IMG/VR virus record: IMGVR_UViG_3300045988_070243
Strand: one strand, 5' to 3'
Source: a virus
Length of the DNA: 33,290 nt
Positions 1 through 33,290 of this stretch are shown here, piece by piece. The notes below the pieces were generated by a model that had not been told where the DNA came from, made no database searches, and worked only from the letters and a program-made list of their open reading frames with translations. The position numbers and the translations under genes were made by a program. Within the stretch, counting starts at the first letter, position 1. Each line of letters opens with the position of its first letter.

Positions 1-99
1 GTTTTTTTTAAAAGAAAAGAGGTCACCAAGACATTAAACTGGAGATAACCGTGAACAAGTAAGAACGTAGATTTGTATTAACGTATAAAACGAAGCGAA
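1..99. repeat. Terminal direct repeat, left copy (identical to 33192..33290). Indicates a circular or terminally redundant genome of 33,191 bp.
   Basis: Bases 1..99 (GTTTTTTTTAAAAGAAAAGAGGTCACC...ACGAAGCGAA) recur base for base at 33192..33290, read directly from the sequence. Confidence 0.95.
68..75 (+). promoter_or_regulatory. Candidate -7 box TAGATTTG (TAnnTTTG type) upstream of the ORF starting at 102
   Basis: Matches TAnnTTTG exactly and lies 27 nt upstream of ATG 102. Confidence 0.35.
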
Positions 100-101
100 G
101 T

Positions 102-366
102 ATGAAAGCAATTGATTTAATTTTCAGAGAAACATTGACCGTCGGTCAGCTCGAGATGAAAAGCCACGTATTAGTATTTATAGACGAGACAGGCAACGAG
201 TATAGCGATACTTTTTCAGAGGTACGCCATAACGGTAGATTTGAGGCATACCAATACAACGGTACGCCATAACGGTAGATTTGAGGCATACCAATACAAC
301 GGTATGGTATACGAACACATGCAGAACCTTATGGAAGCTATTTTCTTAAATAAGGTTAACAAGTGA
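102..366 (+). pseudogene. Small early ORF interrupted by a 40-bp tandem duplication. As written it reads 102..272 (56 aa). Removing one repeat copy restores a 74-aa ORF ending at TGA 364..366.
   Basis: ATG 102 reads MKAIDLIFRETLTVGQLEMKSHVLVFIDETGNEYSDTFSEVRHNGRFEAYQYN. The second repeat copy shifts the frame to TAA at 270..272. The original frame resumes at 301 (GMVYEHMQNLMEAIFLNKVNK*). Confidence 0.5.
221..300. repeat. Perfect 40-bp x 2 tandem direct repeat (GGTACGCCATAACGGTAGATTTGAGGCATACCAATACAAC)
   Basis: 221..260 and 261..300 are identical. The next 4 nt (GGTA, 301..304) also match the start of the unit. Confidence 0.97.
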
Positions 367-414
367 ACCAACGTATTAGCAAAACCGTTATATTTGCATC
401 AACAATTTAAAAAG
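355..414 (+). promoter_or_regulatory. Early promoter cassette copy 1: GTTAAC - GAACCAAC - TATATTTG (-7 box, 389..396) - CAATTTAAAAA leader
   Basis: Same ordered blocks as at 2574..2633 and 13715..13773. The TAnnTTTG box lies ~27 nt before the GTG start at 423. Confidence 0.55.
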
Positions 415-422
415 ATAAAGTT

Positions 423-698
423 GTGGAAGAGCAAAAGTTTATTATCGAGGAAGTGAAAAAGCATTTGCAGGCGAGTGCGAGAAAGAACAACTACCGAGTT
501 ATTGACGCAGTGCACGAAATGCCGACGTTTGAGGGATTTATACTCCCTTACTACGTCTCTACAATGGAGGGGACGAAATACCCGGTAAACATAGAGGATA
601 TGTACATCTACTGCGACGAGTGGGAAGAGTTCTACAATGAGACGGTAGTCAAGGTTGCACAAGCCATTTTGGAAGCCGAACAAATCAAAGAAGCATAA
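423..698 (+). CDS. Hypothetical early protein (91 aa, GTG start)
   Basis: Open frame directly downstream of promoter cassette 1, with GTG 9 nt after the AATTTAAAAAG motif. No domain recognised. Confidence 0.6.
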   Translation: MEEQKFIIEEVKKHLQASARKNNYRVIDAVHEMPTFEGFILPYYVSTMEGTKYPVNIEDMYIYCDEWEEFYNETVVKVAQAILEAEQIKEA

Positions 699-730
699 AT
701 TAGTTATTCACCATATAAAAAGAAAAGAAA

Positions 731-1384
731 ATGAAGATTACACCGTTAACAATTGATTTTGACGTTACAAACGAACAAGAAGTAGCATTTGTAAATGAAC
801 TCATGAACAGTCTATTTGGAAGCGCACCGCTTAAGGCTATGGCAGCGCCTACAGAAAGCCCCGTAAACAGTACAAGTGTACCAACGTTTAGCGAACCGAC
901 GCAGACCGCCGCACCCGTTCAAGAAGTAAAGGAGGTAGCAAATCCCGAAGCCACAGCGGTAGCTGTTGCCGAGGAAACAATAGCAGACGCTATCGCAAAT
1001 GTGAAAAAAGAAATGGGAAAGCCCGAAAGTGTAGCAAAGCCAAAGCCCGAAAATGTAGCAAAGCCAAAGCCCGAAAATGTAGCAAAGCCAAAGCCCGAAA
1101 ATGTAGCAAAGCCAAAGACTGTAAAGGAAGCCCCACAACCGACGATTGAACCCGAACATATACAAGCTCCCGTTGAAGAGGAGAAAGCCCCGGAAAAAGC
1201 CTCAAAAGAGCCTCTAACGGCAAAAGACATGCAGGCGTTCATGATTGATTTAATGAAGACCGGGAAAATCACCCGTCCGCAATTAACGGATATCATGCTG
1301 GAGTTTGGCGGCGCATCCCTTATGCGCATCAAGCCCGAGAAGTACGAGCTATTGAAACAACGTATTGAAACCTATAACGATTAA
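731..1384 (+). CDS. Hypothetical protein with a P/E/A/K-rich low-complexity centre and VAKPKPEN x4 repeats
   Basis: 217-codon ORF with an A-rich leader. The internal 24-bp tandem repeats stay in frame. The C-terminal ~60 aa look globular (KDMQAFMIDLMKTGKITRPQLTDIMLEFGG). Confidence 0.7.
   Translation: MKITPLTIDFDVTNEQEVAFVNELMNSLFGSAPLKAMAAPTESPVNSTSVPTFSEPTQTAAPVQEVKEVANPEATAVAVAEETIADAIANVKKEMGKPESVAKPKPENVAKPKPENVAKPKPENVAKPKTVKEAPQPTIEPEHIQAPVEEEKAPEKASKEPLTAKDMQAFMIDLMKTGKITRPQLTDIMLEFGGASLMRIKPEKYELLKQRIETYND
1031..1126 (+). repeat. In-frame 24-bp tandem repeat (GTAGCAAAGCCAAAGCCCGAAAAT), three perfect copies plus a partial fourth
   Basis: Units at 1031..1054, 1055..1078 and 1079..1102 are identical. 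1103..1126 shares the first 16 nt. Each unit encodes VAKPKPEN. Confidence 0.95.
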
Positions 1385-1389
1385 AAAGA

Positions 1390-2568
1390 ATGGAAGTACA
1401 AATAGACCACACAAGTAGGGCACATGCCCTGCTTTCCCCGAGCAGCTCGCACCGATGGCTTAACTGCACACCGTCCGCACGGTTGGAAGAACCATATGAG
1501 AGCATGAGTAGCGCGGCAGCAGAAGAAGGGACAGTAGTGCACGAGTTGGCAGAGCACGCGATAGAAAAGTATTTGGCCGGGGAATATCTACCATTATTGG
1601 ACGAATTGCCCGTACCCGACGAAATACGTAACAACAAATACTATAGTTCAGAAATGGAACACTACGTAACAGATTACGTGTGCTATGTGTGCGACATATA
1701 TGAACTGGAGGAAGGCGCCAAAATGAGTATAGAGCGAAAGTTTGACCTAACCGCATACGTACCCGAGTGTTTCGGTAGCTGTGACTGCGACATAGTGGGC
1801 GAGACAGTTCTAAACATCATAGACCTAAAATATGGCAAGGGCGTACAAGTAGATGCAAACGAAAACAGCCAATTGATGATGTACGCTATAGGGGTGCTTA
1901 ACTCCTTAGAGCCATCGCACCGCTCCAAGATTGAAAAGGTACGTATGCACATCGCACAAGTACGGTTAGGCAATTACTCGGTATTCGAGATGTCCGCGCG
2001 TGATTTGATCCACTGGGCGATACATGTGCTGCGTCCCACCGCGGAGAAGGCATGGGCGGGACAAGGGGAAACCAAAGTAGGTAGTCATTGTAAGTTCTGC
2101 AAGTTCAAAGCACAGTGCAGGGCACAGAAAGATGCTTTAGTTAACGAGTTCGAGACCTACGGGGACACCAAGGCATTAACGCTTGACGAGATAGGCGACA
2201 TACTAAGCAAGTCCGATATGTTCACCGACTGGCTTGCCTCGGTCAAGACATTTGCAATGCAAGCCGCCCTACGAGGCGAAAAGGTTAAGGGGTGGAAACT
2301 CGTAGAGGGCAGGTCAGCACGTGTCATAAACGACGAGGAAACAGCCATAGAGCGGCTAAATGCCATCGGGTTATCTACCGAGGACATAACTAACCGCAAA
2401 CTGAAAGGTATTGGAGACCTTGAACGCCTGGTTGGTAAAAAGCCGCTCGCCGCTACGCTTGACGGGCTGATAGTCAAGCCGCAAGGACTACCAACGTTAG
2501 CCCCGGAAAGCGATAAGCGCGAGGAGCTAAGCCCAACTATAGATGACTTCGATGAATTAAATTCATAA
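1390..2568 (+). CDS. PD-(D/E)XK exonuclease, Cas4/RecB-like, phage DUF2800-type
   Basis: N-terminus HALLSPSSSHRWLNCTPSARLE, nuclease core CDCDIVG...IIDLKYGKG (D..DxK), QLMMYA (QxxxY), C-terminal cysteine cluster HCKFCKFKAQC. Sits in the canonical DUF2800-DUF2815-PolA module. Confidence 0.8.
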   Translation: MEVQIDHTSRAHALLSPSSSHRWLNCTPSARLEEPYESMSSAAAEEGTVVHELAEHAIEKYLAGEYLPLLDELPVPDEIRNNKYYSSEMEHYVTDYVCYVCDIYELEEGAKMSIERKFDLTAYVPECFGSCDCDIVGETVLNIIDLKYGKGVQVDANENSQLMMYAIGVLNSLEPSHRSKIEKVRMHIAQVRLGNYSVFEMSARDLIHWAIHVLRPTAEKAWAGQGETKVGSHCKFCKFKAQCRAQKDALVNEFETYGDTKALTLDEIGDILSKSDMFTDWLASVKTFAMQAALRGEKVKGWKLVEGRSARVINDEETAIERLNAIGLSTEDITNRKLKGIGDLERLVGKKPLAATLDGLIVKPQGLPTLAPESDKREELSPTIDDFDELNS

Positions 2569-2573
2569 AAGAA

Positions 2574-2633
2574 GTTAACAAAAGAACCAACTTATCAGAT
2601 AAAGCGTTATATTTGCATTATCAATTTAAAAAC
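2574..2633 (+). promoter_or_regulatory. Early promoter cassette copy 2: GTTAAC - GAACCAAC - TATATTTG (2608..2615) - CAATTTAAAAAC
   Basis: Block-for-block similarity to 355..414 and 13715..13773. Lies 27 nt upstream of ATG 2642. Confidence 0.55.
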
Positions 2634-2641
2634 AAAACGAT

Positions 2642-2950
2642 ATGAAAAGTAACAACGGTATTTTAACGGAGAAAGAGATTCAAGAAAGAACCGAGTTTTG
2701 GAATGAAAAGCAATTCCGTACCTGGAGCAAGAAAGAACTCGAAAGAACCTCTAAAGACATGCAAAATCTTTTGGTAGCTATAAAGGGATTCAGCGCGGAC
2801 GAGATTAAAGCCATCAAAAAGTTAAATAGATATGCCTTTGGAACATGCTACAAAAATGACCCGAAGTTTATCATATGGATGGCAGACCAAAGAGACTTAG
2901 ACTATGCTATTTCAATAGCACCAAAGACTTTTAAAGTTAAACAAGGTTAA
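2642..2950 (+). CDS. Hypothetical early protein (102 aa)
   Basis: ORF directly downstream of promoter cassette 2. No domain recognised. Confidence 0.65.
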   Translation: MKSNNGILTEKEIQERTEFWNEKQFRTWSKKELERTSKDMQNLLVAIKGFSADEIKAIKKLNRYAFGTCYKNDPKFIIWMADQRDLDYAISIAPKTFKVKQG

Positions 2951-3005
2951 CAGAGTAAACAACCTATTGGTTTATTTGTTATCTTCGCATCATCAAATTA
3001 AAAAC
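2946..3005 (+). promoter_or_regulatory. Early promoter cassette copy 3 (variant): GTTAAC - AAACAACCTATTG - TATCTTCG (2980..2987) - CAAATTAAAAAC
   Basis: Shares ACAACCTAT..TATTTG..TATCTTCGCA with the copies at 9598..9673 and 33064..33105. Its -7 box is one mismatch from TAnnTTTG. Confidence 0.4.
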
Positions 3006-3050
3006 GGAACGCCCGAACCGATTAGAGGGCAAAAACAAAAATTGTAGAAT

Positions 3051-3590
3051 ATGAAAGTAATGATTAAGAACGTGAGATTGAGTTATGTTAGATTGTTTGA
3101 AGCGCAACAAGTCAACGGACAAGGAGAAGCAAGTTACAGTGTATGTTTATTGATTCCGAAGGATAGCCCGGAAGTCCCAAAGATTAAGGAAGCTATAGAA
3201 CAAGAATTTAGGGGGCTGAAATCTCGTTACCCGAAACTGAACGGCAAAGACCCGAAGGTATGGACTAACCCGTTAAGAGATGGGGATGCCGAGAAAGACG
3301 GTGCAGAATATCAAGGGTGCTACTTTATCAACGCAAAGCGTAAAGAGAAGCAAGGCGCACCTATCGTAATCGACGGTAAGAAACAGTACATAACAGACCA
3401 GAACGAAGTTTATAGCGGTTCTTGGGGCAACGTAGCCGTATCATTTTACCCTTATGAGTTTACCGGGAAATACGGTATCGGTGTAGGTTTGAACGGTGTG
3501 CAGAAGACGAGAGACGACGAAAGACTGGACGGCGGAACAAGCATTGACGATTTCGATTTTGAAGACGAGAACGACGATTTATTCAACTAA
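3051..3590 (+). CDS. Single-stranded DNA-binding protein, DUF2815 / T7 gp2.5-like
   Basis: N-terminus VRLSYVRLFEAQ...ASYSVCLLIPKDSPE is typical of DUF2815. The acidic C-terminal tail ending in an aromatic residue (DDFDFEDENDDLFN) is the hallmark of gp2.5-type SSBs. Position next to the exonuclease and polymerase fits. Confidence 0.8.
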   Translation: MKVMIKNVRLSYVRLFEAQQVNGQGEASYSVCLLIPKDSPEVPKIKEAIEQEFRGLKSRYPKLNGKDPKVWTNPLRDGDAEKDGAEYQGCYFINAKRKEKQGAPIVIDGKKQYITDQNEVYSGSWGNVAVSFYPYEFTGKYGIGVGLNGVQKTRDDERLDGGTSIDDFDFEDENDDLFN

Positions 3591-3653
3591 CAATTCAATT
3601 AAGCAGATTAATAGCCGGGCGGTGTAACAGCCGCCCAAAAATAAAAAGCAAAA

Positions 3654-4754
3654 ATGGGAAAATACGATTCGTATGTAAACGCGGAAGGAGTTAGAATTTC
3701 AAAGGTAACGGGAAAACCGTTGAAAAAATATAATAAGGTCAACAAGGCATACTGGGCAGCTCGTGAAGGCAAAGCATTAGTAGGGGTACAGCAGCCCGTA
3801 GTAGAGGCTGACCCCTTAATAGAGGAGCTTAAAAGCTATTACAACGAGGAAGAGCTAAAGGGTATTATAGGTTTGAAGAAGGACGCGCCGCCCGTCGAAC
3901 TGGTACACATCACACCGAAGAAAAATACATCACTCGACGAGGGTAATACCGGGTTTCTTATCGCGTCTGACTGGCACGCCGACGAAGTAGTAAAGGCATC
4001 TACGGTATTGGGAAAAAACGAGTATAACAAGGATATCGCAGAAAAGCGTATCACTAATTTCTTTGCGAATGCTGCCTATATGATTAAGAAAAAGCCCGTG
4101 GACAACTTGGTTATCGGTTTGATTGGTGATATGATAGGCGGCTACATACACCCCGAACTCGAGCAAACAAATAGCATGTCCCCGATGCGCGGTGTTAACT
4201 TCGTTAAGAACCTAATTATCTCCGGGCTTAAGTATCTGCATGACCAGCTACCCGAGGTTAACAAAATTACTGTCATCGGTATATGTGGAAACCATTCAAG
4301 AACTACAAAAAAGATGCAGTTTAGCAACGGTTTCGAGATGAACTATGAATATTTCATGTACAAGGACATCGAACACACCTTAACACTTATGGGGCTGACA
4401 AAATTCAGTTTCATTATCCCCGAAAGTGAATTTGCTTATATCGACGTGTACGGAAAGAAAGTGTTGTTTGCGCATGGGCATCAATTCCGAACAGCCGGCG
4501 GTATCGGGGGTATTTACCCGTCAATGATGCGCTGGTACGCAAAGATGAACCAAACAATACAAATTGATAAAGCCTTTATAGGACATTATCACCAAATGGT
4601 ATACACTAAAGAGGTTTGCGTTAACGGCTCTTTAAAAGGTTTCGATGCTTTCGCAGTGGGACACGGACTGGCATATGAGGAACCACAACAAACATACGTA
4701 ATTCTCAACGAAAAGCGCGGATTTATTTTCTACTCACCTATTTTTGCAGATTAA
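3654..4754 (+). CDS. Calcineurin-like metallophosphoesterase
   Basis: Ordered metallophosphatase motifs: SDWHAD (DxH), IGDMIGG (GDxxG), CGNHSR (GNH), FAHGHQ and IGHYHQ. Confidence 0.7.
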   Translation: MGKYDSYVNAEGVRISKVTGKPLKKYNKVNKAYWAAREGKALVGVQQPVVEADPLIEELKSYYNEEELKGIIGLKKDAPPVELVHITPKKNTSLDEGNTGFLIASDWHADEVVKASTVLGKNEYNKDIAEKRITNFFANAAYMIKKKPVDNLVIGLIGDMIGGYIHPELEQTNSMSPMRGVNFVKNLIISGLKYLHDQLPEVNKITVIGICGNHSRTTKKMQFSNGFEMNYEYFMYKDIEHTLTLMGLTKFSFIIPESEFAYIDVYGKKVLFAHGHQFRTAGGIGGIYPSMMRWYAKMNQTIQIDKAFIGHYHQMVYTKEVCVNGSLKGFDAFAVGHGLAYEEPQQTYVILNEKRGFIFYSPIFAD

Positions 4755-4761
4755 GTTAAAG

Positions 4762-4812
4762 GGCTACTAATTGTTAAATAAATGCAATTAGTAGCCTTTC
4801 TTCTTGTTTATT
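4762..4812 (+). terminator. Rho-independent terminator after the phosphoesterase gene
   Basis: Perfect 12-bp stem GGCTACTAATTG (4762..4773) / CAATTAGTAGCC (4785..4796) with an 11-nt loop, followed by TTTCTTCTTGTTTATT. Confidence 0.75.
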
Positions 4813-4825
4813 AAAAACTTTTACC

Positions 4826-4833
4826 TACCTTTG
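4826..4833 (+). promoter_or_regulatory. -7 box TACCTTTG (second promoter class) upstream of 4872
   Basis: Exact TAnnTTTG. The same octamer TACCTTTG recurs at 15525..15532 (before terS) and 17270..17277 (before terL). Confidence 0.5.
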
Positions 4834-4871
4834 CCGTTGTATTAGTATAAACAATTAAAACCAAAGAAGTT

Positions 4872-5057
4872 ATGAAAGTTACAACGAAGTATTTTATAGA
4901 CTATGTGTATGACCAACCGAGTGGAGCTAATTATTATCACACATTAGTGAGAACCCGAGACAATGCGATATTGTTTAGCAACCCTAATTTGCAATTGGCT
5001 ATTGATTACGTGAAAGAGATTCAAGGCATTAACTCAAAAGACTTATGCATATTATGA
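4872..5057 (+). CDS. Hypothetical protein (61 aa)
   Basis: ORF downstream of the TACCTTTG box. Its TGA overlaps an in-frame ATG of the polymerase ORF (ATGA at 5054..5057). Confidence 0.5.
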   Translation: MKVTTKYFIDYVYDQPSGANYYHTLVRTRDNAILFSNPNLQLAIDYVKEIQGINSKDLCIL

Positions 5058-7072
5058 AGCATCTTTTTATAGACTTTGAAACGTATTCCGAAACGGACAT
5101 TAAAAGCGCTGGTAACTATAAATACTGTGAGGACGAGAATTTCGAAATTCTCCTTTGTGGTTACATGTGGGACACCGACACGGACGTTTCAATTATCGAC
5201 CTAACAAAGCCCGGAGGACTGGACGAGTTCAACGAGTTGTTCACGTATGTAAAGAACAACGAGGACGTTGTAGTAGTAGCACACAACGCTACATTTGAGC
5301 GTATCTGTTTGCGCGAGTACGGGTTTGACATCAGCCCTATGCGTTTTTTCTGCACAGCTAACATGTCGTTATATTGCGGTATGCCCGCATCACTGGAGGC
5401 GGTATCTAACATTCTGAACCTGGACGATAAGAAGAAGGGCACGGGAAAAAACCTCATCCGTTACTTTTCTATCCCTTGCAAACCCACCAAAACAAACGGC
5501 GGACGTACCCGTAACCTTCCCGAGCACGACCCGAAAGCCTGGGAGGAGTTCAAAGAATATCTGCGTTATGACGTGCTTTCTGAAAAGGAAATATTCGGTA
5601 AGTTGTCCCGGTTTGAATTCCCGGAAGAAGAACAACGCATCTATGCAGCAGACCAGCGTATAAACGACTACGGCATATTGGCAGACCTCGAGCTGGCGCA
5701 CGCCGCGCAAGATATGGACGAAGAATATAAAGCGCGTCTTACTGAAAAAGCCGAAAAGGAATTCGGGTTAAGTTCTCTAAAGTCCATGCCACAGCTAAAG
5801 AACTTCATTAAAGAGCGTACAGGCGTGGTTATTGATTCTCTCAATAAGAATAGTATCGAAGAGGTTATAAAGACCGTAGCGAGCCTTAAAAACGTTACTG
5901 AAGAGGATAAGCAAGCAGTGTTAGGCGTTATAGACTTGCGTAGGGAGATAGGTAAAACGTCGAACGCCAAGTACACCGCCATACTCGCAAGCGCCGGGAG
6001 GGGCAACCGTATCAGAGGTTTGTTCCGTTATTACGGGGCGAACCGTACCGGGAGATGGGCCGGGCGCCTGGTCCAATTACAGAACCTACCGCAGAACCAT
6101 ATCGAGGACTTGGACGGGGCACGAGACCTCGCAAAGCTGCACGATTTGGATATGATGGAAGTTATATACGACAAGCCTACACATATACTTTCGCAGCTTA
6201 TACGTACCGCGTTTATCGCCCCCGAGGGGTACACGTTCGCTGTAGCTGACTTCTCGGCGATTGAAGCCCGAGTAATTGCATGGGTTGCAAACGAGCAATG
6301 GCGTTTAGACTTATTTAACGACCCGAAAGCAGATATTTATTGCGCCTCGGCATCTAAAATGTTTGGTGTCCCAGTACACAAGGGAGACGATTTAAGACAG
6401 CGCGGTAAGGTAGCGGAGCTTGCACTCGGATATGGCGGCGGCGTTAATGCCCTTACCACAATGGATATTAAAAAAGCATTAACAGATGAAGAAAAACCTC
6501 AAATATTGTCAAAATGGAGAGAAGCTAATAAGAAAATAGTATCTTTGTGGCGTTCGCTTGAGGATTGCGCCAAAAGATGTATCGGAACGAGACGCGAACA
6601 AGTTTATAGGGTAGACGATGTTTCGAGTATTATTTTTCGATATGAGAGCGGCGCAATGACTATCGAACTACCGAGCGGTAGAAAGCTATTTTATCCGTCG
6701 GCAAGAATGGGGAGGCGCACCATAGAAGGCGTTAACGGCTCGTTTGAAGTTGAAAATATATCCTACATGGGTCAAGACCAAACTTCCGGGAAATGGGTTA
6801 AACTAAACACCTACGGAGGCAAGTTAACCGAGAACGTTGTACAAGCAATAGCCCGTGACTTGCTGGCAAATGCGATTTTTGAGGTATTCGATTTAGGTTT
6901 TAATATCGTGCTGCATGTGCACGATGAAATAGCCGCCGAGATTCCGAAAGACGGGAACGAAGAAAAGACGCTGCAAATAATGAGCGATGCCATGTGCAGT
7001 GCCCCGAGTTGGGCAAAGGGCATACCATTAAGGGCAGCAGGTTATATTACTGAATATTACAAAAAAGATTAA
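5045..7072 (+). CDS. Family A DNA polymerase with 3'-5' exonuclease domain
   Basis: Exo motifs LFIDFETYS (DxE) and VAHNATFE. Pol motif A VADFSAIEARV, motif B RQRGKVAELALGYGGG, motif C LHVHDEI. The start may instead be ATG 5054 (ATGA overlap with the upstream stop). Confidence 0.9.
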   Translation: MHIMKHLFIDFETYSETDIKSAGNYKYCEDENFEILLCGYMWDTDTDVSIIDLTKPGGLDEFNELFTYVKNNEDVVVVAHNATFERICLREYGFDISPMRFFCTANMSLYCGMPASLEAVSNILNLDDKKKGTGKNLIRYFSIPCKPTKTNGGRTRNLPEHDPKAWEEFKEYLRYDVLSEKEIFGKLSRFEFPEEEQRIYAADQRINDYGILADLELAHAAQDMDEEYKARLTEKAEKEFGLSSLKSMPQLKNFIKERTGVVIDSLNKNSIEEVIKTVASLKNVTEEDKQAVLGVIDLRREIGKTSNAKYTAILASAGRGNRIRGLFRYYGANRTGRWAGRLVQLQNLPQNHIEDLDGARDLAKLHDLDMMEVIYDKPTHILSQLIRTAFIAPEGYTFAVADFSAIEARVIAWVANEQWRLDLFNDPKADIYCASASKMFGVPVHKGDDLRQRGKVAELALGYGGGVNALTTMDIKKALTDEEKPQILSKWREANKKIVSLWRSLEDCAKRCIGTRREQVYRVDDVSSIIFRYESGAMTIELPSGRKLFYPSARMGRRTIEGVNGSFEVENISYMGQDQTSGKWVKLNTYGGKLTENVVQAIARDLLANAIFEVFDLGFNIVLHVHDEIAAEIPKDGNEEKTLQIMSDAMCSAPSWAKGIPLRAAGYITEYYKKD

Positions 7073-7076
7073 AATT

Positions 7077-9512
7077 ATGGATTTACGAAAAATGGTTTTT
7101 AAAATTGCTACAGCAAGCAGCGCAAAATCTACTTCATGGAAAAACCGCTCTTACTCATGGGACGAGTTGACCGAGAAGCTGGCAAGGGCAAAGGTTACGG
7201 ATGAGACGTACCGGGAGTTTATAAGCGCGAGCAAAGCCGAGCAGGGTAATATTAAAGACGTAGGCGCATTCATGGGCGGCGAGTTATTAGGCAGCCGTAG
7301 AAACAAAAACAATGTCGGGGAACGCTCTATTTTGGCGCTCGATATTGACTACGGCGAAAAGAACTTCCCCGAGGCATTCTACTCGGTTATTAATTGCGCA
7401 TGTATCATTCACGGGACGCACAAGCATAACCCGAAGGCAAATACACTTCGATACCGTGTTATCATTCCGTTGTCCGAACCAGTGGACGGGGAACAATACG
7501 AGGCTATTGCCCGAAAGGTTGCGGAGTTAACGGGTATCGACTTGTATGACAGAACGACGTTTCAACCCGAGCGCTGCATGTTTTTCCCGTCGGTTTCCCG
7601 GGATGTAGACTATGAGTTTACAGATTATTCAGCGTTTAACGAAAACCCTTTGGACGTGCAAAAGTATCTGGGCATGTACGACGATTGGAGAGATACTACC
7701 GAATGGGCATACCACAAGGACGAGAAGGGCGAAGCCCGGACGCTTGCTAAAGAACAGCAAGACCCCACACTAAAGGAGGGCATTGTAGGAGACTTTTGCC
7801 GGGCATACACGATTAGCGAGGTTATCGCGGAATACCTATCGGACGTTTACGAGCCTACCGAGCAGGAGGATAGATGGACGTATACGGGAGGGTCAACTTC
7901 GGGCGGCATGATTACCTTCAATGATATGTTTGCCTATTCATTCCATAACAACGACCCGATACAAGGCAACCACGTGTTTAACGCCTACGACCTTGTGCGT
8001 GTACACAAGTTCGGTAAGCTGGATAAGGGCACGGATAGGAAGAACTCCACCGAGGCTATGAACGAACTGGTAAACAAGGACGCGAAGGTAGCCGCGGCAC
8101 GTGCCCGAATGTTGGCGGTTAAGGCTGGCGAAATAATGGACGATTTCGACGATGTAATAGAAGTAGAGGAAGCGACAGACGCCGACGTGGCGACAACGTA
8201 TGAGGACGCTATGGCGAAGTTGGAAACCGATAAGCGCGGCGCTTACCTACCATCCGCGAAGAATTTGGGCCTAATCATGAAGTATGACCCGAATTTAAAG
8301 GGGCTTATCGCTCGCGACCTATTTAAAGAACGCCGGGTTGTTACTCGTGTCCCCCTATGGCGCGCAAAGGATAGTTCTTTGGACTTCCAGGATGTGGACT
8401 ACTCGGGAGTACGTAAACACATCGAAGACGTTTACGGCATATCGAATAGCGCAAAGATTGACGATGCTATAGCACTATCCGCGGAAATGAATTCATTCCA
8501 CCCCGTGCAGGAATACCTAACCAAATTGAAATGGGACGGTATCGAAAGAGTTGATAGGGCTTTAATTCACATCATGGGAGCGGAAGATAACATATACACC
8601 CGAGAGGCATTCCGTATCATGATGGTGGGCGCGGTTAAGCGTATATTCCAAAAGGGCTGCAAGTTCGACAGCATGTTAGTGTTACAGTCCGAGCAGGGCG
8701 CAGGAAAAAGCACATTCATCCGAAAGCTGGGTAAACACTGGTTCTCTGATAGCCTTTCAAGCATGGACGGTAAGGGCGCGTTTGAACAATTGCAGGGTAA
8801 CTGGATATTGGAGGTTGCCGAGTTGTCAGCAATGAGACGTTCAGAAGTTGAGGGCGTTAAAAATTTCATCTCCAAAACAGAGGACAGCTACAGACCAGCA
8901 TACGGGCGTGTCACTAAGAACTTTCCCAGGCAGTGTATCTTTATAGGTACGACGAACAGGGACGAATTTCTAAAGGACGATACGGGTGGCAGGCGCTTTT
9001 TGCCCGTGAAGGTCAAGGCAAACGCTAATACGCACCTTATCTTTGAGAAGAGTTTCGACGATTACGTAGACCAGCTATGGGCTGAAGCCGTGCAGATGTA
9101 TTTCTGCAAAGTAAGTACATTGCTATCTCGTGAAGCCGAGGAAATCGCCGAGAAAGGACGGGAAGAGCATTTCGAGGCAGACCCCCGTACCGCATCAGTA
9201 GAGGCGTATTTGAATATGCGCGTGCCTACAGACTGGAGACGAATGTTTGTGAACGAAAGGCGCATGTACTTTAGAGAGTACGACGCATCAAAGATAGACC
9301 CGGAAGATTTTACACTGGAAAAGATGGACTTCGTATCTATTATGCAAATAGCTACAGATGTGTTCGAGATGGAAGTAGGGCGCGTAACAACTAAGGAGAG
9401 CCGCGAGATAGCCGCTATCATGTCTAAGGTACAAGGGTGGCAACGCGCAGCGAATGGCAAAACCGTCGCAGGTATCGGACGCGTACGAGGGTTTGAGCGT
9501 ATTGTTAATTAG
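7077..9512 (+). CDS. Primase-polymerase / VirE (P4-D5 type) helicase fusion
   Basis: N-terminal prim-pol-like acidic motif ILALDIDYG plus HGTHKH. C-terminal P-loop LVLQSEQGAGKSTFIRKLG with Walker B-like ILEVAEL. Size and position match VirE-family replicative primase-helicases in DUF2800/DUF2815 modules. Confidence 0.8.
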   Translation: MDLRKMVFKIATASSAKSTSWKNRSYSWDELTEKLARAKVTDETYREFISASKAEQGNIKDVGAFMGGELLGSRRNKNNVGERSILALDIDYGEKNFPEAFYSVINCACIIHGTHKHNPKANTLRYRVIIPLSEPVDGEQYEAIARKVAELTGIDLYDRTTFQPERCMFFPSVSRDVDYEFTDYSAFNENPLDVQKYLGMYDDWRDTTEWAYHKDEKGEARTLAKEQQDPTLKEGIVGDFCRAYTISEVIAEYLSDVYEPTEQEDRWTYTGGSTSGGMITFNDMFAYSFHNNDPIQGNHVFNAYDLVRVHKFGKLDKGTDRKNSTEAMNELVNKDAKVAAARARMLAVKAGEIMDDFDDVIEVEEATDADVATTYEDAMAKLETDKRGAYLPSAKNLGLIMKYDPNLKGLIARDLFKERRVVTRVPLWRAKDSSLDFQDVDYSGVRKHIEDVYGISNSAKIDDAIALSAEMNSFHPVQEYLTKLKWDGIERVDRALIHIMGAEDNIYTREAFRIMMVGAVKRIFQKGCKFDSMLVLQSEQGAGKSTFIRKLGKHWFSDSLSSMDGKGAFEQLQGNWILEVAELSAMRRSEVEGVKNFISKTEDSYRPAYGRVTKNFPRQCIFIGTTNRDEFLKDDTGGRRFLPVKVKANANTHLIFEKSFDDYVDQLWAEAVQMYFCKVSTLLSREAEEIAEKGREEHFEADPRTASVEAYLNMRVPTDWRRMFVNERRMYFREYDASKIDPEDFTLEKMDFVSIMQIATDVFEMEVGRVTTKESREIAAIMSKVQGWQRAANGKTVAGIGRVRGFERIVN

Positions 9513-9597
9513 TGATAACAGAGAGGGGGTGTAAAAGCCCCCAAATGTTAACCAACTGTTAACAGAATAACTAAATGAAATTTATTTCTTAAATGGC

Positions 9598-9673
9598 GTT
9601 AACAGAATATACAACCTATCGTTATTTGCCGTATGTTTGTAATGTCAAAAGGAAATAATAACAATTTAAAAAC
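9598..9673 (+). promoter_or_regulatory. Early promoter cassette copy 4 (variant): GTTAACAGAATA - ACAACCTATCG - TATGTTTG (9632..9639) - AATGTCAAAAGGAAA - CAATTTAAAAAC
   Basis: About 55 nt closely similar to 33064..33110. Exact TAnnTTTG box. GTTAACAGAATA also occurs at 9558..9569. Confidence 0.5.
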
Positions 9674-9675
9674 AA

Positions 9676-10092
9676 ATGATTATGAAAAAGTTAGTAGTAT
9701 TAGCAGTGTTAATTCTTACAAGTGTATCAATGTTTTCACAGATTACAAGTCAAGGTAAGCCCTATGTATTAAAGTCCTTCCGCATGGGCGTTTGCAAATT
9801 GGTTGATACCAATGGGGAAATAACCATCGAGGCGATAACGCGCGAGACCGAAAGGTATATTATGAAAGTCTATTTAGGTACACCCGAGGAAGCCGCCGTA
9901 ACGCTTGCAAGCCTTGCAGAATACAAGCCCGGTAAGGGCGAGACGGTCAACCTAAACAACCCGAGCAACAACGAAGCGTATTTCCAAAAGCTTACTGGCT
10001 CCTGGATAATCACGGAGAAGTTAACGGAGGTTTTCAGTATCGCCCTGAGCCGTGGGGAGCTTAGGAAAATGGTCGAAGCATTGGAAAATTAA
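9676..10092 (+). CDS. Secreted/exported hypothetical protein (N-terminal signal peptide)
   Basis: MIMKKLVVLAVLILTSVSMFSQ has a basic n-region, a hydrophobic core and a small-residue cleavage region. There is no lipobox Cys. Confidence 0.65.
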   Translation: MIMKKLVVLAVLILTSVSMFSQITSQGKPYVLKSFRMGVCKLVDTNGEITIEAITRETERYIMKVYLGTPEEAAVTLASLAEYKPGKGETVNLNNPSNNEAYFQKLTGSWIITEKLTEVFSIALSRGELRKMVEALEN

Positions 10093-10131
10093 AGAAGTGT
10101 TTTTGTATATACAATTTTAAAAAGAAAAATT

Positions 10132-10332
10132 ATGAAAAGTGGAAATTTTATTGAACTAGCGTTCGTAGTTAAGGGTGAATTGCAAGTAGAGTTTATTAAC
10201 GTTGAACACGTATCGCGCATTATGTACGTAGATGGCAAACCGTTTATCGGTATGCTGGGGCAGACCTACACGCGCCAACTTACAGAAACGAGCATGCAGG
10301 AGCTAATGAACGTTATTAACCTGGAGGACTAA
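10132..10332 (+). CDS. Hypothetical small acidic protein (66 aa)
   Basis: ORF preceded by ACAATTTTAAAAAG leader motif 8 nt upstream of the ATG. Confidence 0.55.
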   Translation: MKSGNFIELAFVVKGELQVEFINVEHVSRIMYVDGKPFIGMLGQTYTRQLTETSMQELMNVINLED

Positions 10333-10339
10333 AAAAGCA

Positions 10340-10498
10340 ATGGTACATATATTAAAAGTAAGAATAATTATAGATAACGAGCCGCCAAGAACGGTGAACC
10401 CTACGGAACAAGTATTCGCTGCCGTGGAGGCCGCAAGAGAGTTTTTTAAATCAGAGTATAAAACAGAAAAAGTGATAATGTATTATGAACAACGTTAG
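10340..10498 (+). CDS. Hypothetical small protein (52 aa, below the ORF-track cutoff)
   Basis: ATG 10340 to TAG 10496..10498 (MVHILKVRIIIDNEPPRTVNPTEQVFAAVEAAREFFKSEYKTEKVIMYYEQR) fills an otherwise empty gap and overlaps the next start by 14 nt. Confidence 0.4.
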   Translation: MVHILKVRIIIDNEPPRTVNPTEQVFAAVEAAREFFKSEYKTEKVIMYYEQR

Positions 10499-11234
10499 AG
10501 ATTACAATATCGGCAAGTCCGATTATGCTAAACATAAGATACAACCGTGGGACATTTGGAAAGAGTATAACCTTAACCCCTGGGACGCGGATATAGTGAA
10601 GCGCGTATTGCGTACCAAAGAGGGCGAGGATAGAAAACTGGACTATGAAAAGATTATCCACATTTGCAAATATCGCATTGCGGAGCTATCTAAGGAAGTT
10701 TCAAAGGAAACCAAGGTAGTTGCACCAGCCGAGGCAGAAAAGCCCGTAGAGGACGAGGAAAGCGATGATACAACGGTGTTCTGCTTGGACGAGACAAAGA
10801 AGCCAGCAACGTTCTATATTGAGGGAACGAAGTGGAACGGTAAGTATGTCGGTTACTCGGTGTTCATGACTGGTAACACCCCCTATATGTATTTGGGTGT
10901 CGACGCAGAGGGATGCCACTTGTACGTAGACCTTTCCAAGTCCGAACAATGGGTTTACACCCCGGAAAGGCACCTGCCGCCAAAAACGTTCAAACTAAAG
11001 TATACCAACCTTTTTGGCAATCACAGAAGCTCGCTAAAGATAGGGTTCACAGGTATGTACTACGAGAAGCACGACTATATAATAGTAGGGAAGGGCGTAC
11101 TACTCCGTTACTTTGGGATGAGAGGAAACAAGTTTGTCTACCGTAATATGTCGGCAAAGCGTGCAGATGGAACGTACCGGGAGGTCTTATGCGATTATAA
11201 GTTAGAAAACAAAGGAATTCAATTCGCGCTATGA
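10485..11234 (+). CDS. DUF3310-like N-terminal domain fused to an unknown ~170-aa C-terminal region
   Basis: N-terminus YNIGKSDYAKHKIQPWDIWKEYNLNPWDADIVKRVLRTKEG resembles the DUF3310 pattern (I-x-P-x-D..W......N.iKY..R). The remainder is unassigned. Confidence 0.5.
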   Translation: MNNVRDYNIGKSDYAKHKIQPWDIWKEYNLNPWDADIVKRVLRTKEGEDRKLDYEKIIHICKYRIAELSKEVSKETKVVAPAEAEKPVEDEESDDTTVFCLDETKKPATFYIEGTKWNGKYVGYSVFMTGNTPYMYLGVDAEGCHLYVDLSKSEQWVYTPERHLPPKTFKLKYTNLFGNHRSSLKIGFTGMYYEKHDYIIVGKGVLLRYFGMRGNKFVYRNMSAKRADGTYREVLCDYKLENKGIQFAL

Positions 11235-11416
11235 TAAGCAGGCAAGAATACGCGTACGGTATCGGAGATGAAATAGTACATAACGGAGAGGTTTTAAAGT
11301 ATAGGGGCTATTATAACGGGCACATCTATACAACTACAGTAGACCACGAATCGGGGGAATTTGCCGAGACAGTGGTATTTGAAAACAAATTGAGAAATGA
11401 AGGAAATAATAAGTGA
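11231..11416 (+). CDS. Hypothetical protein (61 aa)
   Basis: ATGA overlap with the upstream stop. ORF fills the interval up to the VRR-NUC gene. Confidence 0.5.
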   Translation: MISRQEYAYGIGDEIVHNGEVLKYRGYYNGHIYTTTVDHESGEFAETVVFENKLRNEGNNK

Positions 11417-11735
11417 AAAAGATTTAGAGCGTACATTCTCCGAGAAGCTTAACCGAACAAAAAAAGTGTGGGTAATAAAACTATTATCCACCTTTATAAA
11501 AGGTTTGCCGGATAGAATGATACTTTGCCAGGGCGGGTATGTAGGCTTCGCCGAGATAAAGACCACGGGTAAGAAACCAACCAAGATACAACTACTGATA
11601 CACAGCAAGTTGGAGGCTTTAGGCTTCAAAGTATTTATTATCGACGACTTGGAAAGCAGGGACGCAGCAATAAGTTTCTTCTTAAGAAATGTTAAGGAAA
11701 TAAACAGCGTACCGGGAAAAGGGTTATCCTTGTAG
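11397..11735 (+). CDS. VRR-NUC domain nuclease (PD-(D/E)XK)
   Basis: GLPDRMILCQGGYVGFAEIKTTGKKPTKIQ gives the D...E-x-K...Q arrangement of VRR-NUC. Small size and position next to the SNF2 helicase are typical of this replication module. Confidence 0.7.
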   Translation: MKEIISEKDLERTFSEKLNRTKKVWVIKLLSTFIKGLPDRMILCQGGYVGFAEIKTTGKKPTKIQLLIHSKLEALGFKVFIIDDLESRDAAISFFLRNVKEINSVPGKGLSL

Positions 11736-11758
11736 CATCAAATTAAAAAACAGAAATC

Positions 11759-12001
11759 GTGAAAAAGAGAAGTTTAAAAGAAGAAATCGAATACCGTTTA
11801 GGTATGTACTTTGGTATTAAGTCGGGCGCGCTGTATGTCCGTGATGATAAGTTCGGTAACACCGAGGAAATTCTAAAGCAGCTCCAGCAGGATATTACCC
11901 GTGATGTTAATTTCCTCTCGCGTAAAACACTGGGGTACGTATCGGATGAGCAGGATTTCAAAAGCATTTGTGTATTCTATAAAACAAAATTAATGGAGTA
12001 A
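11759..12001 (+). CDS. Hypothetical protein (80 aa, GTG start)
   Basis: GTG lies 9 nt after the CAAATTAAAAAACAG leader motif. Ends at TAATAA. Confidence 0.5.
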   Translation: MKKRSLKEEIEYRLGMYFGIKSGALYVRDDKFGNTEEILKQLQQDITRDVNFLSRKTLGYVSDEQDFKSICVFYKTKLME

Positions 12002-12008
12002 TAAAGCT

Positions 12009-12185
12009 ATGGTAAACTATGTCGATTTAAAGTTAAAGTGTATCGCAGGACACACCGAAATAGTAATCAACGGGCAGCGCATCAAGTGCACGGCCGATTA
12101 CGACAGAGTATTAGGACACGTAACGCCTGCAGCTCTCCGTGAGTTCAGCACCCAGTTATCAATGATAAAATCAATGTTATGTTAG
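12009..12185 (+). CDS. Hypothetical small protein (58 aa, below the ORF-track cutoff)
   Basis: ATG 12009 to TAG 12183..12185 (MVNYVDLKLKCIAGHTEIVINGQRIKCTADYDRVLGHVTPAALREFSTQLSMIKSMLC) fills the gap and overlaps the SNF2 start by 7 nt. Confidence 0.45.
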   Translation: MVNYVDLKLKCIAGHTEIVINGQRIKCTADYDRVLGHVTPAALREFSTQLSMIKSMLC

Positions 12186-13567
12186 AAAGAAAGCAATTAC
12201 ATGATTATCAAAAGAGAGCTGTAGCTCATATCATAGACCATGAGTTTTGCGCGTTGTTCCTTGATATGGGCTTGGGGAAAACAGTAACAACCCTAACCGC
12301 CATCAAAGACCTTTTGGACAATTGCATAATATCTAATTGCCTGGTAATTGCCCCGAAGAAGGTAACGCAGGTTACATGGAGCGATGAGATTAAAGCATGG
12401 GCACACCTTAAGGACTTGACGATTTCCGTTATCGACGGTACAGTTAAACAACGCCGGGAAGCCTACGAGAAGAAAGCGGACATATACGCAATTAGCCGTG
12501 ATAACATTGTTTGGCTCGTAATGGAGTACGGGGGTATAAAACTACCCTATGATATGATTGTTATCGACGAGCTTAGCAGTTTTAAGAACCACGACTCAAA
12601 GCGTTTTAAAGCCCTTAGAAAGGTGCGGAAGTTCATACCCCGGGTAGTAGGGTTGACGGGTACGCCATCGCCAAACGGACTGATAGACCTATTCGCTCAA
12701 ATGTATTTGATAGACCAAGGGCAAAGGCTCGGTAAATCAATCACAGCGTACAGGGATAGGTTTTTCAGACCCGATAAACGGAACGGTGATATAGTGTACA
12801 GTTATGCGCTGAAAAGCCCACAGGAGGAAACAGAGCGGCAAATAAGCGACCTTATCAGTGACATAACCATATCAATGACAGCAGAGGACTATTTGAAGAT
12901 GCCCGACCGCATTAACATATACGACCGCGTGGAGCTGCCCCCTAAAGTGCTGGCACAATACAAGGAGTTTGAGAAGGAACAAGTATTGGGTCTTATTAAC
13001 TCGGACGAGCCGATAAGCGCGGCAAGTGCAGCAGCGTTGTCCAATAAGCTACAGCAATTTGCAAACGGCGCGATATATGATGCCGACCGAAAGGTTATCG
13101 AGTTGCACGACGAGAAGTTAGAGAAACTCGAGGAGCTGGTAGAGGCCGCGAACGGTTCGCCCGTATTGGTTGCCTACTCATACAAGCACGACCTCGACCG
13201 CATAATGAAGAAGCTAAAGGCTTATAAGCCCGTCAAGCTGGAGAAGCCCGAGCAGATAGCCGAGTGGAATGCCGGAAAGATTAAAGTGCTTGTAACGCAC
13301 CCGGCGAGCGCAGGACACGGGCTTAATCTACAAAAAGGTGGGCATACGCTTATATGGTTTGGCAATACATGGAGCTTGGAACTATACATGCAGTTCAACT
13401 CCCGGTTGTACCGCCAGGGGCAAACGTACCCCGTAACCGTTCATCACATCTTAACCACGGGAACGGTAGACGAGAAGATAATAAAAGCCCTGGATGGCAA
13501 GAAACAGACGCAAGACGGGCTTATGCAGAGTATTAAAGAACTTATGGAATTTTACAGTAAGAAATGA
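12179..13567 (+). CDS. SNF2/RAD54-family helicase (superfamily 2 ATPase)
   Basis: Motif I LDMGLGKT, motif II VIDELSSFKN, motif III GLTGTPSPNG, motif V ASAGHGLNLQ, motif VI NSRLYRQGQ. Confidence 0.9.
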   Translation: MLERKQLHDYQKRAVAHIIDHEFCALFLDMGLGKTVTTLTAIKDLLDNCIISNCLVIAPKKVTQVTWSDEIKAWAHLKDLTISVIDGTVKQRREAYEKKADIYAISRDNIVWLVMEYGGIKLPYDMIVIDELSSFKNHDSKRFKALRKVRKFIPRVVGLTGTPSPNGLIDLFAQMYLIDQGQRLGKSITAYRDRFFRPDKRNGDIVYSYALKSPQEETERQISDLISDITISMTAEDYLKMPDRINIYDRVELPPKVLAQYKEFEKEQVLGLINSDEPISAASAAALSNKLQQFANGAIYDADRKVIELHDEKLEKLEELVEAANGSPVLVAYSYKHDLDRIMKKLKAYKPVKLEKPEQIAEWNAGKIKVLVTHPASAGHGLNLQKGGHTLIWFGNTWSLELYMQFNSRLYRQGQTYPVTVHHILTTGTVDEKIIKALDGKKQTQDGLMQSIKELMEFYSKK

Positions 13568-13719
13568 AAAAGTTAATAGCAGTTATCGCAGTCCTACTCT
13601 TGCTGGTAGGCTGCACCGTAGTACAGAACGTGGCGGACAGCATACAGCGTAATTTCAAGCTACAGCAATTAGAGTACGGGCTATCGCTGAAAGATAGTTT
13701 AATGCTTAAATGGTGTTAA
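13564..13719 (+). CDS. Small lipoprotein (51 aa, below the ORF-track cutoff)
   Basis: MKKLIAVIAVLLLLVGC has a signal sequence plus lipobox L-V-G-C. ATGA overlap with the SNF2 stop. Ends at TAA 13717..13719 inside the GTTAAC of promoter cassette 5. Confidence 0.55.
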   Translation: MKKLIAVIAVLLLLVGCTVVQNVADSIQRNFKLQQLEYGLSLKDSLMLKWC

Positions 13720-13773
13720 CGAAAGAACCAACGTAACGGGAAAGCGTTACATTTGTATCAACGATTTAAAAAC
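13715..13773 (+). promoter_or_regulatory. Early promoter cassette copy 5: GTTAAC - GAACCAAC - TACATTTG (13748..13755) - CGATTTAAAAAC
   Basis: Block-for-block similar to copies 1 and 2. Lies 27 nt upstream of ATG 13782. Confidence 0.55.
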
Positions 13774-13781
13774 AGAAGATT

Positions 13782-14204
13782 ATGATTAGAAACAAAGATT
13801 TTGCGATGCTGTACGCAGGGCGTGGGGTATTCAGCAAGAACGGTGAGTTTGCAGGTGTGGTAGTCGGTTGGAACGACATGCACGGTGTGATAATGGGGGT
13901 TGACCACACGGACGGATGGCAGAACTGGGGCGCCAACGATATAGGCGTGTCCGAGGATGAGTTTCTGTCGTACGAATACCGCAACGCCGGGATGCTGGAG
14001 GAGCCGACCGGGATGCCGGTAGAGGAAGCCCCGAAGCATAAGACGATAGGCGAGCTTATCGAGGAGCACGAAGGCGTGCAAGGTATCCAATTCTCTACGG
14101 ACGAGCACGGCAATGTACAGGCCGCCTATATCCGGGGCAAGCACGGAGGTATGAAGCTCATGAGCATGGGAGACGGTTTGGAGAATGTATCATCAAAAAT
14201 TTAA
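13782..14204 (+). CDS. Hypothetical protein (140 aa)
   Basis: ORF directly downstream of promoter cassette 5. No domain recognised. Confidence 0.65.
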   Translation: MIRNKDFAMLYAGRGVFSKNGEFAGVVVGWNDMHGVIMGVDHTDGWQNWGANDIGVSEDEFLSYEYRNAGMLEEPTGMPVEEAPKHKTIGELIEEHEGVQGIQFSTDEHGNVQAAYIRGKHGGMKLMSMGDGLENVSSKI

Positions 14205-14209
14205 AAGGT

Positions 14210-14323
14210 ATGGAAGCATTAATGTGTTTATTTGGAATAGCAATCGGAGCAGGTTTGGTAACTGGCTTGTGGCTCGTAGCTAAATTCGTAGCCCGTAACA
14301 TCGATGGGGAGTACGACGAGTAA
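14210..14323 (+). CDS. Small single-pass membrane peptide (37 aa)
   Basis: ATG 14210 is preceded by AAAATTTAAAAGGT. MEALMCLFGIAIGAGLVTGLWLVAKFVARNIDGEYDE has one hydrophobic helix followed by a charged tail. Confidence 0.4.
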   Translation: MEALMCLFGIAIGAGLVTGLWLVAKFVARNIDGEYDE

Positions 14324-14642
14324 TGGAGTGTTTAACGAAAACAAGAATAAGAAAATGACTAAAGAACCAAAGCTTCCCCATAAGCTTAAATGGGGCGATA
14401 GGACGGCCGCAAGGGTCGACGAAGTGGAATACCTTATCGGTATTAGGGTAGTGGGCTACACGTGCATAGAAGACGTGATTATAGCAGAGGTGCACGAAAG
14501 TGTAGCAGACGAGGTGGGCGCGTGGAGCATGCCCGAAGACTTAAAGAACGTAAGCAATGGCGACGTGTTTATGAAGAAGCCGAGAGCCGGGGCATACTAC
14601 AAATATATAAAGATTAAAAGCATCGTGCATGAAGAAAGTTAG
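14304..14642 (+). CDS. Hypothetical protein (112 aa; alternative start ATG 14357)
   Basis: Open frame ending at TAG 14640..14642. The first ATG overlaps the TM peptide ORF by 20 nt. The internal ATG 14357 (MTKEPK) follows an A-rich leader. Confidence 0.55.
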   Translation: MGSTTSNGVFNENKNKKMTKEPKLPHKLKWGDRTAARVDEVEYLIGIRVVGYTCIEDVIIAEVHESVADEVGAWSMPEDLKNVSNGDVFMKKPRAGAYYKYIKIKSIVHEES

Positions 14643-15024
14643 TTTTATGGATTTGGCGGTATGCCTCAATTGCCATGTCTTCATTATATGGGAGTTCATA
14701 CGAAGGTACGGGTATACCGCCGGGGTAACGAAAGACAAGTACGGGCGCGGTTATGTAGAAGCCCAGCTTTGCAACGGGTGGGTTGATAAGCTGGCGAAGT
14801 ATGTAGCCGCCCAGGATTTCACCTATAAGCAACCAATCAATAAAAGGCAGTATCTTATCAGAGACGAGGCACGTCTCGCAGAGGAGAAAAGAAACGAGCA
14901 AGACATATCGAGAACCTACGGAATTGACCCGGACGGAAGGATAAAAAGGGTATCAACGTTCAAGAATGGGGCGGTTCAAACGTGGTATTGGTATAGGGAT
15001 TCACTCGGGTGGAAATTGACATAA
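14629..15024 (+). CDS. Hypothetical protein (131 aa), last gene of the early block
   Basis: ORF overlaps the upstream stop by 14 nt and is followed by a terminator. No domain recognised. Confidence 0.6.
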   Translation: MKKVSFMDLAVCLNCHVFIIWEFIRRYGYTAGVTKDKYGRGYVEAQLCNGWVDKLAKYVAAQDFTYKQPINKRQYLIRDEARLAEEKRNEQDISRTYGIDPDGRIKRVSTFKNGAVQTWYWYRDSLGWKLT

Positions 15025-15105
15025 TGAAAGCGGTTCGCCTATAGGAGTTAGCAGTATGATAGTGCCCTCTACGAAAGCCTATAGGCAAACCAAATGATAG
15101 CAATT

Positions 15106-15150
15106 AGCCCAGATCTGATTACAAAATGTCAGATTTGGGCTTTTGTTTAT
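15106..15150 (+). terminator. Rho-independent terminator closing the early block
   Basis: 13-bp stem AGCCCAGATCTGA (15106..15118) / TCAGATTTGGGCT (15129..15141, one G-U pair) followed by TTTGTTTAT. Confidence 0.75.
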
Positions 15151-15189
15151 AATTAGAAAAAGGAGGCTCTAAAATTAACATATTTTATG

Positions 15190-15395
15190 CACAGCTGCAC
15201 AGTAAAAAATCGCTACTGTGCAGGTCTCTGTGCAGTCTAACTCCTTATATTATAATATGTTATATGTAAATACACAGATGCACAGTAAAAAGGGGGTAAA
15301 ACATTATTTTGGAGAAAAGTGTATTTTAGGGGGTATAAAATATACTATATTCTATATTAAAGTTTAGAAAAAAAGGTGCGTGTCTGTGCAGGTGC
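15190..15395 (+). repeat. Noncoding junction element, copy A (related to 32751..32970): five CTGTGCAG/CTGCACAG 8-mers plus an AT-rich core
   Basis: Blocks shared with copy B: 15216..15257, 15260..15271, 15281..15318 (38 nt perfect), 15352..15370 (19 nt perfect), 15374..15391. 8-mers at 15195, 15216, 15228, 15278 (ATGCACAG) and 15384. Confidence 0.9.
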
Positions 15396-15524
15396 CTGCA
15401 ACGTTCAGTGAGATAGGTAGTTACAGTGTACACATACAAAATATTGTAAATATAATTCATTTGTAAACTTTATTTGTAGAAAATGCCTAACTGGCCGTTG
15501 GTTGGTCTGATGCGATTTGTTGCC

Positions 15525-15532
15525 TACCTTTG
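15525..15532 (+). promoter_or_regulatory. -7 box TACCTTTG, candidate late promoter upstream of terS
   Basis: Exact TAnnTTTG, the same octamer as at 4826 and 17270. It would give a ~120-nt leader before ATG 15661. Confidence 0.45.
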
Positions 15533-15660
15533 TGCCATAATTGGAAAGAACCAAAGCAGTTAATTCGAACTACGCGGTGTCGTCCGAATACTACTTGTGC
15601 ATCTCTTTAAGAGACCGCGAGCACACACGCGCGATACCTTAAATACCAAATAACAAAAAT

Positions 15661-16287
15661 ATGGCAGGGAGAGCAAAGAAGGGAGCCGCCCCCGATACGA
15701 AGGCGGCAATTACCAAGGGACAAGCGACGGGCAAAGCCCCGGCCCCTAAAACAGATTTGGAGAAATGCAAGGAGCTTTATGAGGTCGTGCAGACGCGCGG
15801 TTGCAAAGGTGCTACGTTGTCTACCGTAGAGGAGTGCATAGATTACGTAGCCGAGTACATGAACTTTTGCGTGAAGAACCCCTTCATCACGTATGAAGTC
15901 CTAAAGGGTGGGAACGCAGCCGGGCAAAAAGTACCCATAGAAAAGAAACGCGCGCCATCGCTTGGCGGCTTCTGCCTTTTTATCGGGTGGACTCTGCAAG
16001 CGTTCAAGAAGAACGGCGCACGACTTGAAAAGCTGGCGGACGACGGGAACGAAGAAGCGGCCAACTTATTGACCGGGTACGCCCTTATCGCCGAACTCAT
16101 AGCAACCGATATGGACGAAAGCGCGCTTGCCGGTGTGGTTGATGCTAACTACATGGCAAAGCTTAGAGGACTACGAGACCTTAAAGACGTTACGAGCAAT
16201 GGCAAGGAAGCCGGCACAAAGGCTATGCAGGTTAACGTACTCTCCGAGGACGCAGTGAAGAACCTACAAAAGTTAGGGGGAATTTAA
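15661..16287 (+). CDS. terS: Terminase small subunit
   Basis: Basic N-terminus. The segment KRAPSLGGFCLFIGWTLQAFKKN resembles the HTH region conserved in small terminases (P-t-l-eGl-a-flGis..t). First gene of the late block, upstream of terL. Confidence 0.65.
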   Translation: MAGRAKKGAAPDTKAAITKGQATGKAPAPKTDLEKCKELYEVVQTRGCKGATLSTVEECIDYVAEYMNFCVKNPFITYEVLKGGNAAGQKVPIEKKRAPSLGGFCLFIGWTLQAFKKNGARLEKLADDGNEEAANLLTGYALIAELIATDMDESALAGVVDANYMAKLRGLRDLKDVTSNGKEAGTKAMQVNVLSEDAVKNLQKLGGI

Positions 16288-16295
16288 TAATTTAG

Positions 16296-16565
16296 CTAAA
16301 AACAGTTTTTACGGCAAGGACTTATTCGGCGGTAGTAACCGCAACGGGCGATAGTATCGCCTTTCAAATTGAGGTATCGAACATTGGTACGATTGTACTT
16401 GAACGCTCCATTAACGGCAAAAAGTGGGTGGTAGACCGCAAGATAAGCGATATGTTCGTGTTTAGTAATGTAGCCGAGTTTAATGTTGCCGGCACAGTAG
16501 TAGGTCAACAGTTACGCGTATCGTACGACAACTGCACCGAGGTATCATTTGAAACGCTCCAGTAG
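16296..16565 (+). pseudogene. Start-less 90-codon open frame with beta-rich, protein-like sequence, in frame with the downstream LamG-like gene across a single TAG
   Basis: Open from TAG 16293..16295 to TAG 16563..16565. The first canonical in-frame starts are GTG 16428 and ATG 16452. Translation: ...TYSAVVTATGDSIAFQIEVSNIGTIVLERSINGKKWVVDRKISDMFVFSNVAEFNVAGTVVGQQLRVSYDNCTEVSFETLQ*. Confidence 0.45.
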
Positions 16566-16568
16566 CCT

Positions 16569-17234
16569 ATGAGAGGATTTGATATCAAGCAAATACCCAT
16601 GCGGCCGTTCCAAATATCGGGACTGACCGCTAAATGGGGTATCGGCGGTAGTCGCAAGCCCTCTATATGGGATGCCAACTTAATAGGCAGGTGGGATGCA
16701 CGTACATTCCCGGACGGCGAATTAGCCACGATACCCAATACCGCTACAATGGAAGGTAAATCCCCCGACATTACCGTAGAGGGCGCAACGATGAAAAAGG
16801 GTACATTACAGTTCGACGGTGTGGACGATGGGGCACGTACAAGCAGGTTCTTGTTTCCCGAAAGGTTCACCGTCTTTTGGGATATAGATTGGCTGGGTAC
16901 GATAGACACTAGTGCTGGAGTAATTCACGGGACGAACCTCATTATGTACAATCTCAAAGCCACTGAATCCTTGCTCACCTATATTCGGAGTGCTCCAGGA
17001 AAAATACCTAACACCCGCGTAGGAGTATCAACGAACGGCAAGGTGTACGCCAAAGACGGTAGTGTTACTCCGTTTGGCGGCACAGTAGGTACGGGTGCTA
17101 AAGCAGACGAATTATATATTGCACAGAGAAACACAGCGTTTACCCAAATGGGCTTCCGCCAGCTACTAATATTCAACAAGGAGCTTTCACAAGACGAGGT
17201 TAACGACGTGTTACGCGCCATGTTCCCGGCTTAA
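16569..17234 (+). CDS. LamG-like (concanavalin A-like lectin/glucanase fold) domain protein
   Basis: GTLQFDGVDDGARTS...FTVFWDIDW, NGKVYAKDG and the C-terminal LYIAQRNTAFTQMGFRQLLIFNKELSQDEVNDV match the Laminin_G_3 pattern (FDG.dd, ftvsaW, lyvnG, f.G.id.vriynraLs..Ei). Confidence 0.6.
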   Translation: MRGFDIKQIPMRPFQISGLTAKWGIGGSRKPSIWDANLIGRWDARTFPDGELATIPNTATMEGKSPDITVEGATMKKGTLQFDGVDDGARTSRFLFPERFTVFWDIDWLGTIDTSAGVIHGTNLIMYNLKATESLLTYIRSAPGKIPNTRVGVSTNGKVYAKDGSVTPFGGTVGTGAKADELYIAQRNTAFTQMGFRQLLIFNKELSQDEVNDVLRAMFPA

Positions 17235-17269
17235 ACTCTATCAAACATCAATGCCACATCGGTTTTAAC

Positions 17270-17277
17270 TACCTTTG
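17270..17277 (+). promoter_or_regulatory. -7 box TACCTTTG upstream of terL, embedded in an 8-bp inverted repeat (ATGCCACA 17251..17258 / TGTGGCAT 17275..17282)
   Basis: Exact TAnnTTTG 22 nt before ATG 17299. The inverted repeat was read directly from the sequence. Confidence 0.45.
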
Positions 17278-17298
17278 TGGCATTAAACATTTATAAGC

Positions 17299-18444
17299 AT
17301 GAACGTTACATTTACTTTTGAAAAGATACTGGCGGCTTTCGTAGACCCGAAGATACGCGGAGTAGCCTCTAAAGGCGGTACACGTAGCGGCAAGACATGG
17401 GCAACCCTACAGATGTTACACATACTTGCATTGAACAACCCGCAACCGCTCGTTATCTCGTGCGTAGCGGCTACGTTCCCTATGGTGAAACGCGGTATGC
17501 TCCGAGACTTTAAAGCTATGGTGGTAGCCGAGGGCTACTGGGACGAGAACAAGTTTAATAAAACGGAAAGTACATACGAATACCCGAACGGCACGATAAT
17601 AGAGTTCTTCTCGTGTGATAACGCCGGGAAGGTGCACGGCCCTGCACGTGATATTCTGTTCGTCAACGAGGCCCAGGGCATACCCCGGGAAATCTTTAGG
17701 CAGCTTGATATCAGAACAAGGAAGAAAGTTATTATAGACTATAACCCCGTGCGTAAGTTCTGGGGCGAAACGGAGTTCGTAGGTGACAGATACGTTACCG
17801 TACATTCAACGTACAAGGATAACCCGTACTTGACCCCCGAACAAGTGGCAGCCATCGAGAAGAACAAGAACGATGCTAACTGGTGGCGCGTGTACGGTGA
17901 GGGCTTGACGGGCGGCGTAGAGGGTAACGTTTACCCCGAATATGAGGTTATTGACGATATGCCCGAGACGTTTACGGGCAGGTGCCTGGGGCTTGACTTT
18001 GGTTTCGTGAATGACCCTACCGCGATAGTCGATATACGCATGGAGGGCTGGGATTTGTTCGTGGACTTGCTTTGCTATGAACAAGGCTTGCTAAATAGCC
18101 ATATAGCGGACTACTTGAACGCTAATGCACTGAACCGCGTTGTAACGGTGTGTGACAGTGCGGAGCAAAAGAGCATCGTGGAGCTACAGCAGAAGCATAT
18201 CAAAGCGATACCGTGTGTCAAGGGACGCGGCTCTGTGGCGGCTGGTATTGCACAGGTCAAGCAGTTCAAGTTGCACGTAACAAAGCGTTCGGTCAAGCTG
18301 CTTGACGAGTTGGATAACTACAAATGGATTAAGGACGAGGTATCGGACACATACACCAACGAAGCCATAGACGCGTGGAACCACGCACTCGACGCTCTCC
18401 GTTACGGTGTGGACTTCTTGATACGTAAATACAGACCCAAATAA
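17299..18444 (+). CDS. terL: Terminase large subunit (compact PBSX/Terminase_3-like)
   Basis: Walker A SKGGTRSGKTWA, Walker B-like DILFVNEAQ. Nuclease-domain acidic motifs GLDFGFVNDPTAIV, VCDSAEQKSI, HALDALRYG. Confidence 0.85.
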   Translation: MNVTFTFEKILAAFVDPKIRGVASKGGTRSGKTWATLQMLHILALNNPQPLVISCVAATFPMVKRGMLRDFKAMVVAEGYWDENKFNKTESTYEYPNGTIIEFFSCDNAGKVHGPARDILFVNEAQGIPREIFRQLDIRTRKKVIIDYNPVRKFWGETEFVGDRYVTVHSTYKDNPYLTPEQVAAIEKNKNDANWWRVYGEGLTGGVEGNVYPEYEVIDDMPETFTGRCLGLDFGFVNDPTAIVDIRMEGWDLFVDLLCYEQGLLNSHIADYLNANALNRVVTVCDSAEQKSIVELQQKHIKAIPCVKGRGSVAAGIAQVKQFKLHVTKRSVKLLDELDNYKWIKDEVSDTYTNEAIDAWNHALDALRYGVDFLIRKYRPK

Positions 18445-19055
18445 TGAAGAAATTTATATTGAAGTGGATATATCGCATAACAGCGATAAACAACCGAAAG
18501 GTATTACTAAGAGTTGCTAACCTACCGGCAAACGGAACCGTCCGAATAACCAAGGACGAAGAGAAGTTGCTAAAGGATATGATTAAGTACTGCCGACCCT
18601 CGCAAGTCGCTACGCGCAATGGGAAGGCGGTGTACAGACTTCGGGACGTTGAGGGTATAACTCTATGGTCTATGCTTGAAACGCGCCGTGCAGAGGACGC
18701 AAACGAGCGTATCAAGGCTTGGACTGATGACAACTACGAAGCGGAAACGATTCTCGACGCCGCAAAGCTTGATAAGTTCATAGTGTCACAGATGGAAATC
18801 GCGGACGGTCTCGAACAAGTAGTGTTCCGGAATATGAAGCAGACGGGCGAAAGCGCGTTGACGGGCGACGAGAACATTAAACAAGCAAAGAACCTACTCG
18901 GACTTGTGCAGATTACCGCCGAGCTATTCCACTGTAGCTTTGAAGACGCAAAGCAAATCAACTACTCGGACGCTATGCTGGCTATCGCCAAACGTAACGA
19001 CGAGATAGAGAAGGAGAAGCGAGAAATGAAGAAACAACAAATGAAAAACAGATAG
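18444..19055 (+). CDS. Hypothetical protein (203 aa)
   Basis: TAATG overlap with the terL stop suggests translational coupling. No domain recognised. Confidence 0.6.
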   Translation: MKKFILKWIYRITAINNRKVLLRVANLPANGTVRITKDEEKLLKDMIKYCRPSQVATRNGKAVYRLRDVEGITLWSMLETRRAEDANERIKAWTDDNYEAETILDAAKLDKFIVSQMEIADGLEQVVFRNMKQTGESALTGDENIKQAKNLLGLVQITAELFHCSFEDAKQINYSDAMLAIAKRNDEIEKEKREMKKQQMKNR

Positions 19056-19057
19056 TT

Positions 19058-19462
19058 ATGACTTTTGAAACAATAATTAACACAGCGAACGCCCGGGCTA
19101 CGGCCTTGGGCAAAACGCTGATATTCGGAGATACCGCAGTACAGAACGTAGCGGCAAACGAATTGAGTGACGACTTTTTTACGCTTGACGTAACGACTGG
19201 AAGCTATACGGACACGAACGTACCGGGGTCAAGCGCCTACACGGTTGTCATTCGCTGCATGGGTACATCAGCTTATATGCGAGACGATGCGGTAGAGATA
19301 GCAACTTTGATACGCACAGACCTACTGTTGCATGAGATGCTTAAGAGCTTCATATGCGGCTACGAGATTGGCTCGCTACGTATCGCCAAAGTGCAGAACC
19401 AGTACGACACCATCAAATCGGGTTGGGAGGCAACGTTCGACGCATACAAGTATGGGGCGTGA
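19058..19462 (+). CDS. Hypothetical virion-module protein (134 aa)
   Basis: ORF starts 2 nt after the upstream stop. No domain recognised. Confidence 0.6.
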   Translation: MTFETIINTANARATALGKTLIFGDTAVQNVAANELSDDFFTLDVTTGSYTDTNVPGSSAYTVVIRCMGTSAYMRDDAVEIATLIRTDLLLHEMLKSFICGYEIGSLRIAKVQNQYDTIKSGWEATFDAYKYGA

Positions 19463-19472
19463 ACTTAATACC

Positions 19473-19505
19473 GTTTGCTTTCTGATGGTTTACTTCGTAC
19501 TTTTG
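19473..19505 (+). promoter_or_regulatory. Bacteroidota-type promoter: -33 TTTG (19473..19476) and -7 TACTTTTG (19498..19505)
   Basis: Both consensus boxes are present with a 21-nt spacer. Lies 24 nt upstream of ATG 19530. Confidence 0.55.
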
Positions 19506-19529
19506 TACACTGTTTAAAAACAAAAAAGC

Positions 19530-19874
19530 ATGAAAATCATTTGGAACAACTTTATCCCGGTTAAGGGCTTCAAAGCTATTAACCTATTCGGCGTCCTTTT
19601 CGCGCGCTATAACGCGGTTATAAGCGAAACGACGTTAAGACATGAACACATTCACACGATGCAAATGCGCGAAATGCTGTACGTGCCGTTTTACTTGTGG
19701 TATGGCGTTGAGTACGTTATTCGCTTTATCAGCTGGAGCTTCGAGAAGAAGCCGTGCGACCCGAACGACAAGCCATACGACCGTATGAGCTTTGAGAGGG
19801 AAGCCTACGGCAACGAGCACGACGTAGACTACCCAAAGACAAGGAAACATTTTAGCTGGTTTAAGTATATTTAA
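19530..19874 (+). CDS. Small HExxH (zincin-like) protein
   Basis: LRHEHIHTMQMRE contains HExxH, with a downstream FEREAY that could supply a third ligand. Hydrophobic N-terminal half. Confidence 0.5.
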   Translation: MKIIWNNFIPVKGFKAINLFGVLFARYNAVISETTLRHEHIHTMQMREMLYVPFYLWYGVEYVIRFISWSFEKKPCDPNDKPYDRMSFEREAYGNEHDVDYPKTRKHFSWFKYI

Positions 19875-19876
19875 CT

Positions 19877-20317
19877 ATGAACAAGGAAGTTACCCAATTA
19901 GTTAGGCAGATACGCGACGAGATAGTAGCTAACTACTATCGCATGGGGCTTAACGCTTCGGGTCGCTTCGATAGGGAAACCGAAGTGGTAGAGTATGCAG
20001 GCGGCGTGAAGATTGAAAGCCCGGCATACATATATCAGATGGAAGGCGGACGGACGGCTGGCAGCTTTCCGCCCGTTTCTGCCATTAGGCAATGGATTAA
20101 AGACAAGAACGCGAACGCCGGAACGGACATACCCGAAGAAGCGGCATACGCAATCGCATACGTTATCAAGCGCGACGGCATCCGCGTACCCAACGAGCAC
20201 AACGAGGGCGGCGTAGCAAGCTCTATACTAACCCCCGAGATGGTGCAACGTATCACAGTAGAGGTGTCCCGGATAGTAAGGGCAGAGATATTAACCATTT
20301 TAACTAAAAAGCAATGA
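19877..20317 (+). CDS. Hypothetical virion-module protein (146 aa)
   Basis: Tightly packed ORF starting 2 nt after the upstream stop, with an ATGA overlap with the next gene. Confidence 0.6.
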   Translation: MNKEVTQLVRQIRDEIVANYYRMGLNASGRFDRETEVVEYAGGVKIESPAYIYQMEGGRTAGSFPPVSAIRQWIKDKNANAGTDIPEEAAYAIAYVIKRDGIRVPNEHNEGGVASSILTPEMVQRITVEVSRIVRAEILTILTKKQ

Positions 20318-21333
20318 TTATAAGAAACCTATTAACTAACGATACGGCAACGGCGGCTGGTTACATAACCATATGCGGAATTGGCGCAGGTATTTATCGC
20401 CCTATACGACTGGAGCAGGTAGGCGAGGTTACCAGTATAACCCTTATCTATTCACGTAATGGATATACAAAGGCAACCGCCGCAGTTACCCCATACGAGG
20501 GCGCGGTTTTGGATATGTCGATGATGGCAGCCGCTACGCCGAGCATAACAGAGAGCATTAACGCAGGTCTCGGTTTTACCGACTACGTAGACCATGTATC
20601 AATACAATACATGGAGGGTACGTTGAAGGGTATTAATATTAACGTTATACATGCCCCTTTAGCAGATGGGCGGTTCGCCACGTGGGCAAGCACGCGCAAC
20701 CTATCGGACTACGGTAACGGGCTGTTTAACCGATTTGACTTTAATTGCGTTCATTTCCTTAACAGCCCGTTAACGGGTAAACCGTTTAACTTTGCTTTGA
20801 GATACGGACAGCTTACAGCGAACTCGGACGGTAGACTAAAGTTCAGAAACAACGGTACGGGTACATCTACTCCATGGGATAATGCGTATGTAGTGCAGGG
20901 GGCAAACCCCCAAACATACCAGTTTAGAACTGCCGACGACGCGTCTATCTGGGGCTGGGCACGTTTTGAACGTAAATACCCGTATTGCTCTGACCCTAAT
21001 AAACGGGTAACGCTTCGATGGCTTAACAGCAAGGGGGCATATGATACGATGTATTTTGACCAATACCGTATTGTGCCCACTTACTTGGTTAACTTCTCCG
21101 GCGGCAACCGTGTGTTGTCCTACGACGTTACGATAAGCGTAGTAGTAACGGACGATAACCAAAACGCGCTGTACTGGCTTTCACGTTCGGGCGATGTCGC
21201 CGGGGTATTCCCTTTGGCTACCAATCAGTGGGCACGCGTTACGATACAGAACCCGAACGCGCTGAACATACAAGGCGGTGCGACGGGACGGGTAGCGGCG
21301 TTTAAATGCAAGTTTGAAATTATAGAACCTTAA
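20314..21333 (+). CDS. Hypothetical structural protein (339 aa)
   Basis: Long ORF in the virion module, translationally coupled (ATGA) to the upstream gene. No motif recognised. Confidence 0.65.
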   Translation: MIIRNLLTNDTATAAGYITICGIGAGIYRPIRLEQVGEVTSITLIYSRNGYTKATAAVTPYEGAVLDMSMMAAATPSITESINAGLGFTDYVDHVSIQYMEGTLKGININVIHAPLADGRFATWASTRNLSDYGNGLFNRFDFNCVHFLNSPLTGKPFNFALRYGQLTANSDGRLKFRNNGTGTSTPWDNAYVVQGANPQTYQFRTADDASIWGWARFERKYPYCSDPNKRVTLRWLNSKGAYDTMYFDQYRIVPTYLVNFSGGNRVLSYDVTISVVVTDDNQNALYWLSRSGDVAGVFPLATNQWARVTIQNPNALNIQGGATGRVAAFKCKFEIIEP

Positions 21334-21337
21334 CAAT

Positions 21338-22942
21338 ATGGATTTAACAATACGAATTAATGGTGAAGTGATAGACGGTGTAACCGCTAACTCGGTGAAG
21401 CTGACTATCAACAACCCGGACCCTTTGAAGTTCACGGAGCAAACGGTTAGTTACTCCGGGACAATCAACGTCCCCCGTTCAGAAGTAAACGACCGGGTTT
21501 TCCGTTCCGAGCGTTTCCCGGGGAAGTTCATAAAAACGGCTCCGTACCGTGCAGAATTGTATTTCGGGGGCTTCAATATTCCGTTCGGTAGCGGTTTGTT
21601 CCGTGTACGTGTAACAGCAGACGAAGACGGGTATAGCCTTGAACTGATAGAAAACATATCGAAGCTTTCGACATTGCGTGCCCCGGTGGTTGCCATACCC
21701 AAATTTGAAACACCGGCATATCAGTTTTCGACATACATAGATAGCCTTAATTACGCGTACCCCAACAACGTTACCATACCTACGATATACGCGGCGAACG
21801 GGTCAACGCCCTTGCTTATGTCATACATCGCAGACCGGGTCACAAAAAAGGCAGGTGATTACAAGGACGCGGAAAGCCAGTTGGTTTTTAAAGGCGCGCA
21901 CGACGGGTTGGACGGCTCCGTATATGCAGTCAACTATATGATAGCGGAAAGCAACGAGGTTGCCACGTGTTTTACCTACATGACTGGTTCGGAATTCGAT
22001 TTAAGGTTTACCGACGATTCGTTTATTGTTCTCCCACCTTATGCTCCTGCTACCGTTTATCTTAGAAGCAACGGCGGTACATTCGCTTTGGCGTTTGCGC
22101 GAGGCGCGGTAAGACCCGATGGCAACTACAAGTACAGCCCGGTAAGCCCGGGTTCTACGTCTTGTTTGGTTACGCCAAGACCGACACACGATTTGAACTT
22201 CGGTTTCACTACCTCCGCCTCGTCTATGGTATATTCGGGAACGCCGATTACTACGGTGCCAAATACGGAAGCGTATTTCATATCGTTCAAGATTAATTCG
22301 GCTACCGCCCCTACCTATGCATGGGACTTGGTGGAAACAATGGGCGTAGATACGCCTTTCGGTATTGTGCAGGCGTTCTGCAAAGCGTTTTGCTGGACGT
22401 ATGAATTTAAATCAAGCCCGTTTGCGTTGACACTCAAACCGTTTATCAACCCGTCTACGAGTTCTACGTACCGGGTAGACTGGACGGGGAAAATAGACCA
22501 ATCAAGTATAAAGGTTGCAGAAACCGCCGGCGCTGCAAGAACATACGCAGTGCAGGTAGGCTCACTTAAACAGACGGTAGGCGGTTACGGAGGCGCTATA
22601 TCTACGCAGGAGACTGTAGGTGAGAGCGCGTTCCCGGTGAACCCCGGCGCGCAAAGGCCATACGCCTCTATGATTAGATTAGCAGGCTCGTACGTGCCGG
22701 ATAATTACTTCAACCGTGCGAGCGGTTACCGCGCTACGATAGCAGGGCATTATGACCGTTTTTCCCCTGGGTGGCAGGTGACGGCTAAAATGAACCTATC
22801 ATATTTTGATATACAGAAAATGAAGTCCGACGCGCTTTATTTCGTAGGTGAGCTTAACCACTGGTTCTACCTTAGGACATTAAGTAATTGGGACCCGTCA
22901 ACGGGAAATGCGAACGTTACGTTAATCGCAGTTAAAAATTAA
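21338..22942 (+). CDS. Hypothetical large structural protein (534 aa), tail/baseplate candidate
   Basis: Long beta-rich ORF immediately upstream of the tape-measure-like gene. The functional label rests on context only. Confidence 0.65.
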   Translation: MDLTIRINGEVIDGVTANSVKLTINNPDPLKFTEQTVSYSGTINVPRSEVNDRVFRSERFPGKFIKTAPYRAELYFGGFNIPFGSGLFRVRVTADEDGYSLELIENISKLSTLRAPVVAIPKFETPAYQFSTYIDSLNYAYPNNVTIPTIYAANGSTPLLMSYIADRVTKKAGDYKDAESQLVFKGAHDGLDGSVYAVNYMIAESNEVATCFTYMTGSEFDLRFTDDSFIVLPPYAPATVYLRSNGGTFALAFARGAVRPDGNYKYSPVSPGSTSCLVTPRPTHDLNFGFTTSASSMVYSGTPITTVPNTEAYFISFKINSATAPTYAWDLVETMGVDTPFGIVQAFCKAFCWTYEFKSSPFALTLKPFINPSTSSTYRVDWTGKIDQSSIKVAETAGAARTYAVQVGSLKQTVGGYGGAISTQETVGESAFPVNPGAQRPYASMIRLAGSYVPDNYFNRASGYRATIAGHYDRFSPGWQVTAKMNLSYFDIQKMKSDALYFVGELNHWFYLRTLSNWDPSTGNANVTLIAVKN

Positions 22943-22953
22943 TAATTTGGATT

Positions 22954-25461
22954 ATGGCAACAGAAAAAGTTACTCTACTCGACCTCTCATTTGATACGTC
23001 TTCCGCCCTCGACGGGCTGGACGCTCTTATAGCGAAGTCCGTCGAACTGGCCGAGACAAAGAGCCAGCTAATGGCAGCACTTAAGGACGAGAAGAAGCAG
23101 TTGGACGAGGCAGGCAAGGCGTACAAGGCCGGGACGCTTGGTCAAGACGATTATAAAAAAGCGGTAGACGATGCGGCAAAGGCTCAAATAGAATTGAAAA
23201 AGCAGTTGTTAGACGTTAATGCGTCTATTTCTGACAACAACCGCGAGATAAAGACGAGCACGACGCTCTTAAACAGTCAAGAGGATAGCGTAGACGCGCT
23301 CCGTGCGCAGCTTGCAAAGAACACCAAGGAGCTAAACGCGATGAGCGCAGCGACGCGCAACAACTCCGAGGAGGGGCAGAAGCTTGTCACCGAAACAAAG
23401 GAGATAAGCGACCGCCTTAAGGACATGGAAAAGGCGGTAGGCGATAACCGCCGGAACGTAGGTAACTATGCGGAGAGCATACAGGAAGCAATGTCAAGCA
23501 CACAAGGTCTTTCCGGGGCAACAGCGGCTATGGCTACGTCTCTATCGGGTGGCGTGAACATCCTAAAGGTGTTTAATGCTACATTGAGAGCTAACCCGAT
23601 ATTGGCGGTTGTGTCGGTTATCCTTGTTCTCGTGTCCACTATCGAAAAGCTGATGAAACGTAACAGTGAGATGGCGGCAAACCTAAAGGCGGCATTCGCT
23701 CCGTTTGAGGTTATCTTCTCCCGGATACTCGACGGCGTAACAGAGCTTCTCGGGGGTGTGGCAAAGGCTTTCGAGTGGATAACGGAGAAGGTTGTAAACT
23801 TGCTTTCGTCTATCGGTCTTATTACCGAGGAGACCACAAAGGCAGCGAACGCAGCCAAAACACTCTCCAAGCAAGAACTTGCAATATACGAGGCAGAAAC
23901 AAACAACCTCGTAACGTTGTCGGCGATGCGTAGGGAACTGGAAGCGCAACGTACCATTGTAGGAGACCAGTTAAAGACCGCGAAGGAACGAAACGCAGCA
24001 GCTCAAAAGGCTATCGCGATTTCCAAGCAGATGGAAAAAGCCGAGATAGACGTGTTGCAACAGAAGTATAACCAAATCAAGGCGCAAAACGAATTGAGTT
24101 ACACCAGCAAAGAGGACAGACGCGCCGAGATGCAAGCACTCGCAGACCTGCAAGCACGCCAAGCGGAATACATCGCGGAGCGTAAAGAGCTGGAAAACCA
24201 AGCGAGCGGCATTGTAAAGGCGCAGATAGACGCCAATGTAGCAGCATACAAGGCGGCAGAGAGCGCGAAGGCACAAGCCGCGATAAAGGCAGCGCAGGAC
24301 GCGGAGAACCAAAAACGTGCATTACAGGCTGAGACAATAAAGCAGATGGAAACAGCGTTAACGGCTCTAAACCTTTCGATGCAAGCTAAAGAACTGGAGA
24401 ACAGTTCGACGGAAACCAAGTTGGAGAACGAAAAGGCATACGTCGAGGAAAGCTTAAAGCTTGAAAAGTACAGATTAGAACAGGGTCTCATCTCAAAGCA
24501 GGAATATGCCAACAAGGAAGCCGAGTTTAATTTGGGCATACAACAGTTGGAGATGCAACGTAAAGAAGAGCAAGACGCGCTAATGAGGGAACGCGAAGCG
24601 ATGGACGCGGCGAACCTGCACGAACTTAAGATGGCAGAAATAACAAACGAGTACGACCTAAGACAAGCGCAACTTGATGCACAATACGCGCAGGAGATTG
24701 CAGCCGCCGAGAAGATAGGCGCAGACACCGCGTTGATACAGTCCAAATACGAGAAGGCAAAGGAGGAGAACACCAGAGCACGCGTTAATGCAGAGCTGAC
24801 AATGACCGCAGGTCTCGCAGGACAAATGTCAGCACTGTTAGGAGAACAAAGCGCTATAGGTAAAGCATTTGCAGTTGTTCAAGCTACAATAAATACTTAC
24901 TTAGGCGCAACAAAAGCTCTTGCTACTGGGGGTATTCTCGGTATCGCACAAGCCGCAGTTGTTATCGCATTCGGTATGAAACAAGTCGCTACGATTGCAA
25001 AACAGAAAGACCCCGATACGAAAATTAACACATCAGTCAAGAAGTATGCAAAGGGTGGTATGATATATGGGCGCTCCCATGCACAAGGCGGTGTAACGTT
25101 CCGGGGCGATAATGGGCAGGTGTTCGAGGCGGAAGGCGGTGAGAACGTCTATATCATGAAGAAGACAGCGAGCGCCGAGATTAACGCGTTATCTGCACTC
25201 AATGAAGCACACGGAGGCAATTCGTTCGGTACATCGGGGCTTTACAAGTTTGCTGATGGCGGTATGGTTGCCGGGCTTTCCGAAGCTAACCGGGTAGTCA
25301 AGCAAGCCGGAAGCATGAAGTTATCAAACGAAAGCATTAACCAACTCGCCGGGGTAGTTATCGACGCAGTAATGAGCATGCCCAACCCGGTTGTATCGGT
25401 GCAGGACATCAACAACGGACAAAACGATGTTTCGGTAGTCCAGGGGTTGGCGACATTTTAA
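22954..25461 (+). CDS. Tape-measure-like / internal virion protein (835 aa, coiled coil with hydrophobic segments)
   Basis: Long A/E/K/Q-rich heptad-like stretches. Hydrophobic segments ANPILAVVSVILVLVSTI and GKAFAVVQATINTYLGATKALATGGILGIAQAAVVIAFGM are typical of tape-measure proteins. It is the longest gene in the genome. Confidence 0.55.
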   Translation: MATEKVTLLDLSFDTSSALDGLDALIAKSVELAETKSQLMAALKDEKKQLDEAGKAYKAGTLGQDDYKKAVDDAAKAQIELKKQLLDVNASISDNNREIKTSTTLLNSQEDSVDALRAQLAKNTKELNAMSAATRNNSEEGQKLVTETKEISDRLKDMEKAVGDNRRNVGNYAESIQEAMSSTQGLSGATAAMATSLSGGVNILKVFNATLRANPILAVVSVILVLVSTIEKLMKRNSEMAANLKAAFAPFEVIFSRILDGVTELLGGVAKAFEWITEKVVNLLSSIGLITEETTKAANAAKTLSKQELAIYEAETNNLVTLSAMRRELEAQRTIVGDQLKTAKERNAAAQKAIAISKQMEKAEIDVLQQKYNQIKAQNELSYTSKEDRRAEMQALADLQARQAEYIAERKELENQASGIVKAQIDANVAAYKAAESAKAQAAIKAAQDAENQKRALQAETIKQMETALTALNLSMQAKELENSSTETKLENEKAYVEESLKLEKYRLEQGLISKQEYANKEAEFNLGIQQLEMQRKEEQDALMREREAMDAANLHELKMAEITNEYDLRQAQLDAQYAQEIAAAEKIGADTALIQSKYEKAKEENTRARVNAELTMTAGLAGQMSALLGEQSAIGKAFAVVQATINTYLGATKALATGGILGIAQAAVVIAFGMKQVATIAKQKDPDTKINTSVKKYAKGGMIYGRSHAQGGVTFRGDNGQVFEAEGGENVYIMKKTASAEINALSALNEAHGGNSFGTSGLYKFADGGMVAGLSEANRVVKQAGSMKLSNESINQLAGVVIDAVMSMPNPVVSVQDINNGQNDVSVVQGLATF

Positions 25462-25503
25462 ACCATTAACTCGTACAGAGATGGCAGTTTACTATATACT
25501 GCC

Positions 25504-25511
25504 TATCTTTG
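25504..25511 (+). promoter_or_regulatory. -7 box TATCTTTG upstream of ATG 25538
   Basis: Exact TAnnTTTG 26 nt before the internal ATG 25538. This argues that 25538, not 25481, is the real start of the next gene. Confidence 0.4.
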
Positions 25512-25537
25512 CACGTGTTACAACAAAGACAAATTAT

Positions 25538-26503
25538 ATGAAATTTAGAAAACTTAGAATTATTCAAGCCGGGTTAACGACCAACTTTGGGGTGTACAAA
25601 GGTGAGGAATACCCCATTTCGATTACGGACGCGGCTGTTAAAAGCGTTGTAGCGCTCGGAAACCTCAAGCCAGTTCATTGCAGACGTACCCACAATGGCA
25701 GCGATATGCTGGACGGGTATTTAGGCAAGTTTAAAAACTTCGTTTACGAGAATGGCGCGGCCTTTGCCGACTTCGAGATGTCCGAAGCACTGGAAACAGC
25801 CTACCCCAACGAGGCGAAGTTTATCGCAACCATGATAGAAAAAGAACCCGATATGTTGGGTGTTTCTGTAGCTGGTTGCAATTCGGTAGAATTGAATGAC
25901 GGTATTCTTGACGTTACCGAGTTTGTGGAATTGTATTCATGCGATTTAGTGGGGCTTCCAGCCGCCACGGAAAGTCTTTTTAATAACAATAAAACAGAGA
26001 AAAAAATGAACAAATTTTTCAGCTCGTTTGCAAACTTGTTCCAAAAGACGCAGTTTGCGACGGAAACAGTAGAAACCGTGGATGGTAATAGCATTACTAT
26101 CGAGGCGGCTGGTGAGGTGATGGCTATCGGTGACAAGGTCTTTGATAGTGAAGGCAACGTTCACCCGGACGGTGAAGTACAAATTCAAGTCGAGGAAGGT
26201 ATTTTGGTTATCACTATCGAAGGCGGTGTGATTACCGAGGTTAAGCCCTACGAGGCAGAAGGACCCAAGAAAGTGGTAGTAGAACCCGAAACAGCAGCCG
26301 TACCCGAAGAGTTTGCAAACCGTATAGCAGCTTTGGAAGCGTCAGTCACTTCACTTACCGCATCGCTGGAAGCTATGACGGCTCAATTTAGCAGAGTGAC
26401 AGCGAAACCCGGTGCGCCAGCGGTTAACATGCCGAAGAAGAAAGAAACAGCCCTTAGCCGAGACGCGGTAGCCGAAGCGGCAAAGCGATTTTACAAAAAA
26501 TAA
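25538..26503 (+). CDS. Capsid scaffolding / maturation protein candidate (longest ORF begins at 25481)
   Basis: Sits immediately upstream of the capsid candidate. C-terminal helical Ala/Glu-rich segment FANRIAALEASVTSLTASLEAMTAQFSRV, an acidic middle region and a basic tail. Confidence 0.45.
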   Translation: MKFRKLRIIQAGLTTNFGVYKGEEYPISITDAAVKSVVALGNLKPVHCRRTHNGSDMLDGYLGKFKNFVYENGAAFADFEMSEALETAYPNEAKFIATMIEKEPDMLGVSVAGCNSVELNDGILDVTEFVELYSCDLVGLPAATESLFNNNKTEKKMNKFFSSFANLFQKTQFATETVETVDGNSITIEAAGEVMAIGDKVFDSEGNVHPDGEVQIQVEEGILVITIEGGVITEVKPYEAEGPKKVVVEPETAAVPEEFANRIAALEASVTSLTASLEAMTAQFSRVTAKPGAPAVNMPKKKETALSRDAVAEAAKRFYKK

Positions 26504-26532
26504 CATTTGAACAAACAAAAAATTAAGAAATT

Positions 26533-27477
26533 ATGGCATTTACATTTACAGAACTTAACAAACTGAATATTAACAGTTTGAACGAAGTTATCTCTTTGAC
26601 CGTCGGTTTGGCTGGTGAGATTTCTAACGGTATTACCGTGCTTAACGGTATCGCTAACAACACGCCCGTTGTTTCCCTTGCAGCAGCCGACAAAGCGTTG
26701 CGCAAATCAGTAGGATGCGGTGGCGAATACTTCTACGAAAATGTAACCAATAAGGTTAAGTATTACACACACGCACCTATCGAACTGCCTATCGAAATCT
26801 GTTTGCAGTCTTTGTGGGGCAAAATGGTGGCTCGCGGTATTAACCTTGAGGACGATTTTTCTGCAACCGATTTGGCTGGCTTCATTCAGTCCGAAGTATT
26901 GAAGGTGTTGGAAGCTGACTTGCTGCGTCTCGCTTGGCTGGATGGTGACGCTAAGGCAGAGGCTACGGGCTACGGTATCTTTACGCGCGGTGGTATCATC
27001 AAGCAGTTCAAGGATAGCGGAGAGACCGAAAACGTTCTGACGCTCGACACAGCAGGCGTTCTTGCTGCACTTCGTGGAGCTATCGACGCACAACGCCCAG
27101 ATACGCTCGACACCTCGGAGTTCTTCGTAACATCTAACGTTATGCGCCTTTATAAGAACCTTTTGCAGGATAGAGATAATAGCGCTGCGCAGTCCGACGT
27201 TGTGGACGGTCGCCCGGTTTACTTCTTCGAGGGGTACAAGATTAACGAACTTCGCCACGTGTCTAACGCTGCCTTGGTTGACGGTAATACGGATGCTTTC
27301 GTAGTATTCACACCAAAGGACAATATTCAGATTGCTTTGGAGGGTAGTTCTACTAACATCGCACCGTTCATCCAAGACGCCAAGAGCCGTAACTACTATT
27401 CACAAACATTGTTCGCGGCTGACGCCATGCTGGTTGCGCCCGAAAAGATGCAAATGTGGTTACATGCTTCGGTTTAA
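26533..27477 (+). CDS. Major capsid protein candidate (314 aa)
   Basis: Size and position after a scaffold-like gene fit a major capsid protein. It is followed by the strongest terminator in the genome. No sequence motif could be verified by eye. Confidence 0.5.
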   Translation: MAFTFTELNKLNINSLNEVISLTVGLAGEISNGITVLNGIANNTPVVSLAAADKALRKSVGCGGEYFYENVTNKVKYYTHAPIELPIEICLQSLWGKMVARGINLEDDFSATDLAGFIQSEVLKVLEADLLRLAWLDGDAKAEATGYGIFTRGGIIKQFKDSGETENVLTLDTAGVLAALRGAIDAQRPDTLDTSEFFVTSNVMRLYKNLLQDRDNSAAQSDVVDGRPVYFFEGYKINELRHVSNAALVDGNTDAFVVFTPKDNIQIALEGSSTNIAPFIQDAKSRNYYSQTLFAADAMLVAPEKMQMWLHASV

Positions 27478-27497
27478 CGAAAATTAGTATTAACAAT

Positions 27498-27535
27498 AAA
27501 AGGGGTTGGGATATTAACCCAGCCCCTTTTTCATT
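27498..27535 (+). terminator. Rho-independent terminator after the capsid candidate
   Basis: Stem AAAAGGGGTTGGG (27498..27510) / CCCAGCCCCTTTT (27518..27530, one G-U pair) with a 7-nt loop and a T-run. Confidence 0.8.
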
Positions 27536-27544
27536 TTATATAAT

Positions 27545-28078
27545 ATGGCAAAAAGTTGTTTAGATAAGCTTAGTGGTAATATCACTGTAGGGTGTACGAT
27601 TCCGCAGTTCGGCGTGAAAAACATATATTTGGTACACGCCGAGGACGTTACGGGGATGAAGTTCTCATCAACGAATACTTATGTTAGTTCTATCACTTTT
27701 GCCCCCAACGCTAAATCTATTTTGGTAGAGGGGTACAAGCAAAATATCCAGGTTACCGGGTCGCTCCGGGCTATGGATGCTTCCGTAAAGCAGGACATTA
27801 GTGTAGTGTTTAAAATGCCGCGTACCGGGTCTTATGTATCTCAAACAAGGTCTCTTCTTGCAGGCAGGTTTTATGTCCTTGTAGAGGAGGCAAACGGCGA
27901 ATATACATTTGTGGGCACTGTCTCTCCTTTGGAGTGTTCGGGATTCGATTTTGATAGTAACGCCAACGCAGGTATGATAACAGTAACGTTAACCGCGCCC
28001 GAGGGTTCGGCAGGGAATTATTTCACTTATGTGGTCAGCGATGTAGTATCCGCAATCAAATCAAAAGTAGGAGATTAA
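27545..28078 (+). CDS. Structural paralog 1 of 3 (177 aa)
   Basis: Shares with 28081.. and 28653.. an N-terminal MA..C-x11-C pattern, similar length and several colinear blocks. It is the most divergent member. Confidence 0.65.
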   Translation: MAKSCLDKLSGNITVGCTIPQFGVKNIYLVHAEDVTGMKFSSTNTYVSSITFAPNAKSILVEGYKQNIQVTGSLRAMDASVKQDISVVFKMPRTGSYVSQTRSLLAGRFYVLVEEANGEYTFVGTVSPLECSGFDFDSNANAGMITVTLTAPEGSAGNYFTYVVSDVVSAIKSKVGD

Positions 28079-28080
28079 TT

Positions 28081-28620
28081 ATGGCATGCATTACAAAATT
28101 GACAAGAGCAATTCCTTATAATTGCGACAGTGGCGCGACTGGTTTAAGTAGCGCGATTATTATTAATAAGGCGGATATAGCCAGCTTTTCAATGGACGTC
28201 AGCACTATGGTTGTGTCGGGACTCGAATTAGTTTCCGGGGCGAAGGCATACAGAATTGACACGGTTAAGAGGTCACTCGTTTTGTCTACTGCGCTAAAGG
28301 TTAACGACGGCGCACCGAATGCAAACACGCATTCCGCGTCCATTGTATTCACCGATACGGTAGACGTTGCATGGCGGCAAGTTATGCAGTCTTTCGTTAA
28401 CGGGTCGTTTGTGATTATCGCGAAGCCCACAGACGGTATGTTTCCGCGCATCTACGGACTGTATTACGGACTATCCGCTACGGCAATAGATAACAACTCA
28501 CACGAAAACGGTAACTGGACTACGTTCACCTTGGAAACGCCCGAAAACGTTATCGGCGAGGATTCTGTGGCTATAGCAGTAGCAGACTACGATGCCCTTT
28601 ATACGGCAGCAGTAGGATAG
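28081..28620 (+). CDS. Structural paralog 2 of 3 (179 aa)
   Basis: MACITKLTRAIPYNC...IINKADIASFSMD...AKAYRIDT...IYGLYYGL...TTFTLE aligns with paralog 3. Confidence 0.7.
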   Translation: MACITKLTRAIPYNCDSGATGLSSAIIINKADIASFSMDVSTMVVSGLELVSGAKAYRIDTVKRSLVLSTALKVNDGAPNANTHSASIVFTDTVDVAWRQVMQSFVNGSFVIIAKPTDGMFPRIYGLYYGLSATAIDNNSHENGNWTTFTLETPENVIGEDSVAIAVADYDALYTAAVG

Positions 28621-28652
28621 TAATTAATTAAAAAAAGAAAGGAAAAAATAAT

Positions 28653-29228
28653 ATGGCATGTATAGGAAAAATTAAATCGGGCTTGGCTATGCCTTGTGGC
28701 GCTGTGGTTGGCGCTCGTCCGGTATCGGCAAAGCTTCTCAATGCTTCGGATATTGCGAGTTTTACTGTAGGCCCGGCCGGTGATGCAAAAATAACGCTCA
28801 AAACCGGGGCGTTAGCCTACGACATTACCACTATCAACAACTCAATGTCGCTTACGGTAGGTCTGAAGTCGCAGGATATAATACCCGGCGCATATGATGT
28901 CTCGGTGACTTTTAAGGATTTCGCGATGGTAAACATGGCGCACTCGAGAGCAACTCCTTTAGGGGTGGTTAACGACCTGCAATGCGCAGAATTAGTTTTA
29001 GCGGTTGAGTTTCAAAACCTTCAGTGTAACGTGTATGGGCTGGGTGCGCCGTTGGTTTGCCTGGAAACAAGCTACGATTCAACAGGTGATGGCCTTACAA
29101 CGTTCACATATGGCGTTGAAGATTGGCAAGTAGGGACAACGATTCATTATTTGAGTAGATCCGATTACGCCTTGTTGTCTTCGTCGACACCGGCACCGGC
29201 ACCGGCACCACAACCCACAATTAAATAA
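28653..29228 (+). CDS. Structural paralog 3 of 3 (191 aa) with a C-terminal PAPAPAPQP tail
   Basis: MACIGKIKSGLAMPC...LLNASDIASFTVG...ALAYDITT...VYGLGAPL...TTFTYG aligns with paralog 2. The tail is encoded by (CACCGG)x3. Confidence 0.7.
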   Translation: MACIGKIKSGLAMPCGAVVGARPVSAKLLNASDIASFTVGPAGDAKITLKTGALAYDITTINNSMSLTVGLKSQDIIPGAYDVSVTFKDFAMVNMAHSRATPLGVVNDLQCAELVLAVEFQNLQCNVYGLGAPLVCLETSYDSTGDGLTTFTYGVEDWQVGTTIHYLSRSDYALLSSSTPAPAPAPQPTIK

Positions 29229-29236
29229 AAAAGAAA

Positions 29237-29593
29237 ATGGCAGAAGAATTAACTAATACTACGGGACAGGGCAAAAGCTCTGCACCCGTTGTTGCTGAAC
29301 CGAAGGTTGCAACATTACAGGAAAAGTTAGATGCGTATTACGCAATGACAGGTCTAAAACTTGACCCTAATTGCCACATAGATATGGAATATTTATCTTT
29401 GTGGTATGAAACGAAGTATCTGACAAAAGTAGTTTACAGGTGGGCAATGAAGCCCGGGGCGCGTATCGTGCATTACGTTGATGGCATCGTGTATAAGAGC
29501 GCGAACATGACAGACAAAATCGCGGAACGGCTTATGCGTGAAAACCCGGCTTACGCCGATTGCTTCGTAGAAATCAATAAAGAGGAGAATTAA
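29237..29593 (+). CDS. Hypothetical protein (118 aa)
   Basis: ORF closely packed between paralog 3 and the portal candidate. Confidence 0.6.
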   Translation: MAEELTNTTGQGKSSAPVVAEPKVATLQEKLDAYYAMTGLKLDPNCHIDMEYLSLWYETKYLTKVVYRWAMKPGARIVHYVDGIVYKSANMTDKIAERLMRENPAYADCFVEINKEEN

Positions 29594-29595
29594 AT

Positions 29596-30756
29596 ATGAT
29601 AGGTTACAGACGTTTCGCGCTTGTTGTCGAAAAGGCGCTTAAGTTGTCCGCTAACACGGGCGATAAGATTATTAACTACGGAGACGGCAACTTATATCCG
29701 CAGGAAATAGCAGAGCTCATATACGCTTCCAAGACAGCTACCGCCGCAGTTGAGAAAATGACCGAGAACATTATTTGTGAAGGTTTCAAAAACAAGGACT
29801 TCGCTGCGATAACAAACGGGAACGGGTGTAATATGGATGACGTTTTAGAGGCTACAGCAAACGATGTTGCACGTTTTAGGGGCTGGGCTTGGATAGTACA
29901 GTATGGGCTGACGCCCGAAGGCTACAAGCCCCGAAACGTGTACAACGTTCCGTTTGAATATGTCCGTGCCGAGATGAACGACAACTATTTGAAAGACCCC
30001 ACCGTAAAGAGATGGCGCGTTTTCAATAACTGGGATAGACAGAACGTCAAAGCAACAAGCAGCGCACAGAACTCCACAGTATACCCGACCTTTGACCCGG
30101 AAAACTTCGCTTCAGAGGTTGAGGAATGCGGCGGTATCGAGAACCACAAGGGGCAGCTATTATACGTGAACCTGGGAACAACCCGACCGTACCCCCTTAG
30201 CACGTTCCATTCGGTACGAAACGAGATGGGCGCGGAGGACAAGAACGGCAAGTATGTTAACCGTACTTTGGGCAGAGGCTTCCACATGTGTAGTATTGTG
30301 TCGCACGGTGACTTTGAGACCGAGCAGGCACAACAGGAGTTCAGAGATACATTAGCCGATATGATGGGTAGCGAGAACGCCGGTTCAGTGCTTACTGTAA
30401 GAGACGAGAACGTAGCCACGGACAAACCGTTTATCAAGGTAGACCAGTTAGGCAGTCCTATAGATAGGGAGCTTTACAAGGCTTATGTGGAACCCCTTAG
30501 AAAGGATATCGCGATAGCTGCATATAACATTCCGTTACCCCTTATTGACAGTTCGCTGATGACCTACTCAAACGCCTCGGGCGAGGTCATAAAGGAGCTG
30601 CAAAAGGTCTATCGCAATAGCTTGCAGAAGATACGTCAACGCATTTCGCGCGAGCTGCACCAAGTGTTCGGAGTTGACCCGTCGGTTACAGAAATTAACA
30701 ATAAATTCGAGGAAGAAGATGGCATACCCAATAGCGTTGTTTCGCCGGTTGTTTGA
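29596..30756 (+). CDS. Portal protein candidate (386 aa)
   Basis: No other portal-sized candidate is evident. The N-terminal YGDGNLYPQEIAELIYASKTATAAVEKMTENIICEGF resembles portal N-termini seen in some small phages. The call is from memory and context only. Confidence 0.35.
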   Translation: MIGYRRFALVVEKALKLSANTGDKIINYGDGNLYPQEIAELIYASKTATAAVEKMTENIICEGFKNKDFAAITNGNGCNMDDVLEATANDVARFRGWAWIVQYGLTPEGYKPRNVYNVPFEYVRAEMNDNYLKDPTVKRWRVFNNWDRQNVKATSSAQNSTVYPTFDPENFASEVEECGGIENHKGQLLYVNLGTTRPYPLSTFHSVRNEMGAEDKNGKYVNRTLGRGFHMCSIVSHGDFETEQAQQEFRDTLADMMGSENAGSVLTVRDENVATDKPFIKVDQLGSPIDRELYKAYVEPLRKDIAIAAYNIPLPLIDSSLMTYSNASGEVIKELQKVYRNSLQKIRQRISRELHQVFGVDPSVTEINNKFEEEDGIPNSVVSPVV

Positions 30757-31150
30757 AATAGCAACGGACGTTAAGGACAACAAGATAGAAAAGGCGTTCT
30801 TCGAGGCAGACCTACTCGATATAATGCCGCAGGTTGGCAGCATGTATGAGGCTGCCCCCGCGCAATATATCCCGGACGGGTCTAACTTCGCAGGGCTTGA
30901 AAAGGTTATTTGCTACTACGCGTTCGCGCGGTATTTGCAGATAGCAGACCAAAACAGTACGAGCACGGGTATGAAGATTCAGACATATGGCGGCTCGGTA
31001 GTCGTTCCAGATACAAGCAAGGTTAAAAGGTTTGAAGCCGAACGGGGCAAAGCAGACCTTTTTATAGAGCCGTTGATACGCCAAATGAAGGCGGACGGGT
31101 TTATAAAGGCATGTACGGTATCGAACACCCGTATAGGGTTAATCAAGTGA
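30719..31150 (+). CDS. Hypothetical protein (143 aa from ATG 30719; longest ORF begins at 30674)
   Basis: ATG 30719 follows GAGGAAGAAG (SD-like) and shortens the overlap with the upstream gene. Confidence 0.5.
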   Translation: MAYPIALFRRLFEIATDVKDNKIEKAFFEADLLDIMPQVGSMYEAAPAQYIPDGSNFAGLEKVICYYAFARYLQIADQNSTSTGMKIQTYGGSVVVPDTSKVKRFEAERGKADLFIEPLIRQMKADGFIKACTVSNTRIGLIK

Positions 31151-31626
31151 TAGAACAATTAGAGACCTATTTCCGCACGTTTTTTGCTGTGACCGTTCTT
31201 GCAGTAGTTACGGATATACGGGACTTTATATTTTTAGTAGTTATCGTTACCGCGTTGAACTGGTTGGTAGGTTATTTGGCAGACCGGGCAAAAGGAAAGC
31301 CCTACAAGCACAAAAAGACTATGCAGGCGGTTAAGGAGTTGTTTTTAACCAATGCGATTCTATTCTTTGTAGCCCTAACATGTAATATGTTGGAGCCTGG
31401 GATAGATTATCAGCTTTTAGTTAAAGCGCTCACGGGTATATTCCTTATTATATACGCGCGTAATATAACAAGAAACCTTAGGGTAGTTCAGCCGGGAAAT
31501 GAATTTGTGAAAGTGCTTAACAGCATAGCGAATAGCAAGTATTTCCAGCTCAAGAAAAAGATTAAGGACGGCAAATATGAAATACCCTTAGAAGAAAAGG
31601 AGAAAGAAGATGGCGAACAGCAGTAA
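31111..31626 (+). CDS. Holin candidate (multi-TM; alternative GTG start at 31147)
   Basis: Four hydrophobic segments (FFAVTVLAVV, FIFLVVIVTALNWLVGYL, AILFFVALTCNML, LTGIFLIIYA) and a charged C-terminal tail. Sits immediately upstream of, and overlapping, the endolysin gene. Confidence 0.55.
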   Translation: MYGIEHPYRVNQVIEQLETYFRTFFAVTVLAVVTDIRDFIFLVVIVTALNWLVGYLADRAKGKPYKHKKTMQAVKELFLTNAILFFVALTCNMLEPGIDYQLLVKALTGIFLIIYARNITRNLRVVQPGNEFVKVLNSIANSKYFQLKKKIKDGKYEIPLEEKEKEDGEQQ

Positions 31627-32125
31627 ATTAATACCGTTCATTCTACAGTGGGAGGGCGGTTTCGTTAACGACCCGGACGACCTCGGGGGCGCGACAAACA
31701 AAGGTATCACTATAGGCACATTCACCGAATACAGGAAGCGGAAGGGGCAAAAAGCCCCAACCGTTGACGACTTGAAAAACATATCTGATGTCGAATGGCA
31801 CGACGTTTTTAAGTCCTTGTACTGGGATAGGTGGAAAGCCGATGAGATTAAAAACCAATCAGTAGCAAATATCTTAGTTGACTGGGTTTGGGCTTCTGGG
31901 TCGCACGGTATAAAGCGCCCACAACGTCTTTTAGGCGTCAAGGCGGACGGTATCGTAGGTAAGCAGACCATTGCAGCCCTTAATGCTATGGACGCAGCTG
32001 CGCTCTTTAAAATGATTAAAGACGATAGGGCAAAGTTCATAGATGAGATATGCAAGGCGAGACCCAAAAACGAGAAATACCGCAAGGGGTGGATGAACCG
32101 TATTAATGCAATACACTATGAATAA
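31610..32125 (+). CDS. Endolysin, GH108 lysozyme-like domain plus PG_binding_3-like C-terminus
   Basis: LIPFILQWEGGFVNDPDDLGGATNKGIT matches the GH108 signature (EGG...D.GG.T..GI). Downstream LGVKADGIVGKQTIAALN is typical of the associated peptidoglycan-binding domain. Confidence 0.85.
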   Translation: MANSSKLIPFILQWEGGFVNDPDDLGGATNKGITIGTFTEYRKRKGQKAPTVDDLKNISDVEWHDVFKSLYWDRWKADEIKNQSVANILVDWVWASGSHGIKRPQRLLGVKADGIVGKQTIAALNAMDAAALFKMIKDDRAKFIDEICKARPKNEKYRKGWMNRINAIHYE

Positions 32126-32696
32126 ACTACAAAAGATAATTATAGGCTTTGCAGTCCTTATGGTGCTATTCGGTGCAATAACCAAGATGGTAGACACCAT
32201 AAGGAAGCAAGGAGCCGAAATAGGACGTTTGGAACGTAACGTCGAGGCGATGAACGATGTGCAGATAGAGTACAAAACAAAGCTCGGTGATGCGGCGGTG
32301 AAGCGTAAAGCTTTAGAGATGTCGCACAAGGAGCTAAAGAAGACGAACGCAGACCTATATAAAGCGGTGGAGGCACTAAATGTCCGAGTGAAAGACGCGC
32401 TTTCCGCAACTCGTACCGTTACCAAGACAGTAATAAAGGAGGTTGTACGTACCGATACCGTAGCCGGGGAACTCATAGCGGAATACCGGGACGCATGGAA
32501 CACGATACAAGCAAGGGTTAAACGGGATAGCACGGAATTAAGCTACCAAGGCAGGGACACGATAACGGGTGTTATCACAGTCCGGAAGAAAAGATTCTTG
32601 TTTTTCAGATGGGGGGTCAAGGCTGTGGAGCACGACATATCAAACAAAAACCCCAAATCAAAGATGGATATAGACATAGCTGTAAAGCTAAAATAA
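32106..32696 (+). CDS. N-terminally anchored coiled-coil protein, i-spanin-like lysis accessory candidate (alternative start 32118)
   Basis: TM helix IIIGFAVLMVLFGAI followed by a long charged helical region. Last gene of the lysis cassette. The functional label rests on context only. Confidence 0.45.
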   Translation: MQYTMNKLQKIIIGFAVLMVLFGAITKMVDTIRKQGAEIGRLERNVEAMNDVQIEYKTKLGDAAVKRKALEMSHKELKKTNADLYKAVEALNVRVKDALSATRTVTKTVIKEVVRTDTVAGELIAEYRDAWNTIQARVKRDSTELSYQGRDTITGVITVRKKRFLFFRWGVKAVEHDISNKNPKSKMDIDIAVKLK

Positions 32697-32702
32697 TTAG
32701 GA

Positions 32703-32735
32703 AATGGAGGGCTGTTAACAGTTCTCCATTTTTTG
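32703..32735 (+). terminator. Rho-independent terminator closing the late block
   Basis: AATGGAGGGCTGTT / AACAGTTCTCCATT inverted repeat (two G-U pairs, centred on GTTAAC) followed by TTTTT. Confidence 0.7.
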
Positions 32736-32750
32736 TTAACATTCTTTAGA

Positions 32751-32970
32751 CACAGTCTGCACAGTAGAAAAGTAGGTCTGTGCAGGTCTCTTGTGCAGTC
32801 TAACTCCTTATATTATAATACATTATATGTAAATGCACAGTAAACACAGTAAAAAGGGGGTAAAACATTATTTTGGAGAAAATACCATTTACCACTATAG
32901 AACGAGCTGTAAAAACCGCTATATCCTATATTAAAGTTTAGAAATTTAGGTGCGTTTCTGTGCTGTGCAG
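32751..32970 (+). repeat. Noncoding junction element, copy B (related to 15190..15395)
   Basis: Blocks shared with copy A: 32778..32820, 32823..32834, 32845..32882 (38 nt perfect), 32926..32944 (19 nt perfect), 32948..32970. 8-mers at 32757, 32778, 32791 (TTGTGCAG), 32833 (ATGCACAG) and 32963. Confidence 0.9.
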
Positions 32971-33063
32971 GATAAGGCACTGATAAATAGCACTTTAGAT
33001 TGTACACACTGTTCATTTACATCTTTTCACTTTTGATTAAGGTTTATTAGCACAAAAAAGAGA

Positions 33064-33105
33064 TACAACCTATTGATATTTGCTGTATCTTCGCAATGTC
33101 AAAAG
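33064..33105 (+). promoter_or_regulatory. Early promoter cassette copy 6 (variant): ACAACCTATTG - ATATTTG - TATCTTCG (33086..33093) - AATGTCAAAAGGAAA
   Basis: Closely similar to 9611..9656, and to 2960..2990 in its upstream part. Likely the first early promoter after the late terminator. Confidence 0.4.
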
Positions 33106-33191
33106 GAAACAAGGTTGTTCTTTACTGAAACTAAGAACACGATACCCGAAAGGGAAAGTTTGGAAAGTGAAAGGGATCCAAACACCGAATA

Positions 33192-33290
33192 GTTTTTTTT
33201 AAAAGAAAAGAGGTCACCAAGACATTAAACTGGAGATAACCGTGAACAAGTAAGAACGTAGATTTGTATTAACGTATAAAACGAAGCGAA
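33192..33290. repeat. Terminal direct repeat, right copy (identical to 1..99)
   Basis: Same 99-nt string as 1..99. The window ends exactly where the identity ends, as expected for an assembler overlap or terminal redundancy. Confidence 0.95.

Follow-up and report, generated by a model that had tools for sequence, protein, structure and literature searches.

Genomic context of the two elements

The window, that is, the whole stretch of 33,290 nucleotides that was analysed, was found to be the complete, circularly assembled 33.2-kb genome of a Bacteroides uniformis siphophage. Positions 1–99 were identical to positions 33192–33290; this 99-bp terminal duplication was the sole assembly artefact and showed that the contig was circular. 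Two noncoding elements in the same orientation, A (15188–15391) and B (32750–32970), together made up 1.4% of the genome and were separated by 17.56 kb on the 33.19-kb circle. Element A lay at the border between the early module (replication) and the late module (structural and lysis genes), while B lay at the late/early border, and each was preceded by a terminator (Table 1). The terminator before A was kept in all A-orthologues, with a single compensatory GGCC/GGCC variant; the hairpin before B was kept in all B-orthologues, and had been missed by the terminator scanner because its loop was longer than 8 nt. No RNA gene was identified by Rfam (E ≤ 1) or tRNA/tmRNA scans of the whole window. 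Cumulative GC skew was also calculated; the skew was positive and monotonic along the whole genome, and was uninformative on the position of an origin because all genes are on one strand.

Table 1. Coordinates of the two elements' components, the flanking terminators and the candidate initiator gene.
Feature	Position	Strand	Description
Primase-helicase gene	7077..9512	+	811 aa; proposed iteron-reading initiator; Pfam VapE-like domain, E = 2e-79
Primase-helicase codons 786–803	9432..9485	+	QGWQRAANGKTVAGIGRV; predicted beta2-wing of winged-helix-like C-terminal domain; candidate specificity determinant
Intrinsic terminator, just 5' of A	15106..15147	+	End of early (replication) module; 14-bp stem AGCCCAGATCTGA...TCAGATTTGGGCT, then TTTTGTTT
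A, doublet 0/1	15188..15202	+	TGCACAG-C-TGCACAG, 'CAG-end' orientation
A, doublet 2/3	15216..15235	+	CTGTGCAG-GTCT-CTGTGCAG; orientation opposite to doublet 0/1
A, central AT tract	15236..15272	.	37 nt, 84% A+T; candidate DNA-unwinding element
A, doublet 4a/4b	15271..15285	+	TACACAG-A-TGCACAG; opposite to doublet 2/3 across the AT tract
A, conserved non-iteron blocks	15281..15370	+	38-mer CACAGTAAAAAGGGGGTAAAACATTATTTTGGAGAAAA and CTATATTAAAGTTTAGAAA; identical in A and B
A, distal iteron(s) 5a/5b	15376..15391	+	GTGCGTGT-CTGTGCAG
Terminator-like hairpin and T-run, just 5' of B	32703..32735	+	End of late (lysis) module; AATGGAG-N14-CTCCATT, then TTTTT; read from sequence
B, left iteron cluster	32750..32798	+	ACACAG, CTGCACAG (32757), CTGTGCAG (32778), TTGTGCAG (32791)
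B, central AT tract	32799..32835	.	37 nt, 81% A+T
B, doublet 4a/4b	32834..32849	+	TGCACAG-TA-AACACAG
B, conserved non-iteron blocks	32845..32944	+	38-mer, B-specific insert ACCACTATAG..., 19-mer
B, distal iterons	32958..32970	+	CTGTGC-TGTGCAG

Repeat arrays and conserved blocks

The blocks that the sequence-only reading had described as common to the two elements were all recovered. Positions 15216–15257 equalled 32778–32820 save for one extra T; TTATATGTAAAT occurred at both 15260–15271 and 32823–32834, a perfect 38-mer at both 15281–15318 and 32845–32882, and the 19-mer CTATATTAAAGTTTAGAAA at both 15352–15370 and 32926–32944, while A and B each terminated in AGGTGCGT.TCTGTGC. The accompanying count of five 8-mers per element was loose. 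The exact 8-mer CTGTGCAG/CTGCACAG was present four times in A (15195-, 15216+, 15228+ and 15384+) and three times in B (32757-, 32778+ and 32963+), and six to seven sites per copy were obtained only when cores of 5–7 nt (CACAG, GCACAG, TGCACAG) were counted. The exact 8-mer occurred 8 times in the window where 0.41 occurrences were expected (0 of 100 shuffles reached 8), an enrichment well in excess of chance, and seven of the eight were inside A and B, as were 10 of the 13 genomic copies of the 7-mer CTGTGCA/TGCACAG.

Both copies had the origin layout described in PMC9371898, with sites 2/3, the AT tract and sites 4a/4b in succession and the sites on either side in opposite orientation. In A, sites 1 and 2 formed an inverted repeat, 21 nt from start to start. 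The sites of doublet 0/1 in A varied between phages in concert with the other sites, and the distal iterons 5a/5b likewise switched class when the rest did, reading GTGTCCATCTGGGCG in class III, for instance.

Among 75 distinct copies, the AT tract was almost invariant at TATTATAATA..TTATATGTA, and so was TAAAACATTAT within the non-iteron blocks, where most columns were identical. These blocks were still recognisable, as GGTATAACACTTTATTTTGG and AAATAAAGTTATAGGAAAA, in phages that were ~70% identical over primase-helicase residues 501–811. Approximately half of the sequence of A and of B, comprising the 38-mer and other blocks, was conserved yet unaccounted for by an iteron model. An auxiliary role is probable for the 38-mer and AAAGTTTAG, and the non-iteron blocks as a whole may represent a candidate auxiliary origin element, a host-factor site or a promoter. 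A small conserved ORF was also considered (in A, 29 codons from the ATG at 15278 to the TAG at 15367; in B, 34 codons, ending in a different frame), and was ruled out by several orthologues without the ATG, such as 020131_A.

Conservation among related phages

Elements A and B were both present in all close relatives for which both junctions had been sampled, comprising 9 GenBank phages (8 annotated as complete and one as partial) and ~45 IMG/VR contigs, from which copies were retrieved with flank-specific patterns. Since each copy was found with its own flanks in the 9 independently sequenced GenBank phages, the duplication is real and not the product of chimeric assembly. A search of IMG/VR with the degenerate anchor GTAAAACATTATYYYTGGA produced two chance matches only, in unrelated sequence (L020 and L021). 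Identity was 82–91% among A-orthologues and 80–94% among B-orthologues, against 72–82% between A and B. The earlier suggestion that conserved blocks with diverged spacers reflected selection was supported by these relatives; gene conversion between the copies also happens, as the left half of B was A-like in several genomes.

In distant relatives, both junctions were occupied by different motifs. The motif was CTGTGCCAC in relatives ~70% identical over primase-helicase residues 501–811, CTGGAACAC in L108, TGTAACA in L120 and L121, and TGTCACA in L122 and L140. In L141, which was 42% identical over the same residues, TGTAAAC doublets, oriented both ways, formed an array that began 4 nt 3' of the primase-helicase gene, the position that origins occupy in SaPIs. 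One contig, 29708_27, combined a GTACAG-type copy A with a GCACAG-type copy B; either its protein must tolerate both motifs, therefore, or the contig arose by recent recombination. No replication origin was annotated in the GenBank records of 10 relatives, or described in the literature searched for these gut siphophages of Bacteroides, a family for which one paper has proposed the name 'Bacteroiduroviridae'.

A candidate initiator and its co-variation with the repeats

It had been noted from the sequence that no obvious DNA-binding regulator was encoded nearby. A likely binding protein is encoded by the phage, namely the primase-helicase, although 5.7 kb separates the end of its gene from A, which lies downstream, and B is ~9 kb away. 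Both halves of this protein matched PHROG families annotated as helicase, primase or helicase-primase, and residues 393–731 matched PDB 7PDS, the SaPI1 Rep1-DNA complex (E = 2e-81). A Pfam scan of residues 701–811 gave no match. When the C-terminal 161 aa were used to search a protein database there were 13 matches only, mostly short fragments, and the structural model for this region was consequently shallow and of low confidence. The AlphaFold2 model (mean pLDDT 58) displayed the order strand-helix-helix-strand-loop-strand, which fits a winged helix; the top Foldseek matches to this low-confidence model were 7PDS chains, followed by forkhead winged helices, all of them non-significant (E > 0.4).

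Every position of 35 phage proteins was scanned for association with motif class across 50 contigs (class I, 36; IIb, 7; II, 3; III, 4). The six positions that tracked the motif most closely were all in the primase-helicase (478, 794, 756, 793, 796 and 789; z = 10–14), and four of these (789, 793, 794 and 796) were located in the predicted C-terminal wing, residues 789–796. Where the wing read ANGKT (26 contigs), the repeats comprised 202 GCACAG and 39 ACACAG, with no GACCAG. Conversely, the four contigs with an AGR(R/K)A wing, which represented two sequence backgrounds, contained 31 GACCAG, 12 GCCCAG and 4 GGCCAG, with no GCACAG; the seven contigs with W(K/R)R.A(D/E)A contained 48 ACACAG (30 of them as TTACACAG) and 2 GCACAG. 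Among diverged relatives, differing C-terminal tails were paired with differing motifs. The repeat sequence therefore appeared to match the initiator variant, as cognate specificity would predict, in a correlation drawn across phylogenetically related sequences in which classes II and III comprise 3–4 contigs each. Exchange of a whole protein was considered for the class III phage BU183P1 and rejected, since no protein was outlying in overall identity and the signal was apparent per residue only.

Interpretation as probable replication origins

Judged on these sequence comparisons, A and B are probably two copies of an iteron-type replication origin or, more cautiously, two initiator-binding arrays. 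The sequence-only reading had left three options, of which the iteron plus unwinding-element origin is favoured, because the layout fits described iteron origins and because the motif co-varies with the C-terminal region of the primase-helicase; the operator switch is not favoured, and the structured RNA is not supported.

As an origin, each element would operate with the primase-helicase as a self-loading initiator-helicase of the SF3/VapE type, homologous to SaPI Rep. The winged-helix-like C-terminal domain would bind the repeats, reading 7–8 nt (consensus here CTGTGCA/TGCACAG), and protein assembled on the oppositely oriented doublets at both flanks of the 37-nt AT tract (81–84% A+T) would cause the tract to melt, after which the helicase would be loaded and DNA synthesis primed, so that replication would start at A and B. 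Labour might be divided between the copies, either as two active origins, or as one origin with an enhancer or fork barrier (cf. P4 ori/crr and SPP1 oriL/oriR).

A known origin and initiator would aid the reading of replication-based abundance signals in gut viromes, and the engineering of these phages or of Bacteroides vectors derived from them. Among close relatives there are at least four motif variants, which are matched by a few residues of one loop, and there are more motifs in diverged relatives; given this pairing of motif variants with residues of the predicted wing, DNA reading by the wing of an SF3 initiator winged helix is directly testable. The twin arrangement, at half-genome spacing, also allows a test of whether a second initiator-binding array is a second origin or a replication-mode switch.

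Comparison with characterised origins

In SaPI origins, an AT-rich centre is flanked by short repeats, two or more to a side and in opposite directions; these are read by the C-terminal winged helix of SaPI Reps, whose specificity differs between elements (PMC9371898). The phage elements resemble them in having a homologous initiator (SaPI1 Rep1), with a primase-helicase fusion as in PriRep5, in having repeats of 5–8 nt, ~6–12 per origin and split equally between the two flanks of an AT-rich centre, and in the natural specificity variants that occur in these Bacteroides phages also. They differ in that SaPIs have a single origin directly 3' of rep, while here there are two, 5.7 and ~9 kb off, placed at the module junctions of a lytic phage; in the ~100 nt of extra conserved non-repeat sequence in each copy; in the host, which is Bacteroides and not a Gram-positive coccus; and in the C-terminal domains, which have no detectable sequence similarity. 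The SaPI rule that the origin directly follows the initiator gene did not hold in this genome, there being no repeats in the gap at 9513–9675. Such adjacency is not required for iteron origins generally, as P4 and SPP1 show.

The alpha protein of P4 reportedly binds an octamer, TGTTCACC, in both orientations at ori and crr, and both of these loci are said to be required in cis. Alpha combines primase, SF3 helicase and C-terminal winged-helix origin binder in one polypeptide, as the primase-helicase described here is proposed to do, and reads its origin through the winged helix (PMC2777425). However, the primase domain of alpha is DnaG-like, whereas the N-terminal half of the Bacteroides phage protein matches only phage families annotated as primase/helicase; furthermore, a distance of 4.5 kb separates ori from crr, which differ in structure, whereas A and B resemble each other over ~210 nt and are placed at half-genome spacing.

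The siphophage SPP1, which packages by the headful mode, has a pair of similar origins separated by ~13 kb, and a single initiator binds them both (PMC6316719). Each has repeats and an AT-rich unwinding element, resembling the organisation proposed for A and B, and one is found in a late-region intergenic segment between transcription signals; the second copy has been proposed to stall forks and so to shift replication towards concatemers (PMC6316719). In SPP1, however, the initiator (gp38) is unrelated and depends on a separate loader as well as a DnaB-type helicase, the repeats are direct and oriL is within gene 38.

A more elaborate arrangement, which is conceivable but on the whole doubtful, would have A and B not as redundant origins but as partners placed opposite each other on the circle and coupled in action, where one copy fires and the other, loaded with the same initiator, acts as an enhancer or as a fork barrier that switches circle-to-circle replication to concatemer synthesis. 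Since both copies are at early/late borders, the programme of transcription and packaging would in this way be linked to replication as well, and the non-repeat blocks would be a second functional module (a promoter, priming site or host-factor site) common to both.

Alternative functions

The location of both copies exactly at the early/late and late/early junctions, 3' of terminators, would suit an operator array, through which a phage regulator (maybe the primase-helicase, or an unrecognised small protein) timed early and late transcription without taking part in replication initiation. The promoter-like sequences of the next module are indeed ~130–270 nt downstream of each copy, A being followed by the invariant -7 box TACCTTTG at 15525–15532 and B by a promoter-like repeat at 33063–33112; near-matches to the Bacteroides -7 motif (TTATTTTG) were also read from the sequence of the conserved blocks. 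By eye, there was no canonical Bacteroides -33/-7 pair within the element, the canonical -7 box being the one downstream of A. An operator array is nonetheless improbable. Among the small early proteins, no HTH, other regulator or DNA-binding family was identified by Pfam or PHROG, and the sole protein to track the motif is the homologue of a replication initiator; opposed repeats around an AT tract are a hallmark of origins belonging to this initiator family, and the L141 array is 3' of the primase-helicase gene rather than at a module junction.

It is very unlikely that the elements are pac sites, at which the terminase small subunit would bind the repeat clusters and a cut in or near the AT tract would start headful packaging. 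The pac site of P1 consists of hexamer clusters flanking a central region, an arrangement that the short-repeat clusters recall, and SPP1 has pacL and pacR boxes. The gene for the terminase small subunit (15661–16287; PHROG terminase small subunit) lies 266 nt downstream of element A, and a headful packager would tolerate a second pac site; the relative EMB2 is reported to be a headful (pac) packager with a circularly permuted genome, the position of pac not being given (PMC9584325). Against this, the terminase small subunit was 93–96% identical across all motif classes and none of its positions separated the classes (23 I, 4 II, 4 IIb, 2 III and 1 IV), B is distant from every packaging gene, and the L141 array adjoins the primase-helicase gene.

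Finally, it is highly improbable that the complementary 8-mers pair in RNA (or single-stranded DNA) to form alternative hairpins, as a riboregulator or as processing or antitermination signals. The inverted repeat formed by sites 1 and 2 was paired in 87% of cells, with 7 of 10 pairs changed on both sides and a covariation score of 0.167 (0.082 in shuffles), and its stem mismatches on the + strand were G.T nine times and A.C never, and in most copies folding was somewhat more favourable for the + strand than for the - strand. However, symmetric half-site change is equally expected of two sites read by one protein, and the G.T excess reflected only 3–4 independent events. This proximal inverted repeat was the only one maintained; pairing past the repeat (the TA/TA extension) occurred in only ~55–60% of copies, long-range pairing of sites 4b and 5b (53%) was equal to the control slid by +1, there was no Rfam family match at E ≤ 1, and the RNAalifold consensus retained only a short proximal hairpin of ~-12 kcal/mol on either strand. 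Furthermore, the motif tracks protein residues, which an RNA model does not predict. An extended RNA fold was rejected also: single-sequence folds were strong (-47 to -59 kcal/mol) but unlike between the copies.

Structure of the paired elements

Elements A and B, two noncoding copies in the same orientation, are real and functional. Judged from their layout and from comparison with relatives, they are probably a pair of iteron-type origins recognised by the phage's own primase-helicase, which resembles SaPI Rep. The sequence-only reading had offered an iteron origin, a multi-operator region or a structured RNA; layout and co-variation lead us to prefer the first, and the other two are not favoured. 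Each block that it described as shared between the copies was found in place in the window. It had also counted five copies of one 8-mer in each element, but exact copies numbered four in A and three in B, and it was with 5–7-nt cores that 6–7 sites per copy were recognized. The exact 8-mer occurred eight times in the window against 0.41 expected, while 10 of the 13 genomic occurrences of the 7-mer TGCACAG/CTGTGCA lay inside A and B, which make up 1.4% of the sequence.

The order of parts was identical in both copies: a doublet of sites ending in CAG (0 and 1), a reverse-complement doublet (2 and 3), a 37-nt AT-rich tract (81–84% A+T), a further CAG-ending doublet (4a and 4b), ~95–110 nt of conserved non-repeat sequence including a perfect 38-mer and CTATATTAAAGTTTAGAAA, and one or two CTG-starting sites (5). 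With doublets 2/3 and 4a/4b on either side of the AT tract, the repeats flanking it therefore face each other across it. Site 1 to site 2, start to start, was exactly 21 nt in both A and B. A terminator-type hairpin closed the module preceding each element, followed by ~45 nt and the element itself, and promoter-like sequences belonging to the following module began 130–270 nt past its end. Another hairpin, GTGTATTTTA-GGGGGTA-TAAAATATAC (10 bp with one G.T), was specific to copy A, copy B having a 10-nt insert and other sequence in its place.

Coordinates of features in the window
Feature	Position	Remark
Element A	15188–15391	
Element B	32750–32970	
Terminator-type hairpin before A	15106–15147	
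Terminator-type hairpin before B	32703–32735	read directly from sequence
Copy-A-specific hairpin	15319–15345	
Early/replication module	genes 731 to 15024	+ strand
Primase-helicase gene	7077–9512	811 aa
Packaging, head, tail and lysis genes	15661 to 32696	+ strand
Promoter-like repeats	338–443, 2557–2662, 2934–3019, 9581–9688, 10091–10152, 11679–11764, 13698–13802	60–90-nt family
50-nt repeat	9609–9658, 33063–33112	
Conserved sequences downstream of A	15441–15535	-7 box at 15525–15532
Conserved leader	~15600–15640	
24-nt tandem repeats	1009–1128	within ORF 731–1384
40-nt tandem repeats	208–287	overlap small ORFs 102–272 and 241–366
99-bp direct repeat	1–99, 33192–33290	exact

Conservation among relatives and exchange between copies

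The nearest relatives were lytic Bacteroides uniformis siphophages (C2_18_80S2P, EMB1, EMB2, the BU241P, BU183P and BU730P phages, BU1-1 to BU3-1, and BX788P2); EMB1 and EMB2 are reported to be circularly permuted, and EMB2 to be a headful packager (PMC9584325). Each of the nine close GenBank genomes examined carried both copies. Identity there was 82–91% among A-orthologues, 80–94% among B-orthologues and 72–82% between A and B; the duplication is therefore older than the spread of this group. The elements were unmarked in the annotation of all 10 annotated records examined, the papers searched on these phages mention no origins, promoters or repeats there, and a further literature search turned up nothing of relevance.

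Pattern searches of IMG/VR supplied ~45 further contigs, and 75 distinct element copies were collected. The repeat was variable, and within an element variants switched at all sites together. Most contigs carried TGCACAG/CTGTGCA (class I); the other variants were GACACAG/CTGTGTC (II), TTACACAG/CTGTGTAA (IIb), TGACCAG with CTGGTCA or CTGGGCG (III) and the scattered TGTACAG/CTGTACA (IV). A and B shared one variant in most genomes; contig 29708_27 was mixed, with TGTACAG-type sites in A and TGCACAG-type in B. The B copies of relatives L013–L018 and L003 had an A-type spacer between sites 1 and 2 (TAAAAAATCGCTA) rather than the B-type (TAGAAAAGTAGGT; compare window 32757–32790). With several genomes carrying the A-type spacer in the left half of B, the copies also exchange sequence, a pattern that indicates gene conversion between them.

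Co-variation of the repeat with the primase-helicase

Concerted change of all sites could reflect base pairing between sites, or recognition by one changing protein. Under the former, the elements would be structured RNAs. The inverted repeat of sites 1 and 2 was clearly kept (87% of cells paired), and both sides had changed in 7 of its 10 pairs (covariation 0.167; shuffles, 0.082); however, half-sites read by one protein would give the same paired change. Two pairs beyond the repeat were present in just 55–60% of copies, long-range 4b/5b pairing equalled a slid control at best, and the alignment fold kept the short hairpin alone. An Rfam search gave no match for the elements, and a structured RNA is not favoured.

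For recognition by a protein, orthologues of 35 window proteins were taken from each of 50 contigs (class I, 36; IIb, 7; II, 3; III, 4), and every residue was evaluated as a predictor of motif class against label shuffles. The six best positions (478, 794, 756, 793, 796 and 789) all belonged to the primase-helicase, with z = 10.4–14.4 among contigs that are related in sequence and whose small classes represent few lineages; the top position elsewhere reached z = 7.9. Four of the six were clustered in an eight-residue stretch close to the C-terminus. Genes between the primase-helicase and A, physically nearer A, tracked class more weakly, so simple linkage does not fully explain the association.

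The predicted beta2-wing (residues 786–803; QGWQRAANGKTVAGIGRVRG in the window) varied among contigs. With wing ANGKT (26 contigs), the elements contained 202 GCACAG, 39 ACACAG and no GACCAG; with AGR(R/K)A (4 contigs, two different backgrounds), 31 GACCAG, 12 GCCCAG, 4 GGCCAG and no GCACAG; and with W(K/R)R.A(D/E)A (7 contigs), 48 ACACAG (30 as TTACACAG) and 2 GCACAG. Four of five GTACAG-containing contigs had an AKAK, AGAK or AGQK wing, the fifth (005525) having a IIb-type AEAK wing. Positions at module junctions would suit an operator array, but no regulator emerged from family scans of the small early proteins, and the protein that co-varies is homologous to a replication initiator; this role is likewise not favoured.

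Similarity to known initiators and origins

Residues 481–698 of the primase-helicase matched a VapE-like domain (E = 2e-79), and residues 393–731 aligned with PDB 7PDS (E = 2e-81), the SaPI1 Rep1-DNA complex (PMC9371898). SaPI Reps are self-loading initiator-helicases that recognise iterons of five or six nucleotides through a C-terminal winged helix; their origins contain six to twelve of these, half on each side of an AT-rich centre, with at least two per side in opposite directions (PMC9371898). This description fits A and B. The domain order of P4 alpha is likewise primase, SF3 helicase, winged helix (PMC2777425). The last 161 residues of the phage protein gave a poor AlphaFold2 model (mean pLDDT 58) in the order strand-helix-helix-strand-long loop-strand, with class-linked residues 789–796 in the second strand and loop. 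Foldseek with this low-pLDDT model placed 7PDS chains at the top, followed by forkhead winged helices, none significantly, and the predicted C-terminal winged-helix fold is unproven.

The putative twin origins resemble those of SaPIs in initiator family and core layout. They are new in being duplicated, far from the initiator gene and at module junctions, and also in their extra conserved blocks and in the clear natural series of variants in which motif and wing match. P4 requires two alpha-binding loci, ori and crr. In SPP1, one initiator binds two origins of similar organisation ~13 kb apart; the second sits between transcription signals in an intergenic stretch of the late region, and the proposal is that it stalls forks and so sets off the change to concatemer synthesis (PMC6316719).

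Arrays in distant phages

Relatives with a primase-helicase segment (aa 501–811) 59–72% identical had two long noncoding gaps in the same two places, ~9–10 kb upstream and ~5.4–7.6 kb downstream of the end of that gene. These held a different repeat from the window's: CTGTGCCAC in ten loci with the tail ...PGWERSRQRVKSYGQQRG..., CTGGAACAC in L108, TGTAACA in L120 and L121, and TGTCACA in L122 and L140. Non-repeat blocks were partly preserved (GGTATAACACTTTATTTTGG; AAATAAAGTTATAGGAAAA), and in phage BS162P3 the equivalent gap contained an 11-nt inverted repeat, GTACTGGGCAA...TTGCCCAGTAC, across an AT-rich stretch. In L141 (same segment 42% identical), TGTAAAC doublets in both orientations (9190–9490), starting 4 nt past the primase-helicase stop codon, surrounded a GC hairpin and a stretch rich in A+T; lying directly after this gene, the array has the position of a SaPI origin.

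A packaging site would suit the adjoining small terminase gene and headful packaging, but is not favoured given the L141 arrangement and the residue-by-residue scan, which found no discriminating position in the terminase small subunit, encoded directly after A. RNA, packaging and operator roles are each compatible with an origin role.

Genome layout and neighbouring signals

The window is a complete phage genome from a circular assembly, and the 99-bp repeat at its ends is the overlap of that contig; since these bases recur exactly, one unit of the genome measures 33,191 bp. Every plausible gene was on the + strand, and because of this the GC skew was flat in sign throughout. Among the products of the early module were a Cas4-like exonuclease, a Gp2.5-like single-strand binding protein, an exonuclease, a family-A DNA polymerase, the primase-helicase, a VRR-NUC nuclease and a SNF2-type helicase.

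Promoter-like repeats (GTTAAC...AACCAAC...TTATATTTGCAT...CAATTTAAAAAC) preceded early genes, with no member in the window's late region; they include the Bacteroides -7 box TAnnTTTG, with a phage-specific upstream part instead of the usual -33 TTTG. The 50-nt repeat (ATACAACCTAT.G.TATTTGC...AATGTCAAAAGGAAA.AA; 86% identical), found just past the primase-helicase gene and ~90 nt past element B, looks like a promoter and leader common to two early transcription units. Downstream of A, GTGTAAATATAATTCATTTGTAAACTTTATTTG and GCGATTTGTTGCCTACCTTTGTGCC showed little or no variation across 10 genomes; the latter contains a perfect Bacteroides -7 box, TACCTTTG, and is likely the late-operon promoter. 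The conserved leader upstream of the small terminase gene (ATCTCTTTAAGAGACCGCGAGCACACACGCGCG, palindrome TCTCTT-TA-AGAGA) may serve the late operon as a regulatory 5' leader, and a GACCGCGC...CAC motif recurred before that gene in the distant relatives L108 and BS162P3.

Four to five 24-nt tandem repeats encoded (A)KPKPENV in an early protein of unassigned function, and two 40-nt tandem repeats (...GGTACGCCATAACGGTAGATTTGAGGC; 85% identical) lay past element B, ahead of the first clear early gene.

Follow-up and report, generated by a model that had tools for sequence, protein, structure and literature searches.

Between the small terminase gene (terS) of a phage genome and the next gene that begins with ATG lie 281 nt (16288-16568) with an open reading frame that lacks a canonical start codon and that is separated from the downstream gene by one TAG in the same frame. 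This arrangement raises the question of whether the frame is an N-terminal extension of the downstream gene, reached by read-through of the TAG, or a gene of its own whose start has been lost. In the latter case, it also has to be asked whether the gene is switched off, turned down or still used, and whether the same change is found in other phages.

Results

Layout of the locus

The stretch of DNA that we analysed, referred to here as the window, is 33,290 nt long. It is a complete phage genome in a circular assembly (33,191 bp) with a 99-nt terminal overlap, seen as an exact direct repeat at both window ends (1-99 and 33192-33290), and all genes are on the + strand. The terS gene ends with the TAATAA at 16285-16290. 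In the frame of 16296, 89 sense codons are open to 16562 between two flanking stops, TAG at 16293-16295 and TAG at 16563-16565, and no ATG, GTG or TTG is present from the first of these stops up to GTG 16428, which together with ATG 16452 provides the earliest canonical starts in this frame. The second TAG, the CCT that follows it and the ATG at 16569 all belong to one frame. The start-less open frame of 16296-16562, with its TAG one codon before the next ATG, is therefore as described in the original prediction, and the translation is identical. The features of the locus are as follows.

15661..16287, + strand: terS, small terminase, 208 aa (PHROG 606 terminase small subunit, E 9e-11; labelled terS in EMB2 and BU3-1)
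16293..16295, + strand: in-frame TAG upstream of the open frame (TAA in relatives), shutting off extension upstream and frameshift entry from terS
16311..16565, + strand: ortholog of a conserved 84-codon gene, frame intact, TAG stop at 16563-16565, predicted small beta-sandwich (EMB2_00028 / BV283P2_00014 family)
16311..16313, + strand: ACG where orthologs have the ATG start (T->C at 16312), from DNA alignments and the locus survey and the same in three further assemblies
16563..16565, + strand: native stop of the 84-codon gene, TAG here and TAG or TAA in all relatives (alignments, locus survey)
16569..17234, + strand: LamG-like gene, 221 aa, intact with its own ATG; tentative concanavalin-A-like/LamG-like lectin fold (homologs, BU3-1 annotation, weak Foldseek matches)
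17299..18444, + strand: terL, large terminase, 381 aa, downstream boundary of the cassette (Pfam Terminase_3C 4e-20, Terminase_3 2e-10)
16288..17298, + strand: two-gene accessory cassette (84-codon gene and LamG-like gene) between terS and terL, missing from close relatives

Elsewhere in the window, we noticed several repeated elements. A non-coding segment of ~200 nt is duplicated at 15195-15389 and 32757-32963 with 80-100% identity (repeat families D7, D8, D14 and D19); the first copy precedes terS, the second is close to the end of the genome, and each opens with a CTGCACAG...CTGTGCAG palindrome. These segments may be regulatory or packaging-related sites. Conserved elements of 60-86 nt with the pattern GTTAAC...AACCAAC...GTTATATTTGCAT...CAATTTAAAAA are found upstream of several early genes (338-443, 2557-2662, 2934-3019, 9581-9688, 10091-10152, 11679-11764 and 13698-13802), and their sequence is suggestive of promoters of the Bacteroides type that have an operator in common. 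In addition, 4-5 tandem 24-nt coding repeats (AGCAAAGCCAAAGCCCGAAAATGT) are present at 1009-1128 within the ORF of 731-1384.

Sequence comparison assigns the frame to a conserved 84-codon gene

In distant blastn searches, the Bacteroides uniformis phages EMB1, EMB2 and BU3-1 matched the window at 83-86% identity across the whole region, and Phocaeicola phages matched at about 67-71% identity. The records of EMB2, BV283P2 and BM127P1 each annotate a separate 84-aa CDS (255 nt) between terS and the LamG-like gene. Looking for a proper start in related phages, as the original prediction had proposed, was successful: the orthologs start with ATG, and this ATG aligns exactly over the ACG at 16311-16313 of the window (TTTTTATGGCAAAG in the relatives, TTTTTACGGCAAGG in the window). 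The coding unit proper is 16311-16565 (84 codons plus the stop), and the five codons that precede it in the open frame (16296-16310) correspond to an untranslated leader in the relatives.

A protein homology search returned 169 homologous clusters, nearly all of exactly 84 aa and with up to 92% identity (best family match: E 1e-41, 92% identity, 99% coverage), and tblastn found the gene in 12 isolated phages. The mean column identity of the family is 85% and its pairwise dN/dS is ~0.1. Because of the 169 homologous clusters and this dN/dS, the open frame is more than a chance occurrence, and the suspicion that the stretch is coding is borne out, in that it is genuine coding sequence without a canonical start. 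The gene order terS / 84-aa gene / LamG-like gene is common to EMB2, BV283P2, BM127P1 and about 40 metagenomic loci. Judged from these alignments, Bacteroides/Phocaeicola siphophages have a conserved 84-aa gene that stands by itself, and 16311-16565 is its ortholog in the window. The window carries this ortholog at the DNA level and may not hold an expressed member of the family; a tryptic peptide of the protein would be TYSAVVTATGDSIAFQIEVSNIGTIVLER. Both a lost start and initiation at a non-canonical codon had been considered for this frame. The lesion can now be placed precisely, as ATG->ACG at the orthologous start, while the accompanying idea of a decayed N-terminal domain of the LamG-like protein did not hold.

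Predicted folds of the two proteins

The AlphaFold model of the 84-aa protein is a beta-sandwich of 6-7 strands (pLDDT 76, pTM 0.67). When this model of the frame alone was compared by Foldseek with BFVD, the sole significant match was its own ortholog (E 5e-10), and nothing significant was found in the PDB, where the best match (E 0.04) was among carbohydrate-binding-module-like / jelly-roll folds. A sequence search of the PDB gave no match, no Pfam family was matched, and PHROGs returned only weak matches to families of unknown function. In a profile search of 1.84 billion representatives, we found only 29 clusters, which include distant relatives of 90-98 aa, together with short partial matches inside DUF11/DUF7507 and fn3 repeat proteins. 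The frame had been described as beta-rich and Ig-like; the former agrees with the model, and the latter is plausible as a predicted fold without being established.

For the 221-aa LamG-like protein, the model is of low confidence (pLDDT 57), and its Foldseek matches, with E values of about 1e-3, are lectin domains of trans-sialidases, botulinum toxin Hc and GH43 domain 4. The record of BU3-1 labels the downstream gene as 'LamG domain-containing', in agreement with these weak concanavalin-A-like matches. Neither Pfam nor a sequence search of the PDB gave a match for this protein. A faint Laminin_G_3 match was seen in the deletion chimera P0242.

Absence and decay of the two-gene cassette

In C2_18_80S2P, terS is at 1371-1997 and terL at 2001-3146, so that terL begins 4 nt after terS and the cassette is absent. 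Close relatives of this type have a terS that is about 90% identical at the nucleotide level and no cassette, and in phages H13-H21 only the terS part of the query was matched. Since these close relatives go directly from terS to terL, 16288-17298 represents an insertion or accessory cassette.

Lesions within the 84-codon gene were also observed. The isolate BU3-1 (L002, 2205-2470) has an additional A in the A-run just after the ATG, and the gene is unannotated in its record. Because BU3-1 forms plaques with this frameshift, the 84-aa gene is not needed for plaque formation. L008 (461-715) carries the nonsense change W39* (TGG->TGA), and L009 (2483-2737) has a 19-nt tandem duplication flanked by GGCG microhomology. 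Furthermore, P0242, P0246, P0247, P0249 and the locus L074 are deletion derivatives in which the front of the 84-aa gene is fused to the LamG-like tail; in P0242, P0246 and P0249, the N-terminal 34-66 residues of the 84-aa protein are joined in frame to the LamG-like C-terminal end. As read from these sequences, the cassette decays also by internal deletion.

The ACG allele is real and recurs in the surveyed loci

The ACG at 16311-16313 is real and not an error. The exact LamG-like protein of the window was found on contigs of three other samples (ENA ERZ28582012, JGI 7000000278 (SRS018133) and JGI 3300007705; loci L049, L050 and L051). These three assemblies, which are 99.96-99.98% identical to the window over 2.7-4.7 kb, agree with it at 281 of 281 positions over 16288-16568, ACG included. 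A sequencing or assembly error at 16312, a prior possibility that had been named for this frame, is excluded by this identical region in three assemblies of different samples and by the presence of ACG in four further, different haplotypes, leaving it a negligible chance.

To place the allele among its relatives, loci were collected independently of the start codon by tblastn-confirmed scans of IMG/VR and metagenome contigs, and further contigs were reached via the neighbouring LamG-like protein. A scan of genome contigs yielded no relative, and a scan with 20-mer anchors returned mostly chance matches. The survey comprised 60 loci with 32 distinct 255-nt haplotypes, distributed as follows.

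Intact, ATG start: 22
ACG start, frame otherwise intact: 5
Nonsense (W39*): 1
19-nt duplication: 1
+1A frameshift (BU3-1): 1
C-terminal variant (L047): 1
Deletion remnant (L074): 1

The window's family member thus has ACG in place of the canonical ATG that is found in 22/32 haplotypes. It shares ACG with L005, L045 (identical to L063), L056 and L072, and no other start-codon variant (ATA, ATT, GTG or TTG) was present in the 32 haplotypes. The nearest neighbour of each ACG haplotype is an ATG haplotype and never another ACG one. L045 belongs to a different clade with unrelated upstream sequence; the stretch ...TTTTTAYGGCAARGAC... marks the allele context, and the L045-type context is distinct from it. 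The ACG locus L072 (SRR33526667) and the ATG locus L073 (SRR30025056), which were assembled from separate sequencing runs, are identical except for 2 of 2106 nt, and the T/C of the start codon accounts for one of the two. Given the ATG nearest neighbours, the separate clade of L045 and the near-identity of L072 and L073, at least three origins of ACG are likely, and there were probably five. As these haplotypes show, the ACG allele recurs in nature. Among loci that had been retrieved via the LamG-like protein, terS, the LamG-like gene and terL were called at their full length, and were free of start lesions, wherever the contig covered these genes.

A probable knock-out or strong knock-down by start-codon loss

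We propose, with a probability of about 0.78, that the ACG allele is a recurrent knock-out or strong knock-down of a dispensable small predicted beta-sandwich protein that is encoded in a two-gene accessory cassette. A single T->C at 16312 has turned the ATG start into ACG; the rest of the frame and its native TAG are intact. Shine-Dalgarno-guided initiation is largely lacking in Bacteroidetes. In E. coli, ACG is among the codons that initiate at 0.1-1% of AUG, with the N-terminal Met detected (Hecht et al. preprint, 10.1101/063800), an efficiency that may not transfer to Bacteroides, which is a caveat for the knock-down reading. Because the starts of the window's other main genes are ATG in 34/34 cases and ACG is so inefficient in E. 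coli, the 84-codon gene is most likely off, or very strongly turned down, in the window's strain. The gene would be conditionally dispensable, in that wild populations appear to lose or attenuate it repeatedly via ACG, nonsense, frameshift, duplication, internal deletion and loss of the whole cassette. Among these routes, the one through the start codon seems to be favoured over those that leave truncated products.

We also compared the private changes of the haplotypes. Those with ACG have 7 synonymous and 6 non-synonymous private changes versus 13 and 5 in the intact ATG haplotypes, a difference that is not significant. The private changes of the window include N15S at a residue that is conserved in at least 90% of the family. 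Together, these may be a weak hint, statistically not significant, of relaxed constraint in the ACG haplotypes. A second disabling lesion (stop or frameshift) was found in 0/5 of them.

The intact frames also bear on an alternative in which ACG is a selected weak start, the protein is needed at a much lower dose and ATG<->ACG serves as a reversible one-step expression dial. ACG is placed exactly at the orthologous start with the frame intact in 5/5 ACG haplotypes, it is strongly over-represented in comparison with nonsense and other start-loss codons, and it gives detectable Met-initiated translation in E. coli (10.1101/063800). The dN/dS of ~0.08 between the window and L005 would indicate purifying selection if their ACG is shared by descent. 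It is also conceivable that one ACG allele was passed around by recombination within the B. uniformis-phage clade; it would then be an old allele, and the intactness of its frame would speak for a function that persists. However, viable phages exist with outright null lesions or without the whole cassette, and no dose is apparently required. The ACG alleles are nearest to ATG ones, which makes independent recent origins more parsimonious than long maintenance. Moreover, the window and L056 bear extra private amino-acid changes, and ATG is the start of all 34 other main genes. We consider a selected weak start unlikely.

Excess of ACG over random knock-outs

Under a null model of random point mutations with a transition bias of 1-8, ATG->ACG is expected to make up 3-9% of start/stop-type knock-outs. 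Provided that the five events are independent, P for the observed 5 ACG among 6 start/stop-type events lies between about 1e-7 and 3e-5. For 3 ACG among 4 events, we roughly estimate P at about 1e-3. Given this excess over random knock-outs, something beyond simple decay would therefore favour ACG. Alleles that leave no truncated beta-sandwich fragment may be better tolerated than nonsense alleles, in which case loss of the start codon would be favoured.

Several other candidate causes were considered and rejected. Escape from restriction or from another motif does not fit, as every 4- to 7-mer that includes the T of TATGGC occurs commonly in the genome. For a mutation templated by a quasi-palindrome or by an inverted or direct repeat, the surroundings of the site offer only chance-level 6-7-mers. 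A change in mRNA structure was dismissed since the MFE and the accessibility of the start region are essentially equal for C and T. A general A:T->G:C mutation bias disagrees with the polarised singletons of 13 related loci, which are balanced (94 AT>GC versus 107 GC>AT transitions).

In principle, selection is not needed for the recurrence if the site is a mutational hotspot or if a mutator biased towards A:T->G:C was at work. Since neither A>G nor T>C can create a stop, ATG->ACG is the sole start/stop-type knock-out that such a mutator would produce. A lineage with a spectrum of this kind exists, namely that of L074, in which 61 of 73 lineage-specific substitutions are A:T->G:C (32/32 in the gene remnant), and the phage encodes its own family A DNA polymerase. 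However, the singleton spectrum over the 13 related loci is balanced, and the ACG lineages themselves are without an AT>GC excess. The complete terS, LamG-like gene and terL of the same loci are free of start lesions, and neither a templating quasi-palindrome or repeat nor motif avoidance was found around the site. A mutational cause of the recurrence is thus quite improbable.

The locus L074 (Logan SRR28284362_13920), especially 743-970, is an observation in its own right. Its cassette has shrunk to a 75-codon remnant, and its 73 lineage-specific substitutions comprise, besides the 61 A:T->G:C transitions, only 2 G:C->A:T. The substitution density is 14 per 100 nt in the remnant, where all 32 are AT>GC, versus about 2 in terS/terL. 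Such a pattern, here in a wild phage lineage, resembles the signature of a mutator or of adenine deamination. The family A DNA polymerase of the phage is encoded at 5045-7072 of the window and may bear on this biased mutation spectrum.

The TAG before the LamG-like gene is a native stop in relatives

The original prediction favoured read-through or suppression of the TAG at 16563-16565, which would yield a minor extended isoform of the 84-codon frame and the LamG-like protein. The two frames do coincide in the window's clade with only TAG and CCT between them, and the L044 clade also has an in-frame arrangement, with TAA directly followed by ATG. However, a frame that lacks a start codon offers no translation that could run past the TAG. 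The position of the window's TAG is occupied by TAG or TAA in every relative, with TAA in other clades. In BV283P2, BM127P1 and L046, the stop shares bases with the downstream start (TAATG), which puts the two genes in different frames and makes a fusion impossible there. A continuous ORF with a sense codon in place of the TAG, which was to be sought in relatives, was not found, the stop being kept and the downstream frame varying. What had been taken for a nonsense mutation is the conserved native stop of the 84-aa gene, and what had been taken for an N-terminal domain of the LamG-like gene is an independent 84-aa gene in relatives.

The lengths of the homologs point in the same direction. 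The LamG-like protein has 498 homologs, and the matches listed are all 210-225 aa, as those listed for the 84-aa protein are 84 (86) aa. No homolog of read-through length was found among the matches listed in the 169- and 498-match searches or among the profile-search matches. Chimeras of the two proteins are few, deletion-derived and much shorter than the read-through length (e.g. P0242). A tRNA gene search of the window found none, hence no suppressor tRNA, and TAG is the ordinary stop of 5 other genes, with all 34 main ORFs intact under the standard code. A read-through fusion was consequently rejected on these comparative data and an extended isoform is very improbable; the lack of fused homologs among the matches listed, the lack of a suppressor tRNA and an in-frame relation that is not conserved all weigh against the claim. 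The LamG-like gene is, from its sequence and that of its homologs, a separate protein with its own ATG.

Three further candidates were set aside. TAG recoding or a suppressor tRNA is ruled out by the absence of tRNA genes in the window and by the TAG that ends 5 other genes, and frameshift entry from terS is ruled out by the in-frame stops TAA 16233 and TAG 16293. The region has no repeat partner in the window, which led us to discard a DGR template repeat or any other repeated copy of it.

Discussion

The ACG allele bears on how this region should be annotated. The 281-nt 'gap' is neither intergenic nor a read-through extension, and it is best labelled as the ortholog of a conserved small gene with a mutated start codon. 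Gene callers skip the 84-codon gene or call a spurious 45-aa GTG fragment. The exact sequence of this GTG-initiated fragment (16428-16565 in the window) is present in NCBI nr, where it is a truncated ORF call that is probably meaningless; looking up such 45-aa fragments says little about how common the genotype is.

The cassette between terS and terL is an accessory module that gut Bacteroides phages have repeatedly gained, attenuated and lost. An ATG->ACG allele is in itself ordinary; what is of modest interest is its specific recurrence in wild relatives. Near-isogenic ATG and ACG phages provide a cheap natural experiment on the role of the 84-aa protein and on whether its silencing is adaptive.

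A more far-reaching proposal, which we regard as rather unlikely, is that ATG<->ACG is a selected reversible one-nucleotide switch in wild Bacteroides phages, with ACG as a clean off state or as a ~100- to 1000-fold lower dose. If this were true, the protein would be a small virion-associated or host-interacting beta-sandwich, and ACG would be favoured over nonsense and frameshift alleles for leaving no truncated product and for reverting by a single transition. A possible purpose of such a switch would be to evade a host defence that senses the 84-aa protein.

The closest counterparts of the window's gene are EMB2_00028 (USR81547.1), BV283P2_00014 (WAX10565.1) and BM127P1_00040 (WAX08271.1), hypothetical 84-aa proteins with 77-92% identity over all 84 residues. 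Their genes occupy the same slot between terS and the LamG-like gene and have the same stop position. They start with ATG, whereas the window ortholog has ACG, and these proteins have no Pfam family and no solved structural relative.

With programmed stop read-through and TAG reassignment in gut phages, the locus shares an in-frame TAG between two open frames. It differs from such systems in three respects: relatives do not always keep the two frames in register, the window has no suppressor tRNA, and TAG serves as a standard stop in other genes. Near-cognate initiation as described for ACG in E. coli (10.1101/063800) offers another parallel, since the window's ACG is one base from AUG and lies exactly at the orthologous start. 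Here, however, ACG is a candidate start read from the sequence, all other main genes begin with ATG, and ACG reaches 0.1-1% of AUG in E. coli. Finally, the dispensable cassette that is absent in close relatives and the several independent disabling lesions are reminiscent of start-loss pseudogenes and 'moron'-like accessory genes. In contrast to these, ATG->ACG recurs at this locus far above the random knock-out spectrum, and the frame is intact each time.

Follow-up and report, generated by a model that had tools for sequence, protein, structure and literature searches.

Paired iteron elements at the two operon junctions of a Bacteroides phage genome as candidate replication origins for a primase-helicase

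Why would a small phage genome, in which every long open reading frame lies on the plus strand, carry the same noncoding element at both of its operon junctions? The question is raised by the window analysed here, a 33,290-nucleotide stretch of DNA that represents a circular assembly of ~33.2 kb (bases 1-99 are identical to 33192-33290) and shares ~88% identity with the virulent Bacteroides uniformis siphophages BU3-1, C2_18_80S2P, EMB1/EMB2 and the BU…P series. For these phages, literature searches gave genome announcements only and nothing on origins or transcription, and to our knowledge the replication origins of phages of gut Bacteroidales are essentially unmapped. The answer favoured below is that both elements are Rep/iteron replication origins of the SaPI type, two per genome, recognised by a primase-helicase here called PriRep; from comparisons of sequences and predicted structures, we put the probability of this reading at roughly 0.65.

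The two junctions and their repeats

The longest noncoding stretches of the window are 15025-15660 and 32697-33191 plus 1-101, the two regions that an earlier note on this DNA had singled out, and each of them opens with a strong rho-independent terminator (Table 1), also as described there. The short element that the note had placed in both junctions, CTGTGCAG, is indeed enriched in them (8 occurrences in the genome versus 0.41 expected, 7 of the 8 in the two junctions). However, it is only one site within a larger unit, and what the junctions share is not the 8-mer but a direct repeat of ~230 bp, present as elements A and B, which are ~81% identical. The heptamer TGCACAG occurs 13 times in the genome versus 2.6 expected. 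The spacing of the two elements on the circle was confirmed at 17,562 and 15,629 bp, and TGTACACA was likewise found in both junctions (15426-15433 and 33001-33008), with no conservation in the relatives. Because the copies are direct repeats in the same orientation, the layout is not mirror-organised, as had been proposed. The division of the genome into two single-strand transcription blocks holds as far as the strand of the long open reading frames is concerned, but the early block is not one simple transcription block, since six or more internal promoters, all of one family, were found in it. GC skew is positive throughout the genome, without a switch, as expected with every gene on one strand; it gives no origin signal and is uninformative, and the proposal that the elements are replication termini is not borne out by a skew of this kind.

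Each element carries 7-8 copies of TGCACAG/CTGTGCA in both orientations, which surround the least stable AT-rich DNA of the genome in the order forward-forward, reverse-reverse, AT-rich core, forward-forward and, after ~100 bp, one reverse site or two. The 5' part of each copy consists of two forward TGCACAG sites, an A-rich spacer, two reverse CTGTGCA sites and CTAACTC, followed by the AT-rich near-palindrome TATATTATAATATATTATATGTA and two further forward sites, while the 3' part is made up of a near-invariant 38-nt block, a variable stretch, a second AT-rich block and one or two reverse sites. Four of the six least stable 30-mers of the whole genome fall within the two elements; the least stable of all begin at 15334 and 15244, in element A, and the core of element B is also among the six. 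The palindromic AT block of the core is conserved in 20 element copies. The 38-nt block is almost invariant in 20 copies and has counterparts in the other iteron classes.

The earlier note had doubted that a sequence common to both junctions could be a stage-specific promoter, and the doubt was well placed: the junctions differ in the type of their promoter, which is found 115-135 bp downstream of the element. The TAnnTTTG boxes that it had assigned are exact at the late promoter and upstream of the first early gene, but imperfect at 33086-33093, where relatives have TATCTTTG or TATATTTG; the early-type promoter that includes this box shares 86% identity with that at 9609-9658. Every group of relatives has kept the late -7 box and the AGACCGCG box with its GC-rich palindrome, and in some relatives a hypervariable tandem-repeat stretch separates the two boxes.

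The early-type promoter is followed by a leader RNA with two predicted hairpins. Across 19 diverse sequences, 97.8% of the cells are paired, compared with 88.3% in shuffles and 38-48% in slid controls, and compensatory changes were found at 10 of 19 pairs, a number reached by 0 of 500 shuffles. The RNA has no Rfam match, and some relatives contain a second copy right after the PriRep gene. It may be a cis-acting leader; one idea, by analogy, is an antitermination RNA similar to HK022 put.

Table 1. Coordinates of the elements, the neighbouring signals and the candidate initiator gene in the window
Feature	Position	Strand	Details
Second -7 box	68..75	+	TAGATTTG; just upstream of first early gene at 102; direct sequence reading
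PriRep-type initiator gene	7077..9512	+	811 aa; AEP primase fold ~1-360, helicase 393-731, winged-helix 701-811
Codons for PriRep residues 788-798	9438..9470	+	strand-wing-strand hairpin; stretch co-varying with iteron class
Intrinsic terminator closing early/middle block	15106..15150	+	14-pair stem (15106-15141) and T-run; -25.1 kcal/mol, z -7.2
Element A, origin-like	15175..15391	+	direct repeat of element B; 7 iterons
Element A iterons s1-s4	15188-15194, 15196-15202, 15216-15222, 15228-15234		orientation +, +, -, -
Element A iterons s5-s7	15271-15277, 15279-15285, 15384-15390		orientation +, +, -; s5 is TACACAG
Element A AT-rich cores	15237-15270 and 15334-15364
Late promoter and long terS-operon leader	15525..15660	+	-7 box TACCTTTG at 15525-15532, box AGACCGCG, GC-rich palindrome
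Intrinsic terminator closing late (lysis) operon	32698..32737	+	17-pair hairpin, then T-run; fold of 32698-32735 -20.5 kcal/mol, z -6.3; palindrome
Element B, origin-like	32737..32970	+	direct repeat of element A; motif matches; kept in all relatives
Element B iterons s1-s4	32749-32755, 32758-32764, 32778-32784, 32791-32797		orientation +, +, -, -; s1 is GACACAG, s4 is TTGTGCA
Element B AT-rich core	32800..32833		candidate DNA unwinding element; between reverse s3-s4 and forward s5-s6
Element B iterons s5-s8	32834-32840, 32843-32849, 32958-32964, 32963-32969		orientation +, +, -, -; s6 is AACACAG
Near-invariant non-iteron block	32845..32882	+	CACAGTAAAAAGGGGGTAAAACATTATTTTGGAGAAAA; 100% identical to 15281-15318
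Early-type promoter	33063..33093	+	upstream box ATACAACC; -7 box candidates GATATTTG and TATCTTCG (33086-33093)
Two-hairpin leader RNA	33114..33191	+	hairpin 1 33114-33147, hairpin 2 33158-33191

Motif classes and the protein that follows them

Two copies of the element are present, at the same junctions, in 13 of 13 isolated relatives and in ~50 metagenomic relatives. Distant syntenic Phocaeicola phages have a two-copy repeat at these junctions that is built on a different motif, and a two-copy self-repeat with a spacing of ~17.7 kb was found in a group of 41% identity. Searching IMG/VR first with the conserved block and afterwards with the sequence of the primase-helicase yielded a further ~100 loci, in which the junctions were located via homologues of terS and of the last late gene, since degenerate motifs (e.g., that of phage L010) had escaped a sliding 6-mer scan. 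The full anatomy, including the AT-rich core, is kept in both copies of every genome examined. Across phages, A copies cluster with A and B copies with B, and the mean identities of A-A (0.87) and B-B (0.83) are higher than that of A and B within a genome (0.81), so the duplication is old. A weak but significant coupling of A and B within genomes was also found (0.81 versus 0.775 across genomes, permutation p 2e-4), along with patches of sequence common to A and B within genomes.

The iterons could be sorted into at least eight motif classes. The close relatives correspond to four of them (TGCACAG, TACACAG, GACACAG, and TGACCAG), and the remoter syntenic phages, with the same architecture at the same junctions, carry GGCACAG, GGAACA, GTGACA or GTAACA. 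The ACAG 3' core is mostly retained, and the three bases 5' of it are variable. All sites in both copies of one genome belong to the same class: in phage BU183P1, TGACCAG or GCCCAG replaces TGCACAG at every site of both copies, 9 of the 10 TGACCAG occurrences lie inside the elements, and TGCACAG is absent from them. Concerted change on this scale, at no fewer than 15 sites per genome, suggests that the sites are read by a sequence-specific factor that co-evolves with them.

All 44 proteins of the window were aligned across ~50 close relatives, and the alignment columns were tested against the motif class. An 811-aa primase-helicase is the only one of the 44 with class-diagnostic columns for two classes: all 8 TACACAG genomes and none of the 42 others have 789K/R together with 793D/E, and all 4 TGACCAG (GACCAG) genomes and none of the 46 others have 794R. 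By normalised mutual information, residues 793, 794, 796, and 789 of this protein occupy the first four ranks among 2,291 variable columns, with a score of 0.71 for residue 793 versus 0.41 for the best column of any other protein, although these association statistics overstate independence, because the genomes are related and many were drawn from a single metagenome data set. Physical linkage is not the cause, since no association is shown by genes closer to the elements than this one, which is 5.7 and 7.4 kb away from them. No residue was found to distinguish the GACACAG class from TGCACAG. By whole-protein identity, no protein is uniquely divergent in the switched phage BU183P1. A 140-aa protein (13782-14204) gave a weak lead from substitutions private to that phage in a set of 10 genomes, which was lost in the 50-genome test.

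The 811-aa protein contains a Pfam VapE-like domain at residues 481-698 (E 2e-79), and its residues 393-731 match SaPI1 Rep1 (PDB 7PDS, E 2e-81), the sole PDB sequence match of the protein; 7PDS is a Rep1-DNA complex of SaPI1 (PMC9371898). Residues 701-811 were modelled by AlphaFold with a pLDDT of 94.3, and Foldseek comparisons of this C-terminal model revealed significant matches to 7PDS chains only (E 2e-5, TM 0.77-0.85, 17% identity), the weaker matches being winged-helix DNA-binding domains. Neither Pfam nor NCBIfam gave a match for the N-terminus, and a fold search was therefore needed. In the model (pLDDT 87), the N-terminal 400 residues adopt an AEP primase-polymerase fold, with matches to S-2L PrimPol (E 1.5e-5) and RepB' (E 7.6e-4). 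Based on these domain matches, the protein is a primase-helicase-winged-helix fusion, hence 'PriRep'.

In the C-terminal model, the co-varying residues fall in a strand-wing-strand hairpin directly after a long helix (772-784). A natural swap involves the same wing: phage L106 combines the C-terminal backbone of the GGCACAG group with the wing of distant GGAACA phages (WVRSRR-RC-KAHGNVRGY, versus WVRSRR-RS-KAYGNARGY in the GGAACA phage L010), and its iterons are GGAACA. GTAACA and GTGACA phages are one wing residue apart, T versus V in WERS(T/V)R. SaPI Reps are self-loading helicases that double as initiators and bind iterons of 5-6 nt through a C-terminal winged-helix domain (PMC9371898). The covariation thus indicates that PriRep reads the motif, with wing residues 789-796 as the probable place where iteron specificity is read; initiation of replication at these sites would be a step beyond this.

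Other readings of the elements

The covariation of motif and wing would fit equally well if the elements were PriRep-binding arrays of which at least one is not an origin but a fork barrier, a cis-acting partner similar to P4 crr, or a site of handcuffing or of coupling to transcription. A barrier that switches replication from theta to rolling circle has a precedent in the proposal made for SPP1 oriR (PMC6316719, PMC3485210), and coupling to transcription is consistent with the operon promoter just downstream of each element. Nevertheless, a mere barrier would not need the full anatomy, AT-rich core included, that is kept in both copies, and we consider this reading unlikely. Operators for a phage transcription regulator, with immunity-like specificity classes, would also appear as clustered short inverted repeats at two places, here both upstream of operon promoters, and would be expected to switch specificity in concert. 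Lambdoid OL and OR are of this kind, being two clusters of short sites whose specificity changes in concert between relatives. However, the co-varying protein here is the replication initiator, and besides PriRep none of the ~24 well-sampled early proteins tracks the motif class. No repressor candidate was found: the small early proteins that were scanned have no Pfam match, and the few families that they match in PHROG are of unknown function, which leaves them without a recognised DNA-binding domain. Moreover, the distance of 115-135 bp between sites and -7 boxes leaves no overlap, so that neither a repressor gene nor the promoter-overlapping operators of a lambdoid immunity region are present among the features found; the motif is absent from the six other early promoters; and plaques of the relatives EMB1 and EMB2 are clear (PMC9584325), with no integrase in the annotations of the relatives. 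An operator role is thus quite improbable.

Recognition of the elements by the small terminase subunit, as pac sites, is suggested by the position of element A just upstream of terS. Some pac sites are composed of repeated short motifs. EMB2 was reported to have a circularly permuted genome and headful (pac) packaging (PMC9584325). On the other hand, none of the columns of TerS is diagnostic for any of the four motif classes and 17.6 kb separate terS from the second copy, which makes pac sites extremely unlikely; the elements have, moreover, the build of an origin, with AT-rich DNA flanked by iterons. We give as little weight to a non-coding RNA gene, a small-protein gene or plain recombination homology arms, any of which could take the form of a 230-bp repeat with an identical 38-nt block. 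The consensus fold of the repeat (RNAalifold, 20 copies) is weak, at -13.6 kcal/mol over 250 columns, and cannot separate pairing from inverted binding sites, since the sole compensatory pairs are the iterons; Rfam gave no match at the gathering score in the window and chance-level matches only in either junction. The short open reading frames of the window's A and B copies do not correspond to each other. Homology arms are consistent with the excess of A-B identity within genomes, but not with the grouping of A with A and B with B, orthologous A copies being more alike than the A and B of one genome. The exchange of whole modules at the elements, which the earlier note had raised, was rejected: identity profiles against nine relatives place mosaic breakpoints at ~4.0, 9.5-11, 12-13.5, 16.5, 21.5-22.5, 26.5-27.5, and 31 kb, scattered along the genome and none of them at an element.

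Proposed initiation and comparison with known systems

The pair of replication origins, which had headed the options of the earlier note, is favoured by the iteron and AT-rich anatomy together with the covariation with the PriRep wing. According to this model, PriRep would use the wing of the winged-helix domain at its C-terminus to bind the 7-nt iterons (TGCACAG); iteron pairs in opposite orientation would flank the AT-rich core, which bound PriRep would melt, loading itself as the replicative helicase, and its own AEP primase domain would prime synthesis. The two putative origins lie in direct orientation, A after the early-block terminator and B after the late-block terminator. Binding, melting and initiation by PriRep at the elements, as well as a division of labour between the copies, are what we infer from the sequences. 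Recombination between A and B could produce an 'early' circle that carries PriRep and the polymerase and could replicate by itself, and a 'late' circle, so that the phage might for some time replicate in the form of a two-part genome, to be rejoined before headful packaging; each circle would retain one origin because the two are direct repeats, yet we regard this as very unlikely. A less radical version would be a division of labour similar to that of SPP1, with initiation at one origin and fork stalling at the other.

If the elements are origins, a phage family frequent in sewage and gut viromes seems to carry two of them, and elements and PriRep provide a concrete candidate pair of origin and initiator for this family. 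The eight or more natural specificity classes would represent a ready-made set of orthogonal origin/initiator pairs, which could seed Bacteroides replicons or aid phage engineering, and which would permit testing whether close phages keep their replication private during co-infection.

In SaPI origins, a central AT-rich region is surrounded by 6-12 iterons, of which at least two on each side point in opposite directions, and in SaPI5 the primase and Rep are fused (PMC9371898). The elements, with 7-8 sites each, have this opposed arrangement; PriRep is homologous to the SaPI initiators, with a VapE-like helicase predicted to be self-loading, the same C-terminal winged-helix fold and a primase fusion as in SaPI5; and in both systems the iterons are lineage-specific and match the C-terminal domain of the initiator, which here is indicated by the covariation. 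The differences are also clear. SaPIs are Gram-positive satellites with one origin, located directly downstream of rep, whereas this is a virulent Bacteroides siphophage with two candidate origins at a distance from the PriRep gene (5.7 kb downstream of it and 7.4 kb upstream) and no iteron cluster directly after that gene (9513-9675). Its iterons are 7-8 nt long instead of 5-6 nt, the distal iterons s7-s8 (~100 bp away) and the near-invariant 38-nt block have no SaPI counterpart, and the primase domain of PriRep has an AEP fold. Phage P4 offers another parallel, since its alpha protein is a primase-helicase with a C-terminal winged-helix domain that recognises short repeats at both ori and crr, the latter being an accessory cis element and not a copy of ori. 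The likeness is in the use of one multidomain primase-helicase for repeats at two loci of a small genome, but no P4 alpha structure was among the fold matches of the PriRep C-terminal domain.

The closest analogue in organisation is SPP1, and the analogy is one of organisation only. Its oriL and oriR, ~13 kb from each other, are similarly built and share one binding protein (PMC6316719), and at oriR, which lies in a long intergenic stretch, stalling of forks by bound gp38 is the proposed trigger for switching to concatemer synthesis (PMC6316719, PMC3485210). Both are pac-type siphophages with transcription from one strand, two distant regions of like build (repeats plus an AT-rich unwinding element) and such a region in a long intergenic stretch bracketed by transcription signals. 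In contrast, SPP1 oriL lies inside gene 38, and gp38 binds the origin but depends on a separate loader and on a helicase of the DnaB type, whereas PriRep, by its match to SaPI Rep, is probably a self-loading primase-helicase, and no DnaB-type helicase is found in the annotations of the relatives. With a two-origin layout that appears to be conserved, the question posed by SPP1 oriR, namely what purpose a second origin has, recurs in an unrelated system.

The conserved block and possible exchange between the elements

Elements A and B, the two iteron-bearing, origin-like direct repeats, are 100% identical over a 38-nt non-iteron block (15281-15318 versus 32845-32882), which is almost unchanged among the relatives and has recognisable counterparts in phages of other iteron classes. 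This block might be where the primase starts, a site for a host factor or a promoter of low strength. An alignment of 20 element copies showed that the A and B copies within one genome have patches of sequence in common; the A-type spacer GTAAAAAATC, for instance, was found in several B copies. This pattern suggests that A and B occasionally undergo gene conversion with each other. The wing of the winged helix of PriRep, the phage primase-helicase, is hypervariable (residues 788-798; codons 9438-9470). The wing of L106, a metagenomic relative, resembles that of a distant lineage with which it has its iteron in common, and by sequence comparison it looks either transplanted from that lineage or convergent with it.

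Accessory genes and internal repeats

The 221-aa accessory gene is annotated as LamG-like in BU3-1, an isolated Bacteroides uniformis phage. Inserted genes interrupt or split terL, the large terminase gene, in some relatives. The first early gene carries an exact 40-bp tandem duplication (221-300), which may be genuine or may have arisen during assembly; the resulting frameshift ends the ORF at 272, giving 56 aa, compared with 74 aa in most relatives. The gene at 731-1384 contains five tandem 24-bp repeats (1009-1128) that encode a repeated, lysine/alanine-rich octapeptide.

Features of the early and late regions
Feature	Position	Strand	Remarks
Conserved two-hairpin RNA	33114-33191	+	3' of early promoter 33063-33093
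Late leader	15525-15660	+	-7 box TAC(C/T)TTTG, box AGACCGCG, GC-rich palindrome; 5' of terS (small terminase gene)
Early promoter family	338-443, 2557-2662, 2934-3019, 9581-9688, 10091-10152, 11679-11764, 13698-13802		Boxes in common
Accessory ORF, 61 aa	4872-5057		Counterpart in 0 of 9 relatives compared
Accessory gene, 221 aa	16569-17234		Between terS and terL; in only 3 of 9 relatives compared

Leaders and promoters

The two-hairpin RNA has strong covariation support, with compensatory changes in 10 of its 19 pairs, and has no match in Rfam; it could act in cis as a leader or be a small RNA. Some relatives harbor a second copy 3' of the PriRep gene, a position at which the window retains the promoter alone (9609-9658). 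In the late leader, both boxes and the GC-rich palindrome are kept in all groups of relatives, and in some of these (the metagenomic L015, L105, L104 and L068 among them) a hypervariable tandem-repeat stretch separates the -7 box from the AGACCGCG box. This feature upstream of terS could represent a pac site or a late-control RNA. Members of the early promoter family follow a single order, in which the upstream boxes GTTAAC and AACCAAC precede TAnnTTTG and the leader CAATTTAAAAA. Distant Phocaeicola phages, too, have these upstream boxes at their early promoter.
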